Of a DNA stretch of 64,000 bases, positions 1 to 64,000 are shown piece by piece (position 1 is the stretch's first letter; each line of letters opens with the position of its first letter). The stretch comes from Eledone cirrhosa (lineage: Eukaryota). The position numbers were made by a program, and so were the translations under genes. The stretch is taken from contig OZ024740.1 of NCBI GenBank assembly GCA_964016885.1, positions 341,682,001 to 341,746,000 of the forward strand, written 5' to 3'. A model generated the notes under the pieces. It saw only the letters and a program-made list of their open reading frames with translations. It was not told where the DNA came from and searched no databases.

Positions 1-57
1 ATTTTAGAAATTATTACTAATTTAGTTTCTTTTTTTTACTTTGAATTTTTTTCACAG

Positions 58-573
58 CGGTTCACATTCCTGGTGCCGCTGCCATGCAGGGAATGATGGA
101 ATACTATTATTTCACTGGTGATTGTATTAAGGCTCATGACCAAATTCGTCGCATGTTCCGCGAGAAGTTTGATGATCATTTTAGCAAATACTGTAAAAAA
201 GCAGAGTGCCATGTGGAGGATATTGAAGTAATATGTTCTGAAATTCAACAGCGCAAAAGAAGAGACACAAAAAATACAATGAAATCTAGGTTTTCTAAAC
301 GTGATGTTCAACAAAGCTTAAAGATACGATTTAAAATTGTAAGTTCAATACAGAATAAAAAAATTACAAAAAATGAACAGTTTCTTTTGCGAAGAATTCT
401 TGGACAAATAAACTATAACATAAAAACAAATGGTATGAACATAACAACCAATGACAGTAATCTCATTGGTAATTTAAGTTTCAAGAACTATACCTCTGGA
501 AGTATTGAAATTGAGGCACACTGTGAAGACAAAAATATGATAACTGTAAAGTCTGTTTCAGAAATAAAGTGTG
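58..573 (+). CDS. SVEP1-like gene, internal exon A (linker upstream of the Cys-rich repeats)
   Basis: Acceptor ttttttcacAG at 56-57; open frame VHIPGAAAMQG...SEIKC; donor G|GTAAGT at 574; phase 1 joins in frame to exon B. Confidence 0.75.
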
Positions 574-930
574 GTAAGTATTACTTGGTTTTCTTTTATT
601 CATTCTTCATTACTTATCATCATCATCGTTTAATGTCCATTTTCATTATATTTTCACAGTAAAGGCTTTACTTCACATAATTATCTCACATAATATCGAA
701 TCTATGAGATTTTTATGTTATTTATTTTGAGAACAATACCTTAACATAAGTATGAACAGAAAGAGGTGAGAGAATTCCAGCCAGATACGGCCAGTTTAAA
801 TGCTAAAGGGTTAAGGGAAGAAGATTAGCAACATTTTTAAAGCTTCAGACAGGATGTGTCTCTGCCAGCTTTGTGCTTTTCCAAGTTCAAATCCCACTTC
901 CTGTCACTAGGTAAAAATAAATATATATAT

Positions 931-1262
931 GGAGGCACATGGCTTAGTGGTTAGAGCATTGGCCTTGCAATCGAAAGGTTGTGAGTTCAATTCTCAGACC
1001 GAGTGATGTGTTGTTTCCTTGAGCAAGACACTTTATTTCATGTTGCTCCAGTTTACTCAGCTGTAGAAATGAGATGATAGGGACTGGGTTCCCTATCATT
1101 CCACTGCAAAGTGGTCATGGAGGTGCCACGACAAAAAGCACCCAGCACTCACTGTAAATGAGGTTGCTGTTAGGAAGGGCATCCAGCTGTAGAAATCAAG
1201 CCAAAATCAGTTCCCGTCCCACCCTTGCAAGCAGGGAAAAGCGGACGTAAAATGATGATGAT
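931..1262 (+). mobile_element. tRNA-derived CORE-type SINE with RTE-like 3' tail
   Basis: A box TGGCTTAGTGG, B box GAGTTCAATTC, CORE-like CCTTGAGCAAGACACTT, tail ending in (GAT)n; near-identical copies at 23063-23392 (-) and 48503-48842 (-). Confidence 0.85.
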
Positions 1263-1933
1263 ATAAAAAAGACATGACACTTGTGCCAGGAGCTAAAGCT
1301 GATAGATAGTATCAGCAATGGAAAGAAACCAATTGAAACATAGTTTCTTTGGTTCATTTAGATGGTTAGTGATCTTCTCATTGATCATTGTTATTAATAT
1401 GTCTTAAAGGAGTATATTTTAAAGAACATATTTTTCCCTAGAAAACACTTAATACCTTTGATACCAAACTGATTGAAACCATCCCAGGTTCTATAAAAAA
1501 AAATGTTTATTTAAAAACTTTTATATCTATCTAAAAAGTTACCACCATAATTTTATGTTAGAACCATTGTTAAGTTATATTCCAAACACCAACTTAAGAA
1601 TGAGAAAGTTAGTTATATTACTGAATCCTTCCAAATTCTTTATGATTTTCAAAAATTATTTGAAAATTATAGGTAGCGTATTTCATTAGAAATATAGTAA
1701 CAAAATATTTAAAATCCTATATTTCTAATGAAATACATTGCCTATAGTTTTCAAAATTATTTGAAAATTATTGGCAGTGTATTTCATTAGTAATATAGTA
1801 ACAAAAGGTTTAAAATCCTATATATTCTATTGTTATCAATAACTCCATGATTCTTTAATGCAACCTCAATACTATTAGATGACATTTCAATGCTGTCATA
1901 TGACTAAGATCATGCTGTATACTACCATTGCAG

Positions 1934-2089
1934 TGAATTGTCCTGTTGGCTACTTCTACAGAAACAATAGTTGTATACCATGTCCCATTGGAGAATATCA
2001 AGAGTTAGAAGGACAGCTAAGTTGTATTAAATGTCCTCCAGGATCCAGTACAATATCAGCGAAGTCCAAAAATAGAACTGATTGCCGAG
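1934..2089 (+). CDS. SVEP1-like exon B: ephrin-receptor-like (GCC2/GCC3) Cys-rich repeat
   Basis: cattgcAG|TG; VNCPVGYFYRNNSCIPCPIGEYQELEGQLSCIKCP...DCR; donor G|GTAAGT; phase 1-1. Confidence 0.92.
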
Positions 2090-2127
2090 GTAAGTCTTTG
2101 AGTAATTTATACATATGGATATGTCTA

Positions 2128-2290
2128 TATGTACATGTATATCATTAAGGTACATGTTTCCATGTGTATGTATGTCATTGAGGTACATGTTTCCATGTGT
2201 ATGTATGTCATTGAGGTACATGTTTCCATGTGTATGTGTGTATGTGTATCATTGAGGTACAAGTTTCCATATGTATATGAGTATCATGTG
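2128..2290. repeat. 33-bp minisatellite, about 4 degenerate copies
   Basis: Repeated GTATGTCATTGAGGTACATGTTTCCATGTGTAT. Confidence 0.85.
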
Positions 2291-2324
2291 TTCATATGCA
2301 TATGTATATCATTATAGTATGTGT

Positions 2325-2364
<40 letters not shown>

Positions 2365-2481
2365 ATCATTATGGCAGATATGTCTATATGTACATATATA
2401 TATCTCATTGTGGTATATATATATATATATCCGTATGTAGAATATACCCGTATGTAAGCGGATGTAAAATGCTAATGATGA

Positions 2482-2524
<43 letters not shown>

Positions 2525-2998
2525 TATATATATATATAACTATGCATCGAGTGCTCACTCGATTAACCATCACATCATTGAACCCTTTTAATGATTGGTC
2601 TTCTGTGACCTAGGGCTAAAGAACAACATATGTACATGCATACATGAGCACATGAATGCATAAAGACAGCTACACATAAGCAGAATGGTGAATGTGTAGA
2701 ATGTTAAACTATTGGTTCATTGATGATGAGTTCAAACTATATAAGATCTCCTGATCTTAACCCCACACTTTATCCCAATTTAAAATTTGTCAATCATTCT
2801 GTATATTATCTCCCCCTTTTTACCACAGTCCAGCATGTTTCACTTTGTAACCTCTCCTTCCTTTGCTCTTCACTATTTTCTCCTCTCTTATTCTTCACTA
2901 TTTCTTTTTTGTTTGTCTCTTATTACCCCACCCTCTATCTATCTATCTTTGTCTCATCGTCATCATCATCAGTTAACAGCCATTTTCCATGCTAGTAT

Positions 2999-3029
<31 letters not shown>

Positions 3030-3559
3030 CCCGATAAATTAACGGAGCCATAGACTCTCGTTATTCCCTGTCATTAATGTGCTCAAAGGAGAAGGAATCC
3101 TGAGCTCTTTATAATACAATATGTTGAAAAGGTAACACATGTTAGATACATGTTAGATAGTTATCGAGGTATGTATTTACACTTTAATTTATACTTTTAA
3201 TTATCGTGTGTCTACTCTGCCTTCCATGGGTTATAGATTCCATATACTGGTGGTTTTTCCCTGTTTAATTGATGGCGCACTATCTCTCTCTCTGGTGTGT
3301 TACCTTTTAAACATATTGTATTATATATATATATATAAATATGATTTATGTTAGGTTGTTTACCAATGGGTAGAACTGGTAGTTCTGGTTGGTAAACGAT
3401 GATGCAACAAATTAATGAAAGCACTCAATGTTATGCAAATCATCCATTGTAGAAGTGGTATCCAGTGTTTGGTTCAGGAACGGAGTAAAGTATTCATTAA
3501 AACAACAACAGAAGTTCAGATTGGAAAATTTACTTTAGAATTTTAATTCTATGAAATCA

Positions 3560-4140
3560 CTATACATATTTCGATGGCCCAGTTCCATCATCTGATTATG
3601 ATGCAAGACAGGTGTCATCTCATTTAATTTGACTTTTTCCCTAATTAATTGTGCTAAAACTCTTTCTCTCACTTTCATAACTTGGTCCATTAGTTTTATT
3701 CCCCTGTAGTTACTCCTGTCTAGAGCATCACAATTAATGAGTATGCTGCTGCACCAGCCATTGAGTATGACTCTTTCCATGCAGGTGACTAGTTCAACTC
3801 CTACTTTCCTAGATGCTTTCAGCATCTCAGTGTCTATCTTTGATGGGCCAATGGCTTTACTATTTCGAATACACTTTTCCCCAATAAGACCCTGATTGAC
3901 ATTGACACACTGCTTTGTAATGCAGAACACCTCATATCTCTGATCCTTACATCACAAGACATTGGCAAATCTCCCTCTTTCAGCCTCATTTTCCTACTAG
4001 GTACTGGTCTCTGCTGCCTCCCTTTTCCATGCCTGTTTCTTGGTTTTAATGGCTCTATTCACTGTGGTGTTCCACCTCTATGTCATCCAATGTTTGGCTG
4101 CTGCTTTGTTCCAGCTACAAGTCTCATCAGTAGTTTGTAG
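3560..4140 (-). mobile_element. Degenerate RTE LINE fragment
   Basis: Translation ...EMLKAS...DALDRSNYRGIKLMDQVMKV matches the larger RTE ORFs in this window. Confidence 0.8.
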
Positions 4141-4247
4141 TAGGTTGTCACATAGGAACTTCCTATTGTTCCCTATGTCATATGTATTTGATAAAAACAA
4201 TGTTTATTCAACGAACCATATTTATAGCAATTTCTGCTTTCTTTCAG

Positions 4248-4409
4248 AATTCTGTCGACCTGGCACTTACTCCTCCAGTAAATTTTCTCCCTGTCAATCA
4301 TGTGATCTTTCCACATACCAAGAGAACTACAATGCCACATCATGTAACAAATGTCCTGGTCTTACACTCACCACTACACTTGGATCAAGTAGTCTCTCAG
4401 CCTGCAGTA
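4248..4409 (+). CDS. SVEP1-like exon C: second ephrin-receptor-like repeat
   Basis: ctttcAG|AA; EFCRPGTYSSSKFSPCQSCDLSTYQENYNATSCNKCPG...ACS; donor A|GTAAGT. Confidence 0.92.
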
Positions 4410-4516
4410 GTAAGTAACTTCTCTCACTTGATGCAATCTTTACAACTGTAAACCATATATAACTTTCACAAAAAAAAAACAAAAAAAAACTGAAGAATAA
4501 CAGTTGAATCATCATC

Positions 4517-4697
4517 ATTGGCAGTATTGGTAGAGGATTGGACGCCATGCTTTCCAGCATAGTTACGTCCCTTTACAATCTGAGTTCAAATCCCGTTGAG
4601 GTTGACTTTGCCTTTCATCCTTACGGGGTCAATAAAATAAAGTACCAGTAATGCACTGGGTAATTGCTGGCCTTGTGCCTAAAGTAGAAACAATTAT
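4517..4697 (+). mobile_element. Second tRNA-derived SINE family (Meta-domain-like GCCTTTCATCCTTACGGGGTC body)
   Basis: A/B boxes TGGCAGTATTGG and GAGTTCAAATCC; other copies at 5804-5989 (-), ~36063-36230 (-), ~44915-45100 (+) and ~45115-45315 (+). The domain name is from recall, not a search. Confidence 0.8.
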
Positions 4698-5185
4698 CAC
4701 TGTTTAGCATCCATCTTTCCATGCCTGCATGGGTTAGACGAGTCATCCATGCCGGGAGGCAAGTCTGACCATAGCTGGCCATGTCGCACCTTGCTCTGAC
4801 AAGAACTGTAAATTTGGCCAGGTATTTTACAGCTGGATATCCTTCCTAACACAAACCACATTTACAGAAGATATTACTTAACCTTTAACTCTACAAAATA
4901 CTTCAGCAATGCTGGTATAGTCACTGCCTCCATCTCTCACTATTATAAGCAAATGGGGGCCCAGCAGACAGAATAGAGACGGTACATATATAACTTACTA
5001 GCAGTGGTACCCGGCGTTGCACGGGATAAGTTATTGTGAAATATATAACCGCCTTAGCTAAGCTTAGTATTGCCACAACCACGGCTGGCAAAGAAGTAAG
5101 GGTCTGGTGGTACGTAAGTAAGCAACACTGTAGCTTAAAATGTGAGGAAGAAGTTGTGTGTGTACCTGTAGCATGTATGTGTATT

Positions 5186-5221
<36 letters not shown>

Positions 5222-5224
<3 letters not shown>

Positions 5225-5629
5225 GGTGTTGGATGCTTAAAGCGTCCGTATGCGGTAGGCCATATGAGCACTCAATGCCCTTGTAGAGCAGAGTATGATA
5301 TCACAGGAAAAAGAGAATCAGTGTTGCGACGAAAGGAATTTATTGGACATATTACAATTGTTTCTTGGGCGACCAGCTTGAGGCACGATCGATATGGTGA
5401 TCAAACCTGACTCTGAAATCGCGCGGTCCTCAGATACGTCTCCATTCTACGAAGCAGATTTAGGAAAATCTGCTTCGTAGAATCGAGATGTATCCGAGGA
5501 CCGCGCGATTTCAGAGTCAGGTTTGATCACCATATCGATCGTGCCTCAAGCTGGTCGCCCAAGAAACAATTGTAATATGTCCAATAAATTCCTTTCGTCG
5601 CAACACTGATTCTCTTTTTCCTGTGATAT
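5222..5629. mobile_element. Palindromic non-autonomous element between (TA)n tracts, with a hammerhead-like motif in each arm
   Basis: Arms 5298-5461 and 5466-5629 are near-perfect reverse complements around loop AGGA; 76-bp unpaired tail at the left. Confidence 0.85.
5346..5440 (-). ncRNA. Type I hammerhead-like ribozyme with long stem II
   Basis: GACGTAT-CTGAGGA-[~62-nt hairpin]-GAAAC-AATT-GT-A-ATATGTC. The base of stem II is imperfect. The mirror copy at 5487-5581 (+) has CCGAGGA. Confidence 0.65.
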
Positions 5630-5803
5630 ATATATATATATCAAATTGGGTGCAGTGAAATCCTGTTAGACCATTACGCACCAGAGAGTACTCGATACTT
5701 GGGGTAGTAGAGTGTGGTAATATGAAAGAGCTGGGACCCCGACGGCTGAGCTCTTGCCATTTCAACAGCTAGTTCTGATTTGTGAAAAAGCTATTGAAAA
5801 TAA

Positions 5804-5989
5804 TTGTTTCTACTTTTGGCACAAGGCCAGCAATTACCCAGTGCATTACTAGTACTTTATTGTATCAACTCCATAAGGATGAAAGGCTGAGTCAATCTCG
5901 GCGGGATTTGAACTCAGAATGCCAAGGGCCATAACTCTCTATGCGTCAAAGCATGGTGTCTGACCCTCTACCAATACTGCCAATCCACC
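5804..5989 (-). mobile_element. SINE insertion with a 14-bp target-site duplication
   Basis: GCTATTGAAAATAA at 5790-5803 and 5990-6003 flanks the SINE. Confidence 0.88.
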
Positions 5990-6332
5990 GCTATTGAAAA
6001 TAACATGAATACGTTTCTGGTTTTTTTTTTTCTCAGTAATTCCTCAACACATAAACAAACTCTCACTCTCCTTCCTTACATATTTCCTATTTCTTCCCCT
6101 TCCTCTTCATAGACAAAAGAAATCTCTTCATCTCTTCTTTATTGATACACTTATTCTACTCTTTCTCTATCTTCCTCTTATGTTTATGTCTATCAAATAG
6201 TATTTTATCTTCCAATCAAACAACTTAACACTAATTTAGAAATTTCTCCATCACCCAATTACATTTTACATGGATTCAAACCCTATCAAATAAACATCAC
6301 TGATATAAACATCACTGATTATAAACAGTTGT

Positions 6333-6428
6333 GAGCCTCGCGAGCTGGAATGGCTCTTCCAGCACATCTCCCTCACCATCCGCCAGGGCCGCAGGTTGGC
6401 CATCTGCCAGGGCCACGGGGCAACCTGA
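6333..6428 (+). mobile_element. Possible C-terminal relic of a CRE-like (RLE) non-LTR retrotransposon
   Basis: GC-rich island translating EPRELEWLFQHISLTIRQGRRLAICQG*, resembling the recalled CRE-type C-terminus (E..FL.QRIS..IQRGNA..I). Confidence 0.4.
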
Positions 6429-6756
6429 CTGCCGCGGCCGCTAGTGCGTGGGCCCACAATTGCTCATAATAGTGAGAAATGGGTAGAGCAGGAGAGACAG
6501 AGGCAGTGACAGTGGGAGTTTGGTTCCTTTGTGTTTGGACCTGCTGTATAGGTATATGTTTCACAGACATATGTCCAGTACAAACCTAGCTTGGACGATA
6601 ATTGCTGAATATTTAGTAAACAGTTATACCATGTCTCTTATACAAACAACTTTCACATGACAGCAACTGCAATCAGATAAAGCTGACCACAGGCAAAATC
6701 TCAAAGTTACTGTCAACGTTTTCCTTGTAAATTAGAATATATATATATATATATAT

Positions 6757-9595
6757 CATCATCATCATCATCATCATCATCAACGTTTAACGTCCGTGTT
6801 CCACGCTTGCATGGGTTTGGACGGGGGTAGTCCCACTTGAGGCAAGAGTGATTGTCTTGCTCGCATAGGACTGTCTGGCAGGTTTTCCACAGTTGGATGC
6901 CCTTCCTAACACCAACCACATTTACAGTGTGGGTCTGGGAGGTTTTTACCGTGTTGCCTACACGGCCATATTACAGCGTGGACTGTGTGTTTTTTTGTCG
7001 TGACACCTACACGATCTCATTTGTTTCGGCCTGGATGGCGCGGCACCAACATAACTTTACATAGAACGGGGTGGTGTGGATGGGGTGGGGGTGGTGGTGG
7101 TGGGACGGGGTGTATTTTGTTAGAGATGCCTACTGGCTGGAGTAGGTTTTACTATATATTTAGGTAAGGCGGGTCTTCTCTGTTACTGAGTACCGCCAAA
7201 GGTCTCGGTCCAGTGACATTGTCTTGGAGAGGTGTAAGTGTGTGAGGTCGGAGTTTATCAGCTCGTCCCTGGTTTTTCTAGGTCTGCCTATTCCGTGACT
7301 ACCGTCTATCTTTGTTGCCCTGCACTTTGTTATACAGCTATCGACTTTCATGCGCATCACGTGTCCATACCAACGTAGCCTTCTCTCGAGTAAACAACAT
7401 CTGATCCCTCTTATCTCTAATTTTTTCCTTAGTTCGTTTATGCTTTGCCGTTCACGTATATTACTGTTACACATCCAGCGGAGCATGCAAGCTTCGTTCC
7501 TCTCTAGTCTGCGTATATCCTCTGCACACAATGCCCAGGTCTCACTGCCATGCAGCATTGCTGTTCGTATGCAGGCATCGTACAACCTGCCTTTCATTTT
7601 TAGGGAGAACCCTTTAGCAGCTAATAGTGGTATAAGCTCTCTGAACTTTTTCCAACCAGTTCTGACTCTAGCTACAGTACTTTCAGAGCACCCTCCCCCA
7701 CTGCTGATTTTATCGCCCAGGTAACGGAAGCTGTCCACTATTTCTATAGAACCCTCTGCGCAATTGAAAGAGCTAGTATTTTGTGGGCACTTGCTGCTAC
7801 TTATTGCACCAGAACACCGGCCACATGTAAAATCTATGTTCTTAGTTAGCTTACCTGTGATCCCACTACATCTTTTATGCACCCATACTTTGCATTTAGG
7901 ACATAAAATGGAGTTTCTACCTATGCCTTTCCTACACACCGAGCACGACCATTTCCCAGAAGGGACCGCCGCCTTGTTTTCTTTCCTACAAACTAGAACT
8001 TTGGTCTTAGCCAGGTTAATTTTAAGTCCTTTTGACTCTAGGCCGTGCTTCCATGTTTGGAATTTCTTCTCTAGCTCGGCCATTGATTCCGCTATGAGTG
8101 TCAGGTCGTCTGCGTATAGGAGTTCCCATGGGCAGCCTGTCTTGAACTCCTCTGTTATAGCCTGAAGGGCAATAATAAATAGTAGGGGGCTGAGAACGGA
8201 GCCCTGATGGACGCCAACTTTTACGCTAAACTCTTCACTATATTCGTTGTTAATTCTAACCTTGCTGACTGTTTCTTTATACATGGCTTGTATAGCCCTC
8301 ACAAGCCATTCGTCAACGCCTAGTTTTCTAAGAGCCCACCAGATAATGGAACGGGGGACTCTGTCGAAGGCTTTCTCCAAGTCGACAAAAGCTAAGTAGA
8401 GGGGTTTACCTTTAGCTAGGTACTTCTCCTGTAGTTGTCGTACTATGAAAAGAGCATCTGTGGTACTTTTGCCCGACACAAACCCGAACTGCATTTCATC
8501 TAGGTCAATTCTCTCTCTGATTAGTTGCTCTATTACTTTTTCCGTGACCTTCATGACCTGGTCGATTAATTTAATGCCTCTATAGTTACTCCTATCTAGG
8601 GCGTCTCCTTTACCCTTATAACAGTTAACGATGATGCTGCTATGCCAGTCCTTCGGAACAACCCCATTCTGTACGACTTGGTTAACTATGCGGGTGACCA
8701 TGGTGTGTCCCACCGTGCCAGATGCCTTCAGCATCTCAGCAACTATTTCCGAAGGCCCAGCCGCCTTACCCGTCTTCATATCCTTGATTGCCTTACTTAT
8801 TATACTCCCCTCGACTAACACTGCTGGTCCCTCTATTGGGTCGATATGGGGGAGACTGTCTTTCTCCCATTTATTCTCCTCATTTAGTAGCCTTTCATAG
8901 TGACACTTCCAAGCTACCTTCTTATCAGCGTCGGTGATGGCAAGTGTGCCATCGTCGTTTAGTACACACTTCTCCCCGACAATATCACGGTTTTCCTTGA
9001 CGCATTGCCTAGCAATCCTGAACACCTCACGTTTTTGGTCATCGCGTTGTAGAACATGCTTGAACTTTCTTTCCTCAGCTTCCCTTCTTGCTAAGTACAC
9101 TTGTCTCCTAGCTTCCCTCCTGGCCACTTGATAGTCTTCTCTACTTCCCCCATCCCGCCATACTTTCCAAGCCTGCTTTTTGGCCTTAATTGACCCCTCC
9201 ACCTTACTGTTCCACCACCATGTTACTCTCCTCCTGCCTACAGGCCTGCTCCAGCCACAGACTTCGTCTGTCGCCAACAGCAGGTTTGCTTTCAGAAATT
9301 CCCACTCTCCCTCTATATTGTCCGACTCTAAATGTTCTTCCTTACTGTCGAAAGCATCAAGTAATATGCTTTGAAATTTATTCCTGGCTGTGGGGTCCTT
9401 TAGCTTCCATATTTTTCTCCTGAGGATAGTCCTCTTCTGCTGTCGAGTACGTCTCGTCCTGACTATGAGGTCGCTAATTATCAGTCTATGTTGGGAGGTG
9501 CATTCTTCATGGGGGAGGGATTTAGTGTTTACAACAGACACTCTGTCACGTCTTCTGGTAAGGATATAATCTACCTGGCTTGTGTGTTCCCCGGA
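6757..9595 (-). mobile_element. 5'-truncated RTE LINE (family 1)
   Basis: Uninterrupted ORF from ~9595 to 7160: end of APE endonuclease (SQVDYIL, TSQHRLII), RT (QGSVLSP, YADD), C4HC3 finger; 3' UTR ending in (GAT)n; both ends abut (TA)n. Confidence 0.95.
7160..9595 (-). pseudogene. RTE ORF (partial APE, RT, PHD-like finger, C-terminal domain); frame intact but 5' end missing
   Basis: The ORF-track 841-aa ORF; its first ~30 residues come from a flanking MITE and microsatellite. Confidence 0.9.
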
Positions 9596-9613
9596 TATAT
9601 ATATATACATATA

Positions 9614-10120
9614 CTGTAAATTGTGGTGTATAAGTTGACCTAGCATACAAGTCAATACTAAGATTCTTAGCCCAATATTTTGCATTAGAATTATACCTAC
9701 TGTATAAGTTGCCCCTTCCCACCAAAAAAACTTAGATTGAGGCTATTTTTATTGGTGACTGTCTTTACTGATTCCTATAATATACATACTGTATTAAAAT
9801 AAAGTATGGTTGTACAGCTTCTACAAAATACCAAAATAAACCATTCTCATTGATTATCTTTGTAATATTGTTCTAACTAATGACTAAAATATACATAGTG
9901 TATATTATACAGTGAAACATCTACTACAAAGTACTTCAGGAAACCTTGCTCACTGCTCCTGTCTGTCATTTGCATTAATGATGTGAACAAACAACCAGTG
10001 GTGCCACCAACAGTATGCAGCCCATTGCAAAATTTGTCTCCTATATGACCATAAAGTTGACCCATCTTTCGAAAAGATATTTCTGGCTTAAAATGTTGAC
10101 TTGTATGCTACAATTTATGG
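9614..10120. mobile_element. Pogo/Tc1-type MITE
   Basis: Imperfect TIRs CTGTAAATTGTGGTGTATAAGT and ACTTGTATGCTACAATTTATGG, flanked by TA. Confidence 0.65.
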
Positions 10121-10154
10121 TATACATATCAATATGCATGAACAACTGTGTAGT

Positions 10155-10441
10155 CAGAGGCATAACTAGGGTATGGCACATGCCATGGGCACCACATGGA
10201 CTAGGAGTCATCATCATCAGTACGTTCTATTAACGTCAAATAAGTCTCGTTGGAGAGTAATAAAAGAAACTTCTTCAGATGTATGATCTGTCTCTGATTA
10301 TCATGAGTGAGAAACACTATGGTGGCTGGATCATTAAACCATTTATATAAATTATTAAGCCTATAGGTAAAAATATAGTGCTGGGTAGAGGCGCAATTTC
10401 ACTGCTTGCCATAGGTGCTATCTTCCCAATTTATGCCTCTG
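10155..10441. mobile_element. hAT-type MITE
   Basis: Perfect 11-bp TIR CAGAGGCATAA/TTATGCCTCTG; perfect 8-bp TSD TGTGTAGT at 10147-10154 and 10442-10449. Confidence 0.9.
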
Positions 10442-11793
10442 TGTGTAGTGTACTAGTTTGTTCGTTTGTGTGTCTCCAAACATATAAACAATTAATTAAA
10501 TAAACACTATATCCTAGAACATGTAGAAATCTCAAACACAGAAGATAATTGTAACCACAGTTAATTGCTCTAAATGAAAGCTTAGAAAATAGGGTAAAAT
10601 GCACCTATAGACAGAAAAAAGTGGCCAGCAGCCGCTATGATGAATCAAACTCTGTACCTCACAGCCAGATTTTGAGAGGTAAGGAGTTCAAATTTTTTGG
10701 AGTGGCTGCTGGCCACTTTTTTAACATATGTAGGTGGGGGGGGGGGTATTTTACCCAAAACTATCATTTATTATATTCTGTGTTTGAGATTGTTACATTT
10801 CAATCTGCTCCACACTTCAATAATTTACCTTCAAAATAATATATCATTTTATTTTACATTCAGCTTCTTGCCCTCCTGGTAGCTATAATTCCACTACTGG
10901 CCTAAAGCCTTGTACACCATGTAAAAAATTTACTTACCAACCCAACAAACAATCAAAATTCTGTTTCAAGTGTCCAGAAAATAGTAAGAGTCGTCAAAAG
11001 GGAGCAACATCTATTCATCAATGTTTGTGTAAGTAACTTTCTTTTCCCTTTTAATTACAAATTTAAACACTAAAATTATAATTTTACAGTGCCATCATCA
11101 TCATTATTGGTTTTACATAAACTTTTCCATGTTGGCATGGGCTAGATGAAACTTTCTGAGGCAGTTTTTTTCTACAAGCTAATTATTCTACATGATGCTA
11201 ACCCATGCTTATTTTGTAGGTGTCTTCAGAGGTATTTTTATGCAGGACAGGACATAAACAAACATTACCACATGCTTTAAACATTGATATGAAGGTACCT
11301 GTGGTAAACTGACTCTCATACACACTTATGTGTATAGTAAGAATGGTGTTCTTATAAAGAATGAGAAGGAACCACAGTAAGATATTCAATATATCAGAAA
11401 GTATATGTTATTTAATTTCATTGGGAAGTGGCTTTTATAGGATCAATTCTGTTTCCCTCAGTGATGAAATTGTTCACCAGATGAAATAGAATCAGACTTG
11501 TAAAAGTTGAAATAACATGCATAGCAGTAACGATGTTGGACGATCATAATGTCATGGGTTCAATCCTTGATCTAGGTGGTGTGTTGTGTTCTTGAGCAAG
11601 ACACTTCATTTCATATTGCTCCGATCAAATCAGCTAAAAATAAGTATCACCACCAGCAGCAGCAAATGGGAGTTAAACCTGTGCTGTCCAAGAATGAGTC
11701 ATGTACTTTCAGTCACCTTACACCAATGAAACCAAGAAAAACTCTGGCATAATGAGCATCTGGGATTGTGAGAAGCTTCAACTTTTTTAAGTA

Positions 11794-11979
11794 CAGTGAA
11801 ATTCCGTTATAAAGAAATTCACGGGGTATAAAAAAAATTTGTTGTAACAAAACATTCTTTATAACAAGATTGACAGAAACAAATTAAGCGTTTGTTTGTT
11901 GTTACCTCGGGGATTGAAAAACTTTTGTTATACTGAAAAATTTGTTATAATTGTATTCGTTATAAATGAATTTTACCTG
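11794..11979. mobile_element. Tigger/Tc1-like MITE
   Basis: TA-CAGTGAAATTCCGTTATAA ... TTATAAATGAATTTTACCTG-TA. Confidence 0.65.
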
Positions 11980-12058
11980 TATCAATTCAAGTCAATATTT
12001 CCTTATGAGAATCTTTAACTAGGAATAATTTAACTGTATTTTCTTTTTCATTCTACAG

Positions 12059-12292
12059 ATAAAGACCATTGTAAATTATATGGAAGATCTACATCATCCT
12101 CATCTGTATGTTTGAACAATGGTACTTGTCACAATAACTATAACAATTTTACCTGTGAATGTTTAGAAGGATTTGAAGGTAGTCAGTGTGAAATAAATAT
12201 TAATGAATGTCTGAACAATACATGTTACAATGGAGGGACCTGTTATGATGGAATTGCTTCATTTACATGTAAATGTCGTCCAGGCTACACAG
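12059..12292 (+). CDS. SVEP1-like exon D: EGF-like domains 1-2
   Basis: ttctacAG|AT; KDHC...CLNNGTC...CECLEGFEGSQCEININECLNNTCYNGGTC...CRPGYTG; donor G|GTATGT. Confidence 0.93.
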
Positions 12293-12304
12293 GTATGTAC
12301 AGTT

Positions 12305-12690
12305 GTCATCATCATCACCGTTTTACGTCCGTTCTTCCATGCTAGCATGGGTTAGATGGGTTGTCCTGTTGTGAGCAGTGTCCAGTCGGCTGACCATGCC
12401 TTGCTCATACAGGAACTGATTCTGGCTTGATTTCTACAGCTGGATGCCCTTCCTAACACCAACCTCATTTACAGTGAGAGCTGTGTGCTTTTTTTCATGG
12501 CGCTTACATGTCCACTTTACAGTGTGGGCTGGGTGCTTTTTTGCCGTGGCACCTCCACGACCACTTTGCAATGGGAGGGGATGGGGGCATATTGTTTATA
12601 TGCTTCAGCTTCGACTTGTACCCGTGGGGGGGGTCGGGTCTTCTGTATTACTGCGTGACGCCAGAGGTCACGGTCGTGTGTCATCGCCTA
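12305..12690 (-). mobile_element. 3' end of an RTE-type element
   Basis: DRDLW...AVIQKTR-like ORF end, AGGAAGGGCATCCAGC motif and (GAT)n tail. Confidence 0.7.
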
Positions 12691-13420
12691 AGTACTATCT
12701 TTTGTATTTCTTCTATATGCGGGTTTCCTGGGATTTGGGATAGGTAATCATTATACCGCTTAGGTATCATTCCTAGAGCACCTACAACCACTGGTATTAT
12801 TTTAATTCTCAACTTCCACATTTTTCCAATCTCTATCTCCAGGCCTTTATACTTGCTCAATTTTTCAAATGTTTTATAGATACATTCTTGTCTATTGGAA
12901 CGGACATATCAATTAGCAGGCATACTCTCTTTTTAAAGTCCTTCAGTATTATATCAGGTCTATTTGCATCTATTTGTCGGTTTGTTTGGATGCCAAAGTT
13001 CCACAAGATTGAGATGTAATCTTTTTCAAGTACGGGAGGTAGTTGATGCTCCCACCAATTCTTTTGATGGGGCGGGTCAAAATGCTTACACATTACCCAG
13101 TGTATGTATTGTGCAGCTCTGTCGTGCCTGTTTAGGTATTTGGTTGGAGTTATAGGACTGCACATTGAAATTATATATTATTATTATTATTATTATTGTT
13201 GTTGTTGTTGATGTTGTTTCCCCCCACTCCCCCAGGATTGATCATAATTCCTGGTTTAGTCAAGATAGTGGACCACATTCAGTGATCTGAGGTATCATGA
13301 CATTGTTTCCTTCTTTTCAGTTTGTATTCAATACTTTTTGTATTATCCTAGCCATTCCAAGCAAACAACATTTCTGTAACATTTCTACTGTCAGATTGTG
13401 GTCCACAAGATTTCCTTTAA
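12690..13420 (-). mobile_element. R4/Dong-like (restriction-like endonuclease) retrotransposon fragments
   Basis: RHD..QYIHW..CK, ILWNFGIQT, NRPDIIL...LIDMSVP, IIPVVVGALG; a second 3' end (LQKCCLLGMARII) has an (AAC/AAT)n tail at ~13177-13210. Confidence 0.8.
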
Positions 13421-13598
13421 TTTAGCCTTAAAACGCTTATTGTTGTTATTATATAGATTAAAGACTGATACCAAAATATTATATACATAAATGGGATGCA
13501 ATTTATCTACCACTGCAACTTATATATAGTATATCTGATCAAGTAACATGACCACCTTCTTATTTCCTAATACTATTTTTATCTCTACCCTTTATTAG

Positions 13599-13826
13599 GT
13601 CCTCTGTGTGAGCAGGAGATCAATGAATGTGACTCTTCTCCTTGTCAAAATAGTGGATCATGTGAAGACCAGTTAAATGGTTTTAAGTGTTATTGCACAC
13701 AGCATTATAGTGGCAAATATTGTGAAAATGAATTTAGTTACTGCCATTCTTCTCCTTGTTCCAACCATGGAGTTTGTGAACATCTGGGACATACTTTTCG
13801 CTGTCATTGTGATCCTGGATTTACAG
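13599..13826 (+). CDS. SVEP1-like exon E: EGF-like domains 3-4 (not in the ORF track)
   Basis: tttattAG|GT; PLCEQEINECDSSPCQNSGSC...YCENEFSYCHSSPCSNHGVC...CDPGFTG; donor G|GTGAGA; 228 nt, phase 1-1. Confidence 0.93.
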
Positions 13827-13974
13827 GTGAGAATATATCTAGTTTACCTTATAAAATGTGATTATATCATCTTTATTCTATATTATATCATATATTCTAT
13901 ATTATATCTTTGCTTATTTCTATGCACTTTTTACATACATACATACATAAATATATACATACATACATATATAC

Positions 13975-14004
<30 letters not shown>

Positions 14005-14005
<1 letters not shown>

Positions 14006-14212
14006 GTTGACAGCTGAGAGAAAAGAGTACTCAATACTGAAGTAGAGTTTTAATATTCATTTTATTAAGGCTAAATAGTAAATCTTGTTACTCTCGAGTT
14101 TCGCCTGTTTATCACAATGTCATCGGACAAGAAGGTTCTTGTCTGATGATCCTGTGATAAACAGGTGTAACTCCAGAGTAACAAGACTCACTATTTAGGC
14201 TTAATAAAATGA

Positions 14213-14216
<4 letters not shown>
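14005..14216. mobile_element. Short palindrome of two degenerate minimal hammerheads (Penelope pLTR-derived)
   Basis: Arms 14053-14133 and 14136-14216. The + arm reads CTTGT-CTGATGA-TCCTGT-GATAA-ACAGG-TGTAAC-TCCAGA-GTA-ACAAG; the - arm keeps GAAAC but has CCGATGA. Confidence 0.75.
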
Positions 14217-14305
<89 letters not shown>

Positions 14306-14349
14306 CATATACATATATATATATATATATACATACATATACTATACAG

Positions 14350-14381
<32 letters not shown>

Positions 14382-14382
<1 letters not shown>

Positions 14383-16212
14383 GTTTCTGAATTTGTTTAG
14401 CAAGATTCTTTATCTGAAAACGTGTGTTGAAACCGATATTGTTATACTTTGGGAGGGTCATGTTGCCAATAAGAAATACACGCACCAGTTGCTTTCACTT
14501 CAATTTATTATAAATTAAATTTATAAATTTCCGGCAGGTTGGTTGGTTCCACAACCGGACGGTTGTTCATATATTGTCAAAGTTCTTTCATCACACATTC
14601 TGTGACCTCTTCAGTGACTGGGGATTCTTTTCTTTGTTTTTGTGCCTCTCCTTTGTTCTGTCCTATGCCATCTTGTTTTTGTGTGTGTTGTGTGCTTAGT
14701 TTGCGCATGTGTTACATCCGGGTGTCTATGTGTGTTTATATTTGTTTATTTATTTGTTTATTTACATGTTACCGGTTGGTTGTTTGTTCTATGTGTGTGT
14801 GTTTTTTCATTTTGTCCTTAATTGTAAGTTGTGATGTTGCTATTCTGTTCATGTTTTCTATTTAATTTTGGTTGGAGTTCATTTATGTTTATTGCCTCTG
14901 TGATTTGTCTAAACATTGTGTCTTTTCTGTGTGTAGATTCTATTTTTATTTCTATGTTCTCTAATTTGCCCTTATGTTCTAGTTTAGCATGTTGGTGGAG
15001 TACAGATGATTCTTTTCTATCTTGAAGCTCTCGCCAGTGTTCATCTAACCGTTCACCTATGTACACTATATTCTTATCTCTATATTGTCCTTCAGTACAT
15101 CTTATGCTATATACTACATTTCTAGTTTTACAGTTAATATGGGGGCCTGCCCCTTGTATAGGAGCAAATTTTGGAAAAGAATAGAAAGAACTAGGAATAA
15201 GGTGAATAGAATAAACTCATGGTATGATAGCAATAAATACCAGAGTGTAATGTTCATCAATACAACCCCTAGAGGTGAATTAGCTTACAAATTTAGAAGG
15301 GCCCTAGATAAACATAAACTTAATATTAAGATAGTAGAAAGATCAGGTACCTCCATAAAAACACTTATTAGCAATACATACCCTTTTCAAAGACCTCCCT
15401 GTATAGATAAGAAATGTATAATCTGTAAACTAAGCCCCCATATTAACTGTAAAACTAGAAATGTAGTATATTGCATAAGATGTACTGAAGGACAATGTAG
15501 AGATAAGAATATAGTGTACATAGGTGAGACAGCTCGTAGTATAGGGGAACGGTTAAATGAACACTGGCGAGAGCTTCAAGATAGAAAAGAATCATCTGTA
15601 CTCCACCAACATGCTAAAATAGAACATAAGGGCAAATTAGAGAACATAGAAATAAAAATAGAATCTACACACAGAAAAGACGCAATGTTTAGACAAATCA
15701 GAGGCAATAAACATAAATGAACTCCAACCAAAATTAAATAGAAAACATGAATGGAATAGCAACATCACAACTTACAATTAAGGACAAAATGAAAACACAC
15801 ACACATAGAACAAACAACCAACCGGTAACATGTAAATAAACAAATATAAGCACACACAGACACCCAGATGTAACACACCCAAAAACAAGATGGCGTAAGA
15901 CAGAACAAAGGAGAGGCACAAAAACAAAGAAAAGAATCCCCAGTCACTGAAGAGGTCACAGAATGTGTGACGAAAGAACTTTGACAGTATATGAACAACC
16001 GTCTGGTTGTGGAACCAACCAACCTGCCGGAAATTTATAAATTTATAAATTTATAAATTTAAAAATTTATAAATTTAATTTATAATAAATTGGAGTGAAA
16101 GAAACTGGTGCGTGTGTTTCTTATTGGCAACATGACCCTCCCAAAGCATAACAATATCGGTTTCAACACACGTTTTCAGATAAAGAATCTTGCTAAACAA
16201 ATTCAGAAACCA
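14382..16212 (+). mobile_element. 5'-truncated Penelope-like element (Neptune/Nematis-like GIY-YIG end) with inverted upstream copy
   Basis: Cys-rich linker plus VVYCIRC...YIGETARS...R.NEH (~15147-15740); 14382-15146 is the reverse complement of 15434-16212; (TA)n on both sides. Confidence 0.88.
15943..15985 (+). ncRNA. Minimal hammerhead ribozyme in PLE pLTR
   Basis: GTCA-CTGAAGA-G-GTCACA-GAATG-TGTGAC-GAAA-GAAC-TT-TGAC; mirror copy at ~14576-14618 (-). Confidence 0.75.
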
Positions 16213-16213
16213 A

Positions 16214-16246
<33 letters not shown>

Positions 16247-16300
16247 TTGAATTGGTGCTCTGAAATAGTGATATATATATATGAATGTACGTATTGTATA

Positions 16301-16510
16301 TTTAATAATATACTGTATGTTTATTTAAAAACATTTTGAAGACCATTTCGCTATTAATTTTAAGTTAGTGACTAACATCACCTACCTAGCATCGGCAAAA
16401 ACAGGGGGAAGTAATCAACGGCCACTGTTTCTAACATATTAGTGGTTATCAAGGTGGAGGGATATGTAGCCTTCAAAATGTTTTAAAATAAACTTACAGT
16501 ATATTATTAA
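16301..16510. mobile_element. MITE-like element with ~40-bp terminal inverted repeats
   Basis: TTAATAATATACTGTATGTTTATTTAAAAACATTTTGAAG versus CTTCAAAATGTTTTAAAATAAACTTACAGTATATTATTAA. Confidence 0.65.
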
Positions 16511-16645
16511 CTATACAATATGTACATTCATATATATATGTGTGTGTGTGTCATATATATATGTATATACAACAACAACAACAAAATATAGATGAAGATT
16601 ATGATAGAGTTGCTTTATAATTGCTGTTTGTATATTTATCACTAG

Positions 16646-16759
16646 GCAGACATTGTAATCTGACAATTGATCAATGCAGAAGAAATCCTTGTCAAAATGG
16701 TGGTACCTGCAAGAATTCATTCAACTTCCCAGTCTGCCATTGTTCACCCGGCTACACTG
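16646..16759 (+). CDS. SVEP1-like exon F: EGF-like domain 5
   Basis: cactAG|GC; RHCNLTIDQCRRNPCQNGGTCKNSFNFPVCHCSPGYTG; donor G|GTAAGA; 114 nt. Confidence 0.92.
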
Positions 16760-16811
16760 GTAAGATAGCATTTTATTATGTCAATGAGAAGACATGCAAC
16801 CATAGACATAC

Positions 16812-17123
16812 TTTCTCACTCTTTCTCCTTCTCTTTCTTTCTGAAACTCTCTCTATCTGCAACTCTCTCTCTTTCTCTCTCAATCTCACTGCTTCTATCT
16901 CTCTCTGTTTCTCTCTTATTCTCTCTCTTTCTCTCTCTCTGTGCTTCTCTCTCACTTTCTCTTTCTCTCTCTCCTCTCTCCTCTCTCCTCTCTCCTCTCT
17001 CCTCTTTCTTTCTCTGCTTCTCTCTCACTATCTCTGTCTCTTTCTCCCTCTCTCTGCTTCTCTCTTACTCTGTGCTTCTACCCCTCTCTCTCTCCTTTCC
17101 TTGTCTGTCTGTCTCCCTCTCTC
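16812..17123. repeat. (CT)-rich degenerate microsatellite
   Basis: Polypyrimidine tract; it accounts for the spurious S/L-rich and R/E-rich ORFs. Confidence 0.9.
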
Positions 17124-17134
17124 TACATACATAT

Positions 17135-17810
17135 CCGTGGTATATCAAAAGAGTATCCAACCTCAGGCTGAGAATAAAACATTATGTACTTGGTGGGGTT
17201 CAATTGCTAATCCCCTTTGAAGTGGGCTCCTTGTCTCTCCACACACTTAGCCCAGCAATCCTTGCACTGTTTGAAGTACATCTGGAATGCTTCTTCTGTA
17301 TTGACTCACAGCTCTGACATTGCGGTGCACGTGATGTCTTCTCAGTTCTCAAAGAAGTCAGAAGGATCCATGTCTGGAGAGTAATGAGCCTGGCATATGA
17401 GTAAAATGGACTTCTTTGCCAAGAAACCATTGACCAGCTGCAATGAATGAGCTGGAGCATTGTCATGATGCAGTTGTTAGTTTTATGAGGCCAACAGATC
17501 TGCTTTTTTGTGCCCAACCGCATCACAAAGACCTTAGAAAACTTCCTAATAGTACTCCTTTGTAACTGTTTGTCCTTCTGTTTCATATTTATAATGCACA
17601 ATGCCTCTGTAATCAAAGAAAATAGTTAGCATCACTGTGATTTTGCTTCACATTTGACATGCTTTTGAGGGCCTTGGTGATGTTGGATGCTTCACTGTGA
17701 TGACAGCTTTGGTTTTTGGGGTCATATCCACACATCTATGTCTCATCTTGTTATCATAGCATTCAGAAACTCTGGATCCTTATTGGCAGTATCAGGCAAA
17801 TATGAAAATG
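17135..17810 (-). mobile_element. Degenerate mariner transposase relic
   Basis: Minus strand LHHDNAPAH...HYSPDMDPSDFF...W.KCVE.QG.HF.GD, plus a frameshifted IT(G)DET..CGYDP motif near 17720-17760. Confidence 0.85.
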
Positions 17811-18540
17811 TGATGAGTAAGTAGTACAGAACCTCACACAGTTGCTATTTGATAGTAATTGATGCATCCTGCAATCTCACAAAAAACATGCATGCACATG
17901 AATATATGTGGCTCAACTCTGCATATTTTTGTCTCCCTAATGTCAGTCATTACTTCTATGGGAAAAATAAAGTTGAATCTAAATATACACACACATAATG
18001 TGTGAAGAGAAATTGAGAAAGTTTTATGAATAATTTCGAAGTTATACTTGTCTGGCAAGTGATTTGATCTGAGATCAAATGTTGAAACTAAAGTAATTTG
18101 AGGAAGAGTCATTTTATCACAGTTCTACACAAAACTGCAAACAGTGTATCAAAAATGTTGATACCAAAAAAATAAATGATAAATGTAAAGAGAAGTTTAC
18201 AGTTTTTGTGTGTTTTTGAATGTTTAAAATGTTTATGGAAATTCTTTGATTTAATTAGAAACAACCACCAAATATTAAAGATCAGTATGACATTCTCAAT
18301 GTTTTATTTATTGTTATATATATATATATATATATATCATCATCATCATCGTTTAACGTCCATCTTCCACACTAGCATGGGTTAGATGGGAGTTGTCCCA
18401 ATTTGAGGCAAATTGGTCGGGTGACCGTGTCTCGCTCGTATAGGACTATCTGGCAGGTTTTCTATGGCTGGATGCCCTTCCTAACACCAACCACATTTAC
18501 AGTGGACATTTTGTACCTCTGTTGTCTCCTTGAACTATAT

Positions 18541-21500
18541 ATCATCATCATCATCATCATCATTTTACATCTGCTTTTCCCTGCTTACAAGGGTGGGACG
18601 GGTCCTATTCAGCATCTCTCCACTTGTCACGGTCCTTCGTCATCTCCTCCGTGAGTTTCAGCAATCTGAGGTTTGCTCCCACCACCTCTGCCCATGTTTA
18701 TGGTGGGCTTCCTCTACTGCCTCTTCCTTCTACTGGGATTTCTTGGCACTTCTTTACCCAGCAGTCATCCTCCATGTGCATCACATGTCCATACCATCTC
18801 AATCTTCTCTCCTGCACACCACAACTTATCCCTCTTATACCCAGTTTCTTTCTCAACTCATCTATGCTTGGTCGTTCATGCACATTGGCATTGCACATCC
18901 AACGGAGCATGCTTGCTTCATTTCTCTCCAGCTGCATTTCTCTCCTCTGCAGTTGCTGCCCATGTCTCACTACCATGCAGCATCGTGCATCTCACACAGG
19001 CATCATATAACCGTCCTTTCGTACGCAGGGAGAAACCCTTCTTTGTCAACAGAGGAAGCAGCTCCCTAAACTTCTTCCAACCTATACTATGGCCTCGGAA
19101 CACCCCCCTCCCATGCTAATCTGATCACCTAGGTACCGGAAGCTATCAACCACTTCTATAGAACTCACCTGCATTGGAAAAATGTGTCTATCACTGCGAT
19201 TACTACTGCCAACTTTCCCTGTACATCTACTGCATACGTAGTTTTCCCCACCTGTTAGTTTGCCTGCTATCCCACTACATCTCTTGTGTACCCAAGATCT
19301 GCATTGCGTACATTTTATGGAGTTCATGCAGTTCCTTTTCTACATGTCGAACATGGCCATTTCCCTGATGGAATCAGAGTATTGTCCTCTCTTCTACTTA
19401 TCAACACCTTTGTCTTAGCTATGTTCACTCTCAGTCCTCTTGATTCCAACTGCTGTTTCCATAGCCATAATTTATTCTCTAGCTCCTCTACTGATTCTGC
19501 TATAAGAACCAGATCGTCAGCATAGAGAAGTTCCCATGGACAGCCAGTCTTAAACTCCTCTGTTATGGCTTGGAGGACTATAATGAACAAGAGCGGGCTG
19601 AGGACCGAACCCTGATGTACTCCTACTTGTATCTGGAATTCCTCACTAAACTCCATTCCTACCCTGACTTTACTGAGAGTACCTCTGTACAAAGTTTGCA
19701 CTGTCCTCACAAGCCATTCCTCAACACCTAGCTTCCTTAGGGACCACCAGATGACAGATCTGGGTACCCTATCAAAGGCCTTCTCTAGGTCAACAAAGGC
19801 TAAGTATAGTGGCTTATTCTTCTCTAAGAACCTCTCTTGCAATTGTCTCACCAAGAAGAGGGCATCTGTTGTACTCTTCCCAGGCACAAAACCAAACTGC
19901 ATCTCATCTAGTTTGACCCTTTCTCTAATTAGTTGTTCTACAATCCTTTCTGCCACTTTCATATCCTGATCTATCAGTTTTATACCCCTATAATTGCTCC
20001 TCTCCAGAGCATCCCCTTTACCTTTGTAGCAATTTATGACTGGCTGCACCAGTCTTTGGGTATGACACCACCATATATAGCTTGATTGATGATGCGTGCA
20101 ACCAGTTTAGTGCCTACTTCTACTGATGCCTTCAGCATCTCAGCAACCATCCCCGACAGTCCAGCAGCCTTACCATTCTTCATTTCCTTAATTGCCTCTT
20201 GTACCCTATATTCGCCAATCTCAATAGCTGGTCCCTCTGTCGGATCTACTGAGGGTAATTTCTCTCTCTCCCATTTGTTCTCCACACTCATCCATCGGTC
20301 TCTCATAATGACATTTCCAGGCCTCCTTTTCTGATCATTCGTGACACTAAGTACACCGGCATCATTCTGGACACATTTATCTCCAACAACATCCTGATTT
20401 GCACTGACACACTGCCTTGCAATGCGGAACACTGCATGTCTCTGATCTTCCCATCGCAGAACATTGGCAAACCTCCTACTCTCAGCGTACCTGCGTGCTA
20501 AGTACACCTGACATCTAGCTTCTGTCTTATTTTCTGTCTGGTTGAAGCTCTGCCCCAGCCACAAGTTTCTTCAGTAGCCTGCAGTAAGTTGTCACGCAAG
20601 CAATTCCAGTCATCATCTATGTCATGCAGCTCTAAATCGTCTTCTTTTTCATCATACACATCTTGAAGGGTTTTGCTAAATTTATATTTTAGTAAAAGGT
20701 CTTTTAGCTTCCAGACCTTTCTTTTCCACACCTTCCTGTATGTCTCATTCTTTCTCTTGCTTACTGAGATGTCACTAACGACTAACCTATGCTGTGGGGT
20801 ACATTCTTCCCCGGGGTATGCCTTAGTATTTGATACCATCTGTCTGTCTCGCTGTCTAACTAGCAGGAAGTCAATCTGGTTTATGTGCTCACCTGATTTG
20901 TAAGTTACTAGGAGGTTGGTAGGCTTCTGGAAGTTAGTGTTGCAAATGGTTAGTGCACTTGCATCACAAAATTCAAGAAGCCTCACTCCTTCTTCATTTC
21001 TTGAGCCGTAACCGTGCCCACCATATACCCCAGTGTATCCTTCCTGGATCTGTCCAACATATCCATTGAAGTCCCCTGCTAGCATAATGATGTCTCCGTC
21101 ATTGAGGCTGTTTGTAAAAGTTGCTCGTAAAAGCAGTCTTTCTCTTCTTTACCTAGGCCTGTTTGGGGAGCATAGGCAGAGATGATTGTCAGTAGTCTCT
21201 TGCCTACAACTAATCTAAGCTTAATTATTCTATTACTAACTCTAAATACCTCTATTGTCTTATCGATCCATCTCTCAACCAGTAATATGCCTATCCCACC
21301 TAACCCACCATCATTACCCACCCAGAAAATCTTATAACTAAGATGTTTGCCTGCGATTAGTCTTGCAGAGGCACCTCTCCATCTCACCTCTTGCACACAG
21401 CACACATCCACATACCTTCTCTCCAGCATCTCCACTATCTCACCAGATCTACCTGTTAGTGTGCCAACATTAAGTGTGGCAACTCTGAGATGCAACGTCT

Positions 21501-21980
21501 CGTTCTTTTTCCTGTTGTGCGATTGCTTGATGACGGTCGGGGGGTTCTCACACATGGCCTCACCAGCCACCTCACTACCGTCTGCAGCCCTAACATGGTT
21601 AGTGTTATTGCTGTATACGCAGTTGTTGTGCGATAGCTTGATGACGGTCAGGGGGTCCTCGCACATGGCCACACCAGCCACCTCACTACTGTGAGCAGCC
21701 CTAACATGGTTAGTGTCATTGTTGTTTACGCAGTTGTTGCAATTCTCATTTGTTGTGCTCATAGTTTTTGGCAGTAATATATATACTGGTTGGATGCCCT
21801 TCCTAAAACTAGCACCACTTTACAGCATGGACTGGGTGCTTTTATTCGTGCCACCAGCACTAGAGAGGTTGTCTTACTGGACTCAGGGGCCCTATCCATA
21901 CCTCCATTTTACAGCATGGAGTGGGTGCATTTATTCGTGCCACCAGCACTAGGGAAGTTGTCTTACTGGACTTAGGGGAC
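18541..21980 (-). mobile_element. Near full-length, disrupted RTE LINE (family 2)
   Basis: APE domain (TLNVGTL, VQEVRW, AGDFNG, QIDF), RT (YADD) and C4HC3 finger spread over several frames with stops and frameshifts; (GAT)n tail. Confidence 0.95.
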
Positions 21981-22200
21981 TTCTCTACCCTGCACCAATT
22001 TATTTGGAGTGGTAGCTCTCCTAGATGAGTTGCCTACACTATGTCCACCCCTTGTCTGTTCTATGATCTATTCATATATCATACAGCATCGGGCATGTAT
22101 ACCGAACGTGGTGGTGGATAAGTGAGAAGGAAAAATGGCTATACGTACAAATTTATATCAACATATATACATATATATATATATAAACATATATATATAC

Positions 22201-22281
<81 letters not shown>

Positions 22282-22290
22282 CATATATAT

Positions 22291-22340
<50 letters not shown>

Positions 22341-22346
22341 CTCATA

Positions 22347-22775
22347 TCCTTCGTAGAGACCTGAAAATCCGCCTCTTCATTGCTGTAGTGGAGTCTGTGC
22401 TGCTGTATGGGTCAGAGACTTGGACACTGACCAAGAAACTCACTCAGATGGTGGATGGGTGCTACACGAGAATGCTGAGGATGGCTGTGAACATTAATCA
22501 GTATACACTGAGGATGAAAAACTCAGAGCTGTATGGGAGCATCCCAAAAGTCAGCTCAAAAGTGACACAGAGGAGACTGAGGTTATCTGGACATGCTCAC
22601 CGACATCCAGAGTTGACATTGCACTCAATACTCCTTTGGGAGCCCCTACATGGACACACTGGTCTATTGGAGACGCAGGACATGGCAGCGATAATGAGGG
22701 ACAGAGACCGCTGGAGAGAACTCGTCCATGGATCTCGGGAATTTTACCCGCCTTAGAATAGAATAGAATAGAATA
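22347..22775 (+). mobile_element. 3' fragment of a third RTE-like family
   Basis: [16 protein letters not shown]...DGCYTRMLR...RRLRLSGH...DRDRWRELV; tail (TAGAA)4. Confidence 0.85.
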
Positions 22776-23062
22776 TCTCATACATATAAACATATACAAA
22801 TCTCATGCAAACCGAAAAGTTTGGAGATATGAAAAATAAACTTATCTTAACGAAGCCTTTATAACGATGTTACACATCCAACAAATATGGATTCCCTGTG
22901 TTTAAGATGTGCGCGAATAACAACATATCCGGATATATATCAACATTTATATCAACATATATACATATATATATAAAAATATATATATATATATATACAT
23001 TGCAAGCGTGTAACACGGACGCTAAACCTTGATGATGATGATGATATATACATATATATCTT

Positions 23063-23392
23063 ACTTCTTCTTACGTCCGCTTTTCCCTGCTTGCAAGGGT
23101 GAGACAGGAACTGACTCTGGCTTGATTTCTACAGCTGGATGCCCTTCCTAACACCAACCTCATTTACAGTGAGTGCTGGGTGCTTTTTTGTCGTGGCACC
23201 TCCACGACCACTTTGCAGTGGAATGATAAGGACCCCAGTCCCTATCATCTCATTTCTACAGCTGAGTAAACTGGAGCAATGTGAAATAAAGTGTCTTGCT
23301 CAAGGAAACAACACATCACCCGGTCTGAGAATTGAACTCACAACCTTTCGATTGCAAGGTCAATGCTCTAACCACTAAGCCATGTGCCTCCA
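23063..23392 (-). mobile_element. CORE-type SINE copy
   Basis: Reverse complement of 931-1262. Confidence 0.85.
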
Positions 23393-23414
23393 TATATATA
23401 TATATATATATATA

Positions 23415-25884
23415 TCATCATCATCATCATCATCATTGTTTAACGTCCATCTTCCACGCTAGCATGGCTTTGGACGGGAATGTTCCCACTTGAGGCAAGA
23501 GTGGTTGTCTTGCTCGTATAGGAGTGTCTGGCATGTTTTCTATGGCTGGATGCCCTTCCTAACACCAACCACATTTACAGTGTGGGTCTGGGAGGTTTTT
23601 ACCGTGTTACCTACATGGCCACATTACAGCGTGGACTGTGTGTTTTTTTGTCGTGACACCTACACGACCTCATTTGTTTCGGACTGGATGTTGTGGTACC
23701 AACATAACTTTACATCGAAAGGGGTGGTGTGGATGGGGTGGGGGTAGTGGGACAGGGGTGTATTTTGTTAGAGATGCCTACTGACTGTAGTAGGTTTCAC
23801 TTTGTACTTAGGTAAGGTGGGTCTTCTGTATGACTGTGTAGCGCCAAAGATCTCGGTCCAGTGACATTGTCTTGGAGAGGTGTAAGTGTGTGAGGTCGGA
23901 GTTTAGCAAGTTGTCCCAGGTTTTTCTGGGTCTGCCTACTCCGTGGCTACCGTCTATTTTTATCGCCCTGCACGTTTTTATACAGCTGTCGTCTTTCATG
24001 CGCATCACGTGACCATACCAACGCAGTCTTCTCTCGAGTAAACAACATCTGATCCCTCTTATTCCTAATTTCTCCCTTAGTTCGTTTATGCTTTGCCGTT
24101 CACGTACATTACTATTACACATCCAGCGGAGCATGCAAGCTTCATTCCTCTCCAGTCTGCGTATATCCTCTGCACACAATGCCCAGATCTCACTGCCATG
24201 CAACATTGCTGTCCGTATGCAGGCATCATACAACCTGCCTTTCATTTTTAGTGAGAACCCTTTAGCGGCCAATAGTGGTATAAGCTCTCTGAACATTTTC
24301 TATCCCGTTCTGACACTAGCTACTGTACTTTCGGAGCACCCTCCACCACTGCTAATTTTATCACCCAGGTAATGGAAGGTGTCCACTATTTCTATAGAAC
24401 CATCTGTGCAATGGAATGAGCTAGTATTCGGTGGGCACTTGCTGCTACTTATTGCACCAGAGCACCGGCTACATATGAAATCTATATTCTTAGTTAGCTT
24501 ACCTGTGATCCCACTACATCTTTTATGCACCCATACTTTGCATTTGGGACATAAAATGGAGTTTCTTCCTACTCCTTTCCTAGAAACTAGAACTTTAGTC
24601 TTAGACAGGTTAATTTTAAGGCCTTTTGATTCTAGGCCATGCTTCCATATTTGGAATTTCTTCTCTAGTTCGGCCATTGATTCAGCTATGAGCGTTAGAT
24701 CATCTGCGTATAGAAGTTGCCATGGGCAGCCGGTCTTGAGCTCCTCTGTTCTAGCCTGAAAGGCAATAATAAATAGGAGGGGGCTAAGGACGGAGCCCTG
24801 ATGAACTTTACGCTAAACTCTTCACTATATTTGTTGTTAATTCTAACCTTGCTGACTGTTTCTTTATACATGGCTTGTATAGCTCTCACAAGCCATTCAT
24901 CAACACCTAGTTTTCTAAGAGCCCACCAGATAATGGAGCGGGGGACCCTGTCAAAGGCTTTCTCCAAGTCAACAAAAGCTAAGTATAGGGGTTTACTTTT
25001 AGCTAGGTACTTCTCTTGTAGTTGTCGTACAATGAAAAGAGCGTCTGTTGTACTTTTACCTGACACAAACCCGAACTGCATTTCATCTAGATCAATTCGC
25101 TCTCTGATTAGTTGCGCTATTACTTTTTCTGTGACCTTCATGACCTGATCGATTAATTTAATGCCTCTATATTTACCCCTATCTAGGGCATCTCCTTTAC
25201 CCTTGTAGCAGTTAATGATGATGCTGCTACGCCAGTCTTTTGGAATGACCCCATTCTGTATGACTTGGTTTACTATCCGGGTGACCATAATGTGTCCCAC
25301 CGTTCCAGATGCTTTCAGCATTTCAGCAACTATTTCCGAAGGCCCAGCCGCCTTACCCGTCTTCATATCTTTGATTGCCTTACTGATTATACTACCTTCA
25401 ACTAGCACTGCTGGTCCCTCTATTGGATCGATGTGGGGGAGACTGTCTTTCTCCCATTTATTCTCCTCATTTAGTAGCCTTTCGTAGTGACACTTCCAAG
25501 CTACCTTCTTATCAGTGTCAGTGATGGCAAGTACACCATCATCATAAAGGATACACTTCTCCCCGACAATATCACTGTTTTCTTTGACACATTGCCTAGC
25601 AATCCTGAACACCTCACGTTTTTGGTCCTCGCATTGTAGAACATGCTTGAACTTTCTTTCCTCTGCTTCCCTTCTTTCCTAGCTTTCCTCCTGGCCACTT
25701 GATAGTCTTCTCTACTTCCCCCATCCTGCCATACTTTCCAAGCCTGCTTTTTGGCCTTAATTGACTCCTCCACCTTACTGTTCCACAACCACATTACTCT
25801 CCTCCTGCCTATAGGCCTACTCCAGCCACAGACATCATCTGCCGCCTTCAGCAGGTTAGCTTTCAGGAATTCCCACTGTTCCTC

Positions 25885-25885
<1 letters not shown>
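23415..25885 (-). mobile_element. 5'-truncated, disrupted RTE LINE (family 1, second copy)
   Basis: Closely similar to 6757-9320, with frameshifts, stops and a 54-bp deletion; bounded by (TA)n. Confidence 0.95.
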
Positions 25886-25920
<35 letters not shown>

Positions 25921-25931
25921 TATATATATAT

Positions 25932-28900
25932 AACGAAGGAGTTGTGGTAAGGAACCAGATGGACCATAACGCACCAGAGTACTCAATACTTAGGGTAATA
26001 GAGTGGGTAATAGGAGAAAGTATGACCCTAATGGCAGAGCTCAAGCCGTTTCAACGGCTATTTCTGGACTAAAGTAAGAGTTTTTTTAGTCTGGTAAATA
26101 AATAGCCAAACTTTTCAAGGCGTACACAGAAAAGTCTATCATGGCAGTGGGTGCAGGGAGGGGTGGCTGAACTTGCCTGTAGAACGATAGGGGAGTGGGT
26201 AGAGCCGGTCAAGCGTTAAAGGTGAAATCTACACGGCAAATTCTAAGGAATGTGTATGAAAGTAGGCCAGAGGAGGTTGGCGAAAAAAGTTTTTTTTAGA
26301 AAATGGAGGAGGGACGTTATAGAATTAGTAAATCAAAGGAGATTAGGGGACAATGAAAAAATATAATAAAAAAGAATATAATACAAAATATGAAGAACTT
26401 TTTTCTTGACAGATACCGTGACAACCAGGACTTCGACACCAAGGAGAGATTCGGATTCATTACCTACAAATCTCCCCCACTGAACCCTATGCTCTCACCC
26501 TTCGAGAACGACCTTTTCCAACTGGTCAAGGGTATTACATTCAAACCCAGACACAAACAATTCCTACAACAACTCCATAGCCAAATAACGGAGTATGAAA
26601 GCACCAACGACATCCTGGTGCACTCGGACAAAACTGGTAACCTCTATTTCGTCAACCCGGACAGATACCACAGACTGATCAGGAGCAGCCTAAACTCCAC
26701 CTATAAAAAGGCTAACCACTCAATTTTCGAGGACATAAATCTAGAGGGACAACAAATTACCTCTAGCCTCGGGGTCGCAGACCGCATTGAACCCCTCGAC
26801 CCATGGACTCCCTACTTCACACTGAAGGACCACAAATCCGACTTCGACCGCAAACCATCCATCAGGCTTATAAACCTGACGAAGTCAGACAGGTAGGATC
26901 AGTAAAATCATCCTAGATCGCGTTATACCAAAAGTTAAGCAAAACGCGAGACTTAGCCTATGGGTTAGCACCCAGGAAATAATCTCATGGTTCAGGAATA
27001 TTGAGGACAAACGGGACACAAAATTCATCCAGTTTGACATAGAGAGTTACTATGCATCTATTACCTTACCGCTCCTTACGGCCACCTTGGACTTTGTCGA
27101 AACACTCGCGCCCATCATCGACCAGGAAAGAAATATTTCCATGCCAGGAAGACAGTCCTACTTTTCGACAACTCCAAGTGGATAAAGAGAGCGCCCGACC
27201 CCCCCCCCCCTCGACGTCAGCATGGGCGCGACCGATTCGGCCGAGGTCACCGATCTTATAGGATTATTCCTACTATTTATACTCACCGAAATGTTTGCCG
27301 CATTTGGCGGTGGATTATACCGAGACGATGGGCTCTTTACCCTCAAAGGGTACAACCCCAGTAGTACAGACCGGGTCCGTAAACAACTTATCAACTTTTT
27401 CCGGGACTGGGAATTTAAACTCACCCTACAAACGTCCCTAACCCGAGTAAATTTTCTGGACGTTAACCTCAACCTCGAAAATGATCTGTACTACCAAACG
27501 ACAACCTGCACTACATCCACCACTGCTCTAACCATCCTAGAAACATCACCAATAATCTGGTTAAAAACAACTCCCTCCACATATCTCGTTTGTCTGCTAA
27601 TGAGCAGATATTCGACGAACATGCGCCTCATTACAACCGGGCCTTCAAGCGGAGTGGCTTCCGGGAGGAAATATCCTTTTATCCAGCTTCCCTTAGCGGA
27701 ACCAGCCGCCACTCACACCACGTAACGTGGTTCAATCCTCTCCACAATGCCGAGGTGGCAACACCTATCGAGAAAATCTTCTTTAGGCTCCTCGAAAAAC
27801 ACTTTCCACCACAACACCGCTACTACAACATAATCAACAAAAACACTATCAAGCTATCCTACAGCACCACACCTAACTTTGCACAAAACATCATCTCCTC
27901 AAACAACAACAAACTCAATCCCTATGGAAGAAACAACCTAGAAATTAGTGGAGAGCCGACCAGGAGGTGTAACTACCCTGATGGATCTTCGTGCCCCCTC
28001 AACAACAGATGCCGAGAACGTAATGTGATCTACCAGTGCAACGTGAGGACGGACACCTCCAACAAAGCTTATATAGGATTAACCGCTTGTGACTTTAAGA
28101 CCCGGCTCTACCAACACCGACATACATTCCGAAACCCGGTCCGGCGACATGCCACCACACTTTCGGGCCACATCTGGGACCTCCTAGATAATAATATAAC
28201 CAACAATCTCACTTGGAGCTTACTGTCCAGAGCTAACTCTTACACGCGAGGATCAACTCCTAAACAAAAAAGACGAACTGGTAACTGCATGCAAACACAG
28301 ATTGTGGAAGACTTACCTCACCCTCAAATCCCCTAACAATCCGGGTGGGTAGACAAGGGTTGAAACACCCCACTTGCCGAATAAGATAGGGAAAACCCCA
28401 ACTTATATAGGTAGATGTACCCCTTTTCTTTTCCTCTATGTTTTCTTCTTCCCTTTGTCTCCTATCACTTCTTTCCACCACCGAACTTCTTCCTCGTTCG
28501 TTTCTTTGTTTTTTTCCCCTCTCGCCTACCCAAAGGCAGCCCATCGGGCCTCTTTAGTCTCAGTACCCCCACCCCAGTAACTTACAGATAGCATTCGCCG
28601 ATTACACTATACTAACTATTCATAGCAGCTGAGTTAGACCCCAGAGATGTGGAATTAATTTTTAATACCCAATTCTAAATTTTCAATAATTCTCATCTAG
28701 CAACCCATTCTATAGCATTGGCCGAAAAAGCAGAACCAACTAAATATAGCAGCTGTGTTAGACTCCTTAGTTTTTGTTTTATTTCACTTCTCACTTTCCA
28801 ATCTTACATTCTGATATATCTGTCTCTCATTTTTTATTATATTCTTTATTATATTTTTTCTTTGTCCCCTAATCTCTTTTGATTTACTAATTCTATAACG

Positions 28901-29260
28901 TCCCTCCTCCATTTTCTAAAGAAACCTTTTTTTGCCAACCTCCTCTGGCCTACTTTCATACACATTCCTTAGAATTTGCCGTGTAGATTTCACCTTCAAC
29001 GCTTGACCGGCTCTACCCACTCCCTTATCGTTCTACAGGCAAGTTCAGCCACCCCCTCCCTGCACCCACTGCCATGATAGACTTTTCTGTGTCTGCTACA
29101 AGCCTTGACCAATCCTCTTGACAACTGCAATCTTCCCATATAAGGAAGTACCCCTTGAAAAGTTCGGCTATTTATTTACCAGACTAAAAAAACTCTTATT
29201 TTAGTCCAGAAATAGCCGTCGAAATAGCTTGAGCTCTGCCGTCGGGGTCATACTTTCTGC
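25932..29260 (+). mobile_element. Degenerate Naiad-type Penelope-like element with inverted pLTRs
   Basis: Broken ORF ~26390-28330 (HSDKTGNLY, LKDHK, QFDIESYY, MGA.DSAEV.DL.G, GLYRDDGL, NFLDV, WFNP, VIYQC...YIG); 26013-26389 is an inverted copy of ~28829-29258; (TA)n on both sides. Confidence 0.92.
29148..29252 (+). ncRNA. Hammerhead variant with U3-A8 core and long stem II
   Basis: ACCCC-TTGAAAA-G-TTCGGCTATTT...AAATAGCCGT-C-GAAA-TAGC-TTGAGCTCT-GCC-GT-C-GGGGT; mirror copy at ~26020-26124 (-) has GAAAC-GGC. Confidence 0.7.
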
Positions 29261-29276
29261 TATATATATATATATA

Positions 29277-29917
29277 TATTATTAAGTGTAATGAATTCTT
29301 TTACAATGGAATTAGCTCGAAGAAAGAAATATTTCTGAGCCGTGTATAAATTAATATATATGATGAAACACAAATACCAACACATCTGTATTTATATTGC
29401 AAAAGAAAATTTAGCCAGAATGAAGTATACTAATTATAATATTACAGTTTGTCCATATCGATTTAAAATAATAAATCAACGAAGACGAACTGCATTGCCA
29501 AATGGCCATGATGTTTAGACACATTTAAATTTCAAAATCAAACCTGTTCCGTAGATAAGTTTAAACTTTAAAATCCAAATATGTTTCGAGATGAATAAGT
29601 GTAAGGAATATCAAGTCCTGCTCTCTTCAGTAAACATCCAGGGACAAATTGATATGCTTCACTTCTAAATAATTTAAAAGACTGTGTAACGCACATGGTT
29701 CACAGTTTCTAGCTAGCCTCATAACCGTACTGCTAGAAATAACAGTCGTATATATGAGGCTACGTTCAGCTCAACCTAAGGAGCAAATTATATTATTAAG
29801 TGTAATGAATTCTTTTACAATGGAATTAGCTCGAAGAAAGAAATATTTCTGAGCCGTGTATAAATATATATGATGAAACACAAATACCAACACATCTGTA
29901 TTTATATTGCAAAAGAA

Positions 29918-29920
<3 letters not shown>
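29277..29920 (-). mobile_element. Retrozyme-like non-coding element: 514-bp unit plus ~130-bp direct repeat, between (TA)n
   Basis: 29277-29409 is repeated at ~29791-29919; hammerhead-like motif inside on the minus strand. Confidence 0.7.
29554..29638 (-). ncRNA. Hammerhead-like motif
   Basis: GTTTA-CTGAAGA-GAG...CTC-GAAAC-[16 nt]-GT-T-TAAAC; stems II and III are short or weak. Confidence 0.5.
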
Positions 29921-30007
<87 letters not shown>

Positions 30008-30025
30008 CAAATCTCATACATATAA

Positions 30026-30074
<49 letters not shown>

Positions 30075-30701
30075 AAAAAAAAGTGGACATTAGAAAACAT
30101 TCTCTACTGATCATGTTATATAAGGAAAATGATTAAAAAAAGGGTTTGAAAAGCACACCTGGTATATAAAAAGGATTTTTATAACATGTTAGCAAAGCCT
30201 GCTTTTTCCATTTCCGATCATCAAAACAATGTGGTCGAAAATCAGTTTTAACAAAAAGACAATTTAATCTAATAACAAATATTTTGATGATCCAAGATGG
30301 AGAAAGCATGCTTTGCTAACATCAATTTTTTATGCATGTTACAAAGATCTTTTTTAAATATGTACCAGCTGTGCTTTTCAAATCCTTTTTTAAATAATTT
30401 TCCTTATACACACGCACACACAAACACATATATATATATACAAACAAATATTATAATTGTCCAAGATTTAAAAAGAATTTGTTTAGCATTGCTGATGCCA
30501 CCACTGCTCTCTCTCTCTCTCTCCTCTTCCCTCTCTCTCTCTATCTATCTCTTTCTCCCCCTCCCTCTCTCTCTCTCACATGCACACCCACATACTATTA
30601 CCATCCCCCTTCCAGTGTGACAAATGTTTTACATGAAATATACATACACCAGCTTATACAATAGATGTTTGAAAAAATTGTAATTTTTTCTTGTATTTTA
30701 G

Positions 30702-30833
30702 GTGAACATTGTGAGCTTGATGTTAATGAATGTGATTTTCAGGTATGTAAACATGGTGGAAAGTGTACTAACCTCTTCAATGACTACCATTGTTCATGTA
30801 TCAATGGATATGCTGGCAAGAACTGTCAAACAA
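30702..30833 (+). CDS. SVEP1-like exon G: EGF-like domain 6
   Basis: ttttAG|GT; EHCELDVNECDFQVCKHGGKCTNLFNDYHCSCINGYAGKNCQT; donor A|GTAAGT. Confidence 0.92.
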
Positions 30834-30872
30834 GTAAGTTATATATACATCACTACCATCATCCTCATTTAA

Positions 30873-31093
30873 CCCTTTAGCATTTAAACCGGCTGTATCC
30901 AACCAGAATTCTCTCACTTCTTTTTGTTCAAGCCAGCCATAACTGGCCACTCATACTGACGTTAATGTATTGTTCTCAAAATAACTAACATCAAAATCTC
31001 GTAGATTTGATATTATGTAAGATAGTTATATAAGATAAAACCTTTACCACAAAAATACAATAGTATATATAGAGTAATGTAAATGCTAAAGGG
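30873..31093. mobile_element. piggyBac-like MITE
   Basis: TTAA-CCCTTTAGCATTTA...TAAATGCTAAAGGG-TTAA; relatives at 46770-46989 (opposite orientation) and a partial copy at ~640-830. Confidence 0.8.
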
Positions 31094-31497
31094 TTAATAT
31101 CTGTTTTTCCATGCTAGCATGAGCTGGATATGTTGTCACAGTGCAATTCAATACTTAATTGGAGTTAATGTCCTCTTGCTAACTGGATAATGAGACGCAT
31201 CTTGCCTACTTATGTTCTGGTTTTGGCATGGTTTCTACAGCCAGATACCTTTCCTAATGCCAACCACTTTACAGAGTACACTAGGTGATTTTATCATGGC
31301 ACCAACACTAAGGAAGTTATGTCCTTAACACAACTGAAAAGTCCTCTCAATTCTTTTTTTTGAGGGGCATAATTTTTACAACCAGATGCACTTCCAAACA
31401 ACAACCACTTTCCAGAGTACACTAGGTGCATCTTATCACAGTACCATGACACTAGCACGAGAGAGATTGTTTTGTCTTTGACCCAACTAATATATTG

Positions 31498-31965
31498 ATC
31501 ATCATCATCATCATCATCATCATCATCGTTTAACGTCCATCTTCCACGCTAGCATGGGTTAGACGGGAGTTGTCCCAATTTGAGGCAAGGCTGGTTGGGT
31601 GACCGTGTCTTGCTCGTATAGGACTATCTGGCAGATTTTCTACGGCTGGATGCCCTTCCTAATACCAGCGTGGACTGTGTGTTTTTGTCGTGACACCTAC
31701 ACGATCTCGATCTCATTATCTCATTTATTTGGACTGGATGTTGTGGTACCAACTTTACAGAGAAAGGGTGGTGTTGGTGGGAGTGGGAGGATGGAGTAGG
31801 GGTAGTGGATTGGGGTGTATATTTGGTTAAGTGGTGCCTACTGACTATAGGTTTCGCTTTGTACATAGGCAAGGTGGGTCTTCTGTATTACTGCGTAGTG
31901 CCAAAGATCTTGGTCCAGTGATATTGTCTTAGAGAGGTGCAAGTGTGAAAGGTCGGAATTTATTC
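31498..31965 (-). mobile_element. RTE family-1 3' fragment
   Basis: NSDL.HLHLSKT.SLD.DLW ORF end, 3' UTR and (GAT)n tail. Confidence 0.85.
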
Positions 31966-33025
31966 TGAAATATAGATATATAGATATATACTGATATATT
32001 GATAAATACATATATATATAGAGAGATAGATATATTCTGTTATTCTTCTAATGGTTTTACTCATTTGACTGTAGCTAACTGGGGCATCACCTTTAGGTGT
32101 TTTAATTAATCATATAGTTTTGCATTACTTATTTCGCCCTGGTGCTTATTTTATTGATTTCTATTTACTAAATGAGTAAGTTACCTTTTGCTGTAAAGAA
32201 ATGCAATTCAATGCACCAATTCATTCTGGTATACACAAATAAGAGAAACACACATGTACAGATGCACTATTCATGCTCACACATTCACACACATATGTAT
32301 ATTTATATATTTCATGGTATAGTTCATTAGTGATTATACATTATGACTAAATTTCATGTACAGGTGTACTGGATAATCTTCTGATAGAATCTTCTGATAT
32401 ATGGCGTTTCTTGTGCATTTTTTAAAACTTGACTGAGCCTACTTTTACTCCAGGTCTGAACACAGCAGATTTCTTCCACAGAAGAGTAAAGAGTGAGAGA
32501 AAGGAAGAGAGAAAGAAATATAGAGTTAGAATTGATCCCAGTACTTAACTGGTACCCTTTTATCTACCTCAAAAGGATAAAAGATGAAGTTGACCTTAGT
32601 GGGATTTGAACTCAGAGAGCAGAGAGCCAGATCAAATGCTGCAAAGCATTCTACTTGATAATCATCCTCAGACATCAGCAACATATCAAATACTCATTCT
32701 ATAATAATTGATTAGTTATAAAAGAAACGCATATCAATAAACTAGTTTCACTGCTTTTGGAAAAGCATGTATGATACTACATCCCTTTGTTATGAGAAAT
32801 AACATTTAGCAACAGTTAGTGTTTTAATCTCATGTTCCCTGTTATAGCAGGTCTTAATCTTGGGACCCTATGGCAAGCTTCATATTCATCATGAGATACT
32901 TTTGAGGCAATGTTTTATGGTCAGATGCCCTTCTTAGTACCAACTATTTCCTTCACCTTTCATAATACTGCATACTTATTCTAAACTGAAATCACACAGT
33001 AAAGTATTATGATTATTTCTTTCAG

Positions 33026-33240
33026 AGGTCAGCCCTGATTTTGATCTGGTGTTTCAACAAGAGAGCATAACAGATTATGTTCGGGTGTGGTTTTTCCCTG
33101 ATCCTTACGAAATCACTATTACTTTTTGGATGAGAACTTCTGATGTTTCTAGTCTGGGTACTATGGTTTCTTATAAAAAGGAAAGTAACTACATCTTCAA
33201 CCCTGATAACTTTGCACTTTACGATTATGGAAGTTTACAG
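33026..33240 (+). CDS. SVEP1-like exon H: start of pentraxin/LamG domain
   Basis: ttctttcAG|AG; KVSPDFDLVFQQ...ITITFWMRTSD...GTMVSY...DNFALYDYG, resembling the SVEP1 pentraxin start (FxLxF...TFWMKS...GTxxSY...DN..L.DY); donor CAG|GTATAG. The order Cys-rich repeats, 6 EGF, pentraxin is SVEP1-type. Confidence 0.88.
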
Positions 33241-34043
33241 GTATAGTCATCTTATTTTATAATCTTATTTGCTTTATTTTTTAAATGTTATTCTTAATTT
33301 ACTATTATATCTCTTCACAGGAAGTAAGTTCAATTCTTAGACGCAAAAACTTTTCTTGGTTCCAAAGAGAAAAAATTCTCTTTGATGTAGGTTGAGAAAC
33401 ATTGAGCTTGTGAAGTTATTGTTGGTGTTGTTGTTGTTTAGCCCCAGATCAACCCTGATTGACTAGACCTATGATCAAATGTATTCTAGTATGATCATCA
33501 ATATTTTCAGGGTGTTTTTAGAACTAGACTTAATCTGTCACCTGGTATTTGAGAAAGGGACATCTAATATTCAGGTGTAACAATACAAAGTTTTGCCAAA
33601 CAAAAACACCACACACACTGATGGAATAAAACAATGAAGATTTAAAAAAAACAGGTCTTCTCTGGCCCGGATATCTATGAAGAATACGTATTTTCGATGG
33701 AAAAAGTTCTTATTTCCTTATGGCCATTTCATGATTCAAGAAGAAACATAACTTCAAAACAATCTAAGCAATCAACCATCAATCAACCTCAGTCTCTCTC
33801 TCTCTATATATATATTTATTTACATATATCTATAAATTTGAATTATTAATGCTCTGCACAGATGCCCATTGAGCTTTTCTACCGAGAAGCACAAATATCA
33901 TACATAATATATATGTTTTGATACCTTAAATTTGTGTATATATATATATATGACAACATGAATGGACCTGTTATTTTTATCAAAAAACATTTTTTCCAAT
34001 TCCACCCCGTCCGTCCCTTCAATCTATCTAATTTCTCATTCTT

Positions 34044-34079
34044 TCTTCTGATGAAGGACTAGCATCCGAAACGTTAAGA
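34044..34079 (+). ncRNA. Minimal type I hammerhead (PLE-type)
   Basis: TCTT-CTGATGA-A-GGA-CTAGCA-TCC-GAAAC-GT-T-AAGA inside a ~200-bp segment between (TA)n tracts. Confidence 0.75.
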
Positions 34080-34175
34080 CCCCCTTCCTGCTATTTCAAG
34101 TGTTAATATATTCCTTCCATATAATGTACCAATTGGGTTATTTCTGTTTATCTTTTACATATATATATATATTTA

Positions 34176-34208
<33 letters not shown>

Positions 34209-34227
34209 CATATATATGATGACGATG

Positions 34228-34900
34228 AATTTGTTTTGCAAGGTTTTTGATATGAAATCGTGTGTTGAAACAAATATTGTTATACTTGGGGAGGGTCATA
34301 TTGTTATAATATTGCCAGAAATAATAACAGAACACATTCACTGTTTGGTTTGGGTTGGTTTTCACTTCTGTATCTTTTATATCTTCATAGTTAATTCATT
34401 TGGCCATCAATGATTATCATTGACTGACCAACGGTCAAAAATACAGATATAAATACATATATATAGTCTAACAAAGTTCTTTCGTTGCACATCTGCAACA
34501 TCATCAGTGGTACTATTATGTTTCCTCCTGTTGTATTGTATATCTACACCATTTTATTTTATAGAGATAAAATAAAATGGCGTAGACATACAATACAACA
34601 GGAGGAAACATAATAGTACCACTGATGATGTTGCAGATGTGCAACGAAAGAACTTTGTTAGACTATATATATGTATTTATATCTGTATTTTTGACCGTTG
34701 GTCAGTCAATGATAATCATTGATGGCCAAATGAATTAACTATGAAGATATAAAAGATACAGAAGTGAAAACCAACCCAAACCAAACAGTGAATGTGTTCT
34801 GTTATTATTTCTGGCAATATTATAACAATATGACCCTCCCCAAGTATAACAATATTTGTTTCAACACACGATTTCATATCAAAAACCTTGCAAAACAAAT
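34228..34900. mobile_element. ~670-bp near-perfect palindrome (PLE pLTR-derived) with a hammerhead in each arm
   Basis: Arms 34228-34562 and 34567-34900; + arm motif at 34617-34660: CTGATGA-T-GTTGCA-GATG-TGCAAC-GAAA-GAAC-TT; termini homologous to those of 14382-16212. Confidence 0.88.
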
Positions 34901-35419
34901 ATATATATATGTATATATATAAAGAGAGAGGGGGCTCTTAGCACTAGGACCAATGAGAAAAAGAAGTGAAGAGAGAGTGGAGGAAGTCAATATGGGATAG
35001 TGGGAGGAAGTAAAATGTAGAAGAAAGGTAGTCTAAGTTGAGAAAAGAGTGATGGCTGAACAAGGAGGCAAATGGAGATGAATGGGAGGGGGAGCTAAAG
35101 ACAAAAGGGACATTTACATGATAAAAAGGGGAATGTGCTGGCATGAGTGGCCAGAACAATGGATTAGTAAAATGAGAAAGGTTTGGTAAGCTCTCAGGAA
35201 CTGGAATGCTAGGAGTGGTACAAAGAATGAAGGGGGGTGGAAAGGGAAATAGTCTATGAGAGGTAGGAAGGTAGAAGTGCCAAGATGAAAACAGAACAAT
35301 AACAGGTGCTGTATCTACAAGAATTGAAAGTATTTTCCTTTAGACAATCACACACACGCATACACAATCATCATCATCATCGTAGTGGTTTATTAGTTCT
35401 AATTTATATATATATATAG

Positions 35420-35951
35420 AGAGGTAGAACACTGGAAGATAATATCCGTAGTGGTAGAGCACTCAGTCCATGGGACGAGTTAGGTAGAAGTGGTGACACA
35501 ACAGTTAATTCACCATACCGAGAACAATTATTTCACCTTAGTAGATCCTCAGCTTGTGGACTATGAATTGATGAACGGATAAATATTCTAAAGAGATTAC
35601 GCAATAGCGATTGCCTAAACTCAAGAAATGAATTCTTCACACATTGTCCACATGTTTGGAAACACCTCTTACATAACTACAAAGCTCTGGATTGAACAGC
35701 AACATCCTAATTTTCTTATCAACTAGAACCTTTTGGACTTTCGCAGTTATCTCCCTTACACTTCTCGCACGCAGTTTTGTATTGCCTGGGTGAAGTGACT
35801 GTTTCTGCGCATGCGCGTTCATGTTTCTGCGCATGCGCGTTCATACAGTTGTCCTTCCTGTTCCATATAACCATGTCCATTACGAGCTGAGGATCCGCTA
35901 AGGTGAAACAATTGTTCTCGGTATGGTGAACTAACTGTTGTGTCACCACTT
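35420..35951. mobile_element. Element with ~70-bp inverted hammerhead-containing arms between (TA)n
   Basis: ~35488-35556 is inverted at 35883-35951; + arm CGAG-CTGAGGA-TCCGCTAAGGT-GAAAC-AATT-GT-T-CTCG (35883-35920). Confidence 0.78.
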
Positions 35952-36246
35952 ATATATATATATATATATATATATATACTCAGATTAGTAATATTTGAAA
36001 AACTCAGATTACATTTATATATATATATATATATAAATGTAATCTGAGTTTTTAAAATATTAATAATTGTTTCTACTTTTGACACAAGGACAGCAATTAC
36101 CCAGTGCATTACTGGTACTTTATTTTATTGACCCCGTAAGGATGAAAGGCAAAGTTAACTTCGCCGGGATTTAAACACAGACTGTAAAGGGGCGTAACTA
36201 TGCTGGAAAGCATGGCGTCCGACCCTATTTGATTCGTTGTTATTAT

Positions 36247-36850
36247 ATCTATATAAAGTTGTAGTTCCTGTCTGTTTGTTTGTTTGTTCACGAACTCCTC
36301 CTATAGTTTTGGAGATAGACCCCCATAACCATATATATTCTGAAACTACATTTCCCAGGGTACTTGGATAAGTATATTTCATTTTAATCAAAGGGTTCCC
36401 CAGGGGCACAAACCCCCACTGAAAATGTTTTCCCTTCGATTTATATGAAATTTAAACCATAGGTAAATGACAAGATATGATGCCTATTCATAAAATGTCA
36501 GCAAATTTCAATAATATTAAGACGCTCTAATGGAGGTTAAACCCCCTATAGTGAAAATTTTGGAAGCCCATAACTTGAGTATTGGAACCTCTATTATCAT
36601 GGGGTTTTTCTATTAATTAAATGTAAATCAACAAAAAAAAGCACCTCTCTTTTATAGTAAAATTTGGCTAATTTAGACATTTTATCTATGGCAAAACATC
36701 ACTAGAATTATGACAACAAAAATTATTAGTTAATGCCTCTACTTTTTTAACATTTTTGTTTTATTTTTTCTTCATAAATTATATCACTGATTTAAAATCA
36801 ATCATCATTTACAAAAAAAATGTGTGAAACGCAGCAAGGCGTGGGTAATA
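36247..36850 (+). mobile_element. Non-autonomous Helitron/Helentron (HINE-like) element
   Basis: Start ATCTATATAAAG, (TGTT)n near the 5' end, subterminal CGCAGCAAGGCGTGGGTA; a related terminus TACTAGC...CCCGGCGTTGCACGGG at ~4996-5025. Confidence 0.5.
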
Positions 36851-36925
36851 TATATATATATATATTTATGTCTGAATTTCAGGCAAGCGTCTCATGTCGA
36901 CATATCATAAACATTATTATTAACT

Positions 36926-36993
36926 TCTGTCTGATGAAGACCTGATAGACTTATGTAATCTTTTTCTAACACCTCTGAAATGTGCACAACAGA
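36926..36993 (+). ncRNA. Degenerate hammerhead-like motif
   Basis: TCTGT-CTGATGA-AGA...TCT-GAAA-TGTGCAC-A-ACAGA; the U16.1 position is C, so probably inactive. Confidence 0.5.
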
Positions 36994-37455
36994 CTATATT
37001 TAATAAACTAAAGTATGGAAATGTAGAACTGTCTGAGTGTATGGTGATGGTGGTGGTGGTGGTGTTTATTCAGTCAAAGCCTGAACATTTTACTACATAT
37101 ATATGTGCACATTGTGCTCTTACCATACATATGTCACTGCTACTATATAACATGGAATATGTAAACATTAGGGACACACAAAAAAATAATAACTTAAAGA
37201 ATAAAATGTGAAGATAACTGTGCATACAGATTTCAAAATCAAATTTTCTATTATATATCTGCATCATTATCATCATAATCATCATTATCATCACCACTGT
37301 TTAATGGCCATTTTCCACACCAGTATGGGTTAGACAGGTTGTCCTGTTATAAGACTATAAGACAAGTCAGATCGGATGGCCATGTCATGCTTGTATAGAA
37401 CTGTTTCTGGATTGGTTATATATATATATTTATATTATATATATATATATATATA

Positions 37456-37486
<31 letters not shown>

Positions 37487-37523
37487 ATATAAGATCAAAA
37501 GATGGTTAAAGGAGTTCAATATA

Positions 37524-37590
37524 TTTTATTATGCGCATTTCAAAAACAAACATCATCAAACAATAATATTTGTGTTTTCATCAGATAAAA
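37524..37590 (-). ncRNA. Hammerhead in the 3' pLTR
   Basis: Reverse complement of 42797-42863. Confidence 0.85.
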
Positions 37591-38810
37591 CAGGAGAACA
37601 TGATATGAAGGCTAAAAAAACACTTGTTGATAGTGCAGTTTTAAATCAACATATGAAAAGTGGTTTTAGATTGATGTGTGATATTGGGAAAAATATTTTA
37701 TTTAGAGAGGGGGGGAGAGAAAAGGATGAAAAGGGAAGGAGATGAGAGGGAGAGATGGGTGATAGAGAGAAAGAGATAGTTTTTATAACAGAGAGGAGAT
37801 ATATTTTATATAGAGGGGTTGAAAACCGTTGGAAGATACTGTATAAATTAAAAATTTTGAAAATTAACGAAGGGAGGATATGTGCGAGGAAAAAATATAT
37901 TATATTTAGGGAGGGGTGGGGGTGGAAAGGATGAAAAAAAGGGAGGAGATGAGAGTGAAGGTGGAAAGGGAGAGATGGGTGATAGAGAGAAAGAGATAGT
38001 TTTTATAACTGAGAAAAAGATATAATGTTTTAATATAGAGAGGTTGGGAACCGTTGGAAGATAATGTATAAATTAAAGGAATTTGAAAATTAACGAAGGG
38101 AAATTATGTATGGAGATAGAGAGAAAAAAATAACGAAGGGAGATTATGTATGGAGATAGAGAGAAAAAAATAATAATTGTGGGTGAATATTCAAAAGGAG
38201 AAATGTAGGAATCTTAAAATTAGCAAAGAGAAAAAGTTTATGTATAGGATTTGAGAAAAATTTATATTGAATTCATATGTATTAATAATGAGTTCGTTGA
38301 TGGGGAGAAAAAAATAATAATAATAAATTAAGGATGAAATTGAGATTAAAAAGATTTATGATAGAGAGAAAAAATAATAATGATTGCGGATGAATACTCA
38401 AAATGTCAAAAACAAATGTTATTGTTTTACGAAGAGATATAATGAGGGTGATGAGTAAACGGGTATTATAGAGTGTATAATGCCCTTTAAAGTAAGGTAG
38501 ATGGGTATATTTTAAAGAATATATGAGTATATATTAAAAAAAATATATATAATAATAAATTAAGGATGAAATTGAGATTAAAAAGATTTATGATAGAGGG
38601 AAAAAAAAAAATAATAATGATTGCGGATGAATATTCAAAATGTCAAAAACAAATGTTATTGTTTTACGAGAAGATAGGATGAGGTAAATGAATAAACGAG
38701 TACTATAGAGTGTATAATGCCCTTTAAAGTAAGGTAGATGGGTATATTTTAAAGAGGTGTATGTATATGTGCCTTTGAGAAAAGATTCTAAATTGATAAA
38801 GAATTGAATA

Positions 38811-41213
38811 TTAACTGTATACTTTGTGAAAAGTTCTATGGAATTTATGAAGGCAGATGGAAAACAAATCCGAGCGTCTATTTATTATGGATTCTAGGTT
38901 AGAGATAATGGTAAATTTTTCATTTAGGCAGAGATTACAGATTTTAGATAGAGAACTGTTCAAGTACGAGGATGCAGAAGAAATCTTTTTCCAAAAGATG
39001 TTATATTTAATGTTTTTGTCTTTTAAGGACCATATGAGTTCTGAGAGAGCAGTGTTAGTTCTTTTAAGTTTGTATTTGAAAGATGAATGATGATTATAGA
39101 GACGAGCTTTAAAAGAGGTGGAAGTGGAGCCAAAATAGGTGAAGGAGTTGGTGCTAGTTATAATTTTACATTCATAAATTAAGTTTTTATCGAGGCAATG
39201 GTTGTTGAGAGGACATTTATTTTTAATGCGGCAGTTGCAATTAGAGAGATTATTAATGAGTGATCTAGTGTTATCTATAGAAGGAATTGGATTGGAGAAG
39301 TTGTTTGCGATAGGAATAATAGGAATAATAGTTTCTTGATTTAGAGTTGGATTATGAACATTTAGCGAAGTTGTGTTTGACGTTGCATTTGGGTTTACAG
39401 AAGTTAGCCTAGGGTTTACAATGACGTCAGGAGTACTATTATTGTTATTATGAGATTCAATATTGGAAGGAAGAGATTTAGTATTTAATATTTTGTTGTT
39501 GTGTTTAGAAATGATGTTGGAAATATTGGAGGATGTAGAATACGAAAATTTAATGGTGTGTTTGTTAAATATTTTACTATAGATATGTGAGGGAGGGAAG
39601 CATTTATTTAAGGCACTAAAAAATAATTTAGGAATATTGTTATTAATAGAGATGGAGAAAGGAGCATTATACCAGATTATGTTTTTGTATCTAGGTCTTT
39701 TATTAAAATTATTGGAATGGTTATGATTAAATATTCTACTGTAAGTTTTCCTAGAATTTGTTTCTTTATTATATTTGATTTTATCTGGATAGCCAGCTTT
39801 AGAAAGTGCGTTATTATAGTAATTGGCGTTAGCATCAAAGATGTTTTTATTAGAAGATATGTTAGATATTCTATTTCCAATATTATTAACTATAGCATTC
39901 TTGATATTGGTAGGATGGTTAGATTTAAAGTTAACATAATTAAGATTCTCATTGTTTTTATGGTAAGGGTAATATAGGCCAGTGTCAAGATTAAGAGATA
40001 CATCCAAGAAATTAGCTAGTTTGGTACTATTATCAAATTCAATTTTTAGGTTATGTTGGTTAAAGAGATTACGTATATTGTTCTTAATAATATTAAGTTT
40101 AACTATATTGCAATTTAGGATAGTAAAGAGTCCATCGTCACGATAAATTCCACCGCGAAGTTGAGGAATTTTCCGACTCAAAGAGTTCAAAATGAAGATA
40201 CCAATTAAATCAGTCAATTGGGATGAATCGGATGCTCCCATTGTGATGTCGAAGTTGTTAGAGGTATCGGCTCTGGTCCAATATTCGTTGTTGAACTCTA
40301 GGATGGTTTTACGTGCGGTGAGGATGATGTGAAGTTCATCTGTGGTGATGTCAGAATATTTAAGTGCGAAAGATAGAGCATTATTGAGAAGTGAAGGCGA
40401 AATGGAGGAATAGTAGCTGGCAATATCGAATTGAATAAATTTTAGTTTGTTTTTATTATCCAATTTGTTGAACCAGCCAATCACTTCAGAAGTACCAAAC
40501 CATAAATTTAGGTTTAAAGAAGAGCAATTAGAACTAACCTGTGGGATAATCCTATCCAAGATGGCTTTACTAACAACCCCCAGATCAGATTTAGAGGGGG
40601 CGATTAATCTAACAGGTAGTTCAGTGCGAAAATTGTTTTTGTGATCCTTGAGATTTATCCTCGGAGTTCTTGGGAGGAATGGTTCGGTCTTTTTTTCAAT
40701 GCCAAGTTTTGACATAATCTCATAGGCTTCAAGGTTTATGCATTCTAAATTTTCATGGTTGGTTTTACGATACTTTTTCCTAAGTTCCTTTAGGATAAGG
40801 TTGTTATAATTATCCTTGGAAATACCATATAGGTTATTGGTTTTGTCAGAGTGGACTAAAACATTTTTTGAGGAATTTAGGTTAGAGATTGTGTTCTTGA
40901 GATTTACAAGGTGCTCTTGTCCTTTGTAAGGGTATCTCTTGAATTTAAGATTTTTTATAATTTTAGTTAATTCTTCCTCGAATTGTGCTAGATTTTTGTT
41001 GGAAGGAGGATTTCGTCTGGAATTAAAAAGATGATCGAGGAAGTTGTGTTCTTTGGTATGAAAGTTCCCTTTTAGGCGCTGGTCATAGAAATAGGCTGTC
41101 CATCTAAGTCTTCTTACGAAGGAGTCAGTTTTTTCAATAAGAAGTTTGGTGAATTCAGATTTACCAGGTATAGGAATGTCTTTAGTAGAATTGGTTATGT
41201 TGTAATAATCCAT
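38811..41213 (-). CDS. Penelope-like RT plus GIY-YIG endonuclease, ~800 aa
   Basis: Uninterrupted ORF: KDIPIP, HSDKTNNLY, LKDHK, QFDIASYY, MGASD, GIYRDDGL, NFLDV, SNHP, CNCR..KCPL..C, LIYEC...YFGST...R..NH, CNLC..EK. Alternative ATG at 41240. Confidence 0.93.
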   Translation of the reverse strand: MDYYNITNSTKDIPIPGKSEFTKLLIEKTDSFVRRLRWTAYFYDQRLKGNFHTKEHNFLDHLFNSRRNPPSNKNLAQFEEELTKIIKNLKFKRYPYKGQEHLVNLKNTISNLNSSKNVLVHSDKTNNLYGISKDNYNNLILKELRKKYRKTNHENLECINLEAYEIMSKLGIEKKTEPFLPRTPRINLKDHKNNFRTELPVRLIAPSKSDLGVVSKAILDRIIPQVSSNCSSLNLNLWFGTSEVIGWFNKLDNKNKLKFIQFDIASYYSSISPSLLNNALSFALKYSDITTDELHIILTARKTILEFNNEYWTRADTSNNFDITMGASDSSQLTDLIGIFILNSLSRKIPQLRGGIYRDDGLFTILNCNIVKLNIIKNNIRNLFNQHNLKIEFDNSTKLANFLDVSLNLDTGLYYPYHKNNENLNYVNFKSNHPTNIKNAIVNNIGNRISNISSNKNIFDANANYYNNALSKAGYPDKIKYNKETNSRKTYSRIFNHNHSNNFNKRPRYKNIIWYNAPFSISINNNIPKLFFSALNKCFPPSHIYSKIFNKHTIKFSYSTSSNISNIISKHNNKILNTKSLPSNIESHNNNNSTPDVIVNPRLTSVNPNATSNTTSLNVHNPTLNQETIIPIIPIANNFSNPIPSIDNTRSLINNLSNCNCRIKNKCPLNNHCLDKNLIYECKIITSTNSFTYFGSTSTSFKARLYNHHSSFKYKLKRTNTALSELIWSLKDKNIKYNIFWKKISSASSYLNSSLSKICNLCLNEKFTIISNLESIINRRSDLFSICLHKFHRTFHKVYS

Positions 41214-41419
41214 GTTGTAGAAGAAGAGGTGAAGGACCATCAAAAGGTATCCAATATGAGAGTAAGCGCTCAACCGTTAAGGAGCAAGTAAATGTAGGAG
41301 GTGAGTTTTATTGTAGTACAATAAAGCAATGCAGATATCGGATAAGAAGCACTCTACAGTTTGTGGGACTGGAGTATGCATAATATAAGATCAAAAGATG
41401 GTTAAAGGAGTTCAATATA

Positions 41420-41486
41420 TTTTATTATGCGCATTTCAAAAACAAACATCATCAAACAATAATATTTGTGTTTTCATCAGATAAAA
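41420..41486 (-). ncRNA. Hammerhead in the 5' pLTR, ~200 nt upstream of the ORF
   Basis: Reverse complement of 42797-42863. Confidence 0.85.
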
Positions 41487-42796
41487 CAGGAGAACATGAT
41501 ATGAAGGCTAAAAAAACACTTGTTGATAGTGCAGTTTTAAATCAACATATGAAAAGTGGTTTTAGATTGATGTGTGATATTGGGAAAAATATTTTATTTA
41601 GAGAGGGGGGGAGAGAAAAGGATGAAAAGGGAAGGAGATGAGAGGGAGAGATGGGTGATAGAGAGAAAGAGATAGTTTTTATAACAGAGAGGAGATATAT
41701 TTTATATAGAGGGGTTGAAAACCGTTGGAAGATACTGTATAAATTAAAAATTTTGAAAATTAACGAAGGGAGGATATGTGCGAGGAAAAAATATATTATA
41801 TTTAGGGAGGGGTGGGGGTGGAAAGGATGAAAAAAAGGGAGGAGATGAGAGTGAAGGTGGAAAGGGAGAGATGGGTGATAGAGAGAAAGAGATAGTTTTT
41901 ATAACTGAGAAAAAGATATAATGTTTTAATATAGAGAGGTTGGGAACCGTTGGAAGATAATGTATAAATTAAAGGAATTTGAAAATTAACGAAGGGAAAT
42001 TATGTATGGAGATAGAGAGAAAAAAATAACGAAGGGAGATTATGTATGGAGATAGAGAGAAAAAAATAATAATTGTGGGTGAATATTCAAAATATTCATT
42101 ATTAATACATATGAATTCAATATAAATTTTTCTCAAATCCTATACATAAACTTTTTCTCTTTGCTAATTTTAAGATTCCTACATTTCTCCTTTTGAATAT
42201 TCACCCACAATTATTATTTTTTTCTCTCTATCTCCATACATAATCTCCCTTCGTTATTTTTTTCTCTCTATCTCCATACATAATTTCCCTTCGTTAATTT
42301 TCAAATTCCTTTAATTTATACATTATCTTCCAACGGTTCCCAACCTCTCTATATTAAAACATTATATCTTTTTCTCAGTTATAAAAACTATCTCTTTCTC
42401 TCTATCACCCATCTCTCCCTTTCCACCTTCACTCTCATCTCCTCCCTTTTTTTCATCCTTTCCACCCCCACCCCTCCCTAAATATAATATATTTTTTCCT
42501 CGCACATATCCTCCCTTCGTTAATTTTCAAAATTTTTAATTTATACAGTATCTTCCAACGGTTTTCAACCCCTCTATATAAAATATATCTCCTCTCTGTT
42601 ATAAAAACTATCTCTTTCTCTCTATCACCCATCTCTCCCTCTCATCTCCTTCCCTTTTCATCCTTTTCTCTCCCCCCCTCTCTAAATAAAATATTTTTCC
42701 CAATATCACACATCAATCTAAAACCACTTTTCATATGTTGATTTAAAACTGCACTATCAACAAGTGTTTTTTTAGCCTTCATATCATGTTCTCCTG

Positions 42797-42863
42797 TTTT
42801 ATCTGATGAAAACACAAATATTATTGTTTGATGATGTTTGTTTTTGAAATGCGCATAATAAAA
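42797..42863 (+). ncRNA. Type I hammerhead ribozyme in the Naiad pLTR (inverted copy)
   Basis: TTTTAT-CTGATGA-[AAACA-CAAATATTATT-GTTT-GATGATGTTTG-TTTTT]-GAAA-T-GCGC-AT-A-ATAAAA. Confidence 0.85.
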
Positions 42864-42986
42864 TATATTGAACTCCTTTAACCATCTTTTGATCTTATAT
42901 TATGCATACTCCAGTCCCACAAACTGTAGAGTGCTTCTTATCCGATATCTGCATTGCTTTATTGTACTACAATAAAACTCACCTCC

Positions 42987-43060
<74 letters not shown>

Positions 43061-43065
<5 letters not shown>

Positions 43066-44115
43066 TAACTCATGTCTATAGAATTAATCAGATATTAAAA
43101 TATATACTATTTCTTCTTCTAATCAGCATAATTAACCATATACATAATCAAATCTAGCAAGCTTTAAGAATAAATTTTCTAACGGGGAAATCTCCGACAA
43201 ATAACTGACCGCAGCCAGTTCGCGTTAACTCCGTTCACCATTTATCAAACACTTCGGCAGCATGCAGAATCCGATCAAATACACCGTCAACCGCACGTAA
43301 TTAGTAGTAAAATTAAACTTAGAAGAAATGCGCACATACCGTAATTATATCTCTACCATAGTTTCTTCCTAGTTTAGGACATCCAAATAATATGGATATG
43401 CTTTTTTGAGTCAGGAATCTTCAGGAGACAAACTCAGAAATAGACATTTAATTTCTCAGACATACCGCGCCAAATTTAGATTCAAAAATGGCTAAGGTCG
43501 CTATGTAGCTGTGTACCAGCCAGAGAGAAAGCGTGTGATTGGTCGCTTACGGCGGGTAGGCATGCTGCTAGAAAGCGCAGCCATATATCGCTAAATTTAA
43601 TCTCAACCGAAAGGGAGATTATTAAATATAGAGGTTTTCACATACATAAAATTAAACTAAATTAAATCAAGGATACATTTATGTGTTGCAACTGCTCATG
43701 GTAGAGATATAATTACGGTATGTGCGCATTTCTTCTAAGTTTAATTTTACTACTAATTACGTGCGGTTGACGGTGTATTTGATCGGATTCTGCATGCTGC
43801 CGAAGTGTTTGATAAATAATGGAACGGAGTTAACGCGAACTAGCTGTGGTCAGTTATTTGTCGGAGATTTCCCCGTTAGAAAATTTATTCTTAAAGCTTG
43901 CTAGATTTGATTATGTATATGGTTAATTATGCTGATTAGAAGAAGAAATAGTATATATTTTAATATCTGATTAATTCTATAGATATGAGTTATGATATAA
44001 TGCTCTGATTTTTTGATTTTAATTTATTAATTCTTCATTGAGCTTAAAAGTGAACAGTTGCAACACATATATGTATCCTTGATTTAATTTAATTTAATTT
44101 TATGTATGTGATAAC

Positions 44116-44122
<7 letters not shown>
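43061..44122. mobile_element. Non-coding element with interleaved inverted repeats (A-X-B-A'-Y-B') between (TA)n
   Basis: A 43061-43359 and A' 43698-43998; B ~43627-43698 and B' ~44051-44122. Confidence 0.85.
43349..43429 (-). ncRNA. Type I hammerhead ribozyme
   Basis: GTCTC-CTGAAGA-TTCCT...ATATCCA-TATTATT-TGGATGT...AGGAA-GAAAC-TATG-GT-A-GAGAT. Confidence 0.8.
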
Positions 44123-44163
<41 letters not shown>

Positions 44164-44189
44164 TAAAATAATTATTATTACTATACATA

Positions 44190-44248
<59 letters not shown>

Positions 44249-45727
44249 TGTATATGTATATATATAAATATGTGTATGCACACATACACACATATACACA
44301 CACACATGGGTGTGTGTGTGTAAGTATATATGTGTGTATACTCTACATATGCACACACTACATATATACACATGTCCCAAATATTCTTTGCATATTCCAA
44401 GAAGCTTAAAAGATTGGTATTGTTGCAATTACTTTTGACATTTTATATACACCAACATGAGCATAGTTAGGTCACATACATTTAGAGTAAAACACAAACT
44501 CTAATTGACCGCAGCTATTTATCTAAAATGTGGAATGTTGAACTCAAAGGTCACATCAGTGAGTGATACCTACAATACATCTCTCCAAAGAAGTGTAAAT
44601 TACTATAAGGATGACACACATACACACACACACACGCACACATACACACACACGCGCACACACACACACACACACGCACACGCACACACAGATCACATAT
44701 ATAAATCATCATCATCATTATTTGATGATATATATATATATATCTACACCTGATATTCCCCCTCCACATGCATGTGTGTGTGTCTGTGTGTATATCATGA
44801 CTCATACACTGTTCACTTTCCTGACATTTGTACATTATTCTATGTACTATACATGCACCTTTGATGAGTTGTAGTGCACCTGAGCACTGTACACAATAAC
44901 TTTCTTTATCATTTGGATTGGCAGTATTGGTAGAGCATTTGACACCATACTCTGCAGTATAGAGTTACGTCTCTTTACGTTCTGATTTGAAATTCTGGGG
45001 TTGATAAAATAAAGCACCAATAATGCACTGGGATCGATTTAATCAACTTTCCTTCCCCCAAAATTGCTGGCCTTGTGCCTAAAGTAGAAACAATTATTAT
45101 TATTATATATATTAGGTGGTGGACTGGCAGTATCGGTAGAACATCAGACACTATGCTTTGCAACATAGAGTTATGGCCTTTTACCTTTTGAGTTCAAATC
45201 TTGCCGAGGTTAACCCTGCCTTTCATCGTTACAGGGTCGATAAAATACAGCACCAGTAATGCACTGGGGTAAATGCTGGCCTTGTCCCTAAAGTAGAAAC
45301 AATTATTATTATTATTATTTGACTTTTTCAAATTTCATTTGAAAAGGAAAATCAGAGTAGAGAGGGGAGTGCTCTCTTCCCAGCATTTTGTTGAAAGATG
45401 GGTGAGAGAAGCAAGAATGGCCCGCGTGAATGGGCCTACTCTGAGTATGTGTCTGTAAATTAAAGGTGAAAAACTGGGAGAGGGCACTTGCCTTGGTGCT
45501 CAGGGTCACTGTGGCCTTTTAATGGGCTTTCTCCACAAATGTCCCTCCGAAGTCTCCCCCCTATTGGGGAATTTTTCATTGTTAATTTTTTTGTTACATC
45601 CTCTGTTTTTGTTTTTTACACGCAGAAACGCCCATTTGTACCGTCCTGTATTGTCCTGCACTATCCTTAATGTCTACTTTATGTAAACCCTTGTGGTTAA
45701 TAAAGAAATCATTATTATTATTATTAT

Positions 45728-46002
45728 TAGAGTTGCTGAAGCATGAAACAAACTCTCTGCATCAGTTGTTAACTGCCGAGACACTGCATCCTTTAAAACC
45801 TCCATGCTTCCTGAGATTTGCCAACACTACACCTGATGTCCTCCCCCCCCCCTCTCCATACACAAGCACACATGTATTTCATGACTCATACACTGTTCAT
45901 TTTCCTGACATTTGTACATTATTCTATGTACTACACATGCATCTTTGATGAGTTGTAGTGCACCTGAGCACTGTACAAAATAATTTCATTATTATTATTA
46001 TT
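45728..46002 (+). mobile_element. CR1/L2-like LINE 3' end with (ATT)n tail
   Basis: Matches the reverse complement of 48390-49000; another tail at ~44745-44912. Confidence 0.75.
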
Positions 46003-48379
46003 TTATAATCAATGTATTTGATAGAGTATTATATAGTAAATAACTGGTTGATATTCATCACAGAGAATGATATATAGGTTACAGTGCAATGTAATATAGA
46101 CTGTATATCAGGAAAAATTAGGCAAGACTTGTTGAAAATTGAAGAAGTATTTATTGATGCAGGATATTTATTACACATGTTTCAGTGCAGTTATGTAATG
46201 GCCTCCAAAATCTAGATTGTTATAATGCAATGTGTTATATGTTTAAAGCATGTGGTAATGTTTGTTTATGTCCTGTACATCACTGCTGAAAACTAAAGCT
46301 GGTGGATGAAGGTATTTGTTTAAATTGAGAAATTATACATGTACATAGCCCATGCTAGTGTGGAAAAATGGACACAAATTGGTGATGATGATGTACGTAT
46401 ATACACCCCCACCTATATAGTCATGGAAACGAGATTATATGTATTTATTTATCTATGTAGTTGTCTTGTACAAATTTACATATACACTGCCTAATATCCA
46501 TCACCATGAAAAGAGAGAGAGAGAGAGAATAATTATTTTAGTTCTTTAAATCCTTCCCTTGATTTTTACTTACTCTGCTATCCCTAGATTCAACTCTTGT
46601 CCTAGAACTTGTCTACAACTTCCTCAAGATTCATACAATCTAAGACTAGCTATCCAGCGCCTGACTCTCCTCACAATAGTTATACCATTTAGAAGTACAA
46701 TTCACCTGTAATGTATAGACTTTTGCAAGTGCTTTGTTAGTTACTAAAACTAGAGTCTTATGGTTTTAACCCTTTAGTATTCACATTACTCTATATATAT
46801 TATTATATTTTCATGGTAAATGCTTTATCTCACATAATTATCTCACATAATATCGAATCTATGAGATTTTGAAAGTATTTATTTTGAGAACAATACCTTA
46901 ACATCAGTTTGAGTGACCAGTTACAGCCAGTTTCAATAGAAAAGGGTAGAGAATTCTGGCCAGTTTTGGCCAGATTGAACATTAAAGGGTTAAGCATTTC
47001 CACAGTGGGTGCTGGAGAAAATCTGCTGCATCTTTTGGCCCAACAAAGTGTCAAATGAGAAACTGTTCTGCAAAGCCAGTTGCCACAAAATGTCTGTGGC
47101 TAAAGTAGTTAGGCCACATACTGGAAATAGCTCAGAATAAAATACAAGGGTAGTATTAAAATGGATTTCACCTAGAAATTGAAATCTTGGATGACCAAAT
47201 AACATTTGGCAAAGAATAATTGAAAGCATATTGAGAGAAATGCATCTTCCATGAGGCAAGACACACAGAATTGCTAAAGATTGGTGTGACTGGCGTTGAA
47301 ATGCTGGAACCTTATTTTTTAATTGGGAAGAAGTGAAGAAATGTATTAATAATAATTAATTCTAATTTTGGCACAAGGCCAGCAATTTGGGCAATTTTGT
47401 GGGTAAGAGAAAGTCATGTTAACTCCTCTAATCCAACAGAATTTCTTCCTGAAACTTTTTCCACATGTAGCCACAGGTAGACCATGAAACAACAACCCAG
47501 AATATAGTTCAGATAGGGATGCAACAAGCGAATAGACTGTGTAACTATTGCTTTGACTCACTATATAGTATTGAGATCCTTCCCACTCTCCTCCTTCATA
47601 CCAAGGAAGGTTATAGTTATAATAAATTTCATGAGTTTAGATAAGTTTTTATGATGAAAAGAAAAGAGATCTAACATTTCAGGACTAACCTTTCATCTGA
47701 GTGGAAAGATTTCCAACTGGTTAAATGTTATAATGAGCTTTTGAACCCCTTTCTAGTTGTCTATTTTATCTTAACTACATTCACCTTCAGACCTTTTGAT
47801 TCAACATTTTACTCTCAAGTTTCAAAATTCTTTTGTAGTTCAACTATTTTTTTTTAAATTAAAAAACAAGTGATTAGCATACTTGGTTCTGTATGCACTC
47901 CCACCACTCCCCAAAAAACAACAAAAACAACAACAACAACTAAAACAAGGATGAGGTGTAGGAAAGAAAAGATAATATTTTTAGTCGCTCTTGTATATAT
48001 TCCATACCTCACCAACCTTATTAACATTCTGATCTAACCTACAAGAAATAGCTGTTAAATTTTCTCACATACCACTATCTTTAAAAAATGGTCTTCATAG
48101 ACCTAGATATATAAAAATAATGGATGATTACTGCTGGATTAACTGTGATCATAGGTTTTATATTAGCATTTATATTACTTAGCATTTATATTACTCCTTA
48201 AATGCTAAAGGGTTAATCAGATTTGAACTGAGGCTATTCAAGAGAAAACAACAACATAGCTTTATACACAACCTGAACTGCTTTCAATTTATCAACAAAT
48301 TATTTTCCCTTAGACTACCAGATTACAAAGGATTACATTGTGTCAGTCGTCAAATGTGAAATAAAGAATTTATTTAAAT

Positions 48380-49250
48380 AATAATGAAATAATAATAATA
48401 ATAATGAAATTATTGTGTAAAGTGCTCAGGTGCACTACAACTCATCAAAGATGCATATATAGTACATAGAATAATATAAAATGTCAGGGAAGTGAATAGT
48501 GTATCATCATCATGATCATCATCATTTTACGTCTGCTTTTCCCTGCTTGCAAGGGTGGGACGGGAACGGATTCTGGCTCGATTTCTACAGCTGGATGCCC
48601 TTCCTAACACCAACCTCATTTACAGTGACTGCTGGGTGCTTTTTTCCCGTGGCACCTCCACGACCACTTTACAGTGGAATGATATGGACCCCAGTCCCTA
48701 TCATCTCATTTCTGAGTAAACTGGAACAATGTGAAATAAAGTGTCTTGCTCAAGGAAACAACACATCACTCGGTCTGAGAATTGAACTCACAACTTTTCG
48801 ATTGCAAGGCCAATGCTCTAACCACTAAGCCATGTGCCTCCATATGAGTCATGATATACATGTGTGTATGTGTATGGAGGGGGAACATTAGGTATAGTGT
48901 TGGCGATTCTCGAGAAGCATGGAGGTTTTAAAGGATGCAGTGTCTCGACAGCTAACAACTGATGCAGGTAGTTTGTTCCATGCTTCAGCAACTCTGAGCG
49001 TGAAAAAATGTTTCCGAAAGTCATGGGAACTGTGCTGTTTTCTGACTTTGTGGGCATGTCCATGTGTGTTAGACACATGGAAATCAAAAAGGTACTCAGG
49101 GTTGTTGTTGGTAAGATGGTTAACAATTTTGTAGGTGTTTACCAAGTCAGTTGCCAGGCGTCGGAGCTTCAATGTATCCATGCCCAGGGAAGCAAGGCGT
49201 TCAGAGTATGGTAGATGCCTGATGGGTATTGTCAATAATTTCTCTTGCAT
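48380..49250 (-). mobile_element. CR1/L2-like LINE 3' fragment interrupted by a CORE-type SINE (48503-48842)
   Basis: PYSERLASLGMDTLKLRRL..DL...YKI...T.GH..K...FF..RV...WNKLP; the 3' UTR resumes on the other side of the SINE. Confidence 0.85.
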
Positions 49251-49436
49251 TTGTCTCACAAGAGATATTGTATTACATCTTGGATCTAAATTACATCTAA
49301 TCCCCCCAGATGCTCACTGTACAAGTTCAGTTATAATTTTTATCACTACCATAATTATATGCCCTTGTCATTTTCTCTCTCTGTTGAATTTGATGCTAAT
49401 TCAATTACCCCAGTAATTCTATAATATTTCCTGTTT

Positions 49437-52400
49437 ACTTGGTTCTCTATCTTGTCTGTAGTACCCTTCTCCTATAACCTGGTTCTCTATCTTGCTTGTA
49501 GTCTCCTTCTCCTATAACTTGGTTCTCTATCTTGCTTATAGTCCCCTACTCCTATAACTTGGTTGTGTATCTTGCCTGTAGACCCCTTCTCCTATAACCT
49601 GGTTCTCTATCTTGCTTGTAGTCCCCTTCTCCTATAACTTGGTTCTCTATCTTGCTTGTAGTCCCCTTCTCCTATAACTTGGTTCTGTATCTTGCCTGTA
49701 GACACCTTCTCCTATAACTTGGTTCTGTATCTTGCCTGTAGACCCCTTCTCCTATAACTTGGTTCGCTATCTTACCTGTAGTCCCCTTCTCCTATAACTT
49801 CCTTCTGTATCTTGCCTGTAGTACCCTTCTCCTATAACTTGGTTCTCTATCTTGCCTGTAGTCCCCTTCTCCAATAACTTGGTTCTCTATCTTGCCTGTA
49901 GTACCCTTCTCCTATAACTTGGTTCTCCATCTTGCCTGTAGTCCCCTTCTCCAATAACTTGGTTCTCTATCTTGCCTGTAGTACCCTTCTCCTATAACTT
50001 GGTTCTCTATCTTGCCTGTAGTACCCCTCTCCTATAACTTGGTTCTCTATCTTGCCTGTAGTACCATTCTCCTATAACTTGGTTCTCTATCTTGCCTGTA
50101 GTCCCCTTCTCCTATAACTTGGTTCTGTATTTTGCCTGTAGTCCCCTTCTCCTATAACTTGGTTCTCTATCTTGCCTGTAGTACTCTTCTCCTATAACTT
50201 GGTTCTCTATCTTGCCTGTAGTACTCTTCTCCTATAACTTAGTTCTCTATCTTGCCTGCAGTCCCCTTCTCCTATAACCTGGTTCCCTATCTTGCCTGTA
50301 GTACCCTTCTCCTATAAATTGGTTCTCTATCTTGCCTGTAGTCCCCTTCTCCTATAACTTGGTTCTCTATCTTGCCTGTAGTCCCCTTCTCCTATAACTT
50401 GATTCACTATCTTGCCTGTAGTCCCCTTCTCCTATAAATTGGTTCTCTATCTTACCTGTAGTACCCTTCTCCTATAAATTGGTTCTCTATCTTGCCTGTA
50501 GTGTCCTTCTCCTATAACTTGGTTCTCTATCTTGCCTGTAGTACCCTTCTCCTATAACTTGGTTCTCTATCTTGCCTGTAGACCCCTTCTCCTATAACCT
50601 GGTTCTCTATCTTGCTTGTAGTCCCCTTCTCCTATAACTTGGTTCTCTATCTTGCTTGTAGTCCCCTTCTCCTATAACTTGGTTCTGTATCTTGCCTGTA
50701 GACCCCTTCTCCTATAACTTGGTTCTGTATCTTGCCTGTAGTCCCCTTCTCCTATAACTTCCTTCTGTATCTTGCCTGTAGTACCCTTCTTCTATAACTT
50801 GGTTCTCTATCTTGCCTGTAGTACCCTTCTCCTATAACTTGGTTCTCCATCTTGCCTGTAGTCCCCTTCTCCAATAACTTGGTTCTCTATCTTGCCTGTA
50901 GTACCATTCTCCTATAACTTGGTTCTCTATCTTGCCTGTAGTACCCCTCTCCTATAACTTGGTTCTCTATCTTGCCTGTAGTACCATTCTCCTATAACTT
51001 GGTTCTCTATCTTGCCTGTAGTCCCCTTCTCCTATAACTTGGTTCTGTATTTTGCCTGTAGTCCCCTTCTCCTATAACTTGGTTCTCTATCTTGCCTGTA
51101 GTACTCTTCTCCTATAACTTGGTTCTCTATCTTGCCTGCAGTCCCTTTCTCCTATAACCTGGTTTTCTATCTTGCCTGTAGTACCCTTCTCCTATAACTT
51201 GGTTCTCTATCTTGCCTGTAGTCCCCTTCTCCTATAACTTGGTTCACTATCTTGCCTGTAGTCCCCTTCTCCTATAAATTAGTTCTCTATCTTACCTGTA
51301 GTACCCTTCTTCTATAACTTGGTTCTCTATCTTGCCTGTAGTGTCCTTCTCCTATAACTTGGTTCTCTATCTTGCCTGTAGTACCCTTCTCCTATAACTT
51401 GGTTCTCTATCTTGCCTGTAGTCCCCTTCTCCTATAAGTTGGTTCTCCATCTTGCCTGTAGTACCCTTCTCCTATAACATGGTTCTCTATTTTGCCTGTA
51501 GTGTCCTTCTCCTATAACTTGGTTCTCTATCTTGCCTGTAGTCCCCTTCTCCTATAACTTGGTTCTCTATCTTGCCTGTAGTACCCTGCTCCTATAACTT
51601 GGTTCTCTATCTTGCCTGTAGTACCCTCCTCCTATAACTTGGTTCTCTATCTTGCCTGTAGTACCCTTCTCCTATAACTTGGTTCTCTATCTTGCCTGTA
51701 GTCCCCTTCTCCAATAACTTGGTTCTCTATCTTGCCTGTAGTACCCTTCTCCTATAACTTGGTTCTCCATCTTGCCAGTAGTCCCCTTCTCCAATAACTT
51801 GGTTCTCTATCTTGCCTGTAGTACCATTCTCCTATAACCTGGTTCTCTATCTTGCCTGTAGTACCCCTCTCCTATAACTTGGTTCTCTATCTTGCCTGTA
51901 GTACCATTCTCCTATAACTTGGTTCTCTATCTTGCCTGTAGTCCCCTTCTCCTATAACTTGGTTCTGTATTTTGCCTGTAGTCCCCTTCTCCTATAACTT
52001 GGTTCTCTATCTTGCCTGTAGTACTCTTCTCCTATAACTTGGTTCTCTATCTTGCCTGTAGTACTCTTCTCCTATAACTTAGTTCTCTATCTTGCCTGCA
52101 GTCCCCTTCTCCTATAACCTGGTTCTCTATCTTGCCTGTAGTACCCTTCTCCTATAAATTGGTTCTCTATCTTGCCTGTAGTCCCCTTCTCCTATAACTT
52201 GGTTCTCTATCTTGCCTGTAGTCCCCTTCTCTTATAACTTGGTTCACTATCTTGCCTGTAGTCCCCTTCTCCTATAACTTGGTTCTCTATCTTGCCTGTA
52301 GTGTCCTTCTCCTATAACTTGGTTCTCTATCTTGCCTGTAGTACCCTTCTCCTATAACTTGGTTCTCTATCTTGCCTGTAGACCCCTTCTCCTATAACCT

Positions 52401-55400
52401 GGTTCTCTATCTTGCTTGTAGTCCCCTTCTCCTATAACTTGGTTCTCTATCTTGCTTGTAGTCCCCTTCTCCTATAACTTGGTTCTGTATCTTGCCTGTA
52501 GACCCATTCTCCTATAACTTGGTTCTCTATCTTGCCTGTAGTCCCCTTCTCCTATAACTTGGTTCTCTATCTTGCCTGTAGTACCCTTCTCCTATAACTT
52601 GGTTCTCTATCTTGCCTGTAGTACCCTTCTGCTATAACCTGGTTCTCTATCTTGCCTGTAGTACCCTTCTCCTATAACTTGGTTCTCTATCTTGCCTGTA
52701 GTCCCCTTCTCCTATAACTTGGTTCTCTATCTTGCCTGTAGTACCCTTCTCCTATAACTTGGTTCTCTATCTTGCCTGTAGTCCCCTTCTTCTATAACTT
52801 GGTTCTCTATCTTGCTTGTAGTACCCTTCTCCTATAACTTGGTTCCCTATCTTGCCTGTAGTACCCTTCTCCTATAAATTGGTTCTCTTTCTTACCTGTA
52901 GTACCCGTCTCCTATAACTTGGTTCTCTATCTTGCCTGTAGTGTCCTTCTCCTATAACATGGTTCTCTATCTTGCCTGTAGTCCCCTTCTCCTATAACTT
53001 GGTTCTGTATTTTGTCTGTAGTCCCCTTCTCCTATAACTTGGTTCTCTATCTTACCTGTAGTCAACTTCTCCTATAACTTGGTTCTGTATCTTGCCTGTA
53101 GTGTCCTTCTCCTATAACTTGGTTCTCTATCTTGCCTGTAGTACCCTTCTCATATAACTTGGTTCTCTATCTTGCCTGTAGTCCCCTTCTCCTATAACTT
53201 GGTTCTCCATCTTGCCTGTAGTACCCTTCTCCTATAACATGGTTCTCTATTTTGCCTGTAGTCCCCTTCTCCTATAACTTGGTTCTCTATCTTGCCTGTA
53301 GTCCCCTTCTCCTATAACTTGGTTCTCTATCTTGCCTGTAGTACCCTGCTCCTATAACTTGGTTCTCTATCTTGCCTGTAGTACCCTCCTCCTATAACTT
53401 GGTTCTCTATCTTGCCTGTAGTACCATTCTCCTATAACTTGGTTCTCTATCTTGCCTGTAGTACCCCTCTCCTATAACTTGGTTCTCTATCTTGCCTGTA
53501 GTACCATTCTCCTATAACTTGGTTCTCTATCTTGCCTGTAGTCCCCTTCTCCTATAACTTGGTTCTGTATTTTGCCTGTAGTCCCCTTCTCCTATAACTT
53601 GGTTCTCTATCTTGCCTGTAGTACTCTTCTCCTATAACTTGGTTCTCTATCTTGCCTGTAGTACTCTTCTCCTATAACTTAGTTCTCTATCTTGCCTGCA
53701 GTCCCCTTCTCCTATAACCTGGTTCTCTATCTTGCCTGTAGTACTCTTCTCCTATAAATTGGTTCTCTATCTTGCCTGTAGTCCCCTTCTCCTATAACTT
53801 GGTTCTCTATCTTGCCTGTAGTCCCCTTCTCCTATAACTTGGTTCACTATCTTGCCTGTAGTCCCCTTCTCCTATAACTTGGTTTCTATCTTGCCTGTAG
53901 TGTCCTTCTCCTATAACTTGGTTCTCTATCTTGCCTGTAGTACCCTTCTCCTATAACTTGGTTCTCTATCTTGCCTGTAGACCCCTTCTCCTATAACCTG
54001 GTTCTCTATCTTGCTTGTAGTCCCCTTCTCCTATAACTTGGTTCTCTATCTTGCCTGTAGACCCCTTCTCCTATAACTTGGTTCTGTATCTTGCCTGTAG
54101 ACCCCTTCTCCTATAACTTGGTTCTCTATCTTACCTGTAGTCCCCTTCTCCTATAACTTCCTTCTGTATCTTGCCTGTAGTACCCTTCTTCTATAACTTG
54201 GTTCTCTATATTGCCTGTAGTCCCCTTCTCCAATAACTTGGTTCTCTATCTTGCCTGTAGTCCCCTTCTCCAATAACTTGGTTCTCTATCTTGCCTGTAG
54301 TACCCTTCTCCTATAACTTGGTTCTCTATCTTGCCTGTAGTCCCCTTCTCCTATAACTTGGTTCTCTATCTTGCCTGTAGTACCCTTCTCCTATAACTTG
54401 GTTCTCTATCTTGCCTGTAGTACCCTTCTCCTATAACTTGGTTCTCTATCTTGCCTGTAGTACCCTTCTCCTATAACTTGGTTCTCTATCTTGCCTGTAG
54501 TCCCCTTCTCCTATAACTTGGTTCTCTATCTTGCCTGTAGTCCCCTTCTCCTATAACTTGGTTCTTTATCTTGCCTGTAGTCCCCTTCTCCTATAACTTC
54601 GTTCTCTATCTTGCCTGTAGTACCCTTCCCGTATAACTTGGTTCTCTATCTTGCCTGTAGTACACTTCTCCTATAACTTGGTTCTCTATCTTGCCTGTAG
54701 TACCCTTCTCCTATAACTTGGTTCTCTATCTTGCCTGTAGTACCCTTCTCCTATAACTTGGTTCTCTATCTTGCCTGTAGTACCCTTCTCCTATAACTTG
54801 GTTCTCTATCTTGCCTGTAGTACCCTTCTCCTATAACTTGGTTCTCTATCTTGCCTGTAGTATCCTTCTCCTATAACTTGGTTCTCTATCTTGCCTGTAG
54901 TCCCCTTCTCCTATAACTTGGTTCTCTATCTTGCCTGTAGTACCCCTCTCCTATATCTTGGTTCTCTATCTTGCCTGTAGTACTCTTCTCCTATAACTCG
55001 GTTCTCTATTTTGTCTGTAGTCCCCTTCTCCTATAACTTGGTTCTCTATCTTGCCTGTAGTCCCCTTCTCCTATAACTTGGTTCTCTATCTTGCCTTTAG
55101 TACCCTTCTCCTATAACTTCGTTCTCTATCTTGCCTGTAGTCCCCTTCTCCTATAACTTGGTTCTCTATTTTGCCTGTAGTACCCTTCTCCTATAACTTA
55201 GTTCTCTATCTTGCCTGTAGTCCCCTTCTCCTATAATTTCGTTCTCTATCTTGCTTGTAGTCCCCTTCTCCTATAACTTGGTTCTCTATCTTGCCTGTAG
55301 TCCCATTCTCCTATAACTGGGTTCTCTATCTTGCCTGTAGTACCCTTCTCCTATAACTTGGTTCTCTATCTTGCCTGTAGTACCCTTCTGCTATAACCTG

Positions 55401-58400
55401 GTTCTCTATCTTGCCTGTAGTACCCTTCTCCTATAACTTGGTTCTCTATCTTGCCTGTAGTCCCGTTCTCCTATAACTTGGTTCTCTATCTTGCCTGTAG
55501 TACCCTTCTCCTATAACTTGGTTCTCTATCTTGCCTGTAGTCCCCTTCTTCTATGACTTGGTTCTCTATCTTGCTTGTAGTACCCTTCTCCTATAACTTG
55601 GTTCCCTATCTTGCCTGTAGTACCCTTCTCCTATAAATTGGTTCTCTTTCTTACCTGTAGTACCCGTCTCCTATAACTTGGTTCTCTATCTTGCCTGTAG
55701 TGTCCTTCTCCTATAACATGGTTCTCTATCTTGCCTGTAGTCCCCTTCTCCTATAACTTGGTTCTGTATTTTGTCTGTAGTCCCCTTCTCCTATAACTTG
55801 GTTCTCTATCTTACCTGTAGTCCACTTCTCCTATAACTTGGTTCTCTATCTTGCCTGTAGTCCCCTTCTCCTATAACTTGGTTCTGTATTTTGTATGTAG
55901 TCCCCTTCTCCTATAACTTGCTTCTCTATCTTGCCTGTAGTCCCCTTCTCCTATAACTTGGTTCTCTATCTTGCCTGTAGTCCCCTTCTCCTATAACTTG
56001 GTTCTCTATCTTGCCTGTAGTCCCCTTCTCCTATAACTTGGTTCTCTATCTTACCTGTAGTACCCTTCTCCTATAACTTGGTTCTCTATCTTGCCTGTAC
56101 TCCCCTTCTCCTATAACTTGGTTCTCTATCTTGCCTGTAGTCCCCTTCTCCTATAACTTGGTTCTCTATCTTGCCTGTAGTACCCTTCTCCTATAACTTG
56201 GTTCTCTATCTTGCCTGTAGTACCCTTCTCCTATAACTTGGTTCTCTATCTTGCCTGCAGTCCCCTTCTCCTATAACCTGGTTTTCTATCTTGCCTGTAG
56301 TACCCTTCTCCTATAACTTGGTTCTCTATCTTGCCTGTAGTCCCCTTCTCCTATAACTTGGTTCACTATCTTGCCTGTAGTCCCCTTCTCCTATAAATTG
56401 GTTCTCTATCTTACCTGTAGTACCCTTCTTCTATAACTTGGTTCTCTATCTTGCCTGTAGTGTCCTTCTCCTATAACTTGGTTCTCTATCTTGCCTGTAG
56501 TACCCTTCTCCTATAACTTGGTTCTCTATCTTGCCTGTAGTCCCCTTCTCCTATAACTTGGTTCTCCATCTTGCCTGTAGTACCCTTCTCCTATAACATG
56601 GTTCTCTATTTTGCCTGTAGTGTCCTTCTCCTATAACTTGGTTCTCTATCTTGCCTGTAGTCCCCTTCTCCTATAACTCGGTTCTCTATCTTGCCTGTAG
56701 TACCCTGCTCCTATAACTTGGTTCTCTATCTTGCCTGTAGTACCCTTCTCCTATAACTTGGTTCTCTATCTTGCCTGTAGTCCCCTTCTCCAATAACTTG
56801 GTTCTCTATCTTGCCTGTAGTACCCTTCTCCTATAACTTGGTTCTCCATCTTGCCAGTAGTCCCCTTCTCCAATAACTTGGTTCTCTATCTTGCCTGTAG
56901 TACCATTCTCCTATAACTTGGTTCTCTATCTTGCCTGTAGTACCCCTCTCCTATAACTTGGTTCTCTATCTTGCCTGTAGTACCATTCTCCTATAACTTG
57001 GTTCTCTATCTTGCCTGTAGTCCCCTTCTCCTATAACTTGGTTCTGTATTTTGCCTGTAGTCCCCTTCTCCTATAACTTGGTTCTCTATCTTGCCTGTAG
57101 TACTCTTCTCCTATAACTTGGTTCTCTATCTTGCCTGTAGTACTCTTCTCCTATAACTTAGTTCTCTATCTTGCCTGCAGTCCCCTTCTCCTATAACCTG
57201 GTTCTCTATCTTGCCTGTAGTACCCTTCTCCTATAAATTGGTTCTCTATCTTGCCTGTAGTCCCCTTCTCCTATAACTTGGTTCTCTATCTTGCCTGTAG
57301 TCCCCTTCTCTTATAACTTGGTTCACTATCTTGCCTGTAGTCCCCTTCTCCTATAACTTGGTTCTCTATCTTGCCTGTAGTGTCCTTCTCCTATAACTTG
57401 GTTCTCTATCTTGCCTGTAGTACCCTTCTCCTATAACTTGGTTCTCTATCTTGCCTGTAGACCCCTTCTCCTATAACCTGGTTCTCTATCTTGCTTGTAG
57501 TCCCCTTCTCCTATAACTTGGTTCTGTATCTTGCCTGTAGACCCATTCTCCTATAACTTGGTTCTCTATCTTGCCTGTAGTCCCCTTCTCCTATAACTGG
57601 GTTCTCTATCTTGCCTGTAGTACCCTTCTCCTATAACTTGGTTCTCTATCTTGCCTGTAGTACCCTTCTGCTATAACCTGGTTCTCTATCTTGCCTGTAG
57701 TACCCTTCTCCTATAACTTGGTTCTCTATCTTGCCTGTAGTCCCCTTCTCCTATAACTTGGTTCTCTATCTTGCCTGTAGTACCCTTCTCCTATAACTTG
57801 GTTCTCTATCTTGCCTGTAGTCCCCTTCTTCTATAACTTGGTTCTCTATCTTGCTTGTAGTACCCTTCTCCTATAACTTGGTTCCCTATCTTGCCTGTAG
57901 TACCCTTCTCCTATAAATTGGTTCTCTTTCTTACCTGTAGTACCCGTCTCCTATAACTTGGTTCTCTATCTTGCCTGTAGTGTCCTTCTCCTATAACATG
58001 GTTCTCTATCTTGCCTGTAGTCCCCTTCTCCTATAACTTGGTTCTGTATTTTGTCTGTAGTCCCCTTCTCCTATAACTTGGTTCTCTATCTTACCTGTAG
58101 TCCACTTCTCCTATAACTTGGTTCTGTATCTTGCCTGTAGTGTCCTTCTCCTATAACTTGGTTCTCTATCTTGCCTGTAGTACCCTTCTCATATAACTTG
58201 GTTCTCTATCTTGCCTGTAGTCCCCTTCTCCTATAACTTGGTTCTCCATCTTGCCTGTAGTACCCTTCTCCTATAACATGGTTCTCTATTTTGCCTGTAG
58301 TCCCCTTCTCCTATAACTTGGTTCTCTATCTTGCCTGTAGTCCCCTTCTCCTATAACTTGGTTCTCTATCTTGCCTGTAGTACCCTGCTCCTATAACTTG

Positions 58401-61400
58401 GTTCTCTATCTTGCCTGTAGTACCCTCCTCCTATAACTTGGTTCTCTATCTTGCCTGTAGTACCATTCTCCTATAACTTGGTTCTCTATCTTGCCTGTAG
58501 TACCCCTCTCCTATAACTTGGTTCTCTATCTTGCCTGTAGTACCATTCTCCTATAACTTGGTTCTCTATCTTGCCTGTAGTCCCCTTCTCCTATAACTTG
58601 GTTCTGTATTTTGCCTGTAGTCCCCTTCTCCTATAACTTGGTTCTCTATCTTGCCTGTAGTACTCTTCTCCTATAACTTGGTCCTCTATCTTGCCTGTAG
58701 TACTCTTCTCCTATAACTTAGTTCTCTATCTTGCCTGCAGTCCCCTTCTCCTATAACCTGGTTCTCTATCTTGCCTGTAGTACCCTTCTCCTATAAATTG
58801 GTTCTCTATCTTGCCTGTAGTCCCCTTCTCCTATAACTTGGTTCTCTATCTTGCCTGTAGTCCCCTTCTCCTATAACTTGGTTCACTATCTTGCCTGTAG
58901 TCCCCTTCTCCTATAACTTGGTTTCTATCTTGCCTGTAGTGTCCTTCTCCTATAACTTGGTTCTCTATCTTGCCTGTAGTACCCTTCTCCTATAACTTGG
59001 TTCTCTATCTTGCCTGTAGACCCCTTCTCCTATAACCTGGTTCTCTATCTTGCTTGTAGTCCCCTTCTCCTATAACTTGGTTCTCTATCTTGCCTGTAGA
59101 CCCCTTCTCCTATAACTTGGTTCTGTATCTTGCCTGTAGACCCCTTCTCCTATAACTTGGTTCTCTATCTTACCTGTAGTCCCCTTCTCCTATAACTTCC
59201 TTCTGTATCTTGCCTGTAGTACCCTTCTTCTATAACTTGGTTCTCTATCTTGCCTGTAGTACCCTTCTCCTATAACTTGGTTCTCTATCTTGCCTGTAGT
59301 ACCCTTCTCCTATAACTTGGTTCTCTATCTTGCCTGTAGTCCCCTTCTCCTATAACTTGGTTCTCTATCTTGCCTGTAGTCCCCTTCTCCTATAACTTGG
59401 TTCTTTATCTTGCCTGTAGTCCCCTTCTCCTATAACTTCGTTCTCTATCTTGCCTGTAGTACCCTTCCCGTATAACTTGGTTCTCTATCTTGCCTGTAGT
59501 ACACTTCTCCTATAACTTGGTTCTCTATCTTGCCTGTAGTACCCTTCTCCTATAACTTGGTTCTCTATCTTGCCTGTAGTACCCTTCTCCTATAACTTGG
59601 TTCTCTATCTTGCCTGTAGTACCCTTCTCCTATAACTTGGTTCTCTATCTTGCCTGTAGTACCCTTCTCCTATAACTTGGTTCTCTATCTTGCCTGTAGT
59701 ATCCTTCTCCTATAACTTGGTTCTCTATCTTGCCTGTAGTCCCCTTCTCCTATAACTTGGTTCTCTATCTTGCCTGTAGTACCCCTCTCCTATATCTTGG
59801 TTCTCTATCTTGCCTGTAGTACTCTTCTCCTATAACTCGGTTCTCTATTTTGTCTGTAGTCCCCTTCTCCTATAACTTGGTTCTCTATCTTGCCTGTAGT
59901 CCCCTTCTCCTATAACTTGGTTCTCTATCTTGCCTGTAGTACCCTTCTCCTATAACTTCGTTCTCTATCTTGCCTGTAGTCCCCTTCTCCTATAACTTGG
60001 TTCTCTATTTTGCCTGTAGTACCCTTCTCCTATAACTTAGTTCTCTATCTTGCCTGTAGTCCCCTTCTCCTATAATTTCGTTCTCTATCTTGCTTGTAGT
60101 CCCCTTCTCCTATAACTTGGTTCTCTATCTTGCCTGTAGTCCCATTCTCCTATAACTGGGTTCTCTATCTTGCCTGTAGTACCCTTCTCCTATAACTTGG
60201 TTCTCTATCTTGCCTGTAGTACTCTTCTGCTATAACCTGGTTCTCTATCTTGCCTGTAGTACCCTTCTCCTATAACTTGGTTCTCTATCTTGCCTGTAGT
60301 CCCCTTCTCCTATAACTTGGTTCTCTATCTTGCCTGTAGTACCCTTCTCCTATAACTTGGTTCTCTATCTTGCCTGTAGTCCCCTTCTTCTATAACTTGG
60401 TTCTCTATCTTGCTTGTAGTACCCTTCTCCTATAACTTGGTTCCCTATCTTGCCTGTAGTACCCCTCTCCTATAAATTGGTTCTCTTTCTTACCTGTAGT
60501 ACCCGTCTCCTATAACTTGGTTCTCTATCTTGCCTGTAGTGTCCTTCTCCTATAACATGGTTCTCTATCTTGCTTGTAGTCCCCTTCTCCTATAACTTGG
60601 TTCTGTATTTTGTCTGTAGTCCCCTTCTCCTATAACTTGGTTCTCTATCTTACCTGTAGTCCACTTCTCCTATAACTTGGTTCTCTATCTTGCCTGTAGT
60701 CCCCTTCTCCTATAACTTGGTTCTGTATTTTGTATGTAGTCCCCTTCTCCTATAACTTGCTTCTCTATCTTGCCTGTAGTACCCTTCTCCTATAACTTGG
60801 TTCTCTATCTTGCCTGTAGTACCCTTCTCCTATAACTTGGTTCTGTATTTTGCCTGTAGTCCCCTTCTCCTATAACTTGCTTCTCTATCTTGCCTGTAGT
60901 CCCCTTCTCCTATAACTTGGTTCTCTATCTTGCCTGTAGTCCCCTTCTCCTATAACTTGGTTCTCTATCTTGCCTGTAGTCCCCTTCTCCTATAACTTGG
61001 TTCTCTATCTTACCTGTAGTACCCTTCTCCTATAACTTGGTTCTCTATCTTGCCTGTACTCCCCTTCTCCTATAACTTGGTTCTCTATCTTGCCTGTAGT
61101 CCCCTTCTCCTATAACTTGGTTCTCTATCTTGCCTGTAGTACCCTTCTCCTATAACTTGGTTCTCTATCTTGCCTGTAGTACCCTTCTCCTATAACTTGG
61201 TTCTCTATCTTGCCTGTAGTACCCTTCTCCTATAACTTGGTTCTCTATCTTGCCTGTAGTACCCTTCTCCTATAACTTGGTTCTCTATCTTGCCTGTAGT
61301 ACTCTTCTCCTATAACTTGGTTCTCTATCTTGCCTGTAGTACTCTTCTCCTATAACTTAGATCTCTATCTTGCCTGCAGTCCCCTTCTCCTATAACCTGG

Positions 61401-64000
61401 TTCCCTATCTTGCCTGTAGTACCCTTCTCCTATAAATTGGTTCTCTATCTTGCCTGTAGTCCCCTTCTCCTATAACTTGGTTCTCTATCTTGCCTGTAGT
61501 CCCCTTCTCCTATAACTTGGTTCACTATCTTGCCTGTAGTCCCCTTCTCCTATAAATTGGTTCTCTATCTTACCTGTAGTACCCTTCTCCTATAACTTGG
61601 TTCTCTATCTTGCCTGTAGTGTCCTTCTCCTATAACTTGGTTCTCTATCTTGACTGTAGTACCCTTCTCCTATAACTTGGTTCTCTATCTTGCCTGTAGA
61701 CCCCTTCTCCTATAACCTGGTTCTCTATCTTGCTTGTAGTCCCCTTCTCCTATAACTTGGTTCTCTATCTTGCTTGTAGTCCCCTTCTCCTATAACTTGG
61801 TTCTGTATCTTGCCTGTAGACCCCTTCTCCTATAACTTGGTTCTGTATCTTGCCTGTAGACCCCTTCTCCTATAACTTGGTTCTCTATCTTACCTGTAGT
61901 CCCCTTCTCCTATAACTTCCTTCTGTATCTTGCCTGTAGTACCCTTCTTCTATAACTTGGTTCTCTATCTTGCCTGTAGTCCCCTTCTCCAATAACTTGG
62001 TTCTCTATCTTGCCTGTAGTACCCTTCTCCTATAACTTGGTTCTCCATCTTGCCTGTAGTCCCCTTCTCCAATAACTTGGTTCTCTATCTTGCCTGTAGT
62101 ACCATTCTCCTATAACTTGGTTCTCTATCTTGCCTGTAGTACCCCTCTCCTATAACTTGGTTCTCTATCTTGCCTGTAGTACCATTCTCCTATAACTTGG
62201 TTCTCTATCTTGCCTGTAGTCCCCTTCTCCTATAACTTGGTTCTGTATTTTGCCTGTAGTCCCCTTCTCCTATAACTTGGTTCTGTATCTTGCCTGTAGA
62301 CCCCTTCTCCTATAACTTGGTTCTCTATCTTACCTGTAGTCCCCTTCTCCTATAACTTCCTTCTGTATCTTGCCTGTAGTACCCCTCTCCTATAACTTGG
62401 TTCTCTATCTTGCCTGTAGTACTCTTCTCCTATAACTTGGCTCTCTATCTTGCCTGTAGTACTCTTCTCCTATAACTTGGTTCTCTATCTTGCCTGCAGT
62501 CCCCTTCTCCTATAACCTGGTTCTCTATCTTGCCTGTAGTACCCTTCTCCTATAACTTGGTTCTCTATCTTGCCTGTAGTCCCCTTCTCCTATAACTTGG
62601 TTCACTATCTTGCCTGTAGTCCCCTTCTCCTATAAATTGGTTCTCTCTCTTACCTGTAGTACCCTTCTCCTATAACTTGGTTCTCTATCTTGCCTGTAGT
62701 GTCCTTCTCCTATAACTTGGTTCTCTATCTTGCCTGTAGTACCCTTCTCCTATAACTTGGTTCTCTATCTTGCCTGTAGTCCCCTTCTCCTATAACTTGG
62801 TTCTCTATCTTGCCTGTAGTACCCTTCTCCTATAACATGGTTCTCTATTTTGCCTGTAGTCCCCTTCTCCTATAACTTGGTTCTGTATCTTGCCTGTAGA
62901 CCCCTTCTCCTATAACTTGGTTCTCTATCTTGCCTGTAGTACCCTTCTCCTATAACTTGGTTCTCTATCTTGCCTGTAGTCCCCTTCTCCTATAACTTGG
63001 TTCTCTATCTTGCCTGTAGTACCCTTCTCCTATAACATGGTTCTCTATTTTGCCTGTAGTCCCCTTCTCATATAACTTGGTTCTCTATCTTGCCTGTAGT
63101 ACCCTCCTCCTATAACTTGGTTCTCTATCTTGCCTGTAGTACCCTTCTCCTATAACTTGGTTCTCTATCTTGCCTGTAGTCCCCTTCTCCAATAACTTGG
63201 TTATCTATCTTGCCTGTAGTACCCTTCTCCTATAACTTGGTTCTCCATCTTGCCTGTAGTCCCCTTCTCCAATAACTTGGTTCTCTATCTTGCCTGTAGT
63301 ACCATTCTCCTATAACTTGGTTCTCTATCTTGCCTGTAGTACCCCTCTCCTATAACTTGGTTCTCTATCTTGCCTGTAGTACCATTCTCCTATAACTTGG
63401 TTCTCTATCTTGCCTGTAGTCCCCTTCTCCTATAACTTGGTTCTGTATTTTGCCTGTAGTCCCCTTCTCCTATAACTTGGTTCTCTATCTTGCCTGTAGT
63501 ACTCTTCTCCTATAACTTAGTTCTCTATCTTGCCTGCAGTCCCCTTCTCCTATAACCTGGTTCTCTATCTTGCCTGTAGTCCCCGTCTCCTATAACTTGG
63601 TTCACTATCTTGCCTGTAGTCCCCTTCTCCTATAACTTGGTTCTCTATCTTGCCTGTAGACCCCTTCTCCTATAAACTGGTTCTCTATCTTGCTTGTAGT
63701 CCCCTTCTCCTATAACTTGGTTCTCTATCTTGCTTGTAGTCCCCTTCTCCTATAACTTGGTTCTGTATCTTGCCTGTAGTCCCCTTCTCCTATAACTTGG
63801 TTCTGTATCTTGCCTGTAGACCCCTTCTCCTATAACTTGGTTCTCTATCTTACCTGTAGTCCCCTTCTCCTATAACTTCCTTCTGTATCTTGCCTGTAGT
63901 ACCCTTCTTCTATAACTTGGTTCTCTATCTTGCCTGTAGTCCCCTTCTCCAATAACTTGGTTCTCTATCTTGCCTGTAGTCCCCTTCTCCAATAACTTGG
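49437..64000. repeat. 40-bp tandem satellite, ~364 copies, running off the window end
   Basis: Consensus GGTTCTCTATCTTGCCTGTAGT(A/C)CCCTTCTCCTATAACTT; no spacers and no ORFs. Confidence 0.99.

What the first reader, a model, noticed from the sequence alone, without database searches (positions are those of the whole stretch)
43555..43625. Conserved stem-loop motif shared by two otherwise unrelated hammerhead elements
Seen: 29730-29790 (CTGCTAGAAATAACAGTCGTATATATGAGGCTACGTTCAGCTCAACCTAAGGAGCAAATTA) aligns with 43565-43621 (CTGCTAGAAAGCGCAGCCATATATCGCTAAATTTAATCTCAACCGAAAGGGAGATTA). Both lie ~100-140 nt 5' of the hammerhead on the minus strand. On that strand both form a 5-bp hairpin with an NNUUUCUA loop and compensatory changes (GCUGC/GCAGC versus ACUGU/GCAGU), preceded by a TATAT box. 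Inference: an unnamed cis element such as a promoter, RT-recognition hairpin or protein-binding site, defining a class of non-coding mobile RNAs.
Basis: partly seen in the sequence, partly recalled or inferred. Interest (0 to 1): 0.72.

Follow-up and report, generated by a model that had tools for sequence, protein, structure and literature searches.

The report
Retrozyme copy-start hairpin plus promoter-like box
The shared stretch belongs to two families of small, protein-free jumping repeats with hammerhead-ribozyme folds and has two parts: a bulged hairpin that lies just past the points where inserted copies end and is shared with protein-coding Penelope-type elements, which likely tells their copying enzyme where to start, and a 16-base box, also found in unrelated repeats, that is likely a host-protein site helping the repeats get transcribed.

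Summary
The two copies and their type I hammerhead folds are real. Families A (688 nt) and B (about 520 nt) are abundant non-LTR retrozymes in (TA)n, with no detectable homology to each other.

The shared stretch has two modules.

Module 1 is a bulged hairpin (NCUC-stem-loop-stem-UU-GAGN') with real covariation. It occurs twice per unit in A, B and the window's intact Hydra-type Penelope element. 43 of 49 A ends and 31 of 34 B ends stop just 5' of one copy. It is likely the reverse-transcriptase start signal, and its two copies explain the Penelope 'tail'. The scan noted this hairpin before, in this and other genomes.

Module 2 is the box GGCTGYKMTTTCTAGC (15,398 hits for its 14-nt core against 26 control). 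It is absent from the Penelope element and from U2/U6 promoters. It is present in an LTR element, an old repeat, a minisatellite and one promoter-like metagenome locus, and E-box or CCAAT words often follow it. It is likely a host transcription-factor site; an RNA-binding loop is the close rival. No RNA data were available.

The parts
43598..43621 (-). Module 1, proximal bulged hairpin of family A (core 43601-43618); likely RT start signal
   Evidence: folds with UU bulge; covariation across families; 15 of 49 A ends lie 1-12 nt 5' of it
43567..43582 (-). Module 2, 16-nt box (A form); likely host-factor site, at the apex of a weak stem in this copy
43536..43544 (-). CCAAT-type word at +40 from the box (label recalled)
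   Evidence: [CT][CT]AATCA at +40 in 9 of 10 A-type representatives
43349..43429 (-). Type I hammerhead fold of family A: core CUGAAGA...GAAA, long stem II, minimal stem III with 4-nt loop (one change from the family's palindromic loop), GUA site
   Evidence: stems read by eye; no Rfam hit; the MFE fold of this copy did not give the hammerhead shape
44002..44043 (+). Module 1, distal hairpin of family A on the inverted arm
   Evidence: 28 of 49 A ends lie 1-5 nt 5' of it
43059..44125 (.). Family A insertion: two back-to-back arms between (TA)n; one arm ends before the distal hairpin, the other before the proximal one
29769..29784 (-). Module 1, proximal hairpin of family B
   Evidence: 16 of 34 B ends lie 2-5 nt 5' of it
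29732..29747 (-). Module 2, 16-nt box (B form, minority G-to-A variant)
29714..29762 (-). Long hairpin presenting the box at its tip; 10-bp lower stem
   Evidence: z -3.6; lower stem covaries over 13 B-type sequences, 4 of 500 shuffles reach the score
29692..29697 (-). E-box-like word CATGTG where related families have CACGTG (label recalled)
29510..29638 (-). Type I hammerhead fold of family B: 8-bp stem I, CUGAAGA...GAAA, long stem III, GUC site
   Evidence: no Rfam hit
29829..29854 (-). Module 1, distal hairpin of family B (second copy at 29315-29340)
   Evidence: 15 of 34 B ends lie 3-18 nt 5' of it
29275..29920 (-). Family B insertion, about 1.25 monomers between (TA)n
41268..41285 (-). 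Module 1 proximal hairpin in the intact Penelope-like element, directly before or overlapping the ORF start
   Evidence: weak fold on its own (z -0.3)
41351..41375 (-). Module 1 distal hairpin in the Penelope-like element (mirror copy 42908-42932 +)
38811..41276 (-). 820-aa open frame of a Hydra-type Penelope-like element; candidate helper
   Evidence: many near-identical copies with an 821-aa open frame; motifs compared by eye with PMC8557442 section 11; no Pfam hit

Best explanation
The shared stretch is two neighbouring signals inside hammerhead-bearing retrozyme repeats: a covarying bulged hairpin, shared with Hydra-type Penelope elements and placed just 3' of where copies end, that likely positions the Penelope reverse transcriptase, and a 16-nt box that is likely a host transcription-factor site of an internal promoter. 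Shown: two hairpin copies per unit, their covariation, the clustering of 3' ends before them, insertion in (TA)n, and the box's spread and neighbours. Inferred: a tandem copy is transcribed from the box/E-box/CCAAT region upstream of one hammerhead and through the next. The Penelope protein then binds either hairpin, nicks (TA)n and starts cDNA a few nt 5' of the hairpin. Two hairpins give the two end classes, and so the inverted arms and the 90-130-nt tail. Copies longer than one cleavage-to-start stretch need a circular or uncleaved multimer template. Because the promoter is also part of the RNA, its flanks would have co-evolved to pair. Odds: module 1 as RT start signal about 0.8; module 2 as DNA site about 0.5.
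For: Ends: A 43 of 49 and B 31 of 34 distinct 3' ends lie within 12 and 18 nt 5' of a hairpin, while 5' starts are spread over the monomer. Helper element: 9 ends at 713-718 and 802-805 against hairpins at 718 and 808; 15 of 24 listed rows were set aside as breaks at internal T-runs or the reference end. 28 of 30 loci picked by the distal hairpin end about 85-90 nt later in a microsatellite (by eye). Covariation without asking for pairing: the outer pair is paired in 32 of 38 against 15.8 shuffled, 0 of 5000; G-C, A-U and U-A types occur, 0 of 500 shuffles. Penelope-type distal hairpin: 1,573 hits against 0. Precedent: the anole Poseidon RT starts at two internal sites that delimit the tail and needs RNA 3' of them (PMC11167929). 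Box as DNA site: CTG is kept in 90 of 100 listed sites found by the 3' half alone (by eye), though pairing registers differ. It occurs without the stem in 5 of 5 non-retrozyme contexts, in both orientations in one repeat (L129) and in tandem (L389). Exact CACGTG lies within 100 nt 3' in 11 of 29 representatives, 7 of 12 lineages, against a shuffled mean of 0.5, maximum 4. One animal-like metagenome locus (L243, L256, L268) has the 18-mer amid CRE, X-box, E-box and E2F words (labels recalled).
Against: No transcript, start site, cleavage or binding data. The box has not been found at any host promoter in this genome; the CRE + box search gave 39 hits, of which those inspected or recognisable were repeats. 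No factor is named. The box sits at the tip of a co-evolving stem: the native 3' flank beats swapped flanks in 27 of 33, and z is -2.1 against -0.3 in control windows, p 5e-6. That is what an RNA-binding loop would look like. The intact helper and 30 of 30 helper-type ends lack the box upstream, so it is not needed for Penelope transcription. In the old repeat, copies picked without the motif keep it only modestly better than its flanks (0.69 against 0.51 and 0.62; exact in 1 of 29). Most box sites were found with the box pattern, so its invariance is partly built in. Inner pairs of module 1 show no excess in the unbiased proximal set, and 6 of 24 rows in alignment A1 are misaligned on the 5' side. 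The metagenome locus is 1 locus (3 contigs) among 33 mostly chance-like hits. Representatives are related, so counts overstate independence.
Confidence: 0.5

Rival explanations
1. Module 1 as above, but the 16-nt box works in RNA. It is the conserved tip of a long stem-loop that binds a host or Penelope protein and helps a non-coding RNA capture the helper protein in trans, or stabilises or exports the circle.
For: Entirely different but complementary lower stems in many families. Covariation 4 of 500. Inner pairs always pairable. Fixed place 19-25 nt behind module 1 in 36 of 38. Present in non-autonomous elements and absent from the autonomous one. Sense orientation in the LTR element.
Against: Sense strand is not more stable than antisense beyond control windows (p 0.34). 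The stem is weak in A-type copies. The box occurs without a stem, in both orientations and in a minisatellite, and in the old repeat it is opposite to the (AAC)n end.
Confidence: 0.33
2. The box is a remnant of shared ancestry or a piece captured from the old dispersed repeat, with no present function; the pairing only reflects general compaction of retrozyme RNA.
For: The old repeat is abundant and carries the box; published retrozyme circles are predicted to be highly self-paired (PMC7229834 passage).
Against: Kept across at least 12 lineages whose flanks do not align; local folding exceeds other monomer windows.
Confidence: 0.1
3. One reading: one element consisting of a TATA box and a 5-bp hairpin, for example a U6-type promoter.
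For: U6 genes here have a TATA at about -30, and one U6 array has loosely similar letters behind it.
Against: 0 matches at up to 2 mismatches in 30 U6 loci; 4 in 25 U2 loci, none in the upstream stretch. TATAT is not conserved and spacing varies by 6 nt. The fixed stem is unsupported.
Confidence: 0.05

Closest known systems
Animal non-LTR retrozymes (PMC7229834, passages read; bioRxiv 10.64898/2026.07.22.740005, parts 1-3 of 5 read)
   Same: Non-coding, tandem or dispersed units with one type I hammerhead each; size within the 51-972 nt reported; proposed dependence on Penelope-like elements.
   Different: In what I read neither paper describes a shared cis-signal, end mapping or an internal promoter. 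Here A and B share no alignable sequence with each other, and what they visibly share with the helper is a small hairpin.
Internal RT initiation and tail of anole Poseidon PAc (PMC11167929, parts 1-2 of 4 read)
   Same: Two internal start sites delimit the tail; RNA 3' of the starts is required; AT-rich targets.
   Different: PAc starts in an AC-rich stem-loop inside the ORF with a 30-40-nt tail. Here each start is followed by its own copy of one bulged hairpin, the tail is about 70-130 nt, and non-coding parasites carry the same hairpin.
Hydra-clade Penelope-like elements (PMC8557442, section 11 and passages read)
   Same: C-terminal endonuclease, DKT, CxCX5C linker, (TA)n targets, hammerhead core.
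   Different: Unit 3.9 kb rather than under 3 kb; RWT instead of RWK; the end hairpins are not mentioned in what I read.
Newt satellite 2 with an snRNA-type promoter (recalled; no paper showing it was retrieved)
   Same: A promoter carried inside a hammerhead repeat unit.
   Different: This box does not match the host's U2 or U6 upstream elements.

Membership tests
Non-LTR retrozyme | Tandem units, each with a type I hammerhead | tested here: met
   688-nt tandem L013 and 523-nt tandem L048; cores and stems
Non-LTR retrozyme | No protein-coding frame | tested here: met
   No ORF of 90 aa or more within either unit
Non-LTR retrozyme | Self-cleavage and circular RNA in vivo | not testable with these tools
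   needs transcription assays or RNA reads
Type I hammerhead | CUGANGA, GAAA, NUH and three helices | tested here: met
   read from sequence; B's MFE fold shows stems I and III
Type I hammerhead | Match to an Rfam hammerhead model | tested here: not met
   no hit at E up to 10; long inserted stems
Hydra-clade PLE (helper 38811-41276) | DKT motif, CxCX5C linker, no CCHH, C-terminal endonuclease | tested here: met
   by eye on the translation; Pfam gave no hit
Hydra-clade PLE (helper 38811-41276) | RWK motif and length under 3 kb | tested here: inconclusive
   RWT; repeat spacing 3,896 nt; the paper says 'generally short'
Hydra-clade PLE (helper 38811-41276) | Placement in the RT phylogeny | not tested
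   no reference proteins fetched
Hydra-clade PLE (helper 38811-41276) | (TA)n insertion and hammerhead in the pLTR | tested here: met
   (core by pattern only)
snRNA-type (U2/U6) promoter | Same upstream element as host U2 or U6 genes | tested here: not met
   other snRNA-type genes (7SK, RNase P, U1) not examined
SINE central domains (Meta, Deu/Nin, CORE, V, MESC) | Box is part of a published domain | tested here: inconclusive
   no match in supplements of PMC4824008 and PMC4758252; file 1 of each not searchable and figures not held
PLE internal RT start signal (PAc type) | Genomic 3' ends fall at two internal sites with required RNA on the 3' side | tested here: inconclusive
   ends met; the requirement is not testable here

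The most novel reading that the evidence does not exclude
These retrozymes are modular parasites built from three parts: a duplicated bulged hairpin that is the whole recognition code for Hydra-type Penelope reverse transcriptase, a hammerhead, and a 16-nt site for an undescribed host factor. That site is old enough to sit in another animal's promoter and useful enough to have been picked up independently by retrozymes, an LTR element, an old dispersed repeat and a minisatellite.
Probability: 0.3. Interest if true: 0.78.

Novelty: new variant of a known kind. Interest (0 to 1): 0.56.

Why it matters
How Penelope-like elements choose their RNA and make their tailed, inverted insertions, and how retrozymes borrow that machinery, are open questions. 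A hairpin of about 20 nt shared by helper and parasite, with many intact helper copies at hand, makes both directly testable and could serve as a tag for Penelope-mediated insertion. The 16-nt box points to a host factor exploited by several repeat classes in this genome.

Tried and rejected
Rfam: only microsatellite-driven miRNA noise and weak tRNA-like hits.

U2/U6 promoter: rejected.

3' splice site (TTTCTAG/CAG): dropped because the CAG is missing in many families.

SINE core domain: not matched.

Long-range pairing of GGCUG with a downstream CAGUC or UAGCC: no covariation in the consensus folds. The A-type consensus fold pairs the 3' arm of module 1 with invariant downstream letters, which says nothing for or against.

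RNA evidence: no RNA holder listed; runs X1-X3 behave as genomic DNA, and L129, first taken for a host promoter, is itself a repeat.

A strict hammerhead descriptor found a full fold behind only 3 of 89 sites, plus 6 with a UUGAUAA core. The count of 35 retrozyme-like sites therefore rests on module 1, family likeness and core words seen by eye and.

Literature. The exact box words gave 0 papers; one search was swamped by CRISPR guide scaffolds, which share GCTAGAAATAGC by coincidence. Subscription papers, Repbase and Dfam were not searchable.

Resemblances to MEF2, BCL6 and ZNF143 sites, U7 Sm site, histone stem-loop and vault RNA 5' end are recalled and untested.

The minisatellite test was weakly positive (0.8-0.9 in the box against 0.6-0.8 elsewhere) and indels confound it.

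The test of the box's 3' half given only its 5' half was not run. No covariance model was built; descriptors and pair counts were used instead.

Full report
Setting. The window is G000:C1:341682001-341746000 of a 3.0-Gb animal genome. Both strings are present as stated. Each lies in a high-copy repeat: 1,718 and 2,009 first-look candidates, top copies 92-100% identical. Tandem copies give monomers of 688 nt (A, L013) and 523 nt (B, L048), inserted in (TA)n as partial tandems and back-to-back arms. Each monomer has one type I hammerhead fold on the minus strand: A with a long stem II and a minimal palindromic stem III, B with an 8-bp stem I and a long stem III. Rfam detects neither. The monomers do not align better than shuffles (25 against 24.7 +/- 2.9). 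This fits animal non-LTR retrozymes, proposed to depend on Penelope-like elements.

In 24 representatives the fixed 5-bp stem has one two-sided change, 11 broken C9-G24 cells and no excess over shuffles. The window's A-U pair in B is a minority variant. TATAT is absent from most other families. The two inner pairs can always form, however, and the box sits on a longer stem whose sequence differs by family. In 13 B-type sequences the lower stem has two-sided changes at 3 of 7 pairs. Native 3' flanks fold better than swapped ones in 27 of 33 retrozyme-like sites and 0 of 5 other contexts. Box windows have mean z -2.1 against -0.3 for 238 other windows. The window's A copy is one of the weak cases.

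Module 1. Picked by primary words only, the outer pair is complementary in 32 of 38 distinct units against 15.8 shuffled; the inner pairs are nearly invariant and show no excess. On a 24-row alignment with G-C, A-U and U-A types, 0 of 500 shuffles reach the score, although 6 long-loop rows are misaligned. The same hairpin stands in the window's intact Penelope-like element (820-aa frame; many copies with open frames) and before the ORF of a second element, 38% identical (L026). That helper has the DKT, CxCX5C and (TA)n traits of the Hydra clade (by eye, no tree).

Ends. A, B and the helper each carry two copies of module 1. Of 49 distinct A 3' ends, 28 lie 1-5 nt before the distal and 15 lie 1-12 nt before the proximal hairpin. 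Of 34 B ends, 16 lie 2-5 nt before the proximal and 15 lie 3-18 nt before the distal one; AT-rich sequence blurs the latter. For the helper 9 ends fit; 15 of 24 rows were internal alignment breaks or the reference end and were set aside. 5' starts are scattered. A pattern for the helper-type distal hairpin has 1,573 hits against 0. Of the 30 fetched, 28 end about 85-90 nt further on, 15 have a hammerhead core 100-107 nt upstream, and none has the box upstream. The anole Poseidon enzyme starts at two internal sites that delimit the tail and needs RNA 3' of them. I infer that each hairpin sets one start, which explains the two end classes. I reached this reading (note) before seeing that the scan had noted the hairpin several times in this genome and similar folds in others; those notes are not independent support.

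Module 2. GGCTGYKMTTTCTA has 15,398 hits against 26; 3,571 of them have a TGAG word 12-24 nt upstream. Of 89 distinct sites from the first 33 Mb of C1 (90 of the 100 listed places were fetched), I sorted by eye 35 as retrozyme-like, 11 as a non-coding LTR element, 35 as an old roughly 200-nt dispersed repeat or unassigned, and 8 as small other families. The box also forms part of a dispersed 50-nt minisatellite. It is absent from the helper at up to 3 mismatches and from U6 and U2 upstream regions. Found by its 3' half only, 90 of 100 listed sites keep CTG (by eye), and 15 fetched variants include further lineages, several with a hammerhead core downstream. Within 100 nt 3' of the box, 17 of 29 representatives have a recalled promoter word against 4 of 29 in a downstream control stretch and 5.9 in shuffles; CACGTG occurs in 11. 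The metagenome scan gave 33 loci, mostly chance-like, but one animal-like locus on three contigs has the 18-mer among CRE, X-box, E-box and E2F words. Against a DNA site: no host promoter with the box was found here, retention in the old repeat is modest, and the co-evolving stem suits an RNA loop. Scan notes report U6-type promoters at the same place in other retrozyme families (not tested by me) and none mentions this box.

Verdict. The elements are of a known kind. The probable RT start hairpin shared by helper and parasite was not found in print in the searches listed, but is known to the scan; the box is new to both and its mode of action is open, DNA site about 0.5, RNA loop about 0.33. 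Supplement file 1 of PMC4824008 and of PMC4758252, all figures, and the bioRxiv supplements could not be seen and may bear on whether the box or hairpin is already catalogued.

Noticed in passing
window 37479-42994: Intact, young Hydra-type Penelope element with inverted pLTR arms; dozens of copies with 821-aa open frames genome-wide
   Followed up: partly
window 14360-16233, 25932-29263, 34229-34900, about 35500-35950: Further Penelope-like fragments and fold-back stubs in (TA)n, several with hammerhead cores on both arms
   Followed up: no
window 49437-64000: 40-nt satellite, 364 copies, 93% alike
   Followed up: no
L127, L137: About 2-kb non-coding LTR element with a primer-binding-site-like word, carrying the box internally in sense orientation
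   Followed up: partly
L134, L360-L388: Old roughly 200-nt dispersed repeat ending in (AAC)n, no tRNA head seen; carries the box in the orientation that would give a GAAA-tetraloop hairpin; class unknown
   Followed up: partly
L389, L415-L444: Dispersed 50-nt minisatellite family whose unit contains the box; 482 distinct units in the 19 loci examined
   Followed up: partly
L243 540-630 (also L256, L268): Animal-like metagenome DNA with CRE, X-box, E-box, the box and an E2F word within about 90 nt (labels recalled)
   Followed up: partly
L220, L123, L094, L230, L135: B-type retrozyme families whose hammerhead core reads UUGAUAA instead of CUGANGA in several related families; activity unknown
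   Followed up: no
L061-L090, L151-L175: Tandem U6 array on C19 and U2 arrays on C3; U6 upstream has an octamer-like word at about -77 and TATA at -30, U2 upstream differs
   Followed up: partly
window 12034-17220: Exon-like frames with EGF-type cysteine spacing on the + strand suggest the elements lie in introns of a host gene (by eye)
   Followed up: no
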